Shown: positions 1-55,132, counted from the first letter of the stretch. The stretch is DNA of 55,132 nucleotides from an uncultured Clostridium sp. (GCA_964649245.1 CAZYOS010000002.1:1-55132); one strand, 5' to 3'. The notes: a model not told the origin generated them from the letters alone. Numbers and translations: made by a program.

Positions 1-387
1 GAATTTAAAGATAAATATCCAAGTTCTTTATCAGGAGGTATGAAACAAAGAGTTGCTTTGATCAGAACACTATCTACTAAACCAGATATTCTTTTACTAG
101 ATGAACCCTTTTCTGCATTGGACTATCAAACAAGACTAAAAGTAAGTGATGATGTATATAACATTATAAGAAATGAAAATAAAACTGTTCTAATGGTAAC
201 TCATGATATATCTGAAGCAATATCGATGTCAGACAAAATAATAGTATTGACAAAGAGACCTTCTAATATAAAAAATATACATATAATTAATCTATCAAAT
301 AAGAGTACTCCTATTCATAATAGAACAGCTAAAGAATTTTCTTCTTATTATGATAAAATATGGAAAGATATTGACAGCCATGAGTAG
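1..387 (+). CDS. ABC transporter ATP-binding protein, NitT/TauT (sulfonate/nitrate/taurine)-like; 5' end cut by window edge
   Basis: Frame 1 is open from nt 1 (EFKDKYPSSLSGGMKQRVALIR...). It shows the ABC signature LSGGMKQRV, Walker B LLLDEPFSALD and H-loop VTHD. Confidence 0.85.
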   Translation, partial: EFKDKYPSSLSGGMKQRVALIRTLSTKPDILLLDEPFSALDYQTRLKVSDDVYNIIRNENKTVLMVTHDISEAISMSDKIIVLTKRPSNIKNIHIINLSNKSTPIHNRTAKEFSSYYDKIWKDIDSHE

Positions 388-1156
388 AGAACAAAAAATA
401 TTTTTAAATAAAATTAAATTAAATAAAGTAATTATTGTATCTATTCAAATACTAATAATATTATTATTTATATTTTTTTGGCAGTTACTTGCTAATAAAC
501 AAATAATTAATACATTTATAACTAGTTCTCCAAAAGAAATAATAAAAACAATAATTTCATTGTATAATAATAATTTATTAAAGCACATTTTTGTTACCAT
601 TAAAGAAACCTTAATTGCATTTTCATTTACTACTATACTTTCATTAATATTCGCTATTATATTATATAATGAAGAGTTTTTAGCAAAAATATTAGATCCT
701 TTTTTAACAATATTTAATTCACTTCCAAAAGTAGCATTAGGTCCCTTATTAATAATTATTATTGGTTCAAATACAAAAAGTATTGTTACAATGGCAATAC
801 TAATATCAATTATTATAAGCTTAGAAACAATATTAAATAGTTTTAAAAGCACAGATCCTATTAAGATAAAATTACTTAAAACATACAATGCATCTAAGTA
901 TGATATTTTAACGAATGTCATATTACCTTCAAATAAAGACACAATTATAAATACATTAAAAATAAATATATCAATGTGCCTAATCGGAGTAATACAAGGA
1001 GAATTTTTAACTTCAAAAGCCGGTATTGGTTATTTAATACTATATGGTTCTCAAGTATTTAATTTGAATTTAGTAATGACAGGAATTATAATATTAGGTA
1101 TTATTTCTATAATTATGTATAAATTAATAATGATGATTCAAAAAAACAAGTACTAA
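380..1156 (+). CDS. ABC transporter permease (TauC/SsuC-like, binding-protein-dependent family)
   Basis: Multi-TM protein directly coupled to the ATPase. The motif SLPKVALGPLLIIIIGSN is typical of this permease family. The ATG at 380 overlaps the upstream stop (ATGAGTAG). The ORF-track start at 350 remains possible. Confidence 0.75.
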   Translation: MSREQKIFLNKIKLNKVIIVSIQILIILLFIFFWQLLANKQIINTFITSSPKEIIKTIISLYNNNLLKHIFVTIKETLIAFSFTTILSLIFAIILYNEEFLAKILDPFLTIFNSLPKVALGPLLIIIIGSNTKSIVTMAILISIIISLETILNSFKSTDPIKIKLLKTYNASKYDILTNVILPSNKDTIINTLKINISMCLIGVIQGEFLTSKAGIGYLILYGSQVFNLNLVMTGIIILGIISIIMYKLIMMIQKNKY

Positions 1157-1165
1157 ACTTGTTTT
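1143..1165. terminator. Bidirectional intrinsic terminator between convergent genes
   Basis: AAAACAAGT-ACTAA-ACTTGTTTT is a perfect 9-bp stem flanked by A/T runs. It straddles both stop codons. Confidence 0.6.
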
Positions 1166-1848
1166 TAATTGTCCTTTTCTTTGTATAATTTAAATAATAC
1201 CATCGTAATTATTATTAATGTAAATAACACAACACCAACAATAATATAAATTGTATTAAATAGTTTTGTTATGGAAAAATCAGATTTACTTATAGCGAAC
1301 TTAATATTATTATCTTCTTCTTTAAGAATCCACGTATATTTTCCATTATTTAATGTATCTTCATTACTATCAGAAACTATTTTATCTGATGTTACCGTAA
1401 ACAAAGTATCTTCATAATTACACAATGCTTTTCCTGTTAATTGATAATAATAGTTAACATCATCTTCATAATAAGAAAATGTTTCAAAACAATTTTTAAA
1501 ATAATAATTAGTTTCAAAATTTGAATAATTAAATGAATAATTGTATTTAATTAAATATTCATCTCCTTCTTCAAATGATGATTCAGTATATCTTGTATTA
1601 ACATCATCATTATATGCTGGTATTAACAAATTGTTTTTATATTCGATTAGTAACTCTTTTAATTCATTTTTTGAATAATCTTCAGTAAATTCAGGGTTTG
1701 TATTTATATAATAGTTTTTAAATTCATCTAATGTAAATTCAGATGTTATGGTTGATTCAATATTCTTATCATTAAAATTGTAATTTATTTCATTAGTGCA
1801 TCCCGTTAATAATATTAGTAATAAAATTATAATTATATATTTTTTCAT
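1165..1848 (-). CDS. Hypothetical lipoprotein with C-terminal TM helix
   Basis: Strong RBS (TAGGAGG). The N-terminus MKKYIIIILLLILLTGC is a signal peptide plus lipobox Cys. There is a C-terminal hydrophobic helix. No family recognised. Confidence 0.6.
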   Translation of the reverse strand: MKKYIIIILLLILLTGCTNEINYNFNDKNIESTITSEFTLDEFKNYYINTNPEFTEDYSKNELKELLIEYKNNLLIPAYNDDVNTRYTESSFEEGDEYLIKYNYSFNYSNFETNYYFKNCFETFSYYEDDVNYYYQLTGKALCNYEDTLFTVTSDKIVSDSNEDTLNNGKYTWILKEEDNNIKFAISKSDFSITKLFNTIYIIVGVVLFTLIIITMVLFKLYKEKDN

Positions 1849-1857
1849 TATTACCTC

Positions 1858-2883
1858 CTAACAAGAAAAACTTTTCTTATTAACTGTAGAGCATCCACCA
1901 TTAGTTAATTCAAAATGCATAGGATCATAGTATTGAGCTCCCCAATTACCACCCCAGCACCATCCGTTACCTTGGAAATATTTTTTGTATATAATATAAT
2001 TAACATTATATTTGCAGTCTTCTTTTCCATTGCATGCTTCACAAATAAATTTATTATAATTATACCATTCGTTAGGACCATATCCCGAATAAGGAGTATA
2101 TGTTTTTCCATTTACCGTTACAGACCATAGATTATTTAAATCAACAGCTAAGCCTCTACCATGATATCCTGCTTTAGGAACATAAGCACCTGCTGTTTCA
2201 AGATTGATAATAATTGGTGTTGATTTAACATAAGTACATACATTAGATAATATCGAATGAATTTGTGTAGAAATCTGAGAATTAAATCCTAGTCTTCTAT
2301 AAATAGTATGATGATCAGAATAATATAAAGTACATCCTAAATTAGTAGTATCAATATATGTAATATTTGAAGAATCAATCGTACTTCCATCAACATATGA
2401 ACTAGAATCACTACTTCCATTGCCAATCGAAGCTAAAATATCATTTAACTTTTGTCTTTTTATTTCAGCTTCTTTTGCAAGCTCCTCTTTTCTTCTTTGC
2501 ATTTCTTGTTTTAATTTTTCTATTTCTAATTGCTTTTCAGCAGCTTCTGCGCTTTTCCTTTGAGAAATATACTCAATATTAGCATTTGAATAACAAGTAG
2601 TATATTGATTATTAAAACCTATTATATTACATAAAATTCCTATAAAAGTGGGTACCAAAAAAACTATAACAGCAGAAACAGACTTTTTAACAATACTACT
2701 AGTTATTTCACTCGAAGTCTTATCGCTAGCATCCATTATTCCTCTTACAAGAGTAAACATTAAGGAAACTATCAAGATAATTGGTACAAATGTACATACA
2801 GCTAAAATTATGGTTTTAACTATATATACAACTTGCAGTATTCCTGAACTTTCACAAAAATTAATTGCTAATAAATTAATCAT
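1858..2883 (-). CDS. Membrane-anchored LAS/M15-family (VanY / D,D-peptidase-like) zinc peptidase with coiled-coil linker
   Basis: RBS AGGAAG. N-terminal TM helices are followed by a Glu/Lys coiled coil (EKQLEIEKLKQEMQRRKEELAKEAEIKRQK). The C-terminal motifs GYHGRGLAVDLN (H-x6-D) and DPMHFE are typical of M15 peptidases. Confidence 0.6.
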   Translation of the reverse strand: MINLLAINFCESSGILQVVYIVKTIILAVCTFVPIILIVSLMFTLVRGIMDASDKTSSEITSSIVKKSVSAVIVFLVPTFIGILCNIIGFNNQYTTCYSNANIEYISQRKSAEAAEKQLEIEKLKQEMQRRKEELAKEAEIKRQKLNDILASIGNGSSDSSSYVDGSTIDSSNITYIDTTNLGCTLYYSDHHTIYRRLGFNSQISTQIHSILSNVCTYVKSTPIIINLETAGAYVPKAGYHGRGLAVDLNNLWSVTVNGKTYTPYSGYGPNEWYNYNKFICEACNGKEDCKYNVNYIIYKKYFQGNGWCWGGNWGAQYYDPMHFELTNGGCSTVNKKSFSC

Positions 2884-2995
2884 ACATACACTTCCTACTA
2901 TATTATAACAATTTTATTTTCTTTCTTCAATAAAATATGACATACATTATTGATAAAATAATAATAACACATATATTATTATAAAGGAGGAATTT

Positions 2996-3652
2996 ATGAA
3001 TAAATGTAAATGTGATTGTAACAATGAAAGATTTATATGTCCATCTGTATATACATGTTTTGGGCCAACAGGTCCTACTGGCCCTACTGGTCCCGCTACA
3101 ATAACTGTAGGAACTACTGTAACAGGAAGTCCTGGTACTAATGCTAGTGTTACTAATCAAGGAACAAATAAAAATGCTGTATTAAATTTTACAATACCAC
3201 AAGGATTAACGGGTGCAACAGGACCTACTGGTCCTACTGGAGCTACACCAACTATATCTTTAGATAGTATTTTAGTATCAAATGATGGATTACAAACCGT
3301 AACTACAAATTCAGCATTAAATTTAGGGACAGTTATTAATACAACAGGAACAAACATTACCTTCACTGCACCAAACACAGTTAATATAACTACACCAGGA
3401 ACATATTATGTTCTATTTGAAGTACTAGCAGCAAATACATCTACTTCAGGAGATGTAGGTGCTTCAATGGAAATTAATGGAACAATAGTACCAACTGCAT
3501 CAGAATATGTATCATCAACAACAACACAGACACAATTTGTGCTACAACATAATATAACAATAACATCTAATTCTACAATTACTATAAATAACAATTCTAC
3601 AGTATCAAATAATTATCATGATTCAAGTATATCAGTCATTAAAATAGCATAA
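2996..3652 (+). CDS. Collagen-like (G-X-T triplet) BclA-like exosporium/surface protein with C1q/TNF-like C-terminal domain
   Basis: Strong RBS AAAGGAGG. The N-terminus is Cys-rich. Two collagen-like tracts are present (GPTGPTGPTGPAT and GLTGATGPTGPTGAT). The Thr/Asn/Ser-rich C-terminal beta domain resembles the BclA C-terminal domain. Confidence 0.7.
   Translation: MNKCKCDCNNERFICPSVYTCFGPTGPTGPTGPATITVGTTVTGSPGTNASVTNQGTNKNAVLNFTIPQGLTGATGPTGPTGATPTISLDSILVSNDGLQTVTTNSALNLGTVINTTGTNITFTAPNTVNITTPGTYYVLFEVLAANTSTSGDVGASMEINGTIVPTASEYVSSTTTQTQFVLQHNITITSNSTITINNNSTVSNNYHDSSISVIKIA
3062..3100 (+). repeat. Collagen-like G-P-T triplet tract 1 (coding)
   Basis: ggg cca aca ggt cct act ggc cct act ggt ccc gct aca translates to GPTGPTGPTGPAT. 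Confidence 0.9.
3203..3247 (+). repeat. Collagen-like G-X-T triplet tract 2 (coding)
   Basis: The translation is GLTGATGPTGPTGAT. Confidence 0.9.
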
Positions 3653-4716
3653 TGAAAGTAATAGTATATGCAATATCAAAAAATGAAAGCAAATTTGTAA
3701 ATCGTTGGTTCAATTCAATGAAAGAAGCAGATCAAATATTTGTTTTAGACACTGGATCAACTGATGATACAATAAAAAAATTAAGAGCTAAAAATGTAAT
3801 TGTAAATGAAAAGAAATATAATACATGGAGATTTGATATAGCAAGAAACGATTCTCTTTCATTTGTGCTTAACGATGTTGATATTTGTGTATGCACTGAT
3901 TTAGATGAAGTATTTGAAAAGGGATGGAGAAAAAAATTAGAAGAAGTATGGAATAATAAAATAACAAGATGTGAATATACATACAACTGGTCATTAAAAA
4001 ATAACATACCTACAGTGTCATTTGTATATGATAAGATTCATAGTAGAAAAGACTATATTTGGAAAAATCCAGTTCACGAAATATTAATAAATATTAACAA
4101 TAATGAACTAAGAACTAAAGATGAGAATATTGTTTTAAATCATTATCCAGATGAAAATAAAAGTAGAAGTTCGTACCTATCTTTATTAGAACTAGCAGTA
4201 AAAGAAGACAATAATAATGATAGAAATATGCATTATTTAGGTAGAGAATATATGTATCGTAAAAGATATAATGAAGCAATAGATACATTAATAAAACATT
4301 TAAATCTTGCTACTTCAGTTTGGAAAGATGAAAGATGTGCATCTATGAGATTTATAGGTAGATCATACAAACTGCTCAAACGATATAAAGAAAGTGAAAT
4401 GTGGTATAAACTAGCAATTAAAGAGTCGCCTCATTTGAGAGACCCATATATAGAATTAGCATTATTATATTACGAATTAAATAATTACAAAAAAGTAGAA
4501 TACTATATAAGAAAATCATTAAAAATTATTAAACATCAAAAAACATATATAAATGAAGTATTTAGTTGGAATGAATTTCCATACGAACTATTATATATAA
4601 GTTGCTTTTATCAAAAAAAATATAAAGCAGCACTAAAATATATAAATATTGCATTAAAATATAATAATAACAAGAGAATTATTAATAATAAGAATATTAT
4701 AAACAAATACTTATAA
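3652..4716 (+). CDS. Glycosyltransferase (GT-A/GT2-like N-domain) fused to TPR repeats
   Basis: The start overlaps the bclA-like stop (TAATG). The N-terminus VIVYAISKNESKFVNRWFNSMKEADQIFVLDTGSTDDT and the acidic CTDLDE (DxD-like) motif fit a GT-A domain. The C-terminal half is TPR-like (YLGREYMYRKRYNEAIDTL..., YKLAIKESPHLRDPYIELALLYYELNNY). Confidence 0.65.
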   Translation: MKVIVYAISKNESKFVNRWFNSMKEADQIFVLDTGSTDDTIKKLRAKNVIVNEKKYNTWRFDIARNDSLSFVLNDVDICVCTDLDEVFEKGWRKKLEEVWNNKITRCEYTYNWSLKNNIPTVSFVYDKIHSRKDYIWKNPVHEILININNNELRTKDENIVLNHYPDENKSRSSYLSLLELAVKEDNNNDRNMHYLGREYMYRKRYNEAIDTLIKHLNLATSVWKDERCASMRFIGRSYKLLKRYKESEMWYKLAIKESPHLRDPYIELALLYYELNNYKKVEYYIRKSLKIIKHQKTYINEVFSWNEFPYELLYISCFYQKKYKAALKYINIALKYNNNKRIINNKNIINKYL

Positions 4717-4770
4717 ATATGAGTATTTGTTTTTATATAAATCTATGATAAAATATAATTGTGATTTAGA

Positions 4771-5400
4771 ATGAATGATGATAGTAAAATAAAAGAATTA
4801 AGCAAAATAAGATTAAAAAAATCAGTAGTAGGATTATTCTTTGCTGTGCTTTCTTTTTTATCTTATCAAATATTCTATTTATCAATATTTTTTGCTATAT
4901 TGGCAATATTATTTTCAATTATAAGTCTTTTTGAAAAGCAATGGTTTGGCATATTTGTAATTATTATAAGTATAGCATCTATTATAATATACTTCTTATA
5001 CTACAAGCCTAAATATACAGACCCAAATATAAAAGAAAATATTTTTATAGGTACTTGGACGTATAATACATCTGGAGGAACATATGTATTTAGTGAAGAC
5101 TATACATATTATCAGTATATTACTAATGACATAACAGATAATTACTGTTTAGGAACATATAGGTACACTTATGGTATAGAAAACGCATATGGAATAACAA
5201 CATATCAAGATTATGATTATTATTACTACGTTATGAGACTCAATCCATCAGAATGTATTATTAGTGGAAAAACGCAAGAAGACACAACAAAATTTAATAA
5301 AGATATGATATTTGGATTCAATAAATTTGACAGCAATACAAAATCAATAATTATTAATGCTTCGTCAGAAAATATATTTCATTTAACAAAAATAAAATAA
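4771..5400 (+). CDS. Hypothetical membrane protein (2-3 N-terminal TM helices, Tyr/Thr-rich C-domain)
   Basis: Long ORF with hydrophobic segments (VVGLFFAVLSFLSYQIFYLSIFFAILAILFSIISL...). The RBS is weak. No family recognised. Confidence 0.5.
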   Translation: MNDDSKIKELSKIRLKKSVVGLFFAVLSFLSYQIFYLSIFFAILAILFSIISLFEKQWFGIFVIIISIASIIIYFLYYKPKYTDPNIKENIFIGTWTYNTSGGTYVFSEDYTYYQYITNDITDNYCLGTYRYTYGIENAYGITTYQDYDYYYYVMRLNPSECIISGKTQEDTTKFNKDMIFGFNKFDSNTKSIIINASSENIFHLTKIK

Positions 5401-5450
5401 AAACAATCAAATGTACTTCTAAATTAGAAAATACAATGATTGTTTTTTAT
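5399..5450. terminator. Long imperfect hairpin, probable bidirectional terminator
   Basis: AAACAATCA..TGTA..TTCT-AAATT-AGAA..TACA..TGATTGTTT is followed by TTTTTAT and preceded by an A run. It lies between convergent genes. Confidence 0.5.
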
Positions 5451-5458
5451 TTGTAAAA

Positions 5459-8400
5459 TTATGAATCGATTAAATACCATGCATAGAATACACTATTTGC
5501 ATAATTATCAGCATTGCCATTTGCCGTATCTAATGGATAATTAATAGTAAGGCCTGCATTATTAGGCAAAAATTCAAATCCGGTTAGATAAGGCGGAACT
5601 ACTCCAGCAAAAGTAACGGTAGTTAGATTTGTTGCGCTAGTAAATGCTCTTTCAGAAATAGCAATAATTCCAGAAGGAATAGTAATTCTTCTAAGCCTTG
5701 TATTACCAGTAAATGAACCACTCGCAATTACTTTTACCGTACTAGGAATAGTAAATGTATTTCCACTTAATGATTTAGCATTAGGCACTTTTATTAAGGT
5801 TTCCATGTCTTTACTATATAAGACTCCATTACTTGAAGCAAAATATAGATTGTTAGTATTAACATTAATAGTAGTTACATATTGATTTCCTGATAAGAAT
5901 GCATTACCTACATTCATTACATTAACTCCTAATGTAACCGTTGTAGCATTAGTAACATCATCAAATGCATCGGTTTCAATTTGTCTTACGGGATACGTTA
6001 CATTACTAATAGTGAATGTATCTGGAACACTAATATTATTACTTGATAAATAACCAGTAATTTTTATATAATCTACGTCCGCGTCAACAATTTCATATAC
6101 AAAATTTTGATAAGTATCTCCCAATTGCCTGATGTTTTGTAATCCCCATAAACTGTCATTTGAATAAGCATCCGTATACCCTCTAGGTACATATACGTAC
6201 AAATAACTTGTATACCATGTATATCCAAAGAAAGATTGTGGTGTTCTAGCTGGTAAAGTGGTTTCAGTTATTTGAGGAGGAACTTGAGTATTAATGTTAA
6301 TTCTAGTTAAATTATTAGTAGCATATGAATTATATAAAGCATAAGCACCAATTGATAATACACCAGTACCTAATGTTGCTGTTCTTAGGTTAGTACAGCC
6401 ATTAAATGCATAATCTTCTATGTAAGTAACCGAGTTAAACGTAATAGTTCTTAATGTAGTTGATTGTTCAAATGAATGAGCACCAATAGTAATTAAATTG
6501 CTACCGCTCAGTGAATATACATTTCTTCTATAGAATGCATAATCCCCAACATCAACAACAGTAGAAGGTAATGTTAAATTCCAGTTTACCCCAGAAACTA
6601 CATTAACTAAGTAGTAAGCTCTCTCACCGATACTTCTTACGAAGTAGTCATCTTCTCCTATTACTATTCTTGATGGTATTGTATAAGAAGAAGATATATC
6701 AGCACCATGATATTCAATGAGAACCCAACCTGTAGAACCATTAATATTAGCAAGTTTTACAGAATAAGCTCCAATATCATATCCATTATGTGTATAAGAT
6801 CCTTGAATTATACCCGTTTCATAAACATAAGGATCAAGTTCAGTAGGCAATATTTCTTGATATGCTTCAACCATAGTCATTGCACCCGCTGTACCAGAAG
6901 GAACATAAACTCTTAGTCTACTTCCTATAACTGTTCCACAATTAGAAAACGCGGTAGGATCAATCGTAATATTAATAGTACTTGAATAAGTTGTGTTATT
7001 AAATATTATTCTTGCAACATTTGTGTCATTTAAGAATGCATTTGCAGCAATACTAGTTACTGTACCAAGGTTAATAACTATCAGGTTGGCGTTATTTTGA
7101 AATGCCGATTCACCAATAGAATACAATCCTTCAAAAGTTGCTGCAGTTAAATTACTTGCACCATTAAATGCATTTTCTTTTATATATAAGCAATTATTAG
7201 CAGTTATGTTTCTAATACCAGTATTATTTTGAAATGCTGATACACCTATATTTAACAAATAATCACTGCTTATATCATAAGATGCTGTTCCATCAAATGA
7301 TGCATGTCCAAATGCATAGTCTCCTATTGAAATAACTGGTATACCAGAAGTTGCATTTTGACTAATTGAAGTTATAAATACAGACAAGTCAGAAATTGAA
7401 TGTCTAACTCGAATTGTAAGACTATATGTTGCACCTGGTTGTATGATATTATTATGAGTTACACTCGTTAGTACAGCAGTATTACCACTAATCACAGCAC
7501 CATTATTATCTGTTGATATTCCAGATATAGTTCCAGAGTTCGGCATATTAATTGTAACTCTCCATGCAGTAGTAGCAGTAGTTCCATTATTAGTAATATC
7601 AATAACAACATTTTTTACATAGTCGCTTCCTTCAATCCATCCAGTGCCATATGAAACCTCACTGCTTAAAAATCTATCATTCAAATCTAATAATGTTGGG
7701 AATTGATAACTACCATCTATTGTACTTCCGTGATATTCAACTATTTCATATCCATTGTTACCATTTATTGTAGTATTTTTTATTGAATAGTCTCCGATAT
7801 CTATTTCATCAATTAAACCACTAGGAATATAACTTCCAACTATATCATCATATGAATAAAAGTAAGGCTGATACTGTGTTGGAAAATGGGCTTTATAAAC
7901 ATCAACAAATTCTTCATTAGTTGTTGTAACTCCATTTGAAACATAGAATCTTTGCCTATTCTCGGTAGATGTTCCAATATTACTAAATACATTAGCATCT
8001 ATTGATAATGAAGGACTACTAGGAGAATCAAAGATTACTTGATATAAATACGGTGCATTTGTAATAGTATTCGCACCCATGGTTTGAACTTTACCAAAAT
8101 TCATTATGTATAAATTATTTGTATTTCTAAATACTCCTGTTCCTAATAAATTTAAGTTATTAAATGACCCTTGAGTAATAGATGATCCAGAGAATGCATA
8201 ATTATCTATTGTAACAACATTATTTAATGTTACATGTCTAATTCCAGAGTTATTAGCAAACGCATTCTTTCCTATATATAAGATATTACTTGATTCAATA
8301 TCAAATGTAGTACCAGTTTCAGTAGCAACATGAGAATAAGCATTTTCTCCAATAGATATAACATTATGAGATGTTGCATTAGGAACAGTAGTTCTAATGC

Positions 8401-11400
8401 TTGATATTTCAATATCTGTTATTCCATTAGTTGTACTCTTAATATGGAAATTAACTGTTTTAGAAGCACCTGCAGCTAATTTACCTATAGAAGCATTTCC
8501 ATTCTTAAAAGTTATAACACTTGTTCCATTTACCGCTGTAACTCCTGCACCAGTTTCACCATACATACCGCCATCAATAACAACATCAACTTCCCAAGCA
8601 CTTATTTCTAAATCACTCGTATTAGTCATTGTTACAGCGACAGAAACATCTCTTAATCCTGCTCTATTTACAAAATATGAAATATCTAAAGCATCAGTAC
8701 CAAGAGTAACAGTCGCGGGTAAAACATAACTACTATTTAAATCAGGTCCGTGATATTCAATTATTTCATAGTCAGTAACATCACTACCAGAAGCATTCTG
8801 TTTAGTTACCTCTCTTACGGAGAACAAACCAATATTATAATTAATTGCTCCAGTGTAATGGCCAATAATTGTACCAGTTGGATATATATAATCAGCTAAA
8901 TCTGTAAAAATACCTCTATAAAAATCAAGTAAATTGTTTTCATCAGGTACATACATTCTAAATCTATTAGCAATATTAGTACCTGTGTTTTCAAAAGCAT
9001 CACTTGCATAATTAACATTTCTAAGAGTATTAGTAAAAAATACACTAGTCAAATTAGGTGTTTCAGCTGCAGCTAAAGTTCCAACTTCAGTTACAGGACC
9101 TAGTTTAAGTCTGTAAAGTTCATCACAATTATAGAATGCTCTAGTTCCCAAAGTTTTAAGTTTCTCAAAGAATCCATAATGTATAGTACTTCCTTCAAAT
9201 GCCGATTCACCTATAGTAGCAACTTTTGCTGCAACTACATGACCAATATCAAATCCATAAAAAGCACCTTTGCTAATGTTTATAAGTTTTTCAGATTCAA
9301 TATTAAATTCAGAACCACTAGCAACAACTGTATTCTGATAAGCACCTTCACCTATAGATACAACATCTTTTGTTGTTCCGTTTGCTGTTAAATAAGTTGG
9401 TAAGTTTGAAGTTAAATCAGGTCCTTGATAACTAATTATTTCATATCCAGTCACACTGGCATTATTTGTATCTCTAACAGTAACAGTTCTAACTGTATAA
9501 TTAGATAAATTATAAGGAACAGCCATATACTGATATGAACCAACATCAATTCCAGTAATATAAATATAATTAGCATTATCAGGAAATTTTTCTTTATATA
9601 GTGATAATACAGTTTTTCCACTTGCAAGAGTAGCATCTGGAACATAAAATCTAAGTCTACCATCGATATAAGCTCCCCAATTATTAAAGAATGCATTAGT
9701 TCCCACAGTTAAATCAATTTCTTCAGTATTATTAACAAGTAAACTATTACCATTGTTAATATAAAATCTTTGCATTTGAGGACAATTAGAAAATGCATAA
9801 TCTCCAACAACAGAAAGAGTACCTACACTTGCTTCATATAGATTAAGAGAATTTGCAAATGCATAATCATCGATAGTTATAACATTATTAAGTTGAATTG
9901 TCTCTATAGGAGTATTATAAAATGCATAATTTCCTATATAAGTAGCCCTATTAGCAGTAATACCAGTTAAATTAGTTTGATAAAATGCATAATCTCCAAT
10001 GTACGTAACATTATTAAAGTACTCTACAGCAGTTAAATTAAGTCCATAAAATGCACTAGGATCTATTCTAGTTATAGTATCGGGTAGAGTTAATTTAACA
10101 CCACTCGTGTTTACAATATTCATTTCTCTAAAACTATTATTTCCAATTTCAGTAACATTCTTTGAAGAGCCCTGATATGTTATAGTTTCAGGAATTCCCA
10201 ATGTAGTAGCAGCAGCAGATAAATATTTATTAACAACATATGATATTCCAAGTCCTGTATTAGTATTAAACACAAAATATCTTCTATCATCATCTAAATT
10301 ACCACTTATAAATAAATATTCAGGAGAAATACCTTGAACATTAGAATAAGTTGATATACTTCCATTTGGAACGAATATTCTAGCACTTGTTCCAAAAGTA
10401 TTAGTTGCTAACGTAGGTGGAACAGAAGAAACAAATTTTACATATATAGAAGAGTCAAAAGCCGCACTTCCAATAGTTGTTACTGTACTAGGTATAGTAA
10501 TAAAATTAAATTCATCATCAGTTGAAGCAGGAATAGCTCCTAGTTGAACTCCAGAAAAAGCATTATTTCCTATTTCAGTAACAGTTTTAGGTAAAATAAC
10601 TGTTTTAAGAGTAGTCTTATTTAAAAAAGCATTATTAGGAATTTTATTATTAGTAGTTCCATCAGTAACTCTCGAATTGTATAAACTAATATATTCTAGT
10701 GAGGACATTGCACTACTGTTAGCATAAACGAAATCTTCAAGTTCAAAATACTGTGCATTTAATGTCCATATAACGAGTTTCTCAATATTATCTATATCCT
10801 GTGAAATAGTAGTAGATCCCTGATTTTCGAAGTAAGCTTCAAGAAGTCCCTGTAATGTATCCGGAGCCGCCTTAATATAAACTATATATGAATTTAATTC
10901 ATTTTCTATAGGAACAACAGATATATCATCTTGATTCGTTTGAATATCACCTATATCAAAGTTTTCTGAACCTCCAACAGTAATATCACCAGATGTAATA
11001 CCTTTAATTATCAAAGTATTTCCACTATTAGGTGCTAAATATGGAGCAGCATTAGATGGCAATAATATTCCATAACTGCCTAGTATTCCATAAATTTCTC
11101 CTAAATTATATACATAAATTTGAGCTTTCGTGTATGTTTCTTGTAAAGTCATATTACTAAAGTCCAATTGAGTAACTGATCCATTGTTTACAACTTCTAT
11201 ATTAGTTGAACCATCAGCAGCTGTAATATTTCCAACTACGACTTCGGGTCCAATAGTTATTCTTGAGTTAGAGTCAACAATCATATCTATAGGTACTAGT
11301 CCAGTTGAACTCTTTACTATATGAGCAGAATCTAAATATAATCCATCAGTTTCACCATCTTGTATTACATTAACATTAAATTCTCCACCAACCACGACAT

Positions 11401-12508
11401 CATATGAATTTTCGGATCCTACAATTGTTACATTTGCTTTTGGAGTATTCAATATAAAATTTTCTCCAACATTTAAACTTCCATATCCAGAAGCGTTAAT
11501 AGTAAGATTTCCAAGATTAGCAAATTCATACACTAAGTCCTGTGAAACATTTAAATTAAATCCATTAAGATCCAAGTTAACGCGCTTTGTTATATTTAAT
11601 GTACCAGACAAATTAATATTATCCATTAATCTAATAGTATCACCAGCAACTGCTGAATTAAGAATTTCTCTTAATTGAGTTTCGTTTTGAACATCAAGTA
11701 TTTGTCCTTCTCTATTCTCTGCAGTAATTACGCCAACTTGACTACTATATGCATTTAAATGAATAGATAGACTGCTATCGGAATATCTTCCAGTATTAAC
11801 TCCCGAATACATACCATAATCAAGTCTATATATTTTACTACTTTTAACATTTTCAACCGGAGCTGCAACAGTATCTATTTTCATTAAATTATTAAGCAAT
11901 GTCATATTTCTAACAGGTATAGCTGTATCATTTTCCATAGAAGCAGATGGTTGATGTGATGCTGCATAAGCTTCAAGTTTACTATCATATGTTCCTAAAA
12001 CAGTATCATTTACCGCACCAGTCACTTCATATAATCTATAATATAAAATTCCAGCAACTTGTGTTAAATCAGAAGATGGAGTAGAACTAGTAGATACTTC
12101 AATGTAATGGCCTTCTAAACTAAATGCTAATGAAAATTCCATATCTAAAGTACCAGTATTTTCAACTTCAATATATTTAGATCCTACTGTGATATTACTC
12201 ATATTAGTTTCATACATAATTGTTTGTACTTCATTATTATCAGATATTTCAATACCATCTTCATCATATTGCGTTATGTTATGTGAAATACGACCTGTAT
12301 TAAGTAAAGCCCCTGCTCCAGCAAATTCATCATATAGCCATGCAAATGACTCAGTTAAAATAAATGCTACAAATATGATAATAGCCAAAGATTTTCTAAT
12401 ATTCTTATTTTTCAATAATTCTTTAATATTATTAGATGCAAAAAAGTATTTTATATTTGTAAAACATTTATTTATTGCACTACTAATACTATGAATTATT
12501 TTTTTCAT
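5459..12508 (-). CDS. Giant (2,349 aa) surface adhesin: SipW-type signal, TasA/CalY-like N-domain, beta-helix-like segment, about five BspA-type LRR super-modules with Ig/CBM-like inserts
   Basis: The ATG at 12508 (MKKIIHS...) is preferred over the TTG at 12529 used by the ORF track. The signal ends ...AFILTESFAWLYDEF. The N-domain has TasA-like hallmarks (IEVENTGTLDMEFSLAF ... GRYSDSSLSIHLNAYSSQ). BspA/TpLRR-type repeats recur many times (IGNNAF/IGDYAF/IGESAF...L..I.LP..V). There is no LPXTG, SLH or choline-binding anchor. Confidence 0.8.
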   Translation of the reverse strand: MKKIIHSISSAINKCFTNIKYFFASNNIKELLKNKNIRKSLAIIIFVAFILTESFAWLYDEFAGAGALLNTGRISHNITQYDEDGIEISDNNEVQTIMYETNMSNITVGSKYIEVENTGTLDMEFSLAFSLEGHYIEVSTSSTPSSDLTQVAGILYYRLYEVTGAVNDTVLGTYDSKLEAYAASHQPSASMENDTAIPVRNMTLLNNLMKIDTVAAPVENVKSSKIYRLDYGMYSGVNTGRYSDSSLSIHLNAYSSQVGVITAENREGQILDVQNETQLREILNSAVAGDTIRLMDNINLSGTLNITKRVNLDLNGFNLNVSQDLVYEFANLGNLTINASGYGSLNVGENFILNTPKANVTIVGSENSYDVVVGGEFNVNVIQDGETDGLYLDSAHIVKSSTGLVPIDMIVDSNSRITIGPEVVVGNITAADGSTNIEVVNNGSVTQLDFSNMTLQETYTKAQIYVYNLGEIYGILGSYGILLPSNAAPYLAPNSGNTLIIKGITSGDITVGGSENFDIGDIQTNQDDISVVPIENELNSYIVYIKAAPDTLQGLLEAYFENQGSTTISQDIDNIEKLVIWTLNAQYFELEDFVYANSSAMSSLEYISLYNSRVTDGTTNNKIPNNAFLNKTTLKTVILPKTVTEIGNNAFSGVQLGAIPASTDDEFNFITIPSTVTTIGSAAFDSSIYVKFVSSVPPTLATNTFGTSARIFVPNGSISTYSNVQGISPEYLFISGNLDDDRRYFVFNTNTGLGISYVVNKYLSAAATTLGIPETITYQGSSKNVTEIGNNSFREMNIVNTSGVKLTLPDTITRIDPSAFYGLNLTAVEYFNNVTYIGDYAFYQTNLTGITANRATYIGNYAFYNTPIETIQLNNVITIDDYAFANSLNLYEASVGTLSVVGDYAFSNCPQMQRFYINNGNSLLVNNTEEIDLTVGTNAFFNNWGAYIDGRLRFYVPDATLASGKTVLSLYKEKFPDNANYIYITGIDVGSYQYMAVPYNLSNYTVRTVTVRDTNNASVTGYEIISYQGPDLTSNLPTYLTANGTTKDVVSIGEGAYQNTVVASGSEFNIESEKLINISKGAFYGFDIGHVVAAKVATIGESAFEGSTIHYGFFEKLKTLGTRAFYNCDELYRLKLGPVTEVGTLAAAETPNLTSVFFTNTLRNVNYASDAFENTGTNIANRFRMYVPDENNLLDFYRGIFTDLADYIYPTGTIIGHYTGAINYNIGLFSVREVTKQNASGSDVTDYEIIEYHGPDLNSSYVLPATVTLGTDALDISYFVNRAGLRDVSVAVTMTNTSDLEISAWEVDVVIDGGMYGETGAGVTAVNGTSVITFKNGNASIGKLAAGASKTVNFHIKSTTNGITDIEISSIRTTVPNATSHNVISIGENAYSHVATETGTTFDIESSNILYIGKNAFANNSGIRHVTLNNVVTIDNYAFSGSSITQGSFNNLNLLGTGVFRNTNNLYIMNFGKVQTMGANTITNAPYLYQVIFDSPSSPSLSIDANVFSNIGTSTENRQRFYVSNGVTTTNEEFVDVYKAHFPTQYQPYFYSYDDIVGSYIPSGLIDEIDIGDYSIKNTTINGNNGYEIVEYHGSTIDGSYQFPTLLDLNDRFLSSEVSYGTGWIEGSDYVKNVVIDITNNGTTATTAWRVTINMPNSGTISGISTDNNGAVISGNTAVLTSVTHNNIIQPGATYSLTIRVRHSISDLSVFITSISQNATSGIPVISIGDYAFGHASFDGTASYDISSDYLLNIGVSAFQNNTGIRNITANNCLYIKENAFNGASNLTAATFEGLYSIGESAFQNNANLIVINLGTVTSIAANAFLNDTNVARIIFNNTTYSSTINITIDPTAFSNCGTVIGSRLRVYVPSGTAGAMTMVEAYQEILPTELDPYVYETGIIQGSYTHNGYDIGAYSVKLANINGSTGWVLIEYHGADISSSYTIPSRIVIGEDDYFVRSIGERAYYLVNVVSGVNWNLTLPSTVVDVGDYAFYRRNVYSLSGSNLITIGAHSFEQSTTLRTITFNSVTYIEDYAFNGCTNLRTATLGTGVLSIGAYALYNSYATNNLTRININTQVPPQITETTLPARTPQSFFGYTWYTSYLYVYVPRGYTDAYSNDSLWGLQNIRQLGDTYQNFVYEIVDADVDYIKITGYLSSNNISVPDTFTISNVTYPVRQIETDAFDDVTNATTVTLGVNVMNVGNAFLSGNQYVTTINVNTNNLYFASSNGVLYSKDMETLIKVPNAKSLSGNTFTIPSTVKVIASGSFTGNTRLRRITIPSGIIAISERAFTSATNLTTVTFAGVVPPYLTGFEFLPNNAGLTINYPLDTANGNADNYANSVFYAWYLIDS

Positions 12509-12518
12509 AAAATCCTTT

Positions 12519-13397
12519 CTAATCTTCAATTATTATAATATCTGCCACTTTTTCACTATATTCTTTAATTTCATCAGATAGTTTTGAATTAATTAAAGTA
12601 TTTTCTAATCCTCTGCTAGGAGTAGAAACTTTCTTTTCCTCCTTATATTTCATTATTTCATTTCTTAAATCATCACTTATAATAGTTTTTTCAAGTTCAC
12701 GATCTATTTCTTCTTTAAACTCTCTACTATAAATTGTTTTTTCAAGTTCCTCATTTTTATTTTTAATTTCTACAACCATATTGTCTGGCTTTTTAGTTTT
12801 AAACAATGAGAATTTTTTCTTATTTTTGTTTTTATAATCATTTAACAATTGTATTTCTTCTGAAGTTAATCCATTTGGTTTAATTTCATGTTTAATATTT
12901 GATAACTGCTTTATTAAAATTATTATTAATGGAATAAATACTAGTATCACAAACCCAATTTTCGATCTAATAATTTTACTTACTAGACTTATTAAGAACA
13001 TTCTATAAACAAGTTTCCCATATATCTGACTTCCTTTTACTACGGGGTCTATCATATTTGTTACCGTTCCTTTAGTATAAAATAAATACTCACCTGTATC
13101 AGAAACATCAACTGTTTTAACCATATGTGTTACTGTTTTTCCTTTAAAATCTGATTCCAATCCTTGGTAAGTAACTATATCTCCTTCTTTTATTGTTTTA
13201 GGTTCAACCTTTTTAACAAGTATTACATCACCAACTTCCAAATTAGGTGACATAGAACTGGTCACAATTACGAATGTTCTGTATCCAAATATACCATCTT
13301 TTTTAAACACAAATTTTTGAGCCAATATAAAGACACATATCACTATTGATAATACAAATAATAAATTTTGAATAAAATTAAATATTTTTGTCTTCAT
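12519..13397 (-). CDS. sipW: Archaeal/ER-type signal peptidase I (SipW-like) paralog 1 with long charged C-terminal tail
   Basis: RBS AAAGGA. An N-terminal TM helix is followed by the Ser box VTSSMSPNLEVGDVILV and the His box KTVTHMV. A second TM helix is followed by a roughly 125-aa Lys/Glu-rich tail containing the repeat ELEKTI(Y/I)S. Box E is divergent (TKGTVTNMID instead of GDNN). Confidence 0.75.
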   Translation of the reverse strand: MKTKIFNFIQNLLFVLSIVICVFILAQKFVFKKDGIFGYRTFVIVTSSMSPNLEVGDVILVKKVEPKTIKEGDIVTYQGLESDFKGKTVTHMVKTVDVSDTGEYLFYTKGTVTNMIDPVVKGSQIYGKLVYRMFLISLVSKIIRSKIGFVILVFIPLIIILIKQLSNIKHEIKPNGLTSEEIQLLNDYKNKNKKKFSLFKTKKPDNMVVEIKNKNEELEKTIYSREFKEEIDRELEKTIISDDLRNEIMKYKEEKKVSTPSRGLENTLINSKLSDEIKEYSEKVADIIIIED

Positions 13398-13409
13398 ATT
13401 ATATCCTTT

Positions 13410-13976
13410 CTATGGTTTCAAAAAATTAATATGCTCTATAGATAAACTTTTATCAGCAACCTCATTAGCAGCAGTTTTATCAATTGTAATATACCAATAT
13501 ATGCTTTTTGTTTCTAAAGGTTCTACTGTAAAATTATCAATAAATTTAAGTATTTTTTCACCACTTGTTGATTCTTCAATGTTTTCACCTAAATTAAGTT
13601 TTTTTATCATTGGAGAAGTAGTACCAAAATACATTTTAGGACTTAATGCTGATACATCACCAGTAATATCTGAAAAAACTATTGAAGTAGATGCTCTAGT
13701 GTTGCCATTATTTGTTATGTCTATTCTATATAATTTTGTATCATTAGGTGCCATATTAACAACGCTAAATATAGGAGTGGTAATTAATTGATAAGTTAAT
13801 GTTTCAGAATTATATTCATATAATTCAACATCAATATCTAATGTATTAATTATCAGGTCTCTATTATAATTAACAATTTCACCTTGAGAGGCAACAGTAA
13901 CCATCCATGCTACAGAAGCAGCTATTAATAAAATTGTTATTATTAAATTAAAATATGATTTTATATTTTCTTTCAT
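13410..13976 (-). CDS. Small TasA/CalY(camelysin)-like secreted protein, SipW-type signal
   Basis: The signal is ...LLIAASVAWMVTVASQ. Further hallmarks are NTLDIDV, YRIDITNNGNTRASTSIVF and the C-terminal ADKSLSIEHINF. Confidence 0.55.
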   Translation of the reverse strand: MKENIKSYFNLIITILLIAASVAWMVTVASQGEIVNYNRDLIINTLDIDVELYEYNSETLTYQLITTPIFSVVNMAPNDTKLYRIDITNNGNTRASTSIVFSDITGDVSALSPKMYFGTTSPMIKKLNLGENIEESTSGEKILKFIDNFTVEPLETKSIYWYITIDKTAANEVADKSLSIEHINFLKP

Positions 13977-13984
13977 ATTTACCC

Positions 13985-15058
13985 CTAGTTAAACACTACT
14001 GTTGTTACATAAGATTCAGGACTCACATTTGCAACTGCTGCATATCTTACATATACTGTTTGTCCTCTGGCAAATGTCATGGATGAATTGGTTACCGCAG
14101 TCCATGATGTTGAACTTGAACTCGTTGTATTATATTCCATAGAAGTATCTAAATTAGTTATAGTTAGTAATGAGTTGTTAGCATAAACGTTTGGAGCATC
14201 TCTTAATACATTAGCACTTCCGAATTTAATAGTAGCATCTATTGTTGATGAAGCAAGAATATTTGTACAATCAAGATCCCCTCCTTCAAGCCATATTTTA
14301 ACATTTACTTTTACAGTAGTATTTGCAGGAATAGTAAGAAGAATTTTATTTAAATCTATCGATGCATCATCACTGGTTCCTCTTCCGCCATTTTTTTCAT
14401 CAAATGTATATACAGTTTGATTCCCTATAAGATTGGAAGAAGTAGATGTATCAAAATAATCAAATTCACCGATTGCTCTTACTGCCCTTGTTGTATATGG
14501 TGCAGCTGTCGTTCCCTTTTCTGCAGTATCTCCAAATATATATAATACATCATAATTTTCATCTCTTATTGTAATTGCTACTCTAATTGCATCACTTGCA
14601 GCTCCGGAAATAGAAGTATCATTATGTAAGTACACATGTTTCGCATAATTTTCGGTTTGCAAGTAGAAATCATAATCAACACAACCATATTGTTCCATAT
14701 TTAAATGCCCATCTGCTTCAGGATTAATAAGTACATATTGAGGCATATTATTTGCAAGTCCAGCACCAAAATCTATTGTATAAAATGTTAAACCATCAAC
14801 ACTTGACATTTGTTTCAGTTCAAATAAACTGAAATCATTAAATATTTCTTCCAAATTAACAACAGTTCTTGCAGCACTATCAGGAGTTAGCCTAATTACC
14901 AAACCTTCAGCAGCACTAACCTTTATATTGTTCTGAGTAATACTAGGATTACTTTTATCAGAAAACCATGCATAAGAAGCAACAGACAAAAGAACTGCAA
15001 CTTCAACTATAGCAATTATTGTTGATGAAAATGTAGTTTTATGTTTTATTTCTTTCAT
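13985..15058 (-). CDS. Large TasA-superfamily-like secreted protein (W-x-EG-x-D-x-DC family), SipW-type signal
   Basis: RBS AAAGGAAAA. The signal is ...LLSVASYAWFSDKSN. The central motif is SDAIRVAITIRDE and the C-terminal motif is VKIWLEGGDLDCTNILASSTIDATIKFGS. Confidence 0.6.
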   Translation of the reverse strand: MKEIKHKTTFSSTIIAIVEVAVLLSVASYAWFSDKSNPSITQNNIKVSAAEGLVIRLTPDSAARTVVNLEEIFNDFSLFELKQMSSVDGLTFYTIDFGAGLANNMPQYVLINPEADGHLNMEQYGCVDYDFYLQTENYAKHVYLHNDTSISGAASDAIRVAITIRDENYDVLYIFGDTAEKGTTAAPYTTRAVRAIGEFDYFDTSTSSNLIGNQTVYTFDEKNGGRGTSDDASIDLNKILLTIPANTTVKVNVKIWLEGGDLDCTNILASSTIDATIKFGSANVLRDAPNVYANNSLLTITNLDTSMEYNTTSSSSTSWTAVTNSSMTFARGQTVYVRYAAVANVSPESYVTTVVFN

Positions 15059-15088
15059 AGTTTTCCTTTCTAATATTAATTTTAATAT

Positions 15089-16207
15089 CTAATATTCTAA
15101 TATCGTTTTACTTGATGCAAAATATTGCATGTTTTCACTTTTTCTTACATATACAATGTCTCCGGTTTCAAATGTAGGATTGTTGTTTTCATTGTAAGTA
15201 GTCCAATTTAAGCCATAATCACTTGAATACTCCATACCTTCAACATAGCCATCTATTGTATTTCCTGTTCCTACTAATACAACTGGTGCAACATTATCAA
15301 GCCCTTTATTTATTGCTGAAAATTGAAGATTCATTTTAAATAATCCTCCAGTTAATGCGGTCACATTATCTCTGTCATTTCCCTCAATCCATATCCTTAC
15401 TAATACTTTTCTTACACCTGCATTTTCGTTAATATCTGTAGTAGTTATTACAGGGTCTCCACATGCACTTTGATTGGCAGCTGACGCACATATTTCATCT
15501 TTGACATTTATTACATCTTCGATGGTAACTGGATTGTTAGCGGCCTCGATATATTTATAATCTTGTGGGTTTGTTGAATTTATATTAGCAGTACATGTCC
15601 CAGTACAACTAATTTCATAATTCTTATTAGGAGCCCAAACTAAACTAGCTTCCGAATTCATAACATATTCCCCATCAATCAATTCATTTTCTATAAATGC
15701 AATTCTAACTGATGATGCAATTAAGTCTCTACTAAAATCACCATCAATACTTATTCTTTCTACATCACTACCTAATAAGTCAGTAGACAAAGTGCCAACA
15801 GCAGGAGATACATATGATGAAGCATCTAGAAATATTGATGCATTAGCAGCCAATTTGAACATAAGACTAAATTCTAAATAATCGCTTGTACCATTAGCAG
15901 TAGTAAATGATACAGGAGTTCCATCATCTCTTTTATTTGAAGGAATGTACATATTAATTCCATTGCCTGTTATTTCGTGTTTAAATTCAAAATCACCAGG
16001 AAGATTTAATGCTGTTTCAGTAATCCATGTTTCTCCTGAATCAAGAGAAAGCAACAAGTTATAATGAGCATCAGCCCTTAATGTTACATCATTTGCTTTA
16101 ACTTCCTTATTATCAGTAAGCCATGCATAAGTAGCAACTAAAACAGTTACTATAATAAGTAATAATTCTAAACCAGCAATCCAAGTTTTCTTATGTGATT
16201 TAAACAT
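15089..16207 (-). CDS. Large TasA-superfamily-like secreted protein (W-x-EG-x-D family), SipW-type signal
   Basis: RBS AGGAG. The signal is ...VTVLVATYAWLTDNKE. Further motifs are SSVRIAFIENE, LVWAPNKNYE and the C-terminal VRIWIEGNDRDNVTALTGGLFKMNLQFSA. Confidence 0.6.
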   Translation of the reverse strand: MFKSHKKTWIAGLELLLIIVTVLVATYAWLTDNKEVKANDVTLRADAHYNLLLSLDSGETWITETALNLPGDFEFKHEITGNGINMYIPSNKRDDGTPVSFTTANGTSDYLEFSLMFKLAANASIFLDASSYVSPAVGTLSTDLLGSDVERISIDGDFSRDLIASSVRIAFIENELIDGEYVMNSEASLVWAPNKNYEISCTGTCTANINSTNPQDYKYIEAANNPVTIEDVINVKDEICASAANQSACGDPVITTTDINENAGVRKVLVRIWIEGNDRDNVTALTGGLFKMNLQFSAINKGLDNVAPVVLVGTGNTIDGYVEGMEYSSDYGLNWTTYNENNNPTFETGDIVYVRKSENMQYFASSKTILEY

Positions 16208-16215
16208 CTACACTC

Positions 16216-17325
16216 CTATTCTAAATTATTAGTTATTTTCAACATATCTTTTCTATATTTTTTAAAATATTTTTTAAATATAGCTTCAATTCTATTTTCT
16301 CTCTTAATTTTTTCTCCATAAGCAAGTTTAAATTCTTTATTAATAGATTTTTTAAATTTAAATTCATCTATTTCATCATTACTATCTACATAATCTTTTA
16401 TAGCTTTAGAAATAACATATTCACTATAAGATTTCTTTTTAGTTCCCTTATCCTCTTTTGAATTAAGAACTAAATAATCAATTAGGAAAGCCTGATCCAT
16501 GTTATCCTTAACTTCACCCGTAATATCATAATTATTATCTTCATTAACTTCTTCTTTAGCATTAACATTATATCTTTCAATAAATTCCCATAATTCTAAT
16601 GCCTTTTTGAAATCATTATTTTTAAGAATAACATTAGTTTTTCTTATTGGAGATTTAACAAATACTATATTAGCAGAAGCAAGTTCTTTAAAAAATGCAC
16701 TATGCATAAAGTCAGCAATTATCAATTGAATTTTTTCTAATCTTTGATCAACTGTTAAGCCGGAGCCATTTACCGTTAGATCCTCAAATACATTACTTTC
16801 CATATTCAAATTAATTTTAACTATTTCTTTACCAAGTTTAGTTTCAGAATTATAATTATATTGTTTATTAACATTTGAACTTGATCCACCAGTCATAAGC
16901 TCTTTTCTTTTAGCAATAAACATTGAAAGATTCATAAGTAGCGTATATATAAATCTATTTTCATATATATCATAACTTTCTTCTTTATTTATGTTTAATA
17001 CTTTAGAAGGTGTAATAGTATCTTCTACTGGATCATATTTTTGTATAAAATTTGTATGAGTAGCTAAATGTACAACACTCTCTTGTGTTAATTTTTTTGC
17101 CTTTTCAACATTAACTACCTCTTCTTCTTGCTGAATAAACTTTTTTGGATTTCTTACAATGTTATCTAAACTAGGAATACATTCCTCAATCTTATCAATC
17201 CAACTATAATCAAATTGAACTTTTTTTTGACTATCATGCATTAATAATTTAGAATTAGCATTATCGATAAACTCATTTTTTGTTTTTTCATCAGCTCTAT
17301 CAATTAATCTATTTATTTTTTCCAT
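16216..17325 (-). CDS. DUF2357 / McrC-N-terminal-like partner of the McrB-like GTPase (paralog 1); no nuclease motif seen by eye
   Basis: RBS AGGTGA, 7 nt after the upstream gene. It carries the motif YDIYENRFIYTL (compare the tpENRF motif of DUF2357 proteins) and SPIRKTNVILKNNDFKKALELWEFI. It is about 55-60% identical to the 26475-27569 product by eye. Confidence 0.5.
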   Translation of the reverse strand: MEKINRLIDRADEKTKNEFIDNANSKLLMHDSQKKVQFDYSWIDKIEECIPSLDNIVRNPKKFIQQEEEVVNVEKAKKLTQESVVHLATHTNFIQKYDPVEDTITPSKVLNINKEESYDIYENRFIYTLLMNLSMFIAKRKELMTGGSSSNVNKQYNYNSETKLGKEIVKINLNMESNVFEDLTVNGSGLTVDQRLEKIQLIIADFMHSAFFKELASANIVFVKSPIRKTNVILKNNDFKKALELWEFIERYNVNAKEEVNEDNNYDITGEVKDNMDQAFLIDYLVLNSKEDKGTKKKSYSEYVISKAIKDYVDSNDEIDEFKFKKSINKEFKLAYGEKIKRENRIEAIFKKYFKKYRKDMLKITNNLE

Positions 17326-17332
17326 AACTCAC

Positions 17333-18907
17333 CTACATTAATTTCTTAAGTCTTTCTAAATATGCTTTACATTCATTCATATTTTCTTTTCCAAACTCTG
17401 TATTTAAGTATGAAATATATCCATCAATTTCATCTCTAATAAATGAAAGATTTAATTGTTCAAATTTTCTTAATACTTTTTTACACAATATATAATCAAA
17501 TCCATCTATTTCTTTTCCACCACAGCCAACGTATACAGGAACGAATTCCTTAATATGTTTAACAATTCTGTTACCAAAAGCAAGTCTAAAGTGTTCAATA
17601 ACATAATCATCCATTTTTTCTAGTTTATCAAGAATTTCTTGACTAACTGGATGCTCAGCTTTAGCTTCATCAAATTTACTTTCAAGATATTTACTGCTTA
17701 TTTCTAATTGATCAGTAGGAGGAGCATCAAATGGCACACCTTTTTCATTTATATCTATTGGCATTGCACGGTCGTAAACCTTATCAGTTACCATAAATGT
17801 TGAATCATCATTATTTATTGTTCCAATATACCACATATTATCAGGTATCTTTAATTTACCTTTTTCTATTTTAATTGGATCATTTGGCCAAACATTAGGT
17901 ACTAGGTCTATAATCCACTCATCTCTACTAGGCATTTCAAGTATAGACAACATTTCTGCAAAATAATATTCAACACGAGCTATATTCATTTCATCTAAAA
18001 TTGTTAAATAAACTATATCTTTATATTTTGCTTCATACATTTTACTTAAAACTTCTGTTTCGTTAAACTTTTTAGTAAATTCGTTAAAGAATCCAAATAG
18101 TTCTGTCCTATCTCTCCATGATGGCTGTACTGAAGCAATTACTGCATCGTTTTTAGTAAATTTACCCCAAGCATATGGAAGAGAAGTTTTACCTGTACCA
18201 GAGATACCTTGTAAAATAACTAATCTAGTAGCACCTAAAGCTGATACAAATAGTCTAATAATATCAATTCTATAATATAATCTCATTTTTGAAGCAGAAA
18301 ACAATCTAAACTGTTCACATAATTCTTCAAGAGTAAATTTATTATTAAAGTTAGGTGGCTTATATCCCTCCATTGCAATATCAATTTGGGTAAGTTTATA
18401 GAATCTACTTTTTTCTCTATCAGCAGAACTAACAGCAGATTCTTCTTTCTTTTCACCAGTTCCAGCATTTTCTTTATCTTCAGCTACATTCTCAGGTAAT
18501 GCTTCTGTAGCACTTACTCCAGGTTGCAATCCAATTTGGCTTACTTTCATAGCAAGTATATCTTCTTTTTCTTGAGTTAATTTATAGACGGCTTGATTTA
18601 AATCACCTATTTCTTGTAATAATGATTCTTGCTCAACTAAAGTTTTTCTTATTCTTATATATTTTCTTACTAAAAGCACTATCATAAGTATTATCATTGC
18701 AAGTATTATTAAAAACACTAAAATAACTAATCCAACTACTACCCAAGCAGGACCAGATATTTCGCTTTTATATCCATTAACAATATTAAAATATGCTTTA
18801 AAATTAAACATATCATATAAACCTAATCCTATGTTTTTAAAGATTCTTATTAAACCATTAAAAAATTGGGACATAAAGTCAAATAGAAATCTTATAAAAA
18901 AATTCAT
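17333..18907 (-). CDS. Membrane-anchored McrB-family AAA+ GTPase (paralog 1), 524 aa
   Basis: The start is re-set to the ATG at 18907 (RBS AGGAG, downstream of the predicted promoter). An N-terminal Phe/Gly-rich amphipathic segment is followed by one TM helix (AWVVVGLVILVFLIILAMIILMIVLLV-RKYIRIRK, positive-inside) and a coiled coil. The AAA+ domain has Walker A LQGISGTGKTSL, Walker B/McrB motif ILDEMNIARVEYYFAEMLS and YIGTINNDDSTFMVTDKVYDRA (compare McrB MNTADRS..D.ALRRRF). Confidence 0.7.
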   Translation of the reverse strand: MNFFIRFLFDFMSQFFNGLIRIFKNIGLGLYDMFNFKAYFNIVNGYKSEISGPAWVVVGLVILVFLIILAMIILMIVLLVRKYIRIRKTLVEQESLLQEIGDLNQAVYKLTQEKEDILAMKVSQIGLQPGVSATEALPENVAEDKENAGTGEKKEESAVSSADREKSRFYKLTQIDIAMEGYKPPNFNNKFTLEELCEQFRLFSASKMRLYYRIDIIRLFVSALGATRLVILQGISGTGKTSLPYAWGKFTKNDAVIASVQPSWRDRTELFGFFNEFTKKFNETEVLSKMYEAKYKDIVYLTILDEMNIARVEYYFAEMLSILEMPSRDEWIIDLVPNVWPNDPIKIEKGKLKIPDNMWYIGTINNDDSTFMVTDKVYDRAMPIDINEKGVPFDAPPTDQLEISSKYLESKFDEAKAEHPVSQEILDKLEKMDDYVIEHFRLAFGNRIVKHIKEFVPVYVGCGGKEIDGFDYILCKKVLRKFEQLNLSFIRDEIDGYISYLNTEFGKENMNECKAYLERLKKLM

Positions 18908-18948
18908 AAAAATACTCCTATTATACCTATTATTCAGTATACATACTA

Positions 18949-18977
18949 AGTATATCATTATTCGACATTATTCTCAA
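18949..18977 (-). promoter_or_regulatory. SigmaA-like promoter with extended -10 (TTGAGA-17-TGaTATACT)
   Basis: The -35 TTGAGA is at 18977-18972, the spacer is 17 nt, and TGa plus TATACT is at 18957-18949. It lies just downstream of the sipW-2 terminator and upstream of the RBS/ATG at 18907. Confidence 0.45.
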
Positions 18978-19024
18978 CAAAAAAAATAGGTTTTTTATAG
19001 ATTTTAAGCAAAAAATCTTATCAT

Positions 19025-19054
19025 AAAAAAAGAAAATCAAGCAACTTGATTTTC
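19025..19054 (-). terminator. Intrinsic terminator straddling the sipW-2 stop codon
   Basis: On the minus strand the sequence reads GAAAATCAAG-TTG-CTTGATTTTC followed by TTTTTTTAT. The stem is a perfect 10-bp inverted repeat; with a 3-nt loop the innermost pair may stay open. Confidence 0.65.
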
Positions 19055-19621
19055 CCTCTTTATTTGTTCTATTAGCTCTCTCTTTTTTTCTTCCATTATA
19101 GTACTAATAAATTTATATATTTGATATATAAATAGTATAAACAATGGGAAGACAATGAATACAAAGAATCCTACTCTTCCTGATAAGAATGAGAATATAG
19201 TACCTAAAACAGGTATTCTTGTACCAGTGTACATGGATACTACTGAACTAGGAAATACATCTTCAGAATCGACTGTTGGATTATTATCTCCTTTTGTAGT
19301 ATAAGAAACAGATCCACCTAAATCATTAACAGCGGTAATACGGTGAGTTTTAATAATTAAATCCTTACCCTCATATCCAACAAAAGATATTACATCACCT
19401 TTGCTTAAATTATATGGATTTGCAACTGCTTTAGTAACTATCAAATCCCCCGTCATAATTGCTGGTTCCATTGAACCAGATTGAATGTTCATCAACATGT
19501 ATCCACCAACTTCAGGAAGACCCTTTTCATTAGTCTTTAATGAAGCAAATGTCATTACTACGGCAATTACAATGATAATTACCAAGAGAGTATTTCCTAA
19601 AACTGATAATACTTTTTTCAT
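19037..19621 (-). CDS. sipW: Archaeal/ER-type signal peptidase I (SipW-like) paralog 2
   Basis: RBS AGGTGA. It has an N-terminal TM helix, the Ser box QSGSMEPAIMTGDLIV, the His box IKTHRI, box E TKGDNNPTVD and a C-terminal TM helix. At 194 aa it matches B. subtilis SipW in size. Confidence 0.85.
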   Translation of the reverse strand: MKKVLSVLGNTLLVIIIVIAVVMTFASLKTNEKGLPEVGGYMLMNIQSGSMEPAIMTGDLIVTKAVANPYNLSKGDVISFVGYEGKDLIIKTHRITAVNDLGGSVSYTTKGDNNPTVDSEDVFPSSVVSMYTGTRIPVLGTIFSFLSGRVGFFVFIVFPLFILFIYQIYKFISTIMEEKKRELIEQIKRENQVA

Positions 19622-19641
19622 TTATTCACCTATATTTAAAC

Positions 19642-20742
19642 CTATGGTGTTGCTACTTTAGCATTTAAATTAATAGTAACTCCAACAGCAGTACCAAGTG
19701 TAGCTGTATTTTCACAGTCAACATCTTGTCCTTCTATCCAAATATAAACTCTTACTTTTGTAATACCTTGTGAAACTGTAACAACAGTAGGATATCCTGT
19801 AAGTGTACTACTATTCCAAGCAGTTGCACCAGTTAATGTTCCATCAGCAACAGTAGTTCCTTTATTAAAGTGTCCATTACTTGTTTCAGTTTGTATTAAA
19901 TTACCAACTCCACTTGTTTGAGATGGTGTAGCTAAGAAATTAGTAGTACTAGTTAAATCAACATTTGTTCCAACTGCAGTAGCACCCTTATAAGCTTTAG
20001 TTTGTCCAGCTGTTACATAACCTCTATTAATAGCAGTTGCAGTATGTGTATCAGCATTTGGTTCCCAAATTGAGTAAGCAGTATTTGTTGCTAATGCCCA
20101 AGCAGCTGTAGCACTTGAAGCATTACCAGAATTAATAAATCCTACTCTTATTGAACTTTTAAGTCCAGCGTCTTGTCCACCTTCGTTTATGCTTACAGTT
20201 GAAGTTGGAAGTAACCCTACCTCAACAGCATCTGGATTAGATGATTGAATAAAGATATCAAATGCAATAAAATATGCATTTGCAGCTTCAGTCCATGTTG
20301 CACTTCCAGCAACACAAGCAGAAGGAGTAGTGAATGTATTATCAGAACAACTTCCGTTTGTTTCGGTAGCGGCAGTTAAATTTATACTTCCATCTTCTTG
20401 TAATTGTCCATAATACATTTTAAATTTTCCAGAATCCATTGTTCCATCAGTAGATACTGGTTGTAAATAATCACCGACATTTCCTGTTATATTTGTAGCA
20501 TCAGGAAATTGTGTAACTGAACCAGTATAATAAGCATTTCTTATATGATCAGTTGTAAGTGTTGTTTTCCAATCGGTAGCATCAGTAGATACCTGAATAC
20601 CATTAGTAGCAGATACTTGAACATCAATTCTACCTAATTGAATCAATGTGTTAGCCGTAAACCATGCATAGGTTGCAGTTGATAAGGCAACACCCGTTAA
20701 TAATAGCATAGCAAATGCTATTATAATGTTTTTCTTTTTCAT
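19642..20742 (-). CDS. Large TasA-superfamily-like secreted protein (W-x-EG-x-D-x-DC family), SipW-type signal; candidate fibre subunit
   Basis: The signal is MKKKNIIIAFAMLLLTGVALSTATYAWFTAN. The protein is Thr/Ala/Gly/Ser-rich. Further motifs are SSIRVGFINS, YSIWEPNADTH and the C-terminal VRVYIWIEGQDVDCENTATLGTAVGVTINLNAK. sipW-2 follows directly. Confidence 0.6.
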   Translation of the reverse strand: MKKKNIIIAFAMLLLTGVALSTATYAWFTANTLIQLGRIDVQVSATNGIQVSTDATDWKTTLTTDHIRNAYYTGSVTQFPDATNITGNVGDYLQPVSTDGTMDSGKFKMYYGQLQEDGSINLTAATETNGSCSDNTFTTPSACVAGSATWTEAANAYFIAFDIFIQSSNPDAVEVGLLPTSTVSINEGGQDAGLKSSIRVGFINSGNASSATAAWALATNTAYSIWEPNADTHTATAINRGYVTAGQTKAYKGATAVGTNVDLTSTTNFLATPSQTSGVGNLIQTETSNGHFNKGTTVADGTLTGATAWNSSTLTGYPTVVTVSQGITKVRVYIWIEGQDVDCENTATLGTAVGVTINLNAKVATP

Positions 20743-20764
20743 TTTAACCTTCTTTCTAAGTATT

Positions 20765-21463
20765 TTATTTGTCTTCTGCTAAAGACAAAACCATTTTCAT
20801 TTCACCACCGAGTATGGCATCTACACATTCAAAGTCATTTCCTTCCATAAAAATAACTATTGTATATTTATCCACCTCATTAGGTATAATATTTTTCCTC
20901 TGTTTTACAAAAGCTTCGGTATTACTGGGAAAAGGTATGGTTCCTTCTTCCGTTTCACCAGTTCTTGCACTTTTTTTTGCATAAACCTCTTTTGGTTCAT
21001 CATTAGTGTACATGATGATTCGAATAGCATCATCTACATTCTTAATAACTGAAAGTATATCAAGCGACATTACATAATTAGTCGTTTCGGTACCTATATT
21101 TTTGACAAAGAATGTATAAGCCATATAATTATTTCCATTATGCTCACCTTCATAATCGGTAGCAATATTTAATGGAAGCCAACTCTCAGTTATATTGTCC
21201 ATATAATCTAAAGCAGTCGCTTCAAGTCTCAAAGGAGTTTCTTTAAAATCACTAGTGGCAGACATAACTATATGCTTATTAGCACTTAAGTTAGGATCTA
21301 AAGTAATTGTGAAATTTCCTTTTTGATTAACAACATAAAGTACACAATATAATGTTGATAAGAATAGTAATAAAAACAGAAAAATTATAAAACATACTCT
21401 TCCAAACATATTTCTTCTGTATACTTTCTTTGCTGTTGTATTAGCAAACAATTTATCTTTCAT
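20765..21463 (-). CDS. Membrane-anchored (uncleaved-type TM) member of the W-x-EG-x-D-x-C beta-sandwich family
   Basis: RBS GGAGG and an ATGA overlap with the upstream gene. The TM helix VCFIIFLFLLLFLSTLYCVLYVV lacks an AWF motif. Further motifs are YTFFVKNIGTETTNYVMSLDI, DDAIRIIMYT and the C-terminal IVIFMEGNDFECVDAILGGEMKMVLSLA. Confidence 0.55.
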   Translation of the reverse strand: MKDKLFANTTAKKVYRRNMFGRVCFIIFLFLLLFLSTLYCVLYVVNQKGNFTITLDPNLSANKHIVMSATSDFKETPLRLEATALDYMDNITESWLPLNIATDYEGEHNGNNYMAYTFFVKNIGTETTNYVMSLDILSVIKNVDDAIRIIMYTNDEPKEVYAKKSARTGETEEGTIPFPSNTEAFVKQRKNIIPNEVDKYTIVIFMEGNDFECVDAILGGEMKMVLSLAEDK

Positions 21464-22659
21464 TTCTTGTCCTCCGTAGATGCTATTGTATAATATTCAA
21501 TTTTATATTTAGATAATATATTCTTGTTAATAATATTTGTTACAATAGGTATCATCTTGTTATCAATTATTTCTGATAAACGTTTACCAAACATTTCATT
21601 TTTACTATAATTTATTAGTAAAAACTTAAAATCTCTAATATCTTTTAAATCAAAACCATTTTCGACATTTTTTTCACTAAATCTTATAGCTAAATTAATA
21701 TTATTATTTTTAATAATATCAATCATATCACTATATTTTTCAAGTGAATCCAAAGGAATAACTAAATATACATAATCTTTTATGTAATTTAACCTATTAA
21801 TTATATATTGAATATTAGTATTATTTGATATAAATCCAGTATTAATTTCAATAAATAATTTAATAGGATTATTAGTTAAAACTGACATGCCTAAGAATAA
21901 TGAACTTATCTCAATCTTAATTTTATTAAGACCAGTTTTAATAATTTCCCTATCACTTATCCTGTTAATTTCTTTCCTACTATCATCTTCAAACTCTTTA
22001 AAATTGTATTTAATATCACTTATACACATTTTTTCATTGTTAGCATTTTTAATTTTGCATAAACTTCCAACAAATTCAGAATATGTATTAAGACTATCTA
22101 AAAAATCAGAGTTCTTAATAATAGTTTTTTCAAATAACATCTTAATTAATTCAGACTTTCGATCTAATTTAATTAGCAATTCAACATCAACAAATTCCTT
22201 AAGATAATTAATAATGTCTTTGTTGATTTCGTCAAAAGATACTTTTTTGCTTTGCAATAACGCTTTATCATATTGTAAAGCAATATAAATAGTAGTGGCA
22301 ATGTCAATAACTGACTTTCTATACTTCAATTCATTTAAATCATTAGTGTTATTTTTTAAATCAAATAAAGTATCGACTTCAATTATACAAAAGCATATTT
22401 CTTGTAATTCTTTATTCCTAATATTTAATTTGTTAAATATATCGAATATTGAATTATTAGTTTCTTTTATATCATTATCAAAATCATACTTGTTAAACTT
22501 TTTAAGAATATAATAATTATATAATTTACTTTTAATGCTCTTGTTATTACTGATTTTACAGGGTAATATTATATCACATATACTAGTAATAAAATTTAAT
22601 CTAAATTTTATGTACTTATCAAGTATACTTCTACTGCCCTCAATATACCTAATCTTCAA
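21460..22659 (-). CDS. Cytoplasmic hypothetical protein, paralog of 29100-30242; the 5' end is problematic (TTG start, in-frame TAG just upstream)
   Basis: The ORF-track start is a TTG. An ATG with a strong RBS (GGAGG) lies at 22686 in the same frame but is separated by a TAG at 22665-22663. The protein shares an ILDKY N-terminal motif and a similar C-terminal region with the 380-aa paralog. Confidence 0.5.
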   Translation of the reverse strand: MKIRYIEGSRSILDKYIKFRLNFITSICDIILPCKISNNKSIKSKLYNYYILKKFNKYDFDNDIKETNNSIFDIFNKLNIRNKELQEICFCIIEVDTLFDLKNNTNDLNELKYRKSVIDIATTIYIALQYDKALLQSKKVSFDEINKDIINYLKEFVDVELLIKLDRKSELIKMLFEKTIIKNSDFLDSLNTYSEFVGSLCKIKNANNEKMCISDIKYNFKEFEDDSRKEINRISDREIIKTGLNKIKIEISSLFLGMSVLTNNPIKLFIEINTGFISNNTNIQYIINRLNYIKDYVYLVIPLDSLEKYSDMIDIIKNNNINLAIRFSEKNVENGFDLKDIRDFKFLLINYSKNEMFGKRLSEIIDNKMIPIVTNIINKNILSKYKIEYYTIASTEDKK

Positions 22660-22709
22660 TGTCTAAATTATAATACTTCCTTTCATTTTAGCCTCCTACT
22701 ATATATTTG

Positions 22710-22738
22710 ATTATAGCAAAATTATAATTGTAATGCAA
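22710..22738 (-). promoter_or_regulatory. Near-consensus sigmaA-like promoter (TTGCAT-17-TGcTATAAT)
   Basis: The -35 TTGCAT is at 22738-22733, the spacer is 17 nt, and an extended -10 TG is followed by TATAAT at 22715-22710. It lies about 14 nt upstream of the GGAGG RBS. Confidence 0.5.
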
Positions 22739-22747
22739 TAATAATAC

Positions 22748-22772
22748 AAAAAAAGTATAATATTTCATACTT
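22748..22772 (-). terminator. Weak AT-rich hairpin plus T-run after the coiled-coil gene
   Basis: On the minus strand AAGTAT-GAAATATT-ATACTT is followed by TTTTTTG. The stem is only 6 bp. Confidence 0.3.
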
Positions 22773-24378
22773 AATTATTTTTAATAATATACTTATTAAT
22801 ATACTTAACTACAACAGGATTAAGTTTAGCTATACTTGCATTATTAGAATTAATAATAACTTGGCATGAATCTATATAATCATCTATATTATCTTCATCA
22901 AGTTCAATATTAATATCTATTAATTTATATCTATCCGCTATTCTTAAAGCAACATCATCTTTTTTAACAAAATCAAATGTATTTATTATCTGAATGGTAG
23001 AAGAAGTAATCAGTGCATGAAAATCATCACAAATCTTTTTTCTTTCTTCTTTTGATAAATTAAGCTCATATTTATTAATACTATCGTTTAACACATATAC
23101 ACTATTTTTAAATAGTAAAAAATCATCTAAAATTGTATACGTTTTACTTATTATTGTAGATACTTTTTCTCTAAATAAACATAAATCATAATCCACAAAT
23201 CCATCTCTAATCAAACTTATTGATGCATTAAGGCTAGTATCAAGTTCATCTATTTTTTTTGCAAGTACATCAAGTTTCTTTTGTTTTTTCTTTTCTCCAA
23301 AAAATAATGAACTTTTTCTTCTTGTTAATCTTCCTCTTTCAATAGTAACTTTGCTAAGTTCAGAATATATTTTATTTTTATTATCAAGTTCCTTTTTTAA
23401 ATCATTACTTTTTGTTGTATATACTGTTTTGTATTCTTCCTTTTTATCTGCAATTTCACTAACTATGGATATTAAATATTTGAATTTTTCATAATATTTA
23501 TATTCCATTAAATTTTCTTTTAACTGAATAATATTATTTATAAAATCGATTTTATTACATGTTTCATACTTTTCTTCACTAATAAATTTTGTCACAGAAT
23601 CTTTATATAGAGAACTATCTTTATCTAGGCTATCTGCATCTATTTCACCATTTTTAATAGCATATAATATATTAATAGGATTTTGCGAATCATCAATACT
23701 CTTTTTAAGTATTAAGTCATTTAATTCTTTTCTAGCAAATGATTCATCTATTTTATTATCTTCAACATATTTTTCTTTTTTCTTTTTTAAAAATTCTGCT
23801 ATGCCTTCTTTTTTTACAAATATGATAATCTTAATATTTAATAAAATATCATTAAGCAAATCATGACTTGTCCAATATAATTGATCAAGTTTGTCCTTCA
23901 TAAGCAATAAATAATCTTCTTTTTCCCTTACTTCAAAAAATCTAATAATATATTCTTTAACAGGAGATGATACATTAAAATCATTAGGTGTCAATGGCAT
24001 TTCATAACTTTCAAATAAAGAAAATAATTTTCTTAATATAGTATTATATTCACCTAAATCTTCAGGATACTCTAAAGCATATAATAAAGTGCACAAATCG
24101 TAAAAAACATTTGTGCCACTATAATTATCAAGTATATGAAAGTATTCTTTTAAAATATTAATTCTTTCGGAACTCTCAGGTTTTTCTTCAATAGTGGGCA
24201 TATTGGATAATAATATATCTTTCAAATCATTTGTAAGAGATTCTTGTAAACTTGTTGCCTCACTTAAAAGAACTTTTAGTGCTTTAACATCTTTAATGTT
24301 TTCAGCTAAAAGTTTTTTACTTCTATCTTCCATTGAAGAGACAGTTGATTCAATTTTACTTAAATCACTTTTCTGCAT
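22771..24378 (-). CDS. Cytoplasmic coiled-coil-rich hypothetical protein (535 aa)
   Basis: Long ORF with an ATG start and no TM or signal. It is Lys/Glu/Leu-rich with heptad-like stretches. No family recognised. Confidence 0.6.
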   Translation of the reverse strand: MQKSDLSKIESTVSSMEDRSKKLLAENIKDVKALKVLLSEATSLQESLTNDLKDILLSNMPTIEEKPESSERINILKEYFHILDNYSGTNVFYDLCTLLYALEYPEDLGEYNTILRKLFSLFESYEMPLTPNDFNVSSPVKEYIIRFFEVREKEDYLLLMKDKLDQLYWTSHDLLNDILLNIKIIIFVKKEGIAEFLKKKKEKYVEDNKIDESFARKELNDLILKKSIDDSQNPINILYAIKNGEIDADSLDKDSSLYKDSVTKFISEEKYETCNKIDFINNIIQLKENLMEYKYYEKFKYLISIVSEIADKKEEYKTVYTTKSNDLKKELDNKNKIYSELSKVTIERGRLTRRKSSLFFGEKKKQKKLDVLAKKIDELDTSLNASISLIRDGFVDYDLCLFREKVSTIISKTYTILDDFLLFKNSVYVLNDSINKYELNLSKEERKKICDDFHALITSSTIQIINTFDFVKKDDVALRIADRYKLIDINIELDEDNIDDYIDSCQVIINSNNASIAKLNPVVVKYINKYIIKNN

Positions 24379-24475
24379 TTTTCTTTTCCTCTGTCTTTAT
24401 TGTGGTAGATAGTTTATTAATTATATTTGTCATCCGAGTTAATAACTCATCAATTTTATCTAACTCTTCCTTCAT
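24365..24475 (-). CDS. Small ORF (36 aa), possible translationally coupled leader protein
   Basis: GGAGG-ATAT-ATG at 24475. The translation is MKEELDKIDELLTRMTNIINKLSTTIKTEEKKNAEK. Its stop overlaps the start of the 535-aa gene by 14 nt. It is not in the ORF track because it is too short. Confidence 0.4.
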   Translation of the reverse strand: MKEELDKIDELLTRMTNIINKLSTTIKTEEKKNAEK

Positions 24476-24483
24476 ATATCCTC

Positions 24484-24711
24484 CTACATTGATAAGAATA
24501 TAGCAAACTTCTCAATTACTTTATTATCTATATTATCATCAATATAATAGTTTTCATTTTCTTTTGTTAATTTATATATTTTAATTGCATCTTTTGTCTT
24601 TTTACCTATTTCTTCAGTTAATACATAATATTCCCTATTGAACATCAATTGTGAGTACACATAGTAAGATACATCACTCACATCTATTATTTTCCCAGTT
24701 AAATTATTCAT
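24484..24711 (-). CDS. Small cytoplasmic hypothetical protein (75 aa)
   Basis: The start is re-set to the ATG at 24711 (MNNLTGKIIDV...), which overlaps the upstream stop as ATGAATAA. The longer ORF-track version would overlap the upstream gene by 100 nt. Confidence 0.5.
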   Translation of the reverse strand: MNNLTGKIIDVSDVSYYVYSQLMFNREYYVLTEEIGKKTKDAIKIYKLTKENENYYIDDNIDNKVIEKFAIFLSM

Positions 24712-24964
24712 TTTTATCAACCTCATTTGTTTTAGATAGTGACTCAAATACCTCATTCCACATTTTCTCATTCTCAGTATATACTTTTTCTTCATGGATA
24801 TCAATTATTTCTGGTACATCATTTAAAACATCTTCTTCCTTTTGTTTAGGCTTTTTAGGAATATCAATACTTTTTAAATAATCAATTACATTTTTAACTT
24901 TTTTTTCATATTCCGTTAAGGTTTTTTCATTAATGTCATTAACTTTATCAATTATCCTTTTCAT
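24704..24964 (-). CDS. Small acidic cytoplasmic hypothetical protein (86 aa)
   Basis: RBS AGGAG with an ATG at 24964. It is helical and charged. No family recognised. Confidence 0.55.
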   Translation of the reverse strand: MKRIIDKVNDINEKTLTEYEKKVKNVIDYLKSIDIPKKPKQKEEDVLNDVPEIIDIHEEKVYTENEKMWNEVFESLSKTNEVDKNE

Positions 24965-25041
24965 ATTAAACTCCTATTATAAGTATACTATAAAAACAAC
25001 AAATATTAAAATGTTTTTATATAAAATAAATAATTTTACAC

Positions 25042-25062
25042 AAAAAAAGGAGTAAAACTCCT
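25042..25062 (-). terminator. Short hairpin plus T-run overlapping the stop of the 460-aa gene
   Basis: On the minus strand AGGAG-TTTTA-CTCCT is followed by TTTTTTTG. Confidence 0.4.
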
Positions 25063-26443
25063 AATCAACTGAATATACTTGAAAATAACCAGAAAACGAT
25101 TTGCCTTGATCAAAATTTTGATTTTCATTTAGACCTTTAACTTTAAAAGTAAAAGTATATTCTTGTGTTGAAGTTGGGCCTATTACAACTGTATCAGCAA
25201 TAAATGATGTATTTCTTGGTACCATAGTATAATCCTGTGAATAGCCTTCTCCTGTTGATTCAATCTTATATAGGAAATTATCACTAGTGAAAGTATAATT
25301 AGTAACTACCATTTCAATTTTATATCTTACATACTCTGAAGACCTGTTTGTAATTGTTATCTTCTTAGTTGCATATTTAGTAACATTACCAGTCTGATCT
25401 TCAGGAAACAAATTATCAATAACAATTTGTTTGGAATCAATAAAATCTATAATAAACTCTGCAGTTGCTATATCTGCTTGATTATTTCCTATCGCAGTGG
25501 AAGAACCAGTATTGTTTTCAATAACAGCTATATTTTTAACGCAATTAAGATCACAGACTCCATCTCCATCTGTATCACAATGAAGATTACATACTCCATT
25601 ATTATTTGTATCAAAATTCAAGTCAGCATTTCCATCATTGTCATTATCAATATACATGTTAGCCTTTCCATCACCATTTAAATCTATGTTGGTGTCTGGC
25701 CATCCATCCCCATTAACATCACAATTCAAATCACAGACTCCATCATTGTCTAAGTCTTGATTAATTAAATTAAAGTCTGCTTTTCCATCTCCAGTCGTAT
25801 CCACATTAAATACAGCTTTTTGATTTCCTTTATAATCAATATTTACATATGGTTTTTTTCCATCATTAGAAATATTAATATTTTCCTTATCATCTTTATC
25901 GGTATCAATATTTAAATCAGCAATTCCGTCATTATCTATATCTAAATTTAAATGTGCTATTGATAGGTATCTTAATGTGACATAAGTTGAACCAAGTGCA
26001 ATGAAAGTAAACAATCCAAGCAATATAATTATTAATATTAAACTTCCTTTTTTGTTTGTTTCGAAACTAAAGTTCATTTTATTGCCATCTTTAGTTACAA
26101 CTAATTTATATGGTAATCTTAAATTATTATCATCAGGATCACAACTTAATTTTAAACATTTAATGGCAAGCTTTCTTATTATTGAATAATCAATATCATC
26201 ATAATCTTTATAAAGGTCAGTTAAAACAAGAGCAAATACTCTAGACTGATCTTTTACATCTAGGCCTTCTAACTTATATAAATCAACAGTATTTGATTTA
26301 TATACATCGTCTAGAAATGAATCATCAATAATATATGAATCCGCAGTATTTTCTTTTTTAATTTCTGGTTGTTCAGTAGTAGCAGAATTTTGATTATCAG
26401 AAACTATTTCTTCGGAAATATTATTATTTTCTTCATTACTCAT
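25061..26443 (-). CDS. Bitopic membrane protein: cytoplasmic N-domain, TM, about nine Ca-binding DxDxDG (TSP type-3/dockerin-like) repeats, C-terminal TasA/CalY-like beta-sandwich
   Basis: The start is re-set to the ATG at 26443 (RBS AAAGGAG; MSNEENNN...). The TM helix is SLILIIILLGLFTFIALGSTYV. The repeats read DIDNDGIADLNIDTD...DVNGDGWPDTNIDLNGDGKANMYIDNDNDGNADLNFDTNNNGVCNLHCDTDGDGVCDLNC. The C-terminus reads KITITNRSSEYVRYKIEMVV...NENQNFDQGKSFSGYFQVYSVD. Confidence 0.65.
   Translation of the reverse strand: MSNEENNNISEEIVSDNQNSATTEQPEIKKENTADSYIIDDSFLDDVYKSNTVDLYKLEGLDVKDQSRVFALVLTDLYKDYDDIDYSIIRKLAIKCLKLSCDPDDNNLRLPYKLVVTKDGNKMNFSFETNKKGSLILIIILLGLFTFIALGSTYVTLRYLSIAHLNLDIDNDGIADLNIDTDKDDKENINISNDGKKPYVNIDYKGNQKAVFNVDTTGDGKADFNLINQDLDNDGVCDLNCDVNGDGWPDTNIDLNGDGKANMYIDNDNDGNADLNFDTNNNGVCNLHCDTDGDGVCDLNCVKNIAVIENNTGSSTAIGNNQADIATAEFIIDFIDSKQIVIDNLFPEDQTGNVTKYATKKITITNRSSEYVRYKIEMVVTNYTFTSDNFLYKIESTGEGYSQDYTMVPRNTSFIADTVVIGPTSTQEYTFTFKVKGLNENQNFDQGKSFSGYFQVYSVD
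25538..25948 (-). repeat. Coding tandem array of Asp/Asn/Gly-rich Ca-binding-loop repeats (period about 11-13 aa)
   Basis: The D-x-[DN]-x-D-G-x-x-D motif recurs about nine times. Paired Cys residues (GVCDLNC, GVCNLHC) resemble thrombospondin type-3 repeats. Confidence 0.7.
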
Positions 26444-26474
26444 TTTAACTCCTTTCATTTATTTCTGTATTTTA

Positions 26475-27569
26475 TTAAATATTATCACAAATCTTGTTAA
26501 TATAAAAATCATTTGCTTTTATAAACTTATCGTATATTTTAATAATATCTTCTTCTTTATTCTTTCTTTTCTTTATAGCAGATTTTATCTCACTCATTAT
26601 AAAAGTAGATAATTTTTTTTCAGATATATCAGATATATCTATATATTCTTCTAATAAAGCTAATATTTTTTCAGCAAGAGCATTGCCTGAAATATCTTCC
26701 CTATTTTCTTTTATATTCATACTTATATAATCTAAATAATATGTTAAATCAAATTTATTCTTAATATTTAAATTGCTTAGATTTTCTATTGTTGATGCCT
26801 TATATATAGGTTCCCCTATTTCACTATTCATTAAGAATTCCCATAATGTTAATGCTTTTTGAAAATTAGTATCCTTTAATATAATATTTGTCTTTCTAAT
26901 AGGAGATTTAACGGGTACTGCTTGAGACAAACTTTTAATAAAAATACTATTTTCAAAATCAGTTACAATATTTTGAAGGTTCACAATTCTTTCTTGCATT
27001 TCTTCTTTATTAAAATCTTTAGGCAATTCATTTTTTAAAGATTCAAAATTAACTGATATTTTAATGTTTTCGTTATTATATGATGATTCTCCATTATATT
27101 CTAATGAATTAATTATTTCAATATGAGGTTCTTCTAATTCCTTCTCAGTATATTTTCTAATAAATCTACCTAACTCTTTTATTAGTGTGTAGATAAATCT
27201 ATTCTCATATAAATCCCATGTTTCTTCTTTTTGAACATTTAATACTTTGGATGGTTTAATCATTCCATCTTTATCAATGTCTTGAATAAAATTAGTATGC
27301 TGTGCTAAATGTTGTATTGTTTCAGTGGATATTTTTTTTGATTTTTCTACTATAACTATATCTTCTTCTTGTTGAATAAAACGTCTAGGATTTCTAATAA
27401 TATTATCTAAATATGGAAGGGCTTCTTCTACAATTGGCATCCAACTAAAATCACGAGAAACAGTATCAGTTTTTCGACTATATTCTAGTTCGGAATTAGT
27501 TTTATCATTAAATAATTTAAAATCTTCAGCACTAATTTTACCAATTATTTCTGTAATTTTATCTGTCAT
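26475..27569 (-). CDS. DUF2357 / McrC-N-terminal-like partner of the McrB-like GTPase (paralog 2); no nuclease motif seen by eye
   Basis: RBS GGAGG. It carries the motifs NIIRNPRRFIQQEEDIVIVEKSKK, WDLYENRFIYTLIKEL and SPIRKTNIILKDTNFQKALTLWEFL. It is collinear with the 16216-17325 product. Confidence 0.5.
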   Translation of the reverse strand: MTDKITEIIGKISAEDFKLFNDKTNSELEYSRKTDTVSRDFSWMPIVEEALPYLDNIIRNPRRFIQQEEDIVIVEKSKKISTETIQHLAQHTNFIQDIDKDGMIKPSKVLNVQKEETWDLYENRFIYTLIKELGRFIRKYTEKELEEPHIEIINSLEYNGESSYNNENIKISVNFESLKNELPKDFNKEEMQERIVNLQNIVTDFENSIFIKSLSQAVPVKSPIRKTNIILKDTNFQKALTLWEFLMNSEIGEPIYKASTIENLSNLNIKNKFDLTYYLDYISMNIKENREDISGNALAEKILALLEEYIDISDISEKKLSTFIMSEIKSAIKKRKNKEEDIIKIYDKFIKANDFYINKICDNI

Positions 27570-27586
27570 CTATTCCTCCAATAACT

Positions 27587-29107
27587 TTATATATTTTTTT
27601 TAAGGTTTAATAAATATTTTACACACTCTTTCATATTTCCATCGCCAAATGTTTGGTTTAAGAAATCAATAAATCCATCAACTTCATTTCTTATATATGA
27701 CATATTTAGTTGTTCAAATTTTCTTAATATTTTGTGACATACCAAGTAATCAACAGCTACTATTTCACTACCACCACATGCAACATATACTGGAATAAAC
27801 TCTCTCATTTGTTGTAAAATACGATTACCAAAAGATAATCTGAAATGATCAATAACATAATCGTCCATTTTAGAAATTTTATCAAGAATATCTTGACTCA
27901 ATGGTTTAGATTTTTGTGCTTCATCAAATAATTGTTCTAAATATTCTGATGTAATATGAAGTTTTTCAGTTTTAGGGGCATCAAATTTTGGTGCTTTGTC
28001 ATTAATATCTATAGGTAAAGCACGATCATAAACTTTATCAGTTACCATGAATGTTGAATCATCATTATTTATTGTTCCTATATACCACATGTTTTTTGGT
28101 ATTTTAAACTTGCCATCAATAAGCTTTTTGGGATCGGTTGGCCAAGGATTAGCAACTAAATCAATAACCCACTCATTATAACTAGGCATTTCCATAATAG
28201 ACAACATCTCAGCAAAATAGTACTCAACACGGGCTATATTCATTTCATCTAAAATAGAAATATATATTTTATCATTATAAGATGCTTCATACATTTTACT
28301 TAATAATTCAGTTTCATTAAATTTTTTAGTAAATTCATTAAAATATCCAAATAATTCAGCTCTATCTCTCCATGACGGTTGAACAGGGGCTATTACAGAT
28401 TCATTATCTAAAAAACTACCTGCAGCATATGCAAGAGAAGTTTTACCTGTACCAGAAATACCTTGTAAAATTATCAATCTATTAGAAGCAAATGCAGAAA
28501 TAAATAATCTGATTAAATCAATATTATAAAAAAGCTTTAATTCAGATGCAGCATAATTTCTAAAAGAATCGCATAATTCATTCAATTTTATTGTGCTATT
28601 AGTTGGTTCTGGAACGTAATTTTCCCATTTTTCGTCAATTCTACTTAATTTATAAAATCTTTCATCATGCTCATGCTCTAATTCTTCAATTTCTTCTTTT
28701 TCTTTAATTTCTCCATTTTCATCAGTTGAAGGAATTTCACCATTCGCCATTGCTAAATATTTTTCATTTTCTTTTTTTAATTTTATATTTTCATAATTAA
28801 GATTTTCATTTTCTTCAAGAAGCATTTCATGTTCATGAGACTTTCTTCTGACTCTTACTATTCTTTTAAATATTTTAATAATAATAAATATTAATATAGC
28901 TACTAAAGCGACTAAACAAATAATAGCAAGAACAACTATAAATACTTTTGCCCCAGTTAAATCACTTTTGTATTTTCCTATAATATCTATATAATTAATT
29001 ACATTAAACATCTGTAATAATCCTTTAAAGACTCCTTCAAAAATGCCTATAAAGCCTTTAAAGAAAGGTGCTAGAAATTCTAAGAAAAATTTTTCCACAT
29101 TACCCAT
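27587..29107 (-). CDS. Membrane-anchored McrB-family AAA+ GTPase (paralog 2), 506 aa
   Basis: RBS GGAGG. The N-terminus MGNVEKFFLEFLAPFFKGFIGIF is followed by a TM helix (VFIVVLAIICLVALVAILIFIIIKIF-KRIVRVRRK) and a coiled coil. The AAA+ domain has Walker A LQGISGTGKTSL, ILDEMNIARVEYYFAEMLS and YIGTINNDDSTFMVTDKVYDRA. The AAA+ region is about 75% identical to paralog 1 by eye. Confidence 0.7.
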   Translation of the reverse strand: MGNVEKFFLEFLAPFFKGFIGIFEGVFKGLLQMFNVINYIDIIGKYKSDLTGAKVFIVVLAIICLVALVAILIFIIIKIFKRIVRVRRKSHEHEMLLEENENLNYENIKLKKENEKYLAMANGEIPSTDENGEIKEKEEIEELEHEHDERFYKLSRIDEKWENYVPEPTNSTIKLNELCDSFRNYAASELKLFYNIDLIRLFISAFASNRLIILQGISGTGKTSLAYAAGSFLDNESVIAPVQPSWRDRAELFGYFNEFTKKFNETELLSKMYEASYNDKIYISILDEMNIARVEYYFAEMLSIMEMPSYNEWVIDLVANPWPTDPKKLIDGKFKIPKNMWYIGTINNDDSTFMVTDKVYDRALPIDINDKAPKFDAPKTEKLHITSEYLEQLFDEAQKSKPLSQDILDKISKMDDYVIDHFRLSFGNRILQQMREFIPVYVACGGSEIVAVDYLVCHKILRKFEQLNMSYIRNEVDGFIDFLNQTFGDGNMKECVKYLLNLKKNI

Positions 29108-30242
29108 TATTTACCTCCATAAAATCTAATTTTGTAAAAATTAAATCATCCTCTTTGTATATTTTTTCATCACATTTTTTAATATACTTAATCTTTTTTG
29201 ATTCAATATTTTCTTTATATTTAGTAATATATTCTTCGTTTGCAATTAAAATAACATCATTACTAAATTTTATGTTACTTACATCTTCTAATTTATTACA
29301 ATCAATAAATATTTTAATACCATATGACATTATTTTATTTAATTCTTCACATTCTTCATATTCATCACTATCAATTATTAATGATATGTGACTACATATA
29401 TAACGGTTTTTTAAAGGTTTAATGAAAGTGGATATCATAGTTTTCTTTTTATAAAAATTCTTATTTACTTTAAAAGCCATACAAATTCTCTGATCATATA
29501 ATATGCATTTTAATAATGATACTATGGCTAATTCATAAGATATTAAAATAAATGTATTATCTATTCCTATCTTGTTATTAACTTTTTCAATATCGCTTTT
29601 TTGAAATGTTTTTATATCATCTAATATATAATTATATTTTACCTGATACAATCTATTATTTTCATTTAATAATAAGTAGTCATTATAGGAACTATTATTA
29701 ATAGATTTCCTTAAATATGATCTTAATCTCTTATCATCCTTTGTATTTGTTTTAACTAAATCCAATAACTTATTCATATGTATTTTAGTCTTGTCATCTT
29801 TTTTATAAATAAAATTTTGTGATACTTTTCCCGCAATACTAATAATAAAATCTGATTTATTAGGTACAATAACAATAGCATCTCTTAATCTATTTATTAA
29901 AAAAGCAAAATAGATAATATATGATAAATATATTATCTCAATATTTTTATTTTTAATATCCAGTTTCTCTTTTTCATAATGTTCTATTACACATTGTAAT
30001 ATAATTTTAATATCATTATCTGTTTCAGAGTCAAACTTATAATGTTTATTTACTATACTATAATCATTAGAAAGCATCATATAATACTTGCTATAATAAA
30101 TATCTAATATCTTTTTTACAGTACTTAATTTACTAGGTATTATTACATCTAATTTGTATTGAAAAACAATTAATATTTCATTAATATAATCAACTAATTC
30201 AGACTTCTTTTTAGAAAAGTATTTATCTAATACACTAGTCAT
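29100..30242 (-). CDS. Cytoplasmic hypothetical protein (380 aa), paralog of 21460-22659, translationally coupled to the McrB-like gene
   Basis: RBS AAGGAG. There is no TM or signal. An 8-nt overlap joins it to the downstream McrB-like gene. The C-terminal part (GIKIFIDCNKLEDVSNIKFSNDVILIAN) is loosely reminiscent of a degenerate EAL/TIM-barrel segment, but this is very uncertain. Confidence 0.55.
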   Translation of the reverse strand: MTSVLDKYFSKKKSELVDYINEILIVFQYKLDVIIPSKLSTVKKILDIYYSKYYMMLSNDYSIVNKHYKFDSETDNDIKIILQCVIEHYEKEKLDIKNKNIEIIYLSYIIYFAFLINRLRDAIVIVPNKSDFIISIAGKVSQNFIYKKDDKTKIHMNKLLDLVKTNTKDDKRLRSYLRKSINNSSYNDYLLLNENNRLYQVKYNYILDDIKTFQKSDIEKVNNKIGIDNTFILISYELAIVSLLKCILYDQRICMAFKVNKNFYKKKTMISTFIKPLKNRYICSHISLIIDSDEYEECEELNKIMSYGIKIFIDCNKLEDVSNIKFSNDVILIANEEYITKYKENIESKKIKYIKKCDEKIYKEDDLIFTKLDFMEVNNG

Positions 30243-30267
30243 ATATTCTCCTTATTATTCTTTATTA

Positions 30268-30296
30268 AGTATATCAAACAATGAAATTAAATGCAA
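30268..30296 (-). promoter_or_regulatory. SigmaA-like promoter with extended -10 (TTGCAT-17-TGaTATACT)
   Basis: The -35 TTGCAT is at 30296-30291, the spacer is 17 nt, and TGa plus TATACT is at 30276-30268. It follows the sipW-3 hairpin immediately. Confidence 0.45.
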
Positions 30297-30310
30297 TATT
30301 TTATAAAATA

Positions 30311-30330
30311 AAAGATAGTTGCCTATCTTT
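30311..30330 (-). terminator. AT-rich hairpin plus U-rich tail abutting the sipW-3 stop codon
   Basis: On the minus strand AAAGATAG-GCAA-CTATCTTT is followed by TATTTTAT. Confidence 0.4.
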
Positions 30331-30950
30331 TATATATTTCCATTTTTATTTCTTAAACTTAACATTTTATTTTTCAAAAGTAATAGTTTTAATATCTTAT
30401 AAATATCATAAGATATAATTGCAAGTGATGGTATCATAACAGCTATAATCCAGCCGCCCTTACTAGCTAAAAAGAACTGCAATCTTCCAAGTTGAGGAAA
30501 AACTGCTACCACTTTACCAACTACATTATCAGGAGATACTTTTTCATTATCTGCTTTTTGATTAGCATCTCCTTTAGTTTGAAAAACCAGTCCTCCTAAA
30601 TCAGGAACATTCAGTACATCTGCTACTCTATGCGTAATCGGAGTACCCCCAAAAAAATCATTTGTAGAAAAGAAAGTAATAACATCTCCTACTTTTATTT
30701 TAGAAGGATCATCTTGCCTATATGTTAACACTACATCATATACTGCTATATTCGGTGTCATACTTGGACTAATTATAGTATACAATCCAACTAGTGGCTT
30801 GTGTCCTTTTGCTTCTGCAGCCTTTCCTGATACGACATAAAATACAAGAAATAATCCTATTATAACTAAAAGCCCTACAATAAAGTATCCAACTGTTTTA
30901 GAAATAATATTTAGTATTTTTTTAATTTTTTCTTTTTTTGTTAGTTCCAT
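30330..30950 (-). CDS. sipW: Archaeal/ER-type signal peptidase I (SipW-like) paralog 3
   Basis: RBS AGGTGA. It has an N-terminal TM helix, the Ser box IISPSMTPNIAVYDVVL, the His box TPITHRV, box E TKGDANQKAD and a C-terminal TM helix. Confidence 0.8.
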   Translation of the reverse strand: MELTKKEKIKKILNIISKTVGYFIVGLLVIIGLFLVFYVVSGKAAEAKGHKPLVGLYTIISPSMTPNIAVYDVVLTYRQDDPSKIKVGDVITFFSTNDFFGGTPITHRVADVLNVPDLGGLVFQTKGDANQKADNEKVSPDNVVGKVVAVFPQLGRLQFFLASKGGWIIAVMIPSLAIISYDIYKILKLLLLKNKMLSLRNKNGNI

Positions 30951-30957
30951 AATTCAC

Positions 30958-31491
30958 CTAATCTATCGCCTTTTCCAAAGTAATCATTCCATCAAATATC
31001 CCACTACTTTTTTCACCAGTATACTTGATATTTAAAGTATAATAGTGTACTTCATCAGGTGATATTTTTCCAGTACCAAGTGTAGTGCTTTCAGCAGGCA
31101 TATTTCTATTAGATATGTTAATGACTGTATCATTTGAATCCTTGGTTTTAGTATAACAAGATAAAGAATAAGTAAAATCATCATTTTCACCATCAAAAGC
31201 TTTAGAATTTACATCGAATAACAATTTATAATTAGCACTATATTCATAAGAATTATTACTAATAGAAAAATCATAATTATAATCTGTATTAGGCTCTAGA
31301 CCATTAAAAATTATTTTATTAGAACTATTATAACTAATTAATAAACTTACTTTTTTAACAACAATGTTTATATTATTTTCTTTTTCATTTTTCGTTTTAT
31401 AATAATTATAAATTATTCCAGAAGTCATAGTTATTAAAACAAGTAATATTATAACAAAAATTATCATTAACCTTTTACTATCATTTTTCAT
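30958..31491 (-). CDS. Small membrane-anchored TasA/CalY-like beta-sandwich protein (no AWF cleavage motif)
   Basis: RBS GGAGA. The TM helix is LMIIFVIILLVLITMTSGIIY. Further motifs are YDFSISNNSYEYSANYKLLFDV and the C-terminal HYYTLNIKYTGEKSSGIFDGMITLEKA. Confidence 0.5.
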   Translation of the reverse strand: MKNDSKRLMIIFVIILLVLITMTSGIIYNYYKTKNEKENNINIVVKKVSLLISYNSSNKIIFNGLEPNTDYNYDFSISNNSYEYSANYKLLFDVNSKAFDGENDDFTYSLSCYTKTKDSNDTVINISNRNMPAESTTLGTGKISPDEVHYYTLNIKYTGEKSSGIFDGMITLEKAID

Positions 31492-31509
31492 TCTATCTCC
31501 ATATAATAT

Positions 31510-31538
31510 ATAATATCAAAAATAATATAATTATTCAA
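31510..31538 (-). promoter_or_regulatory. Possible internal promoter (TTGAAT-17-TGaTATTAT)
   Basis: Hexamers with a 17-nt spacer and an extended -10 TG lie between the terminator and the 177-aa gene. The AT-rich context and very short leader lower confidence. Confidence 0.3.
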
Positions 31539-31545
31539 TAAATAT

Positions 31546-31569
31546 AAAAAAAGTAGACATTTGTCTACT
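31546..31569 (-). terminator. Intrinsic terminator after the 216-aa TasA-like gene
   Basis: On the minus strand AGTAGAC-AAAT-GTCTACT is followed by TTTTTTATAT. It is preceded by two further hairpins (TTCAAC..GTTGAA and the GC-rich palindrome TATGTGCGCGCATATA). Confidence 0.6.
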
Positions 31570-31636
31570 TGTGTTTACAATTATATATGCGCGCACATAT
31601 TCAACGGATAGAGTTGAATAACATACAATATAATTA

Positions 31637-32287
31637 TTAAGATCCTGAAGTAACAGTAACACGTAATCTACCAAGGAATGCTTTTCCTTGAGCAGCATTT
31701 TGATCAGAATTATCATCCTTAAACTTAATAGTGTAAGTATACTTGTGAACTGATACTCCTGTTATTGTTCCACGATGTGCAGCTGTTAATTCATTATTAG
31801 TTCCAACTAATGGTACTGGGACAAAATCAGCTGATGAACCAGTTCCGGTAAATGCAGCAACATCACCAGTCAAGAATGTTGAACCAGTTGCAGTATATTC
31901 TATCTTATTAGTAAACCAATCACCAGATGTACCTGTTGCGCCTTGAGATGTATTAACTAGTGCAGATAAAGTATTAGTAGTAACATCTAACCAAATAGTA
32001 TAAATAATATTACTTGAAAGATTTGATGTACTGTTAGATATAGTAAATGTTTTAGTTGCTATATTCCCTGTCTCACCTTCAGGTCTAATATTTGATAAAT
32101 TAATAGTATCGCCATCTTCAAAAGTAATGCTACCTAAAACAGCAGTTGTTACTATAATACTTGATGCGTTATCATTTCCAGAAACAGTAACAGAGAACCA
32201 CGCAAATGTAGCACCTATGATTGCAACTAGTAATGTGGCAATTCCTATAACTGATAAAAATATCGTTTGACCCTTGTTATTATCCAT
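31637..32287 (-). CDS. TasA/CalY-like secreted protein (216 aa), SipW-type signal; candidate major fibre subunit
   Basis: Very strong RBS AAAGGAGG with its own promoter and terminator. The signal is ...LLVAIIGATFAWFSVTVSG. The protein is Thr/Ser/Gly-rich. Further motifs are KTFTISNSTSNLSSNIIYTIWLDV and the C-terminal DQNAAQGKAFLGRLRVTVTS (compare TasA NKYQGNSIKLQFSFEATQ). Confidence 0.6.
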   Translation of the reverse strand: MDNNKGQTIFLSVIGIATLLVAIIGATFAWFSVTVSGNDNASSIIVTTAVLGSITFEDGDTINLSNIRPEGETGNIATKTFTISNSTSNLSSNIIYTIWLDVTTNTLSALVNTSQGATGTSGDWFTNKIEYTATGSTFLTGDVAAFTGTGSSADFVPVPLVGTNNELTAAHRGTITGVSVHKYTYTIKFKDDNSDQNAAQGKAFLGRLRVTVTSGS

Positions 32288-32311
32288 AACTCTTCCTCCT
32301 TTACTATATTA

Positions 32312-32340
32312 AGTTTATCAGCAATTGATTTTTTTTTCAA
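32312..32340 (-). promoter_or_regulatory. SigmaA-like promoter with extended -10 (TTGAAA-17-TGaTAAACT) for the 216-aa gene
   Basis: The -35 TTGAAA is at 32340-32335, the spacer is 17 nt, and TGa plus TAAACT is at 32320-32312. It lies in the divergent intergenic region shared with the yfhO-like gene. Confidence 0.45.
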
Positions 32341-32386
32341 TACTTTTTCACTATTTTATGATAAAATATTTTTTGTGAGGTTAAAT

Positions 32387-34936
32387 ATGAAAAAAATAAA
32401 TACGTTTATAAAGAAATACTACCCTGAGATATTGTCAATTATTGTTCCAATCATTATTCTCTTAGTAGCATCTGTATTTTCAAAAATATATCCATTAGGC
32501 ACATATTCATTCGCAAAATATGATGGTTACTATCAATACCCAGGATTCACATCATATTTTAAAAAAGTTTTATTAGGACAAGAAAGTCTGTTTTATTCGT
32601 TCAAAGGATTATTAGGTTATAATTTTTATGCAACAGCTATTTATTACATGTTTAATCCTACAAATTTATTATGTATTTTTTCAAATAATAATAATATTTT
32701 AATATATTATACATTTCTTGTATATTTAAGGATTGCATTATGTGGATTTACTATGTGTAAATACTTAAGATATAAATATAAAGATAAGCCTAATATGTAC
32801 CTAGTTATTTTTAGTATTGCCTATGCTCTAATGGCATATAATGTTTGTTACTTTTTCAATTTTATGTATTTTGATGTTGTAGCATTATTTCCAATTGTTA
32901 TGATAGGCTTGGAAAAGCTAATATATGAAAAAAAGGTAACACTTTATATAATATCATTAACAATAACAATCATTTCAAACTTTTACATAGGGTATATGGT
33001 ATGTATTTTTTCAGCGCTTTATTTTATATATAATTATATATTACTTGAAAATAAAGATAAAAAGATAATTAAAAAATTTATTATTTCAAGTTTATTAGCA
33101 GGTTTAATGTGCTCAATTATACTATTACCAGTTATTTACGAATTATTTCAAGGAAAAGTAGAATTATATAAAGATTCTATACAAACAAACTATTTTGATT
33201 TTAATTTAAACTTTTTAAACTTTTTTTACAAAGCTACTCCTGGTTCAACTGTTACTTATGATATTAAATATGGAACTGTAAATATATATTGCTCTCTATT
33301 AGTAATAATTTCAGTAATAAAGTACTTCTTTAATACAAAAATATCAACTAAAGAAAAAATAGTAACTGGTTCATTTATTGCATTCTTCTTATTAAGTATT
33401 AGCTTTAATTTAATAGATTATTTTTGGCATTTAATGCAAAGACCTATATGGTATCCTAATAGATATATATTTACTTTCGATTTCTTTTTAATAATGATAG
33501 CATACAAATCAATAAAATATAATTCATATGTAAAAATGAATTGGGTTGTAAGGTTAATAGTTTGCTTTGCATATATTGCATTAATGTCATATCCTGCTAA
33601 AGAAGCTGCATTTATTGATAAATTAATGCCATGCATATGTTTTATTGTTACAATAATGTTATTATTTGAATATGTATTCTTCTCAGATAAAAAGTATGCT
33701 TGGATATTAGTACTTTGTTTATTTACTGTAGAGGTACAACTAAATACAATAATGACCTTTAAACAATTATCTAATGCTTCTGAAATAGAATCTTTTCAAA
33801 TAACAAACTCCTCCTATGAAAATGCTGTTAAAGCTGCTGAAGAAGATGCAAAAGATGAAATATTTTATAGATTAGAATTTTCTAGAAACTTAAATTATAA
33901 TAACCCCGCTTTATATAATTATAATGGAGTAGCAATTTTCAGTTCAATTAGAAATGGAAAAATAATGGCTTTCTTTGATGATTATTTTGATTACACAATC
34001 AAAGATAGAGCAAGTATTGAATTTAACATGTCAAATCCATATATGACATCAATATTAGGAATTAAATATTTTAATGGAACTGAAGGTACAAACTATTATG
34101 ATTATATAGATGTTGGAGAGATTAGTATACTTAAAAATAATGATGCATTAAGTTTAGGATATATGGTAAATAATAGTATTTATAATTATGAATTCAGTAA
34201 AGATACCAAAGTTCTTAATATTAAAGAACTTGAGAACAGTATGTTGGACAATGAAGAGCCTGTGTATACTGTATTAGATAACTTCATATATAATGGTACA
34301 GAAAGAGTATACTCAGAAGAAACAAAAAAGACTACTATAAATAGAATTCCAGGTGTTGAATCACCATATACGTCTATTGTTGGTATTGCTCCATATGATG
34401 GATTTCTGTATTATAATAAGAGTTCTGCATTTTATACAAATGCCGTACTTTATATAAATGGTACTGAAACAACAATTTATAATATTGAAAATACTGCTCC
34501 CTTATTCTTACATGAAGGTGATTCATACGAAATAAGATTTACAGCAACTGTTGATTATGAAATAAAACATGCAGAGTATTATTTATTAAAATTTGACACT
34601 TATAAAAGTTTTATAAATGAATTAAAACAAAATGAGTTAGAAATAACTAAATATGATAAAGATTCTCATCTAGAAGGATATGTTACAAGTACAGATAATA
34701 AAAATGTATTATTTACAACTATCCCATATGATAAAGGATGGACTATAAAAATTGATAATAAAAAAGTATCATACAAATCATGCTACAATGCATTCGTATG
34801 TTTAGATTTAGAAGAAGGAAAACATAAAATAGAATTTAATTATATTCCGAAATATTTTATAATTGGTTCTATTATAAGTATTATGTCACTATTAGTATCA
34901 ATATTTTATATAAGAAAAAATAAGGTTAGAAAATAG
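32387..34936 (+). CDS. YfhO-family polytopic membrane protein (GT-C-type glycosyltransferase family)
   Basis: The start is re-set to the ATG at 32387 (RBS GTGAGG; MKKINTFIKKYYPEILS...). There are about 12 or more TM helices, a large extracytoplasmic C-domain and a terminal TM helix. The 849-aa size and architecture fit YfhO. Confidence 0.7.
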   Translation: MKKINTFIKKYYPEILSIIVPIIILLVASVFSKIYPLGTYSFAKYDGYYQYPGFTSYFKKVLLGQESLFYSFKGLLGYNFYATAIYYMFNPTNLLCIFSNNNNILIYYTFLVYLRIALCGFTMCKYLRYKYKDKPNMYLVIFSIAYALMAYNVCYFFNFMYFDVVALFPIVMIGLEKLIYEKKVTLYIISLTITIISNFYIGYMVCIFSALYFIYNYILLENKDKKIIKKFIISSLLAGLMCSIILLPVIYELFQGKVELYKDSIQTNYFDFNLNFLNFFYKATPGSTVTYDIKYGTVNIYCSLLVIISVIKYFFNTKISTKEKIVTGSFIAFFLLSISFNLIDYFWHLMQRPIWYPNRYIFTFDFFLIMIAYKSIKYNSYVKMNWVVRLIVCFAYIALMSYPAKEAAFIDKLMPCICFIVTIMLLFEYVFFSDKKYAWILVLCLFTVEVQLNTIMTFKQLSNASEIESFQITNSSYENAVKAAEEDAKDEIFYRLEFSRNLNYNNPALYNYNGVAIFSSIRNGKIMAFFDDYFDYTIKDRASIEFNMSNPYMTSILGIKYFNGTEGTNYYDYIDVGEISILKNNDALSLGYMVNNSIYNYEFSKDTKVLNIKELENSMLDNEEPVYTVLDNFIYNGTERVYSEETKKTTINRIPGVESPYTSIVGIAPYDGFLYYNKSSAFYTNAVLYINGTETTIYNIENTAPLFLHEGDSYEIRFTATVDYEIKHAEYYLLKFDTYKSFINELKQNELEITKYDKDSHLEGYVTSTDNKNVLFTTIPYDKGWTIKIDNKKVSYKSCYNAFVCLDLEEGKHKIEFNYIPKYFIIGSIISIMSLLVSIFYIRKNKVRK

Positions 34937-34942
34937 CCTTTT

Positions 34943-36103
34943 TTATCTTTTTATAGTAATCACAGGTCTTATGTCCAATAAATTATTTACTGGTTCACCA
35001 AGAAACACTTCGCCATTACTTATAATAGATATTCCACTATTATTTTCTTTATATGAATTTATGGTCCAATAGTTTCCATATAATATTTCTTTGTTTTTAA
35101 TACTATCATATAAGTAAGAATATTCATCATAAGATATTATTCTAACTTTACTTTTAGTGTATGAATCACAGCTCCATTTATATTTTTCTATTGTTGACTT
35201 CTTATATCCCCCGCATCCATCATTTGAGTCGCATCCTAAAGTACCACTAGAATTATTACATATTTCTACTTCTACTAGTGAAGACTGAATATCATTATTT
35301 AATGAATAAATATATTCACTATTTAAATAAGTATTAATTAAAGAATCACTCCATTTGTATTCACTAATTTGATTAGAGTGACTTAATTTTTTATTAATTG
35401 GATTTATTTTCATAAGAGTTATTTCTTTATTATAATCTTCAATCACAATCCATTTTTCATCATCAATGATAATTGTTGAGCCAATGCAATATAAATTATC
35501 CTTGGAAAACTGAGAATTATTACCTAATAAACAATTTACATCAAAATTTATTGTTTCACTTAAATATCCATTTTCGTCTTTAAACCATATATAATAATTA
35601 CCAGATTCAAACATATTAACAACTAATTTATTTTTGTTTAATTTAATCCATTTCCCTGTACAATCATCATTTTTAGATACTAAATATTCAATTATCTTAC
35701 GATTGAAATTAAAAGTAATTTGTGAGTTGTTTTTATTTATTTGAACAACTATATTATTGTCATCGCAAGAACTAGTAATGTTAACTTTTCCAAATGCAGT
35801 TTTACTAATACATCTGTTCTTAGTTTTAATTTCTAAAACTATATTATTATACTTATCCTTAATAATATTTCCTTCCCCATTAATATAATAGTCAGTTGAA
35901 ATTATATTACTATTAGAATCATATAGAACACCATTTTTATAATAATAATTATCACTCTCTAAAGTACTTACATATTTAACCATAATTTTAGTCTTATTCT
36001 TTAGGGAGATATTTATCATACTATTATTAAACACAAAAAATATACATAATAATGCAATAACAAATATTCCTAATAAAAATATTATATTTTTAATTTTCTT
36101 CAT
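34943..36103 (-). CDS. Hypothetical membrane-anchored/secreted protein (386 aa)
   Basis: It has an N-terminal TM helix (IIFLLGIFVIALLCIFFVF) and a Cys-containing extracytoplasmic domain. No family recognised with confidence. Confidence 0.5.
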   Translation of the reverse strand: MKKIKNIIFLLGIFVIALLCIFFVFNNSMINISLKNKTKIMVKYVSTLESDNYYYKNGVLYDSNSNIISTDYYINGEGNIIKDKYNNIVLEIKTKNRCISKTAFGKVNITSSCDDNNIVVQINKNNSQITFNFNRKIIEYLVSKNDDCTGKWIKLNKNKLVVNMFESGNYYIWFKDENGYLSETINFDVNCLLGNNSQFSKDNLYCIGSTIIIDDEKWIVIEDYNKEITLMKINPINKKLSHSNQISEYKWSDSLINTYLNSEYIYSLNNDIQSSLVEVEICNNSSGTLGCDSNDGCGGYKKSTIEKYKWSCDSYTKSKVRIISYDEYSYLYDSIKNKEILYGNYWTINSYKENNSGISIISNGEVFLGEPVNNLLDIRPVITIKR

Positions 36104-36142
36104 ATCAAAATTATATCACATAAAAAAACCGAATTAAATAAT

Positions 36143-37492
36143 TCAGTCTCCATATTCTATATTTATTTTGTTAAGTGTCTCTTCATTTCCTATTATATTC
36201 ATGTACTTTTGCTCAAAATTATTATCATAATCATATAGATTACCTTTTTTAATATCATTAATAAGCTCTTTAAACAATAATGATTCATTAACTGAATAAT
36301 AGATATCTATATATTGATTATCACTATTCATATTACTATAATATGAAGATTGATAACTAGCACCATATACATTTATAATTATTTCATCATTTTTCATATT
36401 CTCATCAATTGTCTTATTAATTTTATTGCATTCATAACAGTTTACATTAAAATTATTTGTACTAGATATATTAATGTTGTAGTTACCTATTAATTCTTCT
36501 TTTTTATTATAATCAGTAAAATTTAAATTAGTTACTTCTAGTATACTTACTCCAAATCCAACACCACATAGAACTAATGCTACTATAAAAGTAATAAATG
36601 ATTTTGTAAAGCTTCCACTCTTATTAAAAATAAATCTAAATATTACTTCAGTTAACCATATTGATCCACAAAGTACACCTAAGCATAATATTATAGGTCC
36701 GAAAAATGCAACATATTTAATTGAAAATATTATCATAAAAGCAAATCCAACTGAAGAAAATAATACTCCTATAATACTTGGAATTAATATAAATGCGGAA
36801 AGAAATTTAATTATTATTAATAATAAATCACCTATTGTATCAAAGAAAGATTTTTCATTTTTATTTACTATTTTCTTTTCAACAAATACTTTTTCCTCTT
36901 TTTTTGAGTTTCTAGTACTTTTACTATTTTTTATTACAGTTTCTTCTTCTACATATTGATCTAGCATCTTTTCTTTAAGCATTTTGATAAAAAATAAGAA
37001 TGCAAGAATAATATATGAAAGATTAATAAAAATTGATAATATTGTGTCAAATATTTTTTCTATTCCTTCAGGAAGAATATCAAATGCATTTTCAATCACT
37101 TCACAAAGAAATTCAAATGGTATTTTCATAATAGCACACATAACTATAAGTATAAAAATATAAATTATTAGTTTCAATACATCTTTTACACTACCATGAG
37201 ATAAAACTTTTATTATCTTATTACATACTTCTTTAACATTATCAATAACTTCATCAACAAAATTACTAACTCTATCACTAGAATGATTTTTATTAATTTT
37301 ATAAGCACTTAGTATTTCACTAGCTAGCTCATCTATATCACCAAATTCTTTTATAGCTTCCTTCTCAGTAGACCCAGATTTTATTTTTTCATCAATATGT
37401 TCACTATACTCTTCAACAATATCTGATATTTCACTTTCTTCTAATATTGAAATTTTTTCTTCTAATTTTTCGAGAAATTCCTCTTTGTTCAT
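36143..37492 (-). CDS. DUF1700/HAAS-domain membrane protein (PadR-associated anti-repressor-like sensor)
   Basis: The start is re-set to the ATG at 37492 (1 nt after the padR stop; the ORF track used a GTG). The N-terminus MNKEEFLEKLEEKISILEESEISDIVEEYSEHIDEKIKSGSTEKEAIKEFGDIDELASEI is typical of DUF1700. It is followed by multiple TM helices. Confidence 0.7.
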   Translation of the reverse strand: MNKEEFLEKLEEKISILEESEISDIVEEYSEHIDEKIKSGSTEKEAIKEFGDIDELASEILSAYKINKNHSSDRVSNFVDEVIDNVKEVCNKIIKVLSHGSVKDVLKLIIYIFILIVMCAIMKIPFEFLCEVIENAFDILPEGIEKIFDTILSIFINLSYIILAFLFFIKMLKEKMLDQYVEEETVIKNSKSTRNSKKEEKVFVEKKIVNKNEKSFFDTIGDLLLIIIKFLSAFILIPSIIGVLFSSVGFAFMIIFSIKYVAFFGPIILCLGVLCGSIWLTEVIFRFIFNKSGSFTKSFITFIVALVLCGVGFGVSILEVTNLNFTDYNKKEELIGNYNINISSTNNFNVNCYECNKINKTIDENMKNDEIIINVYGASYQSSYYSNMNSDNQYIDIYYSVNESLLFKELINDIKKGNLYDYDNNFEQKYMNIIGNEETLNKINIEYGD

Positions 37493-37493
37493 A

Positions 37494-37808
37494 TTATTCA
37501 CTCTCCTTTATAAACTTATTAACACTACTTTCAAATTTCTTCCATTCGTCTAATAATGAAGTCATTCTATTTTTTCCAAGTATCGTTAAATGATAGTATT
37601 TTCTAGATGGTCCTTCTGATGATTCTTTCAAATATGTTTCAAAATATCTTTCATTTGTTAATCTTTTAAGTATAGGATAAATCGTTCCTTCATTTACATT
37701 AACAACTTTGCTTACCTCTTCGACTAGTTCATATCCATATCTGTCTTTTTTAGATACAAATATTAAAACAAGTAATTCCATAACACCCTTTTTAAATTGC
37801 GTATCCAT
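37494..37808 (-). CDS. padR: PadR-family transcriptional regulator
   Basis: RBS AGGTGA. The sequence KGVMELLVLIFVSKKDRYGYELVEEVS...EGTIYPILKRLTNERYFETY forms the winged-helix PadR signature. Confidence 0.85.
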   Translation of the reverse strand: MDTQFKKGVMELLVLIFVSKKDRYGYELVEEVSKVVNVNEGTIYPILKRLTNERYFETYLKESSEGPSRKYYHLTILGKNRMTSLLDEWKKFESSVNKFIKESE

Positions 37809-37920
37809 TGCTTCACCTCATGTACAATGCTATCACCACTACTATGTTTTGTCAAGTAGTATTTTATACATTGTATGTAAATTGCATTATTTTTATACTA
37901 TAATTTACTTAGGAGTATTT

Positions 37921-38646
37921 ATGAATAAAATAGAAAAATTACAAGAAATGATAAATGAATCAAATAATATTGTTTTTTTCGGAGGTGCTGGTGTATCAAC
38001 AGAAAGTGGCATAAAAGATTTTAGGAGTAAAGACGGTTTATATAGTATGAAATATAAATATTTCCCAGAATCAATATTAAGTCATACTTTTTTTATGAAT
38101 GAAACAAAAGAATTTTATATCTTTTACAAAGATAAGTTAAATTGCCTAAATGCATCTCCTAATATTGTACATAATTATTTAAAAGAGCTAGAAGATGCTG
38201 GAAAACTAAAAGCCATCGTTACACAAAACATAGATGGATTGCATACTAAAGCTGGATCAAAAGTAATATATGAATTACACGGAAGTATTTATAGAAACTA
38301 TTGTATGAAATGCCATAAATTTTATGATGAAAAAATAATATTTGATAATAACAATTCTATTCCAAAATGTAAATGTGGCGGAATAATTAAACCAGATGTT
38401 GTTTTATATGAGGAACCACTAGATGATAACATTTTAGATGGTGCTATTAAGGCAATATCATCATGTGATCTTCTTTTAGTAGCAGGTACTTCATTAACAG
38501 TTTATCCAGCCAGTGGTTTAATCAACTATTTTAAAGGTAAAGACATTGTCATAATTAACAGAAGTACAACAGATTATGATAAAAAAGCATCATTAATTAT
38601 TAATGATGAACTTAAAAATGTTTTTTCAAAACTAAAAATTAAATAG
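37921..38646 (+). CDS. cobB: NAD-dependent protein deacylase, Sir2 family
   Basis: The start is re-set to the ATG at 37921 (RBS AGGAG). Motifs present are GAGVSTESGIKDFRS, QNIDGLH and the Zn-binding CMKC...CKCGG. Confidence 0.85.
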   Translation: MNKIEKLQEMINESNNIVFFGGAGVSTESGIKDFRSKDGLYSMKYKYFPESILSHTFFMNETKEFYIFYKDKLNCLNASPNIVHNYLKELEDAGKLKAIVTQNIDGLHTKAGSKVIYELHGSIYRNYCMKCHKFYDEKIIFDNNNSIPKCKCGGIIKPDVVLYEEPLDDNILDGAIKAISSCDLLLVAGTSLTVYPASGLINYFKGKDIVIINRSTTDYDKKASLIINDELKNVFSKLKIK

Positions 38647-39340
38647 AAAATCTTGAATCATTAATTGATTCTTTTTGTACGCTTTTTATAGCAAATATAG
38701 CAGAGATAATTAAAACAACAATAAATCCAACAACAGAGTATTCTTTTTCAATAAAAATAATATAATCATACAATCCATGAATAAATAACGGAATAATAAG
38801 AGCAAGTAATTTATTTTTAACTGATGGTACTCCTCTTAAATCATTTATTTTTGCTTTGTTTAAAAATAATCCCATGAATACGCCACAACAAACATGAAGA
38901 GGAATTGCAGTTATTGCTCTAACTAGTCCAGTAGATACTCCATCAGGCATTACATAAAAGAAATTCTCGAAACAAGCAAAACCCAATGAAACAAAGGCCG
39001 CGTAAACTATCATATCAAAAGAACTATCAAATTCTTTATTGTTATATCCTATTTTATATGTAAAATAAAATTTACATCCTTCTTCAACCAAAGCAACGCC
39101 GACAAAAATAGATATAAAAAGTTCATAATAGTTTAAATTCTTCGCATCATATGCAAATATTGGTGATACAAACGTTAATGCAATTGAAATTAATACAACA
39201 GCTATGCAAGATAATATTCCTCCTAAAAACAGTCTAAATAAAAGTTTAAGAGGTTCTTTTTCCCTATCCTTTTTATAAATATAAATTGCAAATACAATAA
39301 TTGGTATAACAGAAACGGCTATTAATATTAAATCATTCAT
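38639..39340 (-). CDS. prsW: PrsW-family intramembrane protease
   Basis: The start is re-set to the ATG at 39340 (RBS AGGAG). Motifs present are IYIYKKDREKEP, EEGCKFYF and HGLYD. The protein is polytopic. Confidence 0.75.
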   Translation of the reverse strand: MNDLILIAVSVIPIIVFAIYIYKKDREKEPLKLLFRLFLGGILSCIAVVLISIALTFVSPIFAYDAKNLNYYELFISIFVGVALVEEGCKFYFTYKIGYNNKEFDSSFDMIVYAAFVSLGFACFENFFYVMPDGVSTGLVRAITAIPLHVCCGVFMGLFLNKAKINDLRGVPSVKNKLLALIIPLFIHGLYDYIIFIEKEYSVVGFIVVLIISAIFAIKSVQKESINDSRFSI

Positions 39341-39427
39341 AAGTACTCCTATAAAAATTATATCAAAAATCAATTATTTATAATAATATAATAAAAAAAA
39401 TTTACACATACGTGTAAATTCTATAAT

Positions 39428-40156
39428 CTATATATTATCATTATTCATTTTATTTTTAAATATTAATAAAGACAAAATGCATATTATAATAGTTGCTAAA
39501 AAGGTAATAAGTAAAGGTAAACACACTTCTCCATAATTCCCTGATAGTGAATTTCTAGCTACATCAAGAGTATATTTAAAAGGTAATATTTTACATATTA
39601 TTCCAAAAAATTTCCCTACCATACTAGTGTCGAACCACATTCCACTCGTAAAACAAACTAGTTGTAGAATAATAGATGATACAGCTGAAGCATTTCTACT
39701 ATTTGCAAGGCAACCAATAAGTACACCTAAAAATACATAAAGTAAGCTCACAGGTACTAACAATAATATTGTATACAAAATATTAATAGAAATGTCTAAC
39801 CCTAAAAATAATGATGCAGAGAAAAATATAAGGCACTGAATAAATGCTATAGGAATAGCAGACAAACTATATCCTAATATAAAATTTATCGGCTTCATCG
39901 GAGAAGTAAATAACCTTTTTAAAAATGATGTATTTCTATCATTAGCTATTAATTGTGCTAAAAATAAAGTAATAAAGCAAAATCCAAATATTATTATAGC
40001 AGGAGCAAAATTATTAATATTATAAATATCATTAGGTATTTTAAATTGTTGAAATACAAATAGTAAAAATAATGGTAAAAATAACAAGAATACTATATTA
40101 GTAAGATCTCTTATTATTTCTTTAATATTTCTTTTTGCAAAGACAAGTGATTTCAT
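39428..40156 (-). CDS. ABC-2 type transporter permease
   Basis: Six-TM protein with a TAATG overlap to the upstream ATPase gene. Confidence 0.7.
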   Translation of the reverse strand: MKSLVFAKRNIKEIIRDLTNIVFLLFLPLFLLFVFQQFKIPNDIYNINNFAPAIIIFGFCFITLFLAQLIANDRNTSFLKRLFTSPMKPINFILGYSLSAIPIAFIQCLIFFSASLFLGLDISINILYTILLLVPVSLLYVFLGVLIGCLANSRNASAVSSIILQLVCFTSGMWFDTSMVGKFFGIICKILPFKYTLDVARNSLSGNYGEVCLPLLITFLATIIICILSLLIFKNKMNNDNI

Positions 40157-40881
40157 TATTTTTCTCCTTCCACTATTTTAATAAAAGCTTCTTCAAAATT
40201 TTTTGTTTTGGCTTTCTTAATAATATTTTTTGGACTATCAGTAATAATGATTTTACCATTTACCATTATTGCTACTCTATCAGATAATTCTTCTGCTTCT
40301 TCCATATAATGTGTAGTTAAAATAATTGTTATCTTTCCTTTTAAATCATTAATTAATTTCCATAATTCTCTTCTAGCTAAAACATCTAATCCTAATGTTG
40401 GCTCATCTAAAAATAAAATTTTAGGTTCTGTTATAAGTGCCATAGCAATTGATAATTTTCTTTTCCATCCTCCAGATAATGTATTTGCTTTTTCATCTTC
40501 AATATTTTTAAATTTAAACTCTTCTATTATTTTATTTATCTTATTTATATCATTTATTCCATAAATATTAGCTATAAAAACAATATTTTCTCTTACTGTT
40601 AAATTGGGGGCAATAGCTGTTTCTTGTGGAGATACACTCATTAGTTCTTTAATGCTATAGGTATCTTTTAATATGCTTTTATTAAATATTAAAGCATCTC
40701 CACTAGTCGGTTTACTTAGACAAGATAACATGTTAATTGTAGTTGTTTTTCCAGCACCATTAACTCCAAGTAAAGAAAAAAGTTCTCCCTCATTTATAGA
40801 TAAATTAATCTTATCAACGGCTACTTTATCTCCATATTTTTTTTCTAAATTTTTTGTTTGTATTGCTATACTATTCATCAT
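40156..40881 (-). CDS. ABC transporter ATP-binding protein (ABC-2/CcmA-like exporter)
   Basis: The start is re-set to the ATGATG at 40881/40878 (RBS GGTGA). Motifs present are Walker A GVNGAGKTT, signature LSGGWKRKLS and Walker B LFLDEPT. Confidence 0.85.
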   Translation of the reverse strand: MMNSIAIQTKNLEKKYGDKVAVDKINLSINEGELFSLLGVNGAGKTTTINMLSCLSKPTSGDALIFNKSILKDTYSIKELMSVSPQETAIAPNLTVRENIVFIANIYGINDINKINKIIEEFKFKNIEDEKANTLSGGWKRKLSIAMALITEPKILFLDEPTLGLDVLARRELWKLINDLKGKITIILTTHYMEEAEELSDRVAIMVNGKIIITDSPKNIIKKAKTKNFEEAFIKIVEGEK

Positions 40882-41086
40882 TATCACCTTTAAGTATTTT
40901 TTCAGTAAAATCATCAAACACTTCACTTTTTACTATAGCAATTCCTTGTTTTATATCTCCTAACATTACAAGTGAATCTCCAGGTTTAATATTAAATACA
41001 TCTCTTGCTTCTTTTGGTATCACTATTTGTCCCTTTTCTCCCACTTTACATATTCCAAATAAATATTTTCCTTTTGGATTTTCCAT
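40871..41086 (-). CDS. AbrB/MazE/SpoVT-family (SpoVT-AbrB domain) small DNA-binding protein
   Basis: The start is re-set to the ATG at 41086 (RBS AAGGAGAAAAT). KVGEKGQIVIPKEARDVFNIKPGDSLVML forms the swapped-hairpin motif. Its stop overlaps the ABC ATPase start. Confidence 0.7.
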   Translation of the reverse strand: MENPKGKYLFGICKVGEKGQIVIPKEARDVFNIKPGDSLVMLGDIKQGIAIVKSEVFDDFTEKILKGDNDE

Positions 41087-41151
41087 ATTTTCTCCTTTGT
41101 ATAACTTTTCATACTTTTCATACCTATTATACAATAAAAAAGAATAAATGT

Positions 41152-41670
41152 CTACATTATTCCTCTTATAATGCCAAATGATATAAACATCATTATAATA
41201 CTTGCCATTATTACTCCACAAAGTATTGAAAAAAATGCTTTCTTTCTTTCCATATTGAATACTGATGCTACTAAACAACCTGTCCAAGCACCAGTACCTG
41301 GTAATGGAATTCCTACAAATAATATTAATCCTAAATATCCATATTTTTCTATACTTGTTTTATTTTTATCTGCTTTCTTAAGTAACCAATTAGCAAATTT
41401 ATTCATCCACTTTACTTTACTTTTACTCATCCATTCAATTATTTTATTAATAAACAATAAAATAAATGGCACGGGTAATAAATTTCCAATCATTGATATT
41501 ATATAGCTTTTTAAAGGTGTTAGTCCAAGTAATGATGCTGCTATCAAACCGCCTCTAAGCTCTAGTATTGGCATAATAGATATTATAAATACTATTATTT
41601 CCTTTCCATATTTAAGAGCGCTTAATCCAGAAAAAGCTCCTAATATCCAATTAATAATTCCTTCCATCAT
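41152..41670 (-). CDS. Small multidrug-export-like membrane protein (COG2426-type)
   Basis: ILELRGGLIAASLLGL, four to five TM helices and a 172-aa size fit this family. Confidence 0.55.
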   Translation of the reverse strand: MMEGIINWILGAFSGLSALKYGKEIIVFIISIMPILELRGGLIAASLLGLTPLKSYIISMIGNLLPVPFILLFINKIIEWMSKSKVKWMNKFANWLLKKADKNKTSIEKYGYLGLILFVGIPLPGTGAWTGCLVASVFNMERKKAFFSILCGVIMASIIMMFISFGIIRGIM

Positions 41671-41760
41671 TCCTCCGTGTATAATTATTATAACATACTA
41701 TATTTAATTTTATTCATATATTATTTCATTATACAAAAAAAGAATAATAATGTTTATTCT

Positions 41761-42312
41761 TTATTCCATAATTTGTAGAGCTATTACTATACCAACAAAT
41801 GTAGTTACAACAAAAGTCAATAACAGTAGTTCTAATATACCAATATATCCTTGTGTCTTACTTATTACTTTTTCAGATTTATATCCATTAAACTTAACAG
41901 CAGGTATTTGTTTAATATTATAATCAATTTCTTTTACAAAAGAGGAATCAATTCCACTAATGGTTAATACATTACCATCGTTTGAATAAGATTCAAATTT
42001 AAATTTTGATGTGCTTTTAGGCATTGGGCTATAAACTGTATCTAACATAGGATTTCTTTTAGCATACCCCACAATAGCTGGTATTAATAAATTCTTTTTA
42101 AAGTACTCATCATACTCAAATTTAGATGTTAACATTACAGTTTGATTACCATCTTCAATCCAAATTAGTTTATGGCTACATTTCTTACCCTTTATTTTAA
42201 AATAAGAGTGAATACAAATATCATTAGAAGTGTCTTTTTTATATATGCTTCTAATTTGTGATAAATATTCTTTATACGAATCAATTCTATTATCGCTATC
42301 GATTTCACTCAT
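41761..42312 (-). CDS. Hypothetical protein with C-terminal TM anchor
   Basis: The start is re-set to the ATG at 42312 (RBS AAGGAG). The C-terminal TM helix is GILELLLLTFVVTTFVGIVIAL. No family recognised. Confidence 0.5.
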   Translation of the reverse strand: MSEIDSDNRIDSYKEYLSQIRSIYKKDTSNDICIHSYFKIKGKKCSHKLIWIEDGNQTVMLTSKFEYDEYFKKNLLIPAIVGYAKRNPMLDTVYSPMPKSTSKFKFESYSNDGNVLTISGIDSSFVKEIDYNIKQIPAVKFNGYKSEKVISKTQGYIGILELLLLTFVVTTFVGIVIALQIME

Positions 42313-42396
42313 ATTAAAACTCCTTATTCTATATCTAAATAATATCACTTTATTACGAAAAACGCAAACTAATTAACAAATAATTATATTATTATG

Positions 42397-42873
42397 TTAC
42401 TTTAAGTTATAGAGACTTTTTTCATAATTATCAACATAATATTTAATATTTTTTGTTCCTTTTTTAATTATTTTGTGTCCTTCTTCTTCAAGTTTTTTCT
42501 TTTGATTAGACACTCCACCAGGATACTTTGGGTTTAATTCTCCATTTGATTTTAATATTCTCCAATATGGAGTGATATTTTCAGTTCTTTGGAAACTTGC
42601 CCATGCACAAATATTTATAAATATACCGGCTGTTAAAGGACAAGTAATATCAGCATTGTTTTTACAAGCAATATATTTTCTAATTTCATTTATGGTAATT
42701 ATTTTTCCTGAAGGTACTTGTTTCATAACTTTATCATAAAATAATGGTGGTGCTATAATCATTTTTTCTCCACCCCATTTTTTAATAGCATCTCCTTTGA
42801 GAAATACTATTTTCGGCATATCTTTACTATTATGCATCATTAAATTAAAATCTTTACTATTCTCTTTTGACAT
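42397..42873 (-). CDS. MGMT-family DNA-binding-domain protein without active-site Cys (Atl/COG3695-like)
   Basis: The sequence GKIITINEIRKYIA...PLTAGIFINICAW...ITPYWRILKSNGELN carries PYWRI in place of the canonical PCHRV. Confidence 0.5.
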   Translation of the reverse strand: MSKENSKDFNLMMHNSKDMPKIVFLKGDAIKKWGGEKMIIAPPLFYDKVMKQVPSGKIITINEIRKYIACKNNADITCPLTAGIFINICAWASFQRTENITPYWRILKSNGELNPKYPGGVSNQKKKLEEEGHKIIKKGTKNIKYYVDNYEKSLYNLK

Positions 42874-42944
42874 ATTTACTCAATCACTTTCTCTAATAGA
42901 AGTTTTTTACTAAAACCACCATTTTTATTTCTTTTTTTATCAGC

Positions 42945-43201
42945 TTAATCAATAATATCTTGTAAACTATAACCATTATATTTCGCCATTGATATAATTA
43001 ATTCTAATTTATCAGACAATTCTTTTTTCGCTCTTCACTAGACTGAGCATGTTTTACTTCTTCTAATTCTTCACTATCCTTTTTTAATAAATATTCTAAA
43101 TATTTTTCTTCTGATAACGTTCTTACGAAAGGAGTAGCACCATTATTTTTAATAATAGTAGGTATCTCATCTCTTATGAGTTTATCATATATAGTTTCCA
43201 T
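42945..43201 (-). pseudogene. MazG/PRA-PH-like NTP pyrophosphohydrolase, frameshifted at an A6 run
   Basis: The ORF METIYDKLIRDEIPTIIKNNG...SSEERKK stops at 43004. Adding one A to the A6 run (plus-strand T6 at 43023-43028) continues it as ELSDKLELIISMAKYNGYSLQDIID* and ends it at 42945. Confidence 0.55.
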
Positions 43202-43270
43202 GTTATTGTTATCTTTTCAATTATTATTATAACAAAAAAAGATGATTGAGAAAACATCTTTAATTACTAA

Positions 43271-43344
43271 TGGCAGGGGTAGAAGGAATTGAACCCTCAT
43301 AAACGGTTTTGGAGACCGGCATTCTACCATTAAACTATACCCCT
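43271..43344 (-). tRNA. trnW: tRNA-Trp (anticodon CCA), CCA end encoded
   Basis: The minus-strand 74-mer is AGGGGTATAGTTTAATGGTAGAATGCCGGTCTCCAAAACCGTTTATGAGGGTTCAATTCCTTCTACCCCTGCCA. It has a 7-bp acceptor stem, the anticodon loop CUCCAAA and a T-loop TTCAATT. It is closely similar to the Bacillus tRNA-Trp layout. Confidence 0.9.
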
Positions 43345-43394
43345 ATGCACAACATCTATGGAGTATTTTACCATAAACACACAAATAATTCAAC

Positions 43395-43943
43395 TTACTT
43401 TTTGCTAATTTCCTTAATACCACTAAAAAACTTACTAATAATGAACACTATTCCAAGTAAAATTATAAATATTGTTCCAGATATTTTTAAAGATTTTATT
43501 AATATTTTAGAATACTCTTTTCTTAATATACTAATTCCAGAAGCATTAAAAAAATCAGTTTCACTCAACAAATACTTTTTTTTATCATTATTATATTTAT
43601 ATGTAAAATAAATATATTTATTTTGAAAATTCCATTCAGAATTATATACTTTTCCTGTTCCTTTCATTAATACAGCAATCTTATATTCAGTATCACTTAT
43701 TTCAATAAAACTAATATTTTCATCATACGTAAGAGTTCCTTTCCCAATATTATTTCTAATATTAGAATAAAGTTCACTACTATTTAGATCTATATATTTA
43801 TATATTTCTCGATTATTATTATTGTAACAATCAATAAATTGTGAAAATAAAAATTTAATGTCTTCTTCTACAGTGGCACACAAGAATACATTAAAATTCA
43901 AAAAAATAATCAATAAAAATATAACCTTTTTTATTCTTTTCAT
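43395..43943 (-). CDS. Hypothetical secreted/membrane protein (signal peptide plus C-terminal TM)
   Basis: The N-terminus is MKRIKKVIFLLIIFLNFNVFLCA and the C-terminal hydrophobic helix is GTIFIILLGIVFII. No family recognised. Confidence 0.5.
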   Translation of the reverse strand: MKRIKKVIFLLIIFLNFNVFLCATVEEDIKFLFSQFIDCYNNNNREIYKYIDLNSSELYSNIRNNIGKGTLTYDENISFIEISDTEYKIAVLMKGTGKVYNSEWNFQNKYIYFTYKYNNDKKKYLLSETDFFNASGISILRKEYSKILIKSLKISGTIFIILLGIVFIISKFFSGIKEISKK

Positions 43944-43998
43944 ATTATGATTATATCACTAATTATTAAAAAAACATATAATATTTTAGGAGAGTAAA

Positions 43999-44424
43999 AT
44001 GTTAATAAATTATACAACAAAAGAACTGGATTTATGCGCAAGACTTATGAGAGCCGAAGCATTATCAGATGGAGATTTAGCAATGTTAATGGTCGGTAAT
44101 GTAATTGTTAATAGAGCAATAGCAAACTGCATAGACTTTAAAAATATCAGAGCAATAACTGATGTCATTTATCAAAATCCAGGAGGATTTGTAGGTACTA
44201 ATAGTTCTCTATTCAATAGTGGTTCTTCGACTACAAAAGAAAAAGAACTTGCAAAAAGAGTATTAAAAGGAGAATATTATTATCCTGCTACTAACGCTCT
44301 ATGGTTCTATGCGCCTGGAAATAGTGAATGTAAAAGTACTTGGTTTAATCAAATAAATACAGGAAGATATAAATCTCATTGTTTCTATGCACCTGATCCC
44401 GGGGTATGTAATGAACTATATTAA
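43999..44424 (+). CDS. Cell-wall hydrolase, SleB/CwlJ family (Hydrolase_2 domain)
   Basis: RBS AGGAGAG. The sequence LCARLMRAEALSDGDLAMLMVGNVIVNRA...VIYQNPGGF...ALWFYAP is typical of spore cortex-lytic enzymes. Confidence 0.75.
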   Translation: MLINYTTKELDLCARLMRAEALSDGDLAMLMVGNVIVNRAIANCIDFKNIRAITDVIYQNPGGFVGTNSSLFNSGSSTTKEKELAKRVLKGEYYYPATNALWFYAPGNSECKSTWFNQINTGRYKSHCFYAPDPGVCNELY

Positions 44425-44428
44425 AATT

Positions 44429-44451
44429 AAAAATTGCATTAAGCAATTTTT
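44429..44451. terminator. Bidirectional AT-rich hairpin between convergent genes
   Basis: AAAAATTGC-ATTAA-GCAATTTTT forms a 9-bp stem. Confidence 0.5.
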
Positions 44452-45812
44452 TAATTAGTTGGAATTAATAAGGATTGTCCAATAGATAGATTACTATTTG
44501 TCAAATTGTTTATAGTCATAAGTTTATTTACACTTGTTCCATATGTATTAGCAATTTTCCAAAGAGAATCACCTTTTTTGACCATATAGCTGTTATAATT
44601 TGTTGATCCAGGTATTTTTAATACATCTCCTATAGTTAGTAAATCTGATGATAAATTATTAAGAGTTTTTATATCGTTAATTGTTACCCCATATTTATTT
44701 GCTATGTTATATAGATTATCGCCAAGTTGAACAACATAATTTATTTCACCGGTTGATGAATTTGGAATAATTAAGACTTCGCCAACAGATAAGTTATCAA
44801 TAGTTTTATTATTTGCAGTTTTTAAATCTAAAATATTCACACCATTTTTATTAGCAATACTATACAATATATCTCCAGACTTTACTACATATGTTTTTTG
44901 GCTATTTACACCCAAGTTATCTGTTTTAGGTATAAATAATTGCTGATTTATTGTTAGATTGCTATTAGTTAAATTGTTAATACTTGTTAATGTGTCAACT
45001 GTAGTATTATACTCATTAGCTATTTTCCATAAAGAATCTCCACTTTTGACTTTATATATTAAATAATCCTCTGGAATTATTTCATTCTCTGAACTTGCTA
45101 CTTTTATGGTATCTCCCACTTTTAACATATTACTTGATAAATCATTTAGTTTCTTTAATTCAGAAACAGTGATTCCATACTTATTTGCTATACTCCACAA
45201 TGTGTCTCCTTTTTTAACAGTATAGAAGTCTCCTCCTTCTGGGGCAATATATGATATACCTTTATAATCTAAAACTGATTTTATTACAGCTTCTGCATAT
45301 TTCTCATAATTATTTTTAATTTGTTCAACATCGTCTTTTGGGCTGTCAATAAAACCATACTCAACAATAACAGTTTCATTTTCAGGTGTATCCCTATGCA
45401 TGAAATAATAGTCTTTGCTTGGATTACTTGGTAATCTTTGCTGATAATATTTTCTTACATTTTGTCCTTCATTTTCTAGTGCGTCTAATATTTTTTTTGA
45501 TAATGTGCCATTGTTTCTAAGAGCATATATGACTTCAGCACCATCGCCACCCCCTGCATTCAAGTGATTGGAAATAACAACTACATCTTTACCACTACCA
45601 TAAAAATTTTGTACCTTATTTGTTCTTTCACTTGGAGATAAAGTAACATCAGTATCCCTTATTAAAGAAACAGGTACACCTAATTTTTTAAATCTATCAT
45701 ACATATACTTACTAATTAATAAGTTATAATCTTTTTCTTTTATATCATTTGCTACAGCTCCAGGATCATTTCCACCATGTCCAGGATCTATAACAATACC
45801 TTTTAAAGCCAT
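44451..45812 (-). CDS. N-acetylmuramoyl-L-alanine amidase (Amidase_3) with five C-terminal LysM domains
   Basis: The start is re-set to the ATG at 45812 (RBS AGGTGA; the ORF track used a GTG). Motifs present are IVIDPGHGGNDPGA and NAGGGDGAEV. There are five repeats of the type Y.VK.GD.LW.IA..Y....L...N.L....L..G..L.IP. Confidence 0.85.
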   Translation of the reverse strand: MALKGIVIDPGHGGNDPGAVANDIKEKDYNLLISKYMYDRFKKLGVPVSLIRDTDVTLSPSERTNKVQNFYGSGKDVVVISNHLNAGGGDGAEVIYALRNNGTLSKKILDALENEGQNVRKYYQQRLPSNPSKDYYFMHRDTPENETVIVEYGFIDSPKDDVEQIKNNYEKYAEAVIKSVLDYKGISYIAPEGGDFYTVKKGDTLWSIANKYGITVSELKKLNDLSSNMLKVGDTIKVASSENEIIPEDYLIYKVKSGDSLWKIANEYNTTVDTLTSINNLTNSNLTINQQLFIPKTDNLGVNSQKTYVVKSGDILYSIANKNGVNILDLKTANNKTIDNLSVGEVLIIPNSSTGEINYVVQLGDNLYNIANKYGVTINDIKTLNNLSSDLLTIGDVLKIPGSTNYNSYMVKKGDSLWKIANTYGTSVNKLMTINNLTNSNLSIGQSLLIPTN

Positions 45813-45894
45813 TTTCTTCACCTACATTATTGTATGAAAAAAAGTTATTATTGTGCCTAAGCATTATGCCAACTTATATTATTCACAAATAAAA

Positions 45895-45915
45895 ACGCAG
45901 AATTTTAATCCACGT
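45895..45915 (-). terminator. Possible terminator after the permease gene
   Basis: On the minus strand ACGUGGAUU-AAA-AUUCUGCGU (with G-U pairs and one mismatch) is followed by UUUUAUUU. Confidence 0.3.
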
Positions 45916-45927
45916 TATTTGACATAT

Positions 45928-47349
45928 CTATTCGGTTTCTAATTTTTTATTTTTATCACCTATACTTAATAGTAAATTTAATAAAATACCAAAAATTGCA
46001 GCACCCGCAACGCATGGAACATTTAACCCAAATAATGGTATATTTCCACCAAATACATATTGTCCACCTATTCCAATAACCATCATGGTAGCAATTACAG
46101 CTATATTTTTTGAATTAAACATATCTACTTTTTTATCAACCATTATAGCTAGTCCTTGTGTAGCAATAGCTCCAAATAAATATATTTCTAATCCACCTAT
46201 AACCGCAAGAGGTATTCCATATATCACTTTAATAAATGGTGTAAAGCATGATATTACCATTGCAATTATAGCCGCTGCAATAAGTACTGGAACCGAAAAC
46301 ACTTTAGTAATTGCCATAGTACTTATATTTTCCCCATAGTTTGTACCAGCGGGTCCCCCAATAAGTCCAGAAACCATATCACATAAACCATCACCTATTA
46401 AATTTTTTGATAATAACTTGCTAATTCCATAATTCTTTTTACTTTTTTTCTTTTTTGCTAAATCATTAACACAAATATCTAATTGATAGATATGTGCTGT
46501 CGACTCAGGAATAGTAGCAATCGCTATAGGCATAATTGCTATTATAGCAGCCCAAGACCACTTAGGCAAACTAAATGCAGGAATAGAGAATATTCCATTT
46601 GATGAAGTCCAAAGTGATGCATTGATAGCAGCCTCTGGAACACTTCTAAATAAATTAACATCACCAATTTTGCATATTAAGAAAGCTGTAAAGCACCCAG
46701 TTAATGCGCCTAACAATAAAGGTAACTGTCCAAGAAATCCTTTAAGATATTTTGAATATAATATTGTTGATAATAATGTTATTAAAGAAATTATCCATAC
46801 ATAATTACTACCTAATGCACCAGCAGTAGCACTAGGAGCAGCATCAGAAAGTGCATTTCCTGCTAAAGTTAATCCTATAATAATAGCGGTAGAACCCGTA
46901 ATAGTCGCAGGTAATACTTTTTCAACAGAATCCTTTCCAAAATATTTTACTAGAAGACCAGCGATAATAGATATAAGACCTGAAGCAATAATTCCACATT
47001 GAGCATAACTAATTAATTCAGTTGGTAATATACCAGATGCACTAAATTGAGCTAATTGATCAACTGTTCCTTCTGCAATGACCATACTTGAAATAGCAGT
47101 TAAATACGCAAAGCTAGATCCATAATATAAAGGTATCTTTTTCTTTGTAATAAGAATAAAACATATAGTTGCTAACCCACTTGCAAATATTGTCGTTGAT
47201 ATTTGAAATCCTGTAATCAATGCAACAGTTACAGTTGCAGGAAACATTACTATGACTTGTTGTAGTGCATATAATAATAATTTCCAAAACGTTGGTTTTT
47301 CATCAGGAAGGTAACCAATAACCTCTTCTTTTTCCTTTCTTTTTTTCAT
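45928..47349 (-). CDS. NCS2-family nucleobase (uracil/xanthine-type) permease
   Basis: RBS AAAGGAG. The protein has about 13-14 TM helices and is Gly/Ala/Ile-rich. The N-terminal pattern LLYALQQVIVMFPATVTVALITG is typical of uracil-xanthine permeases. Confidence 0.75.
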   Translation of the reverse strand: MKKRKEKEEVIGYLPDEKPTFWKLLLYALQQVIVMFPATVTVALITGFQISTTIFASGLATICFILITKKKIPLYYGSSFAYLTAISSMVIAEGTVDQLAQFSASGILPTELISYAQCGIIASGLISIIAGLLVKYFGKDSVEKVLPATITGSTAIIIGLTLAGNALSDAAPSATAGALGSNYVWIISLITLLSTILYSKYLKGFLGQLPLLLGALTGCFTAFLICKIGDVNLFRSVPEAAINASLWTSSNGIFSIPAFSLPKWSWAAIIAIMPIAIATIPESTAHIYQLDICVNDLAKKKKSKKNYGISKLLSKNLIGDGLCDMVSGLIGGPAGTNYGENISTMAITKVFSVPVLIAAAIIAMVISCFTPFIKVIYGIPLAVIGGLEIYLFGAIATQGLAIMVDKKVDMFNSKNIAVIATMMVIGIGGQYVFGGNIPLFGLNVPCVAGAAIFGILLNLLLSIGDKNKKLETE

Positions 47350-47366
47350 AAAACTCCTTTCTTTCT

Positions 47367-47396
47367 AAAAAAAACACCAAAGCCAACGCTTTGATG
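47367..47396 (-). terminator. Intrinsic terminator or attenuator hairpin 20 nt upstream of the permease RBS
   Basis: On the minus strand CAUCAAAGC-GUUG-GCUUUGGUG (9 bp including one G-U) is followed by U8. The mismatch makes it weaker on the plus strand. Confidence 0.55.
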
Positions 47397-47524
47397 TTTC
47401 TTTACAATAATAATAAAGATGAAAATAGTAAATCACATATATCACATAAATAATTATTTATAAATACATAATTCATATTTATCACCTAGTAAAGATTATC
47501 ATAAATATTTATTAAATGCAACAA

Positions 47525-48226
47525 TTATTTTAATAATTTAAGTTTAGTTTCAAAATCATTAAAAGTAACAACTTCTTCTCCAGATTCTTTTTCTATCTCA
47601 CTTATAATTTCAGAAAGTAATATTGAAGGTTTCATTTTTCCTTCATATGTACATAAATCTCTATATTTTCTTAATAATTCAGATTTAAATTCAACTCCTC
47701 TTAAAAATGTGCTGTCAAATGTATTACCAAGTTCCTTAATATTATCCTTATATGTTTCGTAAATATCATATGGTGTTGGATCATATAAATCTGTATCTAT
47801 AATAGATAATAATCCATTATCATAAATCAAATTTCCCATATTTATATCATTCATCAATAATCCTTGTTCAGATAATCTTTTAATTTCTTTTTCTAATCTA
47901 TCAGTAGCATTAATAAATAATTTAAAATTTTCTTTACCATTTATTTTATAAAGTACACTGCCACCTATATATTTCATAGTATATCCCCTAAAACATTCAG
48001 CGCTTTTCTTTCCAAGATATATTAGTTCTTTGGGGAATGCTACAAAATCACTTTTGAATCCAACTAAATATTCAAATATGCTATGTTGTTCTTCTGTAGT
48101 ACCTTCATCAAAACTTTTAAATACATCACCATCTTTTGTTCTATAACAAGTATTGTTTACGCCATCAACGTCTTTCATCATTCTGTTTTCATAATGATTT
48201 AGTTTTCCATTCGTTTCAAGTATCAT
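47525..48226 (-). CDS. Protein-kinase-like-fold protein (putative small-molecule or protein kinase)
   Basis: RBS AGGGGGG. The sequence LLMNDINMGNLIYDNGLLSIIDTDLYD resembles a kinase catalytic loop (D..N) plus a metal-binding IDxD. The assignment is tentative. Confidence 0.4.
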   Translation of the reverse strand: MILETNGKLNHYENRMMKDVDGVNNTCYRTKDGDVFKSFDEGTTEEQHSIFEYLVGFKSDFVAFPKELIYLGKKSAECFRGYTMKYIGGSVLYKINGKENFKLFINATDRLEKEIKRLSEQGLLMNDINMGNLIYDNGLLSIIDTDLYDPTPYDIYETYKDNIKELGNTFDSTFLRGVEFKSELLRKYRDLCTYEGKMKPSILLSEIISEIEKESGEEVVTFNDFETKLKLLK

Positions 48227-48340
48227 AACTTATCCCCCCTAAAATATTGTATAGATTATACCATATTTCATCTAATAAGTCAATTTTAAGGTTTATATAC
48301 CTAACAAACTAATTAAAAATAAAGAATAAATTCTCTATTT

Positions 48341-51300
48341 TTAATCGGTTTCAATCTCAAGCAATTCATTATCTAAAATTGAATATAGATATGTATATAC
48401 TTTTTTATTTATTTTTTTTGATACATATTCTTTATATATTTTTAATTGTTCTGTGTATTTTTTGTCATTAATATTTTTAAGCTTATAATCAATTATCTTT
48501 ATATAATCTGGGTATTCTAATAATAAATCAATAATTCCATGAAATTCTTTATTGTCAGTAACAGTTATAAACTCATGTTCTTTATATATTTTAGCAGTAC
48601 TTATATCTCCTATTTTAGATACTAAATTGTTAATAATATCTATTTTAGAGCCATAAAAATTATTTTCTTCTAATATTTTATGCACTTCAGCACCATATTC
48701 CAATTTTTTTAATTCATCAGTTGTTAATAACTTGTTAATTTCCTTAGATGCATGTTTTTGCTCTAACTCAGAATTCTCAATATGTATTTCTTTAACATTA
48801 ATTTTAAAGTCAGATTTTTCAATATTAATCATCTTATTTATATTGTTATATGATTTAGTTAAATTAATATCATCAATATTAAGTATTCTATTTTCAATAT
48901 TTGATTTTATCGATTCAATAATACTTAAAAACGAATTATATGAGGATTTTACATCATCATTTAATATAATCTCATCTTTTGACAAACTAGTTACTATTAT
49001 CATCTTCTCTTTGGCTCTAGTTAAAGATACATAAAATAATCTAATTCTTTCTGATATGTCTTCTTGATTATATTTAGTTTTATATAATTCTTTAACTATC
49101 GTATTGCCTATACCATCATCATAAAATGGTAAAATAAACCCTAAATCTTTATCAAAACTTATTTTATCATTTAAATCCATTCTATTGTATTTATTTGTAT
49201 AACCAGAGAAGTAACAAATAGGAAACTCTAGTCCTTTTGATTTATGTATATTCATTAATTTAACATTGTTAGGAACTTTAGCATTAAGTGAAAAAGATAT
49301 ATCACTATCATTTATAACCATATCATTTAAATAATCACTAAATTCAATTATAGAATATCCTAATTTTGACAATGAATCACCTAAATATTTTAAATAATCA
49401 ATTCTAACAATAAACTTCTCAATATCTCCTACTTTAATTACATTTTCATAAAAATCAAATTCATTTACTATTTCTACAATTAATTCACTATTAGAATATG
49501 AATTGATTTTTTCAGATATATTTTCACATTTTTTATATAATTCACTATTTTTAAAATCATTATTAATAAAATATTCAAGATAAGATTCATCATCAACATT
49601 ATATAAATAGCTTCTATATATAGAATAAAAATCATATTTAAATTTTTTATCGAATTCCTTATTATATATTTTAATAATTATATTAATTATATTCTTTATT
49701 ATTAATAAATCTTTTTCATTAGTAATCTTTTCATCATAATATATTACTAATGGTATTCCTAAATATTCAAATATTTTCTTATATAGTTCAAAGTTACCTT
49801 TTCTATCTATAAGAATACAAAAATCATCATAGCGAGCATTTCTCAATTTATTACTAATTTTATCGACAACTTGATAATTATTTTTTATTTTTTCTTTAAT
49901 ATCATTTGCTATAATAAATGCTTCGTACTCACTATTTTTATACTTTTTATTACTACGTTCATAATTATATATTTCAAGATTCATATTTTGTGATGTTTTA
50001 TTCTCAGTATATATATTATTACCAAAATTCATTTGATGAGATGTTTTATAATCAGCTCCTCCAAATGAATCAGTCATAACTAAATTAAATATATCATTTA
50101 TATCATCTAGAACTTCTCTTCTACTTCTAAAGTTATTTAATAAGTCTATTCTTAAACCACCAATATTATTTGAGTAATCATTATATTTATTTTTAAAAAT
50201 TGTTGGATTAGCATTCCTAAATCTATATATTGATTGTTTAATATCTCCAACCATATAAACATTATTATTACTTATAAGTGATATAAGCTCTTCTTGTATA
50301 TCAGAAGTATCTTGGTATTCGTCAAGCATTATTTCATTAAATGTATTTTTAAGTTCTTCTCTCACATCATCATGTTTTTTTACTAGTTCAATAGCCATCT
50401 TTGCTATATCATTAAATTCATACTCATCATTCTCATTTTTATAATTTTTTAACCTTTTATCAAGCTCTATTACAATATTAATAATTGCTTGAGCATAAGA
50501 TTTAGTAGATAAAAGAGTATCTTTAATATGATTTTCATCTTTATATATTAAAGATTTTTTTAATTCTTTAATTTTATCACTAATTAGCTTTTTAATATTT
50601 TTAAGTTCATCGCATGAATTTCTTGGTACAATTGGAAGTTTCACCTCTATAGTATTAACCACTTCATTGTAGCATTTTGCTTTTATTAATGAGCAAAGTG
50701 AAGCATATACTTTTTCATAATAATCATTATTACAATATGATGATAATTCAGTTAGTCTAATATTAATAAAACTAATTTTTTCTAACATATTATCTTCATA
50801 ACTTTTAATTAATTTATCTATATTGTTTTCACTATAATAAACATTAATATAATTATTTAAATATTCATTTTTATTTATTAATCTATCAAGTTTTTCATTA
50901 ATATCAATAATACCTTTTTTAACATTAGAATCATCTTTAACACAAAAATCATTTATTAATTTTATAAAATTATTCTCTTTGGTTTCATAATTTTCATCAA
51001 ATATAGTATCAATTATTTTCTTTCTAATCATATCACATATCGTTTTTTCAACTATACTTATTTTTGGAGAAACATTTAACAAATAATGGTATTTTCTAAC
51101 TATAGAAATAGAAAATGAATCAAAGGTTGTTATATAAGATGAATCTATATAATCGAGTTGACTCTTCAATATTGGATCTTTAGATATAGCCTTTCTAATT
51201 CTGTCTTTCATTTCTGTAGCGGCCGCATTTGTAAATGTTAATATTAATAGATTTTGAATATTTATTCCACTTTTTAATTTAGTAATTACTCTCTCTGTTA

Positions 51301-51400
51301 ATACAGCTGTTTTTCCACTACCAGCACCGGCACTAACTATTATATTTTGTCCACTTTCATTAATAGCTCTTTGCTGTTCAATTGTCCAGTTAGGCATCAT
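48341..51400 (-). CDS. addA: ATP-dependent helicase/nuclease subunit A (AddA/RexA, UvrD-like plus C-terminal PD-(D/E)xK)
   Basis: The start is re-set to the ATGATG at 51400/51397 (RBS AAGGTGA; the ORF track used a TTG). Motifs present are Walker A SAGAGSGKT, DEYQDTS and the C-terminal GIIDLLLEY...IIDYK nuclease motif. Confidence 0.85.
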   Translation of the reverse strand: MMPNWTIEQQRAINESGQNIIVSAGAGSGKTAVLTERVITKLKSGINIQNLLILTFTNAAATEMKDRIRKAISKDPILKSQLDYIDSSYITTFDSFSISIVRKYHYLLNVSPKISIVEKTICDMIRKKIIDTIFDENYETKENNFIKLINDFCVKDDSNVKKGIIDINEKLDRLINKNEYLNNYINVYYSENNIDKLIKSYEDNMLEKISFINIRLTELSSYCNNDYYEKVYASLCSLIKAKCYNEVVNTIEVKLPIVPRNSCDELKNIKKLISDKIKELKKSLIYKDENHIKDTLLSTKSYAQAIINIVIELDKRLKNYKNENDEYEFNDIAKMAIELVKKHDDVREELKNTFNEIMLDEYQDTSDIQEELISLISNNNVYMVGDIKQSIYRFRNANPTIFKNKYNDYSNNIGGLRIDLLNNFRSRREVLDDINDIFNLVMTDSFGGADYKTSHQMNFGNNIYTENKTSQNMNLEIYNYERSNKKYKNSEYEAFIIANDIKEKIKNNYQVVDKISNKLRNARYDDFCILIDRKGNFELYKKIFEYLGIPLVIYYDEKITNEKDLLIIKNIINIIIKIYNKEFDKKFKYDFYSIYRSYLYNVDDESYLEYFINNDFKNSELYKKCENISEKINSYSNSELIVEIVNEFDFYENVIKVGDIEKFIVRIDYLKYLGDSLSKLGYSIIEFSDYLNDMVINDSDISFSLNAKVPNNVKLMNIHKSKGLEFPICYFSGYTNKYNRMDLNDKISFDKDLGFILPFYDDGIGNTIVKELYKTKYNQEDISERIRLFYVSLTRAKEKMIIVTSLSKDEIILNDDVKSSYNSFLSIIESIKSNIENRILNIDDINLTKSYNNINKMINIEKSDFKINVKEIHIENSELEQKHASKEINKLLTTDELKKLEYGAEVHKILEENNFYGSKIDIINNLVSKIGDISTAKIYKEHEFITVTDNKEFHGIIDLLLEYPDYIKIIDYKLKNINDKKYTEQLKIYKEYVSKKINKKVYTYLYSILDNELLEIETD

Positions 51401-53738
51401 CTTCACCTTCTTCCACAACTATATTAACTTCATCACTTGCTGATTTATAGCATATGTCATTATATTTGCAATACTTGCAACTAATATTATTATCTTTATA
51501 TATCTTAGGATTAATATCGAATTTAGCACTTAAGATATTATTAATACATTCATTTATAACAAAATTAACTTTTTTAATTAAGCTTTCAATTTCACCATTT
51601 GTTAAAACTTTAGATGAGCTTGAAAAAACTCTATCATTTGTAAATTTTAATCCTTTAATAATATTAGAATCTTTATAACTACTATCAAATAATTTAATTA
51701 TATCTTCATCCATATTAGAATAGCCATTAAGTTTCATACTATCTTCTTTTTGATCAGTTAAACTAGTATCTTTATTATATTTAATCTCACCACTTAACAC
51801 TTTTTGAAGATAAAATCCTGTAAAAGTTGCATTTTTAATAGAACTATTTACTAAATACAAATAAACTGGTAATTGAATATTTAACCCGTAATTTAATAAA
51901 TCAAGTTTAATATCAGAATCATATGTTTTATAGTCAACTATAGCTACATATGTTCTACCTTTATCTTCAAGCATCATTACTTTATCTACGTATCCTTTAA
52001 AAGCAACATAAGGATTTTCTTTAATTAATATTTCAAATTTATTTTCAGTTTTAATATTATTCAAACTCGTATATCTCAAAGAATCATTAATATATTTTAA
52101 TGAAGAATCCATATCATTGATTAATTTATCTATAAAAAATTTTTCTTTTTCTGTTAGTATTTTTTGACTAACAAAATTACATACTTCATCTCTTACATTA
52201 ATATTATTTTTAATACCTATTTCCAATATATGATGAAATATTGTCCCTATATATGCACTAAATGTATCTTCGTAAGGATCCAATTTCAATATATTGTTTA
52301 TATAATATTTAAATGAGCATTCATTATATGATTGCATACTTGAATAAGAAAGTAATAATTTATTATTTATTATTTTATTAAACGAATCAGGTAATATTCC
52401 ACTGAATTTATTATCATATTTTCTATAAGAAATATCATAATTAGAATTTAATTTAGTAAGTTCATCACTACATATATTGTATTTGTAATATTTATCTAAA
52501 TCTTTACACAATTTAACTTTGTTAGCAATAACAGAATATGAATGATTAATATCTTCATGTATAATGTTACAATCTATATCATTAATTAAATTTGAAATTG
52601 AATAACTATTATTATAACTCTCTTTTTTATATGTTATAACTAAGTTCTTAATATTATTAATATTATTTATTGTTGCAATCTTCACCATATTCGATATATC
52701 AATAGTAGTACTTAATTCTAAAATTGTTTTATCATTATTAGAAAGATAATCTTCATCTTTAATAACTTTTGGAATAGAACCTTCATTAAAGTTTAATAAA
52801 AATACGTATTCACTATCATCAACATAATCATCGTAATCAATTAAATCTATACAATTTACCAAAGTATTACTTTTTACACATGTATCAAATAAATCATGAA
52901 TTATCATATCTTTAACTTCATTCTTATTTTGAGTAAATGAATATTTATTTATAACATCTATTATTTGATTAACAATATTATCATTATATTTATCAATTAA
53001 TAATTCAATTGTTTTATTTATATCATCATCAAAATTATCTATAAAAAACTTTCCAATAATTGTACTTGCTAATGTAGTTTTATTATCAAGTTCTACTGGT
53101 ATATTATACATTTTAAATATTCTTGTTATTGAATAATTGTATTCTTCGGAAACATTTGATAATTTTATCTTATTAATATCAATACCATTATTAATAAGTT
53201 TGCATATACTAGAAGCAACATACTCCACTTCATTTTCTATATGATCAAACTCTATGACATCATGCTTATATTTTTTTGTTTCTTTTTCAATTATTTTAAC
53301 TTCAGTTATTTTTTTTAGTGAATTAATACTTTTTTGCATAAATTTATCTAAAAAATCAAATCCGAAAAATAATATCATTTTATTTTTAATATAATCATTA
53401 AAATATTCATCTGTTATTATTAAATTATTTAAACTTAATTTATTTTTTATATTTACCAATTTATCAATTTTATTTTTATGATAAACTTTATCATCTACAT
53501 ATATAAGTGAATTTAAATATGTTAGCGCAACATCATATTTAATATTATATTCTTTTATCAAAAAGTTAATTGCCTTTATATCATATGAAAAATACATAGA
53601 ATTATATAATTCTTTTATATTAAAAAATTTAACATTATATAATCCATTATTCTTATTTAACTCTTTTAATATGCTTTTTTTGCAATGATCATTACAAACT
53701 ATAATATTATCATCCGTTAATTCATTAATAATATTCAT
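51390..53738 (-). CDS. addB: Helicase/nuclease subunit B (AddB/RexB type) with C-terminal nuclease and Fe-S Cys cluster
   Basis: RBS GAGGA. It lies upstream of addA and overlaps it. Motifs present are GYVDKVMML...IVDYKT (nuclease) and C...CKYCKYNDIC (iron-staple cysteines). No N-terminal Walker A is seen. Confidence 0.75.
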   Translation of the reverse strand: MNIINELTDDNIIVCNDHCKKSILKELNKNNGLYNVKFFNIKELYNSMYFSYDIKAINFLIKEYNIKYDVALTYLNSLIYVDDKVYHKNKIDKLVNIKNKLSLNNLIITDEYFNDYIKNKMILFFGFDFLDKFMQKSINSLKKITEVKIIEKETKKYKHDVIEFDHIENEVEYVASSICKLINNGIDINKIKLSNVSEEYNYSITRIFKMYNIPVELDNKTTLASTIIGKFFIDNFDDDINKTIELLIDKYNDNIVNQIIDVINKYSFTQNKNEVKDMIIHDLFDTCVKSNTLVNCIDLIDYDDYVDDSEYVFLLNFNEGSIPKVIKDEDYLSNNDKTILELSTTIDISNMVKIATINNINNIKNLVITYKKESYNNSYSISNLINDIDCNIIHEDINHSYSVIANKVKLCKDLDKYYKYNICSDELTKLNSNYDISYRKYDNKFSGILPDSFNKIINNKLLLSYSSMQSYNECSFKYYINNILKLDPYEDTFSAYIGTIFHHILEIGIKNNINVRDEVCNFVSQKILTEKEKFFIDKLINDMDSSLKYINDSLRYTSLNNIKTENKFEILIKENPYVAFKGYVDKVMMLEDKGRTYVAIVDYKTYDSDIKLDLLNYGLNIQLPVYLYLVNSSIKNATFTGFYLQKVLSGEIKYNKDTSLTDQKEDSMKLNGYSNMDEDIIKLFDSSYKDSNIIKGLKFTNDRVFSSSSKVLTNGEIESLIKKVNFVINECINNILSAKFDINPKIYKDNNISCKYCKYNDICYKSASDEVNIVVEEGEDDA

Positions 53739-53750
53739 ACTATCCTCATA

Positions 53751-54395
53751 CTAATTATCTATTTGCTCTTCAAATGAAGAATCATGATATTCTAGAGTAA
53801 ATCTTTTTTCGTTTGTAAGGAAAATTGTACTTAAATAATTTTCTTGTAAATCTATTATTCCATAATTATATTTAGTATCACCATTATATATGTTTTTAAA
53901 ATCTTCAAAAGTTGTAAGATTAAAATAATCAAATGCAGTATCTAAAATTTCATCACTAGATGATGATAAGACACACTTAACTAAAACTTTATATAGATTA
54001 TAAGTTACCTCTAAATTATTTTCACTATCTTCATATACAAGCGGAAACGAATAAAGTAAATCTACTATGTTTGATTCATCACTATTACCATCAAAATATA
54101 TGGAAAATTCACCTATTGAAGTAAAATTTGGATAATTAATATCATTAACTCCACTTTCTTCATATAAAGAATATCTTCTACCATATCCAGCATTTATATT
54201 AATACCGGTTACAACTAAACTATAAGAAGAGTTATTGTTAATAAATTCATCTATTTTACTATTAAAGTCACTTCTTACACCTATTTTTTCAGCTAAAGAG
54301 ATATGTTCAACATTTTCATAAGTGCTTTTCTTGGTGCATGAACACAATAGCATAGTAATCACAAATAATATAAATATTCTTTTCATTAGTTTCAT
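53751..54395 (-). CDS. Hypothetical lipoprotein
   Basis: The start is re-set to the ATG at 54395 (RBS GAGGTG; the ORF track used a GTG). MKLMKRIFILFVITMLLCSC contains a lipobox. Confidence 0.55.
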   Translation of the reverse strand: MKLMKRIFILFVITMLLCSCTKKSTYENVEHISLAEKIGVRSDFNSKIDEFINNNSSYSLVVTGININAGYGRRYSLYEESGVNDINYPNFTSIGEFSIYFDGNSDESNIVDLLYSFPLVYEDSENNLEVTYNLYKVLVKCVLSSSSDEILDTAFDYFNLTTFEDFKNIYNGDTKYNYGIIDLQENYLSTIFLTNEKRFTLEYHDSSFEEQIDN

Positions 54396-54536
54396 AGTAA
54401 ACACCTCTATTTAATTGTATCACATATAAATAAAAAATGATTATCTAAGTTTTGTCAAATTGTAATTATTATGATATTATAGATATGACAAAAAGAACTG
54501 AGATACCTCAATTTTTTTAAAATTATAGGTAAAAGT

Positions 54537-55132
54537 CTATTTGTTTTTGTATAGACAATTTGAAGAACATAATTTATAAATGATTTTACATAATTTTGTT
54601 TCGCAAGCAATTATGCATTTATAATGATGTTTACCTTCAGATTGTTTTTTTCTAAAAAACAAATAGACAGGATTACTTTTATCTGCATGAGCTGATATTT
54701 GAATAATTGTAGTAACAATATTAAATAATATAGTTCTACCAAATTTACATCCTGTTTTTGATATTGAGCCATGATAAGTAGAAACACCAGATTGTGATGT
54801 TACTGAGTCAATTCCAACAAATGATATAAATTGATACTTATTATCAAATCTAGTTATATCACCAACTTCAGCCAAGAATAATGCAGTACTAAATTCTCCA
54901 AATCCAGGGATAGAATTAATTATTTTAAATAAATCTTTGTCTTTCATTTCATTAATTAATTGTTTTTTAATCTTGTTTATTTCTGCTTTATGATATTGAA
55001 TCATCTCGATAACTTGAACTAGATTTTGAACTTGATAAGAATCAAATGCAACATAGCATAGTGAATTTGAAGCGATACTTTTCATTTTTAAAACTTTATT
55101 TTTAAATCTAAAAGCCTGAGTAGTTCCATTTT
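54537..55132 (-). mobile_element. IS110-family transposase gene, C-terminal part (N-terminus lies beyond the window edge)
   Basis: The frame stays open to nt 55132. IPGFGEFSTALFLAEVGDITRFDNKYQFISFVGIDSVTSQSG....SISKTGCKFGRTILF is the IS116/IS110/IS902 C-terminal signature. Confidence 0.8.

Follow-up and report, generated by a model that had tools for sequence, protein, structure and literature searches.

In canonical McrBC, the N-terminal (DUF2357) domain of McrC plugs into the McrB hexamer and stimulates it. Degenerate EAL receptors gate surface machinery, as FimX-PilZ-PilB does for type IV pili and LapD-LapG for the adhesin LapA. Among characterised SipW-dependent fibres the closest are those of TasA, which form by donor-strand exchange; calcium binding recurs in CanA and AbpX. 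We know of no NTPase in the assembly of TasA, AbpA or CanA. The CoCoPALM class was named by Bell et al. (2024; PMC11090510) in one paragraph that gives no component list; the same paper independently tied this GTPase clade to signal peptidases and pilus assembly, and describes the GTPase anchor as FtsB-like. Here, we describe a four-gene operon that belongs to this class, which the published paragraph names without characterising, and whose products most likely help to build or anchor surface fibres in gut Firmicutes rather than defend against phage. A first-pass annotation of this DNA had missed that the class already has a name.

The operon lies on the minus strand of the window, the whole 55,132-nucleotide stretch that was analysed. 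From first gene to last it encodes a soluble cytoplasmic protein of 380 aa (X380 family; 29100-30242), a TM-anchored McrB-like AAA+ GTPase of 506 aa (27587-29107), a nuclease-less McrC N-terminal-domain (DUF2357) protein of 364 aa (26475-27569) and a bitopic protein of 460 aa (B465 family; 25061-26443). The full ORF call for the last gene is 25061-26458 on the minus strand (465 aa), but ATG 26443 is the better start because AAAGGAG lies 6 nt ahead of it. The 380-aa and GTPase genes overlap by 8 nt (29100-29107), and the sequence of the overlap, ATGGGTAA, contains both the TAA stop of the former and the ATG of the latter, with the Shine-Dalgarno sequence GGAGGT 6 nt upstream. The DUF2357 gene follows 17 nt downstream of the GTPase gene. 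A terminator-like hairpin with a T-run (25048-25062, minus strand) abuts the stop of the 460-aa gene and ends the module, and a candidate promoter lies upstream of the block. These genes form one tight operon. The first-pass annotation had placed the three upstream ORFs and the 460-aa start at the same positions, and it was right both about the 8-nt overlap and about the continuation of the operon into the 460-aa gene.

In a comparison spanning about 30 species-level genomes, the order X380-GTPase-DUF2357-B465 is kept in 30 of 31 orthologous type-2 loci of uncultured gut Bacilli, with intergenic spacing of -17 to +32 nt and two exceptions; it was found again in L001-3, L084 and L086. Because the order recurs with such tight spacing, the block is not a product of chance. 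The suggestion made earlier, that a chance insertion of a defence island would not explain the association and that related loci might conserve it, is thus borne out.

In the 506-aa protein, a McrB-type AAA+ GTPase, a membrane anchor and a charged helical linker take the place of the DNA-binding N-domain. The protein matches NCBIfam McrB (E 1.1e-7) and McrB in the PDB (6hz4; E 1.4e-7, ~210 residues aligned), and the latter alignment covers Walker A (GISGTGKTS) and Walker B (ILDEMN) and sets INNDDS against MNTADRS of E. coli McrB. These scores are well under the equivalog cutoffs, so the protein is a relative and not an orthologue of E. coli McrB. A conserved amphipathic N-segment, the TM segment and a charged coiled-coil-like linker make up residues 1-200, where an McrB-type DNA-binding specificity domain is absent; the GTPase domain (about 200-410) and a conserved C-terminal helical region follow. 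The one strong TM segment falls within residues 47-87, and KRIVRVRRK and a heptad-like charged stretch come after it. Across the family alignment, GISGTGKTS, LDEMNI and GTINNDDSTF are invariant at an overall identity of just 52-87%; between Bacilli and Clostridia identity is 52-62%, with long invariant stretches, and the GTPase is present in at least 573 species-level genomes. The invariant G-T-I-N-N-D-D-S is readable as N-x-D-D, and its gapless HMMER alignment to E. coli M-N-T-A-D-R means that NxxD can be read as well.

Of McrC, the 364-aa protein retains only the N-terminal domain, without the nuclease. It passes the Pfam cutoff for DUF2357 (E 2.1e-9), and scans of Pfam, NCBIfam and PADLOC returned no nuclease family. 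An alignment of 56 DUF2357 partners holds no conserved D…(D/E)xK-type motif, and the charged C-terminal stretch of ~90 residues varies; long clostridial homologues have only coiled-coil-type Pfam matches.

The 380-aa protein, previously called family-specific, looks like a degenerate EAL domain, an assignment that is weak in sequence terms. Its first part (about residues 1-180) is a helical domain, and an EAL-like beta/alpha domain (about 185-360) comes next. When the AF2 model (pLDDT 81, pTM 0.79) was compared with the PDB by Foldseek, the top 19 matches were all EAL domains (E 2.4e-4 to 0.086; TMq 0.25-0.31, TMt 0.24-0.46, with large rmsd), the degenerate receptors LapD and FimX being among the best. 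The protein itself matches no Pfam family, EAL (PF00563) included; in the X380 family the EAL match is weak (1/50 and 4/70 members, best E 7.5e-5), and EAL is the sole Pfam family that recurs among the 70. The family profile also matches the designed TIM barrel 7mcd (E 2.9e-7), possibly through composition bias. X380 alignments of 50 and 70 sequences contain no invariant columns and none of the conserved EAL catalytic or c-di-GMP-binding residues (EXL, N, EXXE, DD, K, E, Q), and neither the window nor any of the loci retrieved has a GGDEF motif. In clostridial loci, 18 bona fide EAL genes occupy the position equivalent to that of the 380-aa gene (E 9e-48 in L042). These clostridial genes are partly degenerate. 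By hhalign, the X380 family matches genes adjoining type-1 GTPases at 98-99%, including a ~330-aa upstream gene, and these profile comparisons indicate that X380 is a core GTPase partner in both paralogous subtypes. One lineage, seen in two samples, carries a natural SipW::X380-like fusion whose gene immediately precedes a GTPase-DUF2357 pair, and this ties 380-aa-type proteins to membrane machinery.

The 460-aa protein makes one membrane pass and carries, outside, a Ca-repeat stalk and a beta-domain homologous to a neighbouring SipW-dependent protein. A cytoplasmic N-domain of about 130 residues is followed by the single TM segment (135-162), Cys-containing DxDxDG Ca-binding-type repeats (7 DxDxDG-type motifs) and the C-terminal beta-domain, an architecture conserved across the B465 family. 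Within the TM region lies a degenerate SipW-type motif (GSTYVTLRY; family consensus ATY.g..yl), here preceded by the cytoplasmic extension. Since the single TM segments are followed by positively charged residues, the topology first proposed, with the GTPase and the 460-aa N-domain inside and the beta-domain outside, is upheld.

The neighbour in question is a secreted protein of 216 aa (T216; 31637-32287, minus strand) with a SipW-cognate-type signal (…GATFAWFS…) and a mature beta-domain. The B465 C-domain is related to it by hhalign (97.9%, E 4e-13) and by hmmsearch with profile A4 (E 2.1e-16), at 40% identity in alignment A6. Against Pfam Peptidase_M73 the 216-aa protein scores 22.5 bits (E 1.2e-4), which equals the cutoff, with no stretch passing alone and the match confined to the signal and first-strand region. 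This protein is a candidate for the major fibre subunit. Just downstream of its gene, a consensus scan alone marks a terminator-like hairpin (31551-31570, minus strand). Two further minus-strand genes follow: one encodes an N-terminally anchored protein of 177 aa (30958-31491; TM segment 2-31), a distant beta-domain relative (hhalign to B465 89.9%, E 1.7e-6), and the other a SipW-type (archaeal-type) signal peptidase I of 206 aa (30330-30950; TIGR02228 E 1.4e-25, SipW NF046067 E 2.3e-24), 87 nt upstream of the four-gene block.

A TasA fold for the 460-aa C-domain is plausible, and the outright TasA domain of the first-pass annotation goes too far. Peptidase_M73 matches neither the 460-aa protein nor 21 orthologous C-domains, and the C-domain has no sequence match in the PDB. 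A 3-sequence AF2 model is usable only at residues 334-465 (pLDDT 58-87 per 10-residue block). With this low-confidence part, Foldseek returned generic beta-sandwich, jelly-roll and CBM folds, including AbpA (7ueg, E 1.5e-3) and CanA (9hdi, E 1.8e-3), and TasA was not in the top 50.

A second GTPase and DUF2357 pair, also noted earlier, is real and belongs to the type-1 subtype. Its GTPase (17333-18958, minus strand; ORF of 541 aa, with a true start that alignment A1 suggests is an internal Met 17 codons downstream) is 56% identical to the 506-aa protein, and its DUF2357 partner of 369 aa (16216-17325, minus strand; Pfam E 1.8e-13) is 39% identical to the 364-aa protein. The 380-aa protein has, as proposed, a true paralogue in this half (399 aa; 21460-22659, minus strand). 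BLAST finds hardly any relationship between the two (E 0.005), but comparison of their profiles shows homology along the full length (hhalign 98.1%, E 8.9e-14, 365 columns). The 399-aa gene overlaps the start of the downstream 232-aa membrane-protein gene by 4 nt. The idea that both halves share the same architecture therefore survives for the GTPase, the DUF2357 partner and the 380/399-aa protein; it fails for the membrane protein, as the 372-aa counterpart in the first half has no detectable similarity to the 460-aa protein.

The GTPase class splits into two monophyletic subtypes. SipW lies within 10 kb at 49 of 51 type-1 loci, alongside pilin-like genes and giant adhesins. The type-2 subtype, that of the 506-aa GTPase, is monophyletic and usually not SipW-linked (SipW is near in 5 of 31 loci), and its pilus link accordingly rests on the window, L004 and domain homology. 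Most contigs are short, and a missing SipW in this range is therefore weak evidence about the genome as a whole. SipW-type-signal proteins are encoded directly downstream of the type-2 block in L013, L022 and L030. Both the window and L004 have a gene for a secreted SipW-type protein three genes ahead of the block.

We give even chances to a role in fibre assembly or anchoring, with the McrBC-derived GTPase as a motor at the cell envelope. A GTPase ring beneath the membrane would be switched on by the DUF2357 protein, and the EAL-like subunit may gate or scaffold it, much as degenerate EAL proteins such as FimX and LapD control pilus ATPases or the display of adhesins. Its target would be the 460-aa pilin-like protein, through either the cytoplasmic N-domain or the TM segment, together with SipW substrates where these are adjacent; the ring would thereby control how these proteins are extracted from the membrane, processed by SipW or polymerised. 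The 460-aa protein could then form the base, embedded in the membrane, of a surface fibre stabilised by Ca and made of 216-aa-type subunits. As TasA-type fibres assemble, to our knowledge, without an NTPase, the need for a motor is left unexplained. More tentatively, a domesticated McrBC motor may be the engine of an unrecognised Gram-positive surface-fibre class, its membrane-anchored GTPase ring activated by a plug of nuclease-less McrC, gated by an EAL-derived (ancestrally c-di-GMP-responsive) protein, and extracting or priming SipW-dependent, TasA-like, Ca-binding pilins, while the pilin-like bitopic protein serves as the base of the fibre in the membrane. Were this so, the system would be widespread in uncultured Bacilli and Clostridia of the human and animal gut.

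The block could instead be self-contained and make no polymer, exerting LapD-like, inside-out control over one surface protein. The EAL-like protein and the GTPase would sense cytoplasmic state and act via the 460-aa N-domain or TM segment, and the ectodomain would be switched between states, e.g. displayed, shed or adhesive. We think this reading rather improbable. In its favour, SipW, and mostly any other pilin-like gene, is lacking within 10 kb at 26 of 31 type-2 loci, no extracytoplasmic partner other than the 460-aa protein is always present, the block has its own hairpin and candidate promoter, and the best fold matches of the 380-aa model include LapD and FimX. The short contigs weaken the first of these points, and the homology of the ectodomain to the secreted protein encoded three genes upstream, the SipW-type-signal proteins beside three other blocks, and a sister subtype almost always embedded in SipW/pilin clusters tell against it.

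A defence role is unlikely. Such a membrane-anchored anti-phage or anti-plasmid system would draw on McrBC/CoCoNuT ancestry, its GTPase pair sensing invading nucleic acid or envelope perturbation and the 380- or 460-aa protein, as an unrecognised effector, executing defence or abortive infection. The McrB and McrC ancestry fits, the best PADLOC match of the 506-aa protein is the candidate defence protein PDC-M26A (E 4.5e-36), one locus (L086) adjoins conjugation-type genes, and CoCoNuT, the sister clade, is predicted to act in defence (PMC11090510). However, by Pfam, NCBIfam and PADLOC none of the four proteins carries an effector domain, whether nuclease, HEPN or other, and a membrane anchor stands in place of the McrB DNA-binding domain. 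The strong conservation of the GTPase between Bacilli and Clostridia, and its breadth, are unlike those of patchy, fast-evolving defence genes; the neighbours are housekeeping or SipW/pilin genes, and 2.9 million viral contigs yielded one distant relative. Least probable of all is a divisome- or envelope-associated GTPase whose FtsB/FtsL-like anchor would recruit the ring to the septum, where it would organise cell-wall or surface-layer proteins as the cell divides, an idea supported by the FtsB-like anchor of Bell et al. (PMC11090510), a weak FtsL-family match in the paralogue's anchor (ftsL_broad, TIGR02209; E 0.033, below any threshold) and some blocks near a PBP, MurG or FtsQ-type POTRA gene (L001, L084), but set against flanking genes that vary between loci and 380- and 460-aa proteins without any link to division.

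Several known systems resemble the operon in part. The TapA-SipW-TasA locus of Bacillus subtilis likewise has SipW genes beside secreted proteins with a G/A-T-[YFW]-A-x-F signal motif, and a membrane-proximal accessory protein (here 460 aa) that shares a domain with the subunit (216 aa). It differs in Peptidase_M73, which the 460-aa protein does not match and the 216-aa protein matches only at the borderline. The archaeal TasA-like pilins of AbpA bundling pili and CanA cannulae are both among the beta-domain fold matches. As with FimX and LapD, whose EAL domains the predicted 380-aa model matches, the EAL-like gene adjoins the NTPase of a surface-structure locus, here by translational coupling; unlike them, its EAL similarity in sequence is at or below detection, conserved ligand-binding residues and a local GGDEF are lacking, and the NTPase is McrB-type and not PilB-type. 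With E. coli McrB/McrC (6hz4, 6ut6) the operon shares the AAA+ core, Walker A/B and Asn/Asp signature of the 506-aa protein and the hexamer-stimulating McrC N-terminal domain of its 364-aa partner, whereas the DNA-binding N-domain and PD-(D/E)xK nuclease are gone, the GTPase is membrane-anchored, and the context is one of chromosomal housekeeping or surface-protein genes. As for the published CoCoPALM paragraph (PMC11090510), both GTPase pairs of the window fit its McrB-like GTPase with an N-terminal TM and FtsB-like coiled-coil, its adjacent McrC homologue of DUF2357 and helical regions, and its SipW-family association, and the N-N-D-D signature is compatible with its 'NxD followed by a second D', NxxD being readable too. 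Linkage to SipW is confined to 5/31 loci of the subtype studied here, and EAL or EAL-like and pilin-like bitopic partners, a SipW fusion and a split into two subtypes do not feature in that description. To that paragraph the operon adds a core EAL-like partner of 380 aa, homology of the 460-aa C-domain to the 216-aa secreted protein, and a monophyletic subtype that is usually not SipW-linked.

The minus-strand block considered here encodes a membrane-anchored McrBC motor without nuclease or DNA domain. A subunit of probable EAL origin and a bitopic, pilin-like protein are conserved alongside this motor. Genes for a 380-aa protein (29100-30242, -), a 506-aa McrB-like GTPase (27587-29107, -) and a 364-aa DUF2357 protein (26475-27569, -) are followed by a frame that runs, from its first ATG, over 25061-26458 (-). 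ORF calls bore out the coordinates of the first-pass annotation for this block, including its choice of ATG 26443 for the last gene; this start, which yields a 460-aa protein, is preferred because AAAGGAG sits 6 nt before it. The proposed 8-nt overlap of the 380-aa and GTPase genes also holds, since ATGGGTAA combines the GTPase start codon ATG with the TAA that terminates the 380-aa frame. A GGAGGT Shine-Dalgarno site lies 6 nt ahead of the GTPase ATG, and such sites also precede the 364-aa and 380-aa genes. Terminator-like hairpins (consensus matches only) follow the 460-aa gene directly (25062-25048, with a T-run) and, further upstream in the locus, the gene for a 216-aa secreted protein (31637-32287, -). 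The 87-nt gap upstream of the 380-aa gene (30243-30329, -) contains TTGCAT-17 nt-TATACT, read by eye, a possible internal promoter that would fit the autonomy of the four-gene block in other genomes.

The window has a G+C content of about 25%, and between 32287 and 5459 only a single ORF of 150 aa or more departs from the minus strand. Three SipW-type signal peptidases are encoded in the locus, and several of its proteins carry a SipW-cognate signal motif (ATYAWF, ATFAWF). These include a 2356-aa giant with many leucine-rich (BspA-like) repeats and the signal motif ESFAWLYDEF, which is last in the cluster (5459-12529, -). The flanks are chromosomal in type (AddAB-type helicase and nuclease, an amidase with LysM repeats, a permease, Sir2), and the presence of housekeeping genes of the AddA/AddB kind, here a 1025-aa AddA-type UvrD helicase and a 782-aa AddB-type PD-(D/E)xK protein (48341-53738, -), indicates that the window is chromosomal. 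Divergent from the adjoining 216-aa gene is a YfhO/PgfM-type membrane glycosyltransferase (32267-34936, +; Pfam E 7.8e-153), whose listed TTG start overlaps that gene and is probably too far upstream. The same arrangement is seen in relative locus L004, and this divergent neighbour suggests that the fibre subunits may be glycosylated.

Relatives of the GTPase are widespread. At least 8000 candidate protein clusters were retrieved, every one at E <= 1e-5, and the best 120 matches listed are nearly all full-length (~500 aa). A relative is encoded in at least 573 species-level genomes. Most members of the family belong to gut lineages (RF39-like Bacilli, Acutalibacteraceae, Ruminococcus, Christensenellaceae). 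Carriage by phages was rejected, since 2.9 million viral contigs contained a single, distant relative. ORFs were called in 83 relative loci and labelled by similarity to the window proteins, revealing two arrangements. In type 2, the order 380-like, GTPase, DUF2357, 460-like on one strand is kept in 30 of 31 loci, so that the block is indeed conserved among orthologous loci. Neighbouring genes are separated by -17 to +32 nt except in two cases, where 187 and 200 nt precede the last gene, and the 8-nt overlap is seen again in three loci (L004, L011, L012). All type-2 carriers are uncultured gut Bacilli or MAGs labelled "Tenericutes". In type 1, the arrangement of the window's other pair, SipW and pilin-like genes surround the GTPase and DUF2357 genes, and this arrangement occurs in Bacilli as well as in Clostridia (Acutalibacteraceae, Ruminococcus, Christensenellaceae, Oscillospiraceae). 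A SipW-profile peptidase is encoded within 10 kb in 49 of 51 type-1 loci versus only 5 of 31 type-2 loci. Neighbour joining groups the 30 type-2 GTPases into a single clade, with all type-1 sequences as its sister group.

On three long contigs with precomputed Pfam annotation, the type-2 neighbours are varied and mostly housekeeping (ClpP, GAPDH, MurG, a POTRA-domain gene, a PBP), one contig having conjugation-type genes beside the block instead. The idea that the block always lies in a division or cell-wall cluster was rejected, because the flanks differ between loci. One lineage (L001, L002, L003, L006) has, just upstream of the block, a DUF87/HerA-FtsK-type ATPase (L001:6590-8347, E 9e-21) and a 680-690-aa protein with the beta-domain of the 460-aa protein, and downstream a 385-aa SipW-like gene and a DUF5305 gene. 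In four clostridial type-1 loci (L042, L043, L045, L068) a 2389-2399-aa gene lies directly 3' of the DUF2357 gene. Together with the window's giant, these genes suggest that type-1 systems may regularly have a giant adhesin as their cargo or tip.

The 506-aa protein aligns with E. coli McrB along a stretch of about 210 residues (NCBIfam E 1.1e-7; PDB 6hz4 E 1.4e-7), with Walker A GISGTGKTS, Walker B ILDEMN and INNDDS opposite MNTADRS; Pfam AAA_5 alone falls below threshold on it. Its best match in a defence library is the candidate protein PDC-M26A (PADLOC, E 4.5e-36), and our search found no literature on PDC-M26 or PDC-M26A. Behind its one strong hydrophobic segment (residues 47-87) come KRIVRVRRK and a heptad-like, charged linker, so the GTPase domain must face the cytoplasm, and the conserved amphipathic N-segment is placed at or beyond the membrane. 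The 364-aa partner matches DUF2357, the McrC N-terminal domain (Pfam E 2.1e-9). No nuclease was matched in it by Pfam, NCBIfam or PADLOC, and 56 aligned homologues share no conserved nuclease-type motif. Identity within the window is 56% between the GTPases and 39% between their DUF2357 partners. The paralogous GTPase (17333-18958, -; listed at 541 aa) probably starts at an internal Met 17 codons downstream (MNFFIRF…), because this is where the alignment with all homologues begins and nothing in them corresponds to the residues before it.

The orthologues of the 460-aa protein share one architecture: a cytoplasmic N-domain with the motif YLPY..V.K, a single TM segment whose end carries a degenerate SipW-cognate motif (ATY.g..yl), a region of 4-9 DxDxDG-type motifs that also has conserved Cys pairs, and a C-domain of about 130 residues ending in QN.DQGK.F.G. 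The secreted 216-aa protein, whose gene lies three genes ahead of the block, is a homologue of this C-domain (hhalign 97.9%, E 4e-13; hmmsearch E 2.1e-16; 40% identity). A 177-aa protein (30958-31491, -) is a more distant one, and the domain recurs in larger proteins near several type-2 blocks. The first-pass annotation had called it a TasA domain. This is not established: Pfam gave no M73/TasA signal on the 460-aa protein and 21 orthologous C-domains, nor did a PDB profile search. The 216-aa protein itself reaches the M73 cutoff only just, over its signal region, and found nothing in PDB; the pilin-like family of the type-1 half (42 sequences) likewise gave neither M73 nor PDB signal. The full-length AF2 model of the 460-aa protein, built with window sequences only as alignment, was poor (pLDDT 48.7), with unusable N-domain and repeats. 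In this shallow model only the C-domain is usable, and Foldseek returns generic jelly-roll matches, among them the TasA-like archaeal pilins AbpA and CanA (E about 1.5e-3). The further proposal that the same membrane protein occurs in both halves of the locus was rejected, as the 460-aa protein and the 372-aa protein after the type-1 pair show no BLAST similarity.

The 380-aa protein has no Pfam or NCBIfam match. By BLAST it looks unrelated to the 399-aa protein of the type-1 half (21460-22659; E 0.005), but orthologue profiles of the two match across 365 columns (hhalign 98.1%, E 8.9e-14), and the first-pass annotation was right to call the two paralogous. Because both profiles also match a ~330-aa gene immediately upstream of the GTPase in many loci (99.0%, E 2.5e-18), the 380-aa family counts as a core partner and not as a peculiarity of this locus. 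It is a fast-evolving family: alignments of 50 and 70 sequences contain no invariant residue, and among 1.84 billion representatives it has only 79 clusters, the full-length ones all of 330-395 aa. The AF2 model (25 sequences; pLDDT 81, pTM 0.79) has a helical N-half and a beta/alpha C-half, and the top 19 Foldseek matches in PDB are all EAL domains (Bd1971, LapD, FimX, BifA, MorA, MucR), at E 2.4e-4 to 0.086 with modest TM-scores (0.25-0.31 query-normalised, 0.24-0.46 target-normalised). Three independent pointers to a putative EAL origin come from sequence comparisons. Where the window has its 399-aa gene, clostridial type-1 loci have a ~250-aa gene for a bona fide EAL protein (L042, E 9e-48); 18 such genes were counted, and their motifs (INES, NDFG, VDGIE) are partly degenerate. 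EAL is the only Pfam family matched more than twice by 70 family representatives (4 members, best E 7.5e-5). Finally, the family profile matches a designed TIM barrel in PDB (E 2.9e-7), a match that may be partly compositional. We therefore regard the C-half of the 380-aa protein as probably an EAL derivative that has degenerated and lost catalytic activity. No GG[DE]EF motif of a local diguanylate cyclase occurs in the window or in the ORFs of loci L001-L083.

A co-linear hhalign match of the 380-aa family to the clostridial EAL alignment (E 0.003-0.01; controls 0.43-0.70) was discounted as support, because that shallow alignment also matched an unrelated pilin-like family, spuriously, at E 4.7e-7. 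There, the clostridial EAL C-terminus (…vrvDGvD…) paired with the invariant W.EGQD.DC of a secreted family (window 19642-20742), over 44 columns at 11% identity in a very shallow alignment, most likely an artefact. The stand-alone EAL gene lies directly upstream of a membrane pilin-like gene in 18 clostridial loci (L042:5471-6226 and 17 others), and a 441-aa variant (L055:5986-7311) fuses an HD-GYP-like N-domain (YDGMGFP) to the EAL domain. In the window, the 399-aa gene overlaps the start of a 232-aa N-terminally anchored pilin-like gene by 4 nt (21460-21463), so the EAL-like gene of this half is coupled to a membrane pilin-like gene and not to the GTPase. A 535-aa cytoplasmic protein without family match (22771-24378, -) is encoded again close to type-1 clusters in seven further loci (L021, L038, L039, L050, L067, L071, L081) and may be a further component. 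Two independent sequencing runs contain a 651-aa fusion (cluster P0129; L087:8970-10925, L088:1507-3462) of an N-terminal SipW-like peptidase and a C-terminal 380-like domain, which places the latter on the cytoplasmic side of a SipW membrane complex. In both, the fusion gene immediately precedes a GTPase/DUF2357 pair, which in L087 consists of a 509-aa gene and a DUF2357 gene.

Conservation of the motor with EAL-derived and pilin-like partners, and the location of the sister subtype inside SipW/pilin/adhesin clusters, suggest as the most economical reading a GTP-dependent device that would prime, extract or anchor fibre subunits of the SipW type, the putative membrane base of the fibre being the 460-aa protein. 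The main rival is a LapD-like inside-out switch acting on the 460-aa protein alone, which is favoured by the lack of SipW linkage at most type-2 blocks. A defence role for the block, with the PADLOC match on one side and the nuclease-free partners on the other, is less likely, and so is a division role, with MurG among the neighbours but flanks that differ between loci.

TasA-type (donor-strand) fibres are thought to self-assemble. If the fibre-device mechanism is true, it would be the first NTP-driven assembly route for such fibres and a clear case of a restriction-system motor recruited to a cell-surface function. To our knowledge, the gut lineages concerned are largely uncultured and their adhesion structures essentially unknown. 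The EAL or EAL-like partner offers a concrete regulatory handle, and the four-gene block is small enough to be reconstituted heterologously. Since defence annotators already match the GTPase, these loci risk being misannotated as anti-phage systems.

Bell et al. (eLife 2024, PMC11090510) describe a McrB-GTPase clade with an FtsB-like TM/coiled-coil fusion, associated with signal peptidases, which they name CoCoPALM and whose details they defer to a "forthcoming publication". Our literature search found no such follow-up, and the supplement text contains nothing on CoCoPALM. Apart from the signature motif, whose N-N-D-D can be read as NxD or as NxxD, both pairs in the window fit the definition given by Bell et al. 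Our finding is thus a rediscovery of a named but uncharacterised class. What goes beyond the published accounts found is the four-gene subtype itself, its partners of EAL-like and pilin-like kind, the fusion with SipW, and the weakness of this subtype's link to SipW.
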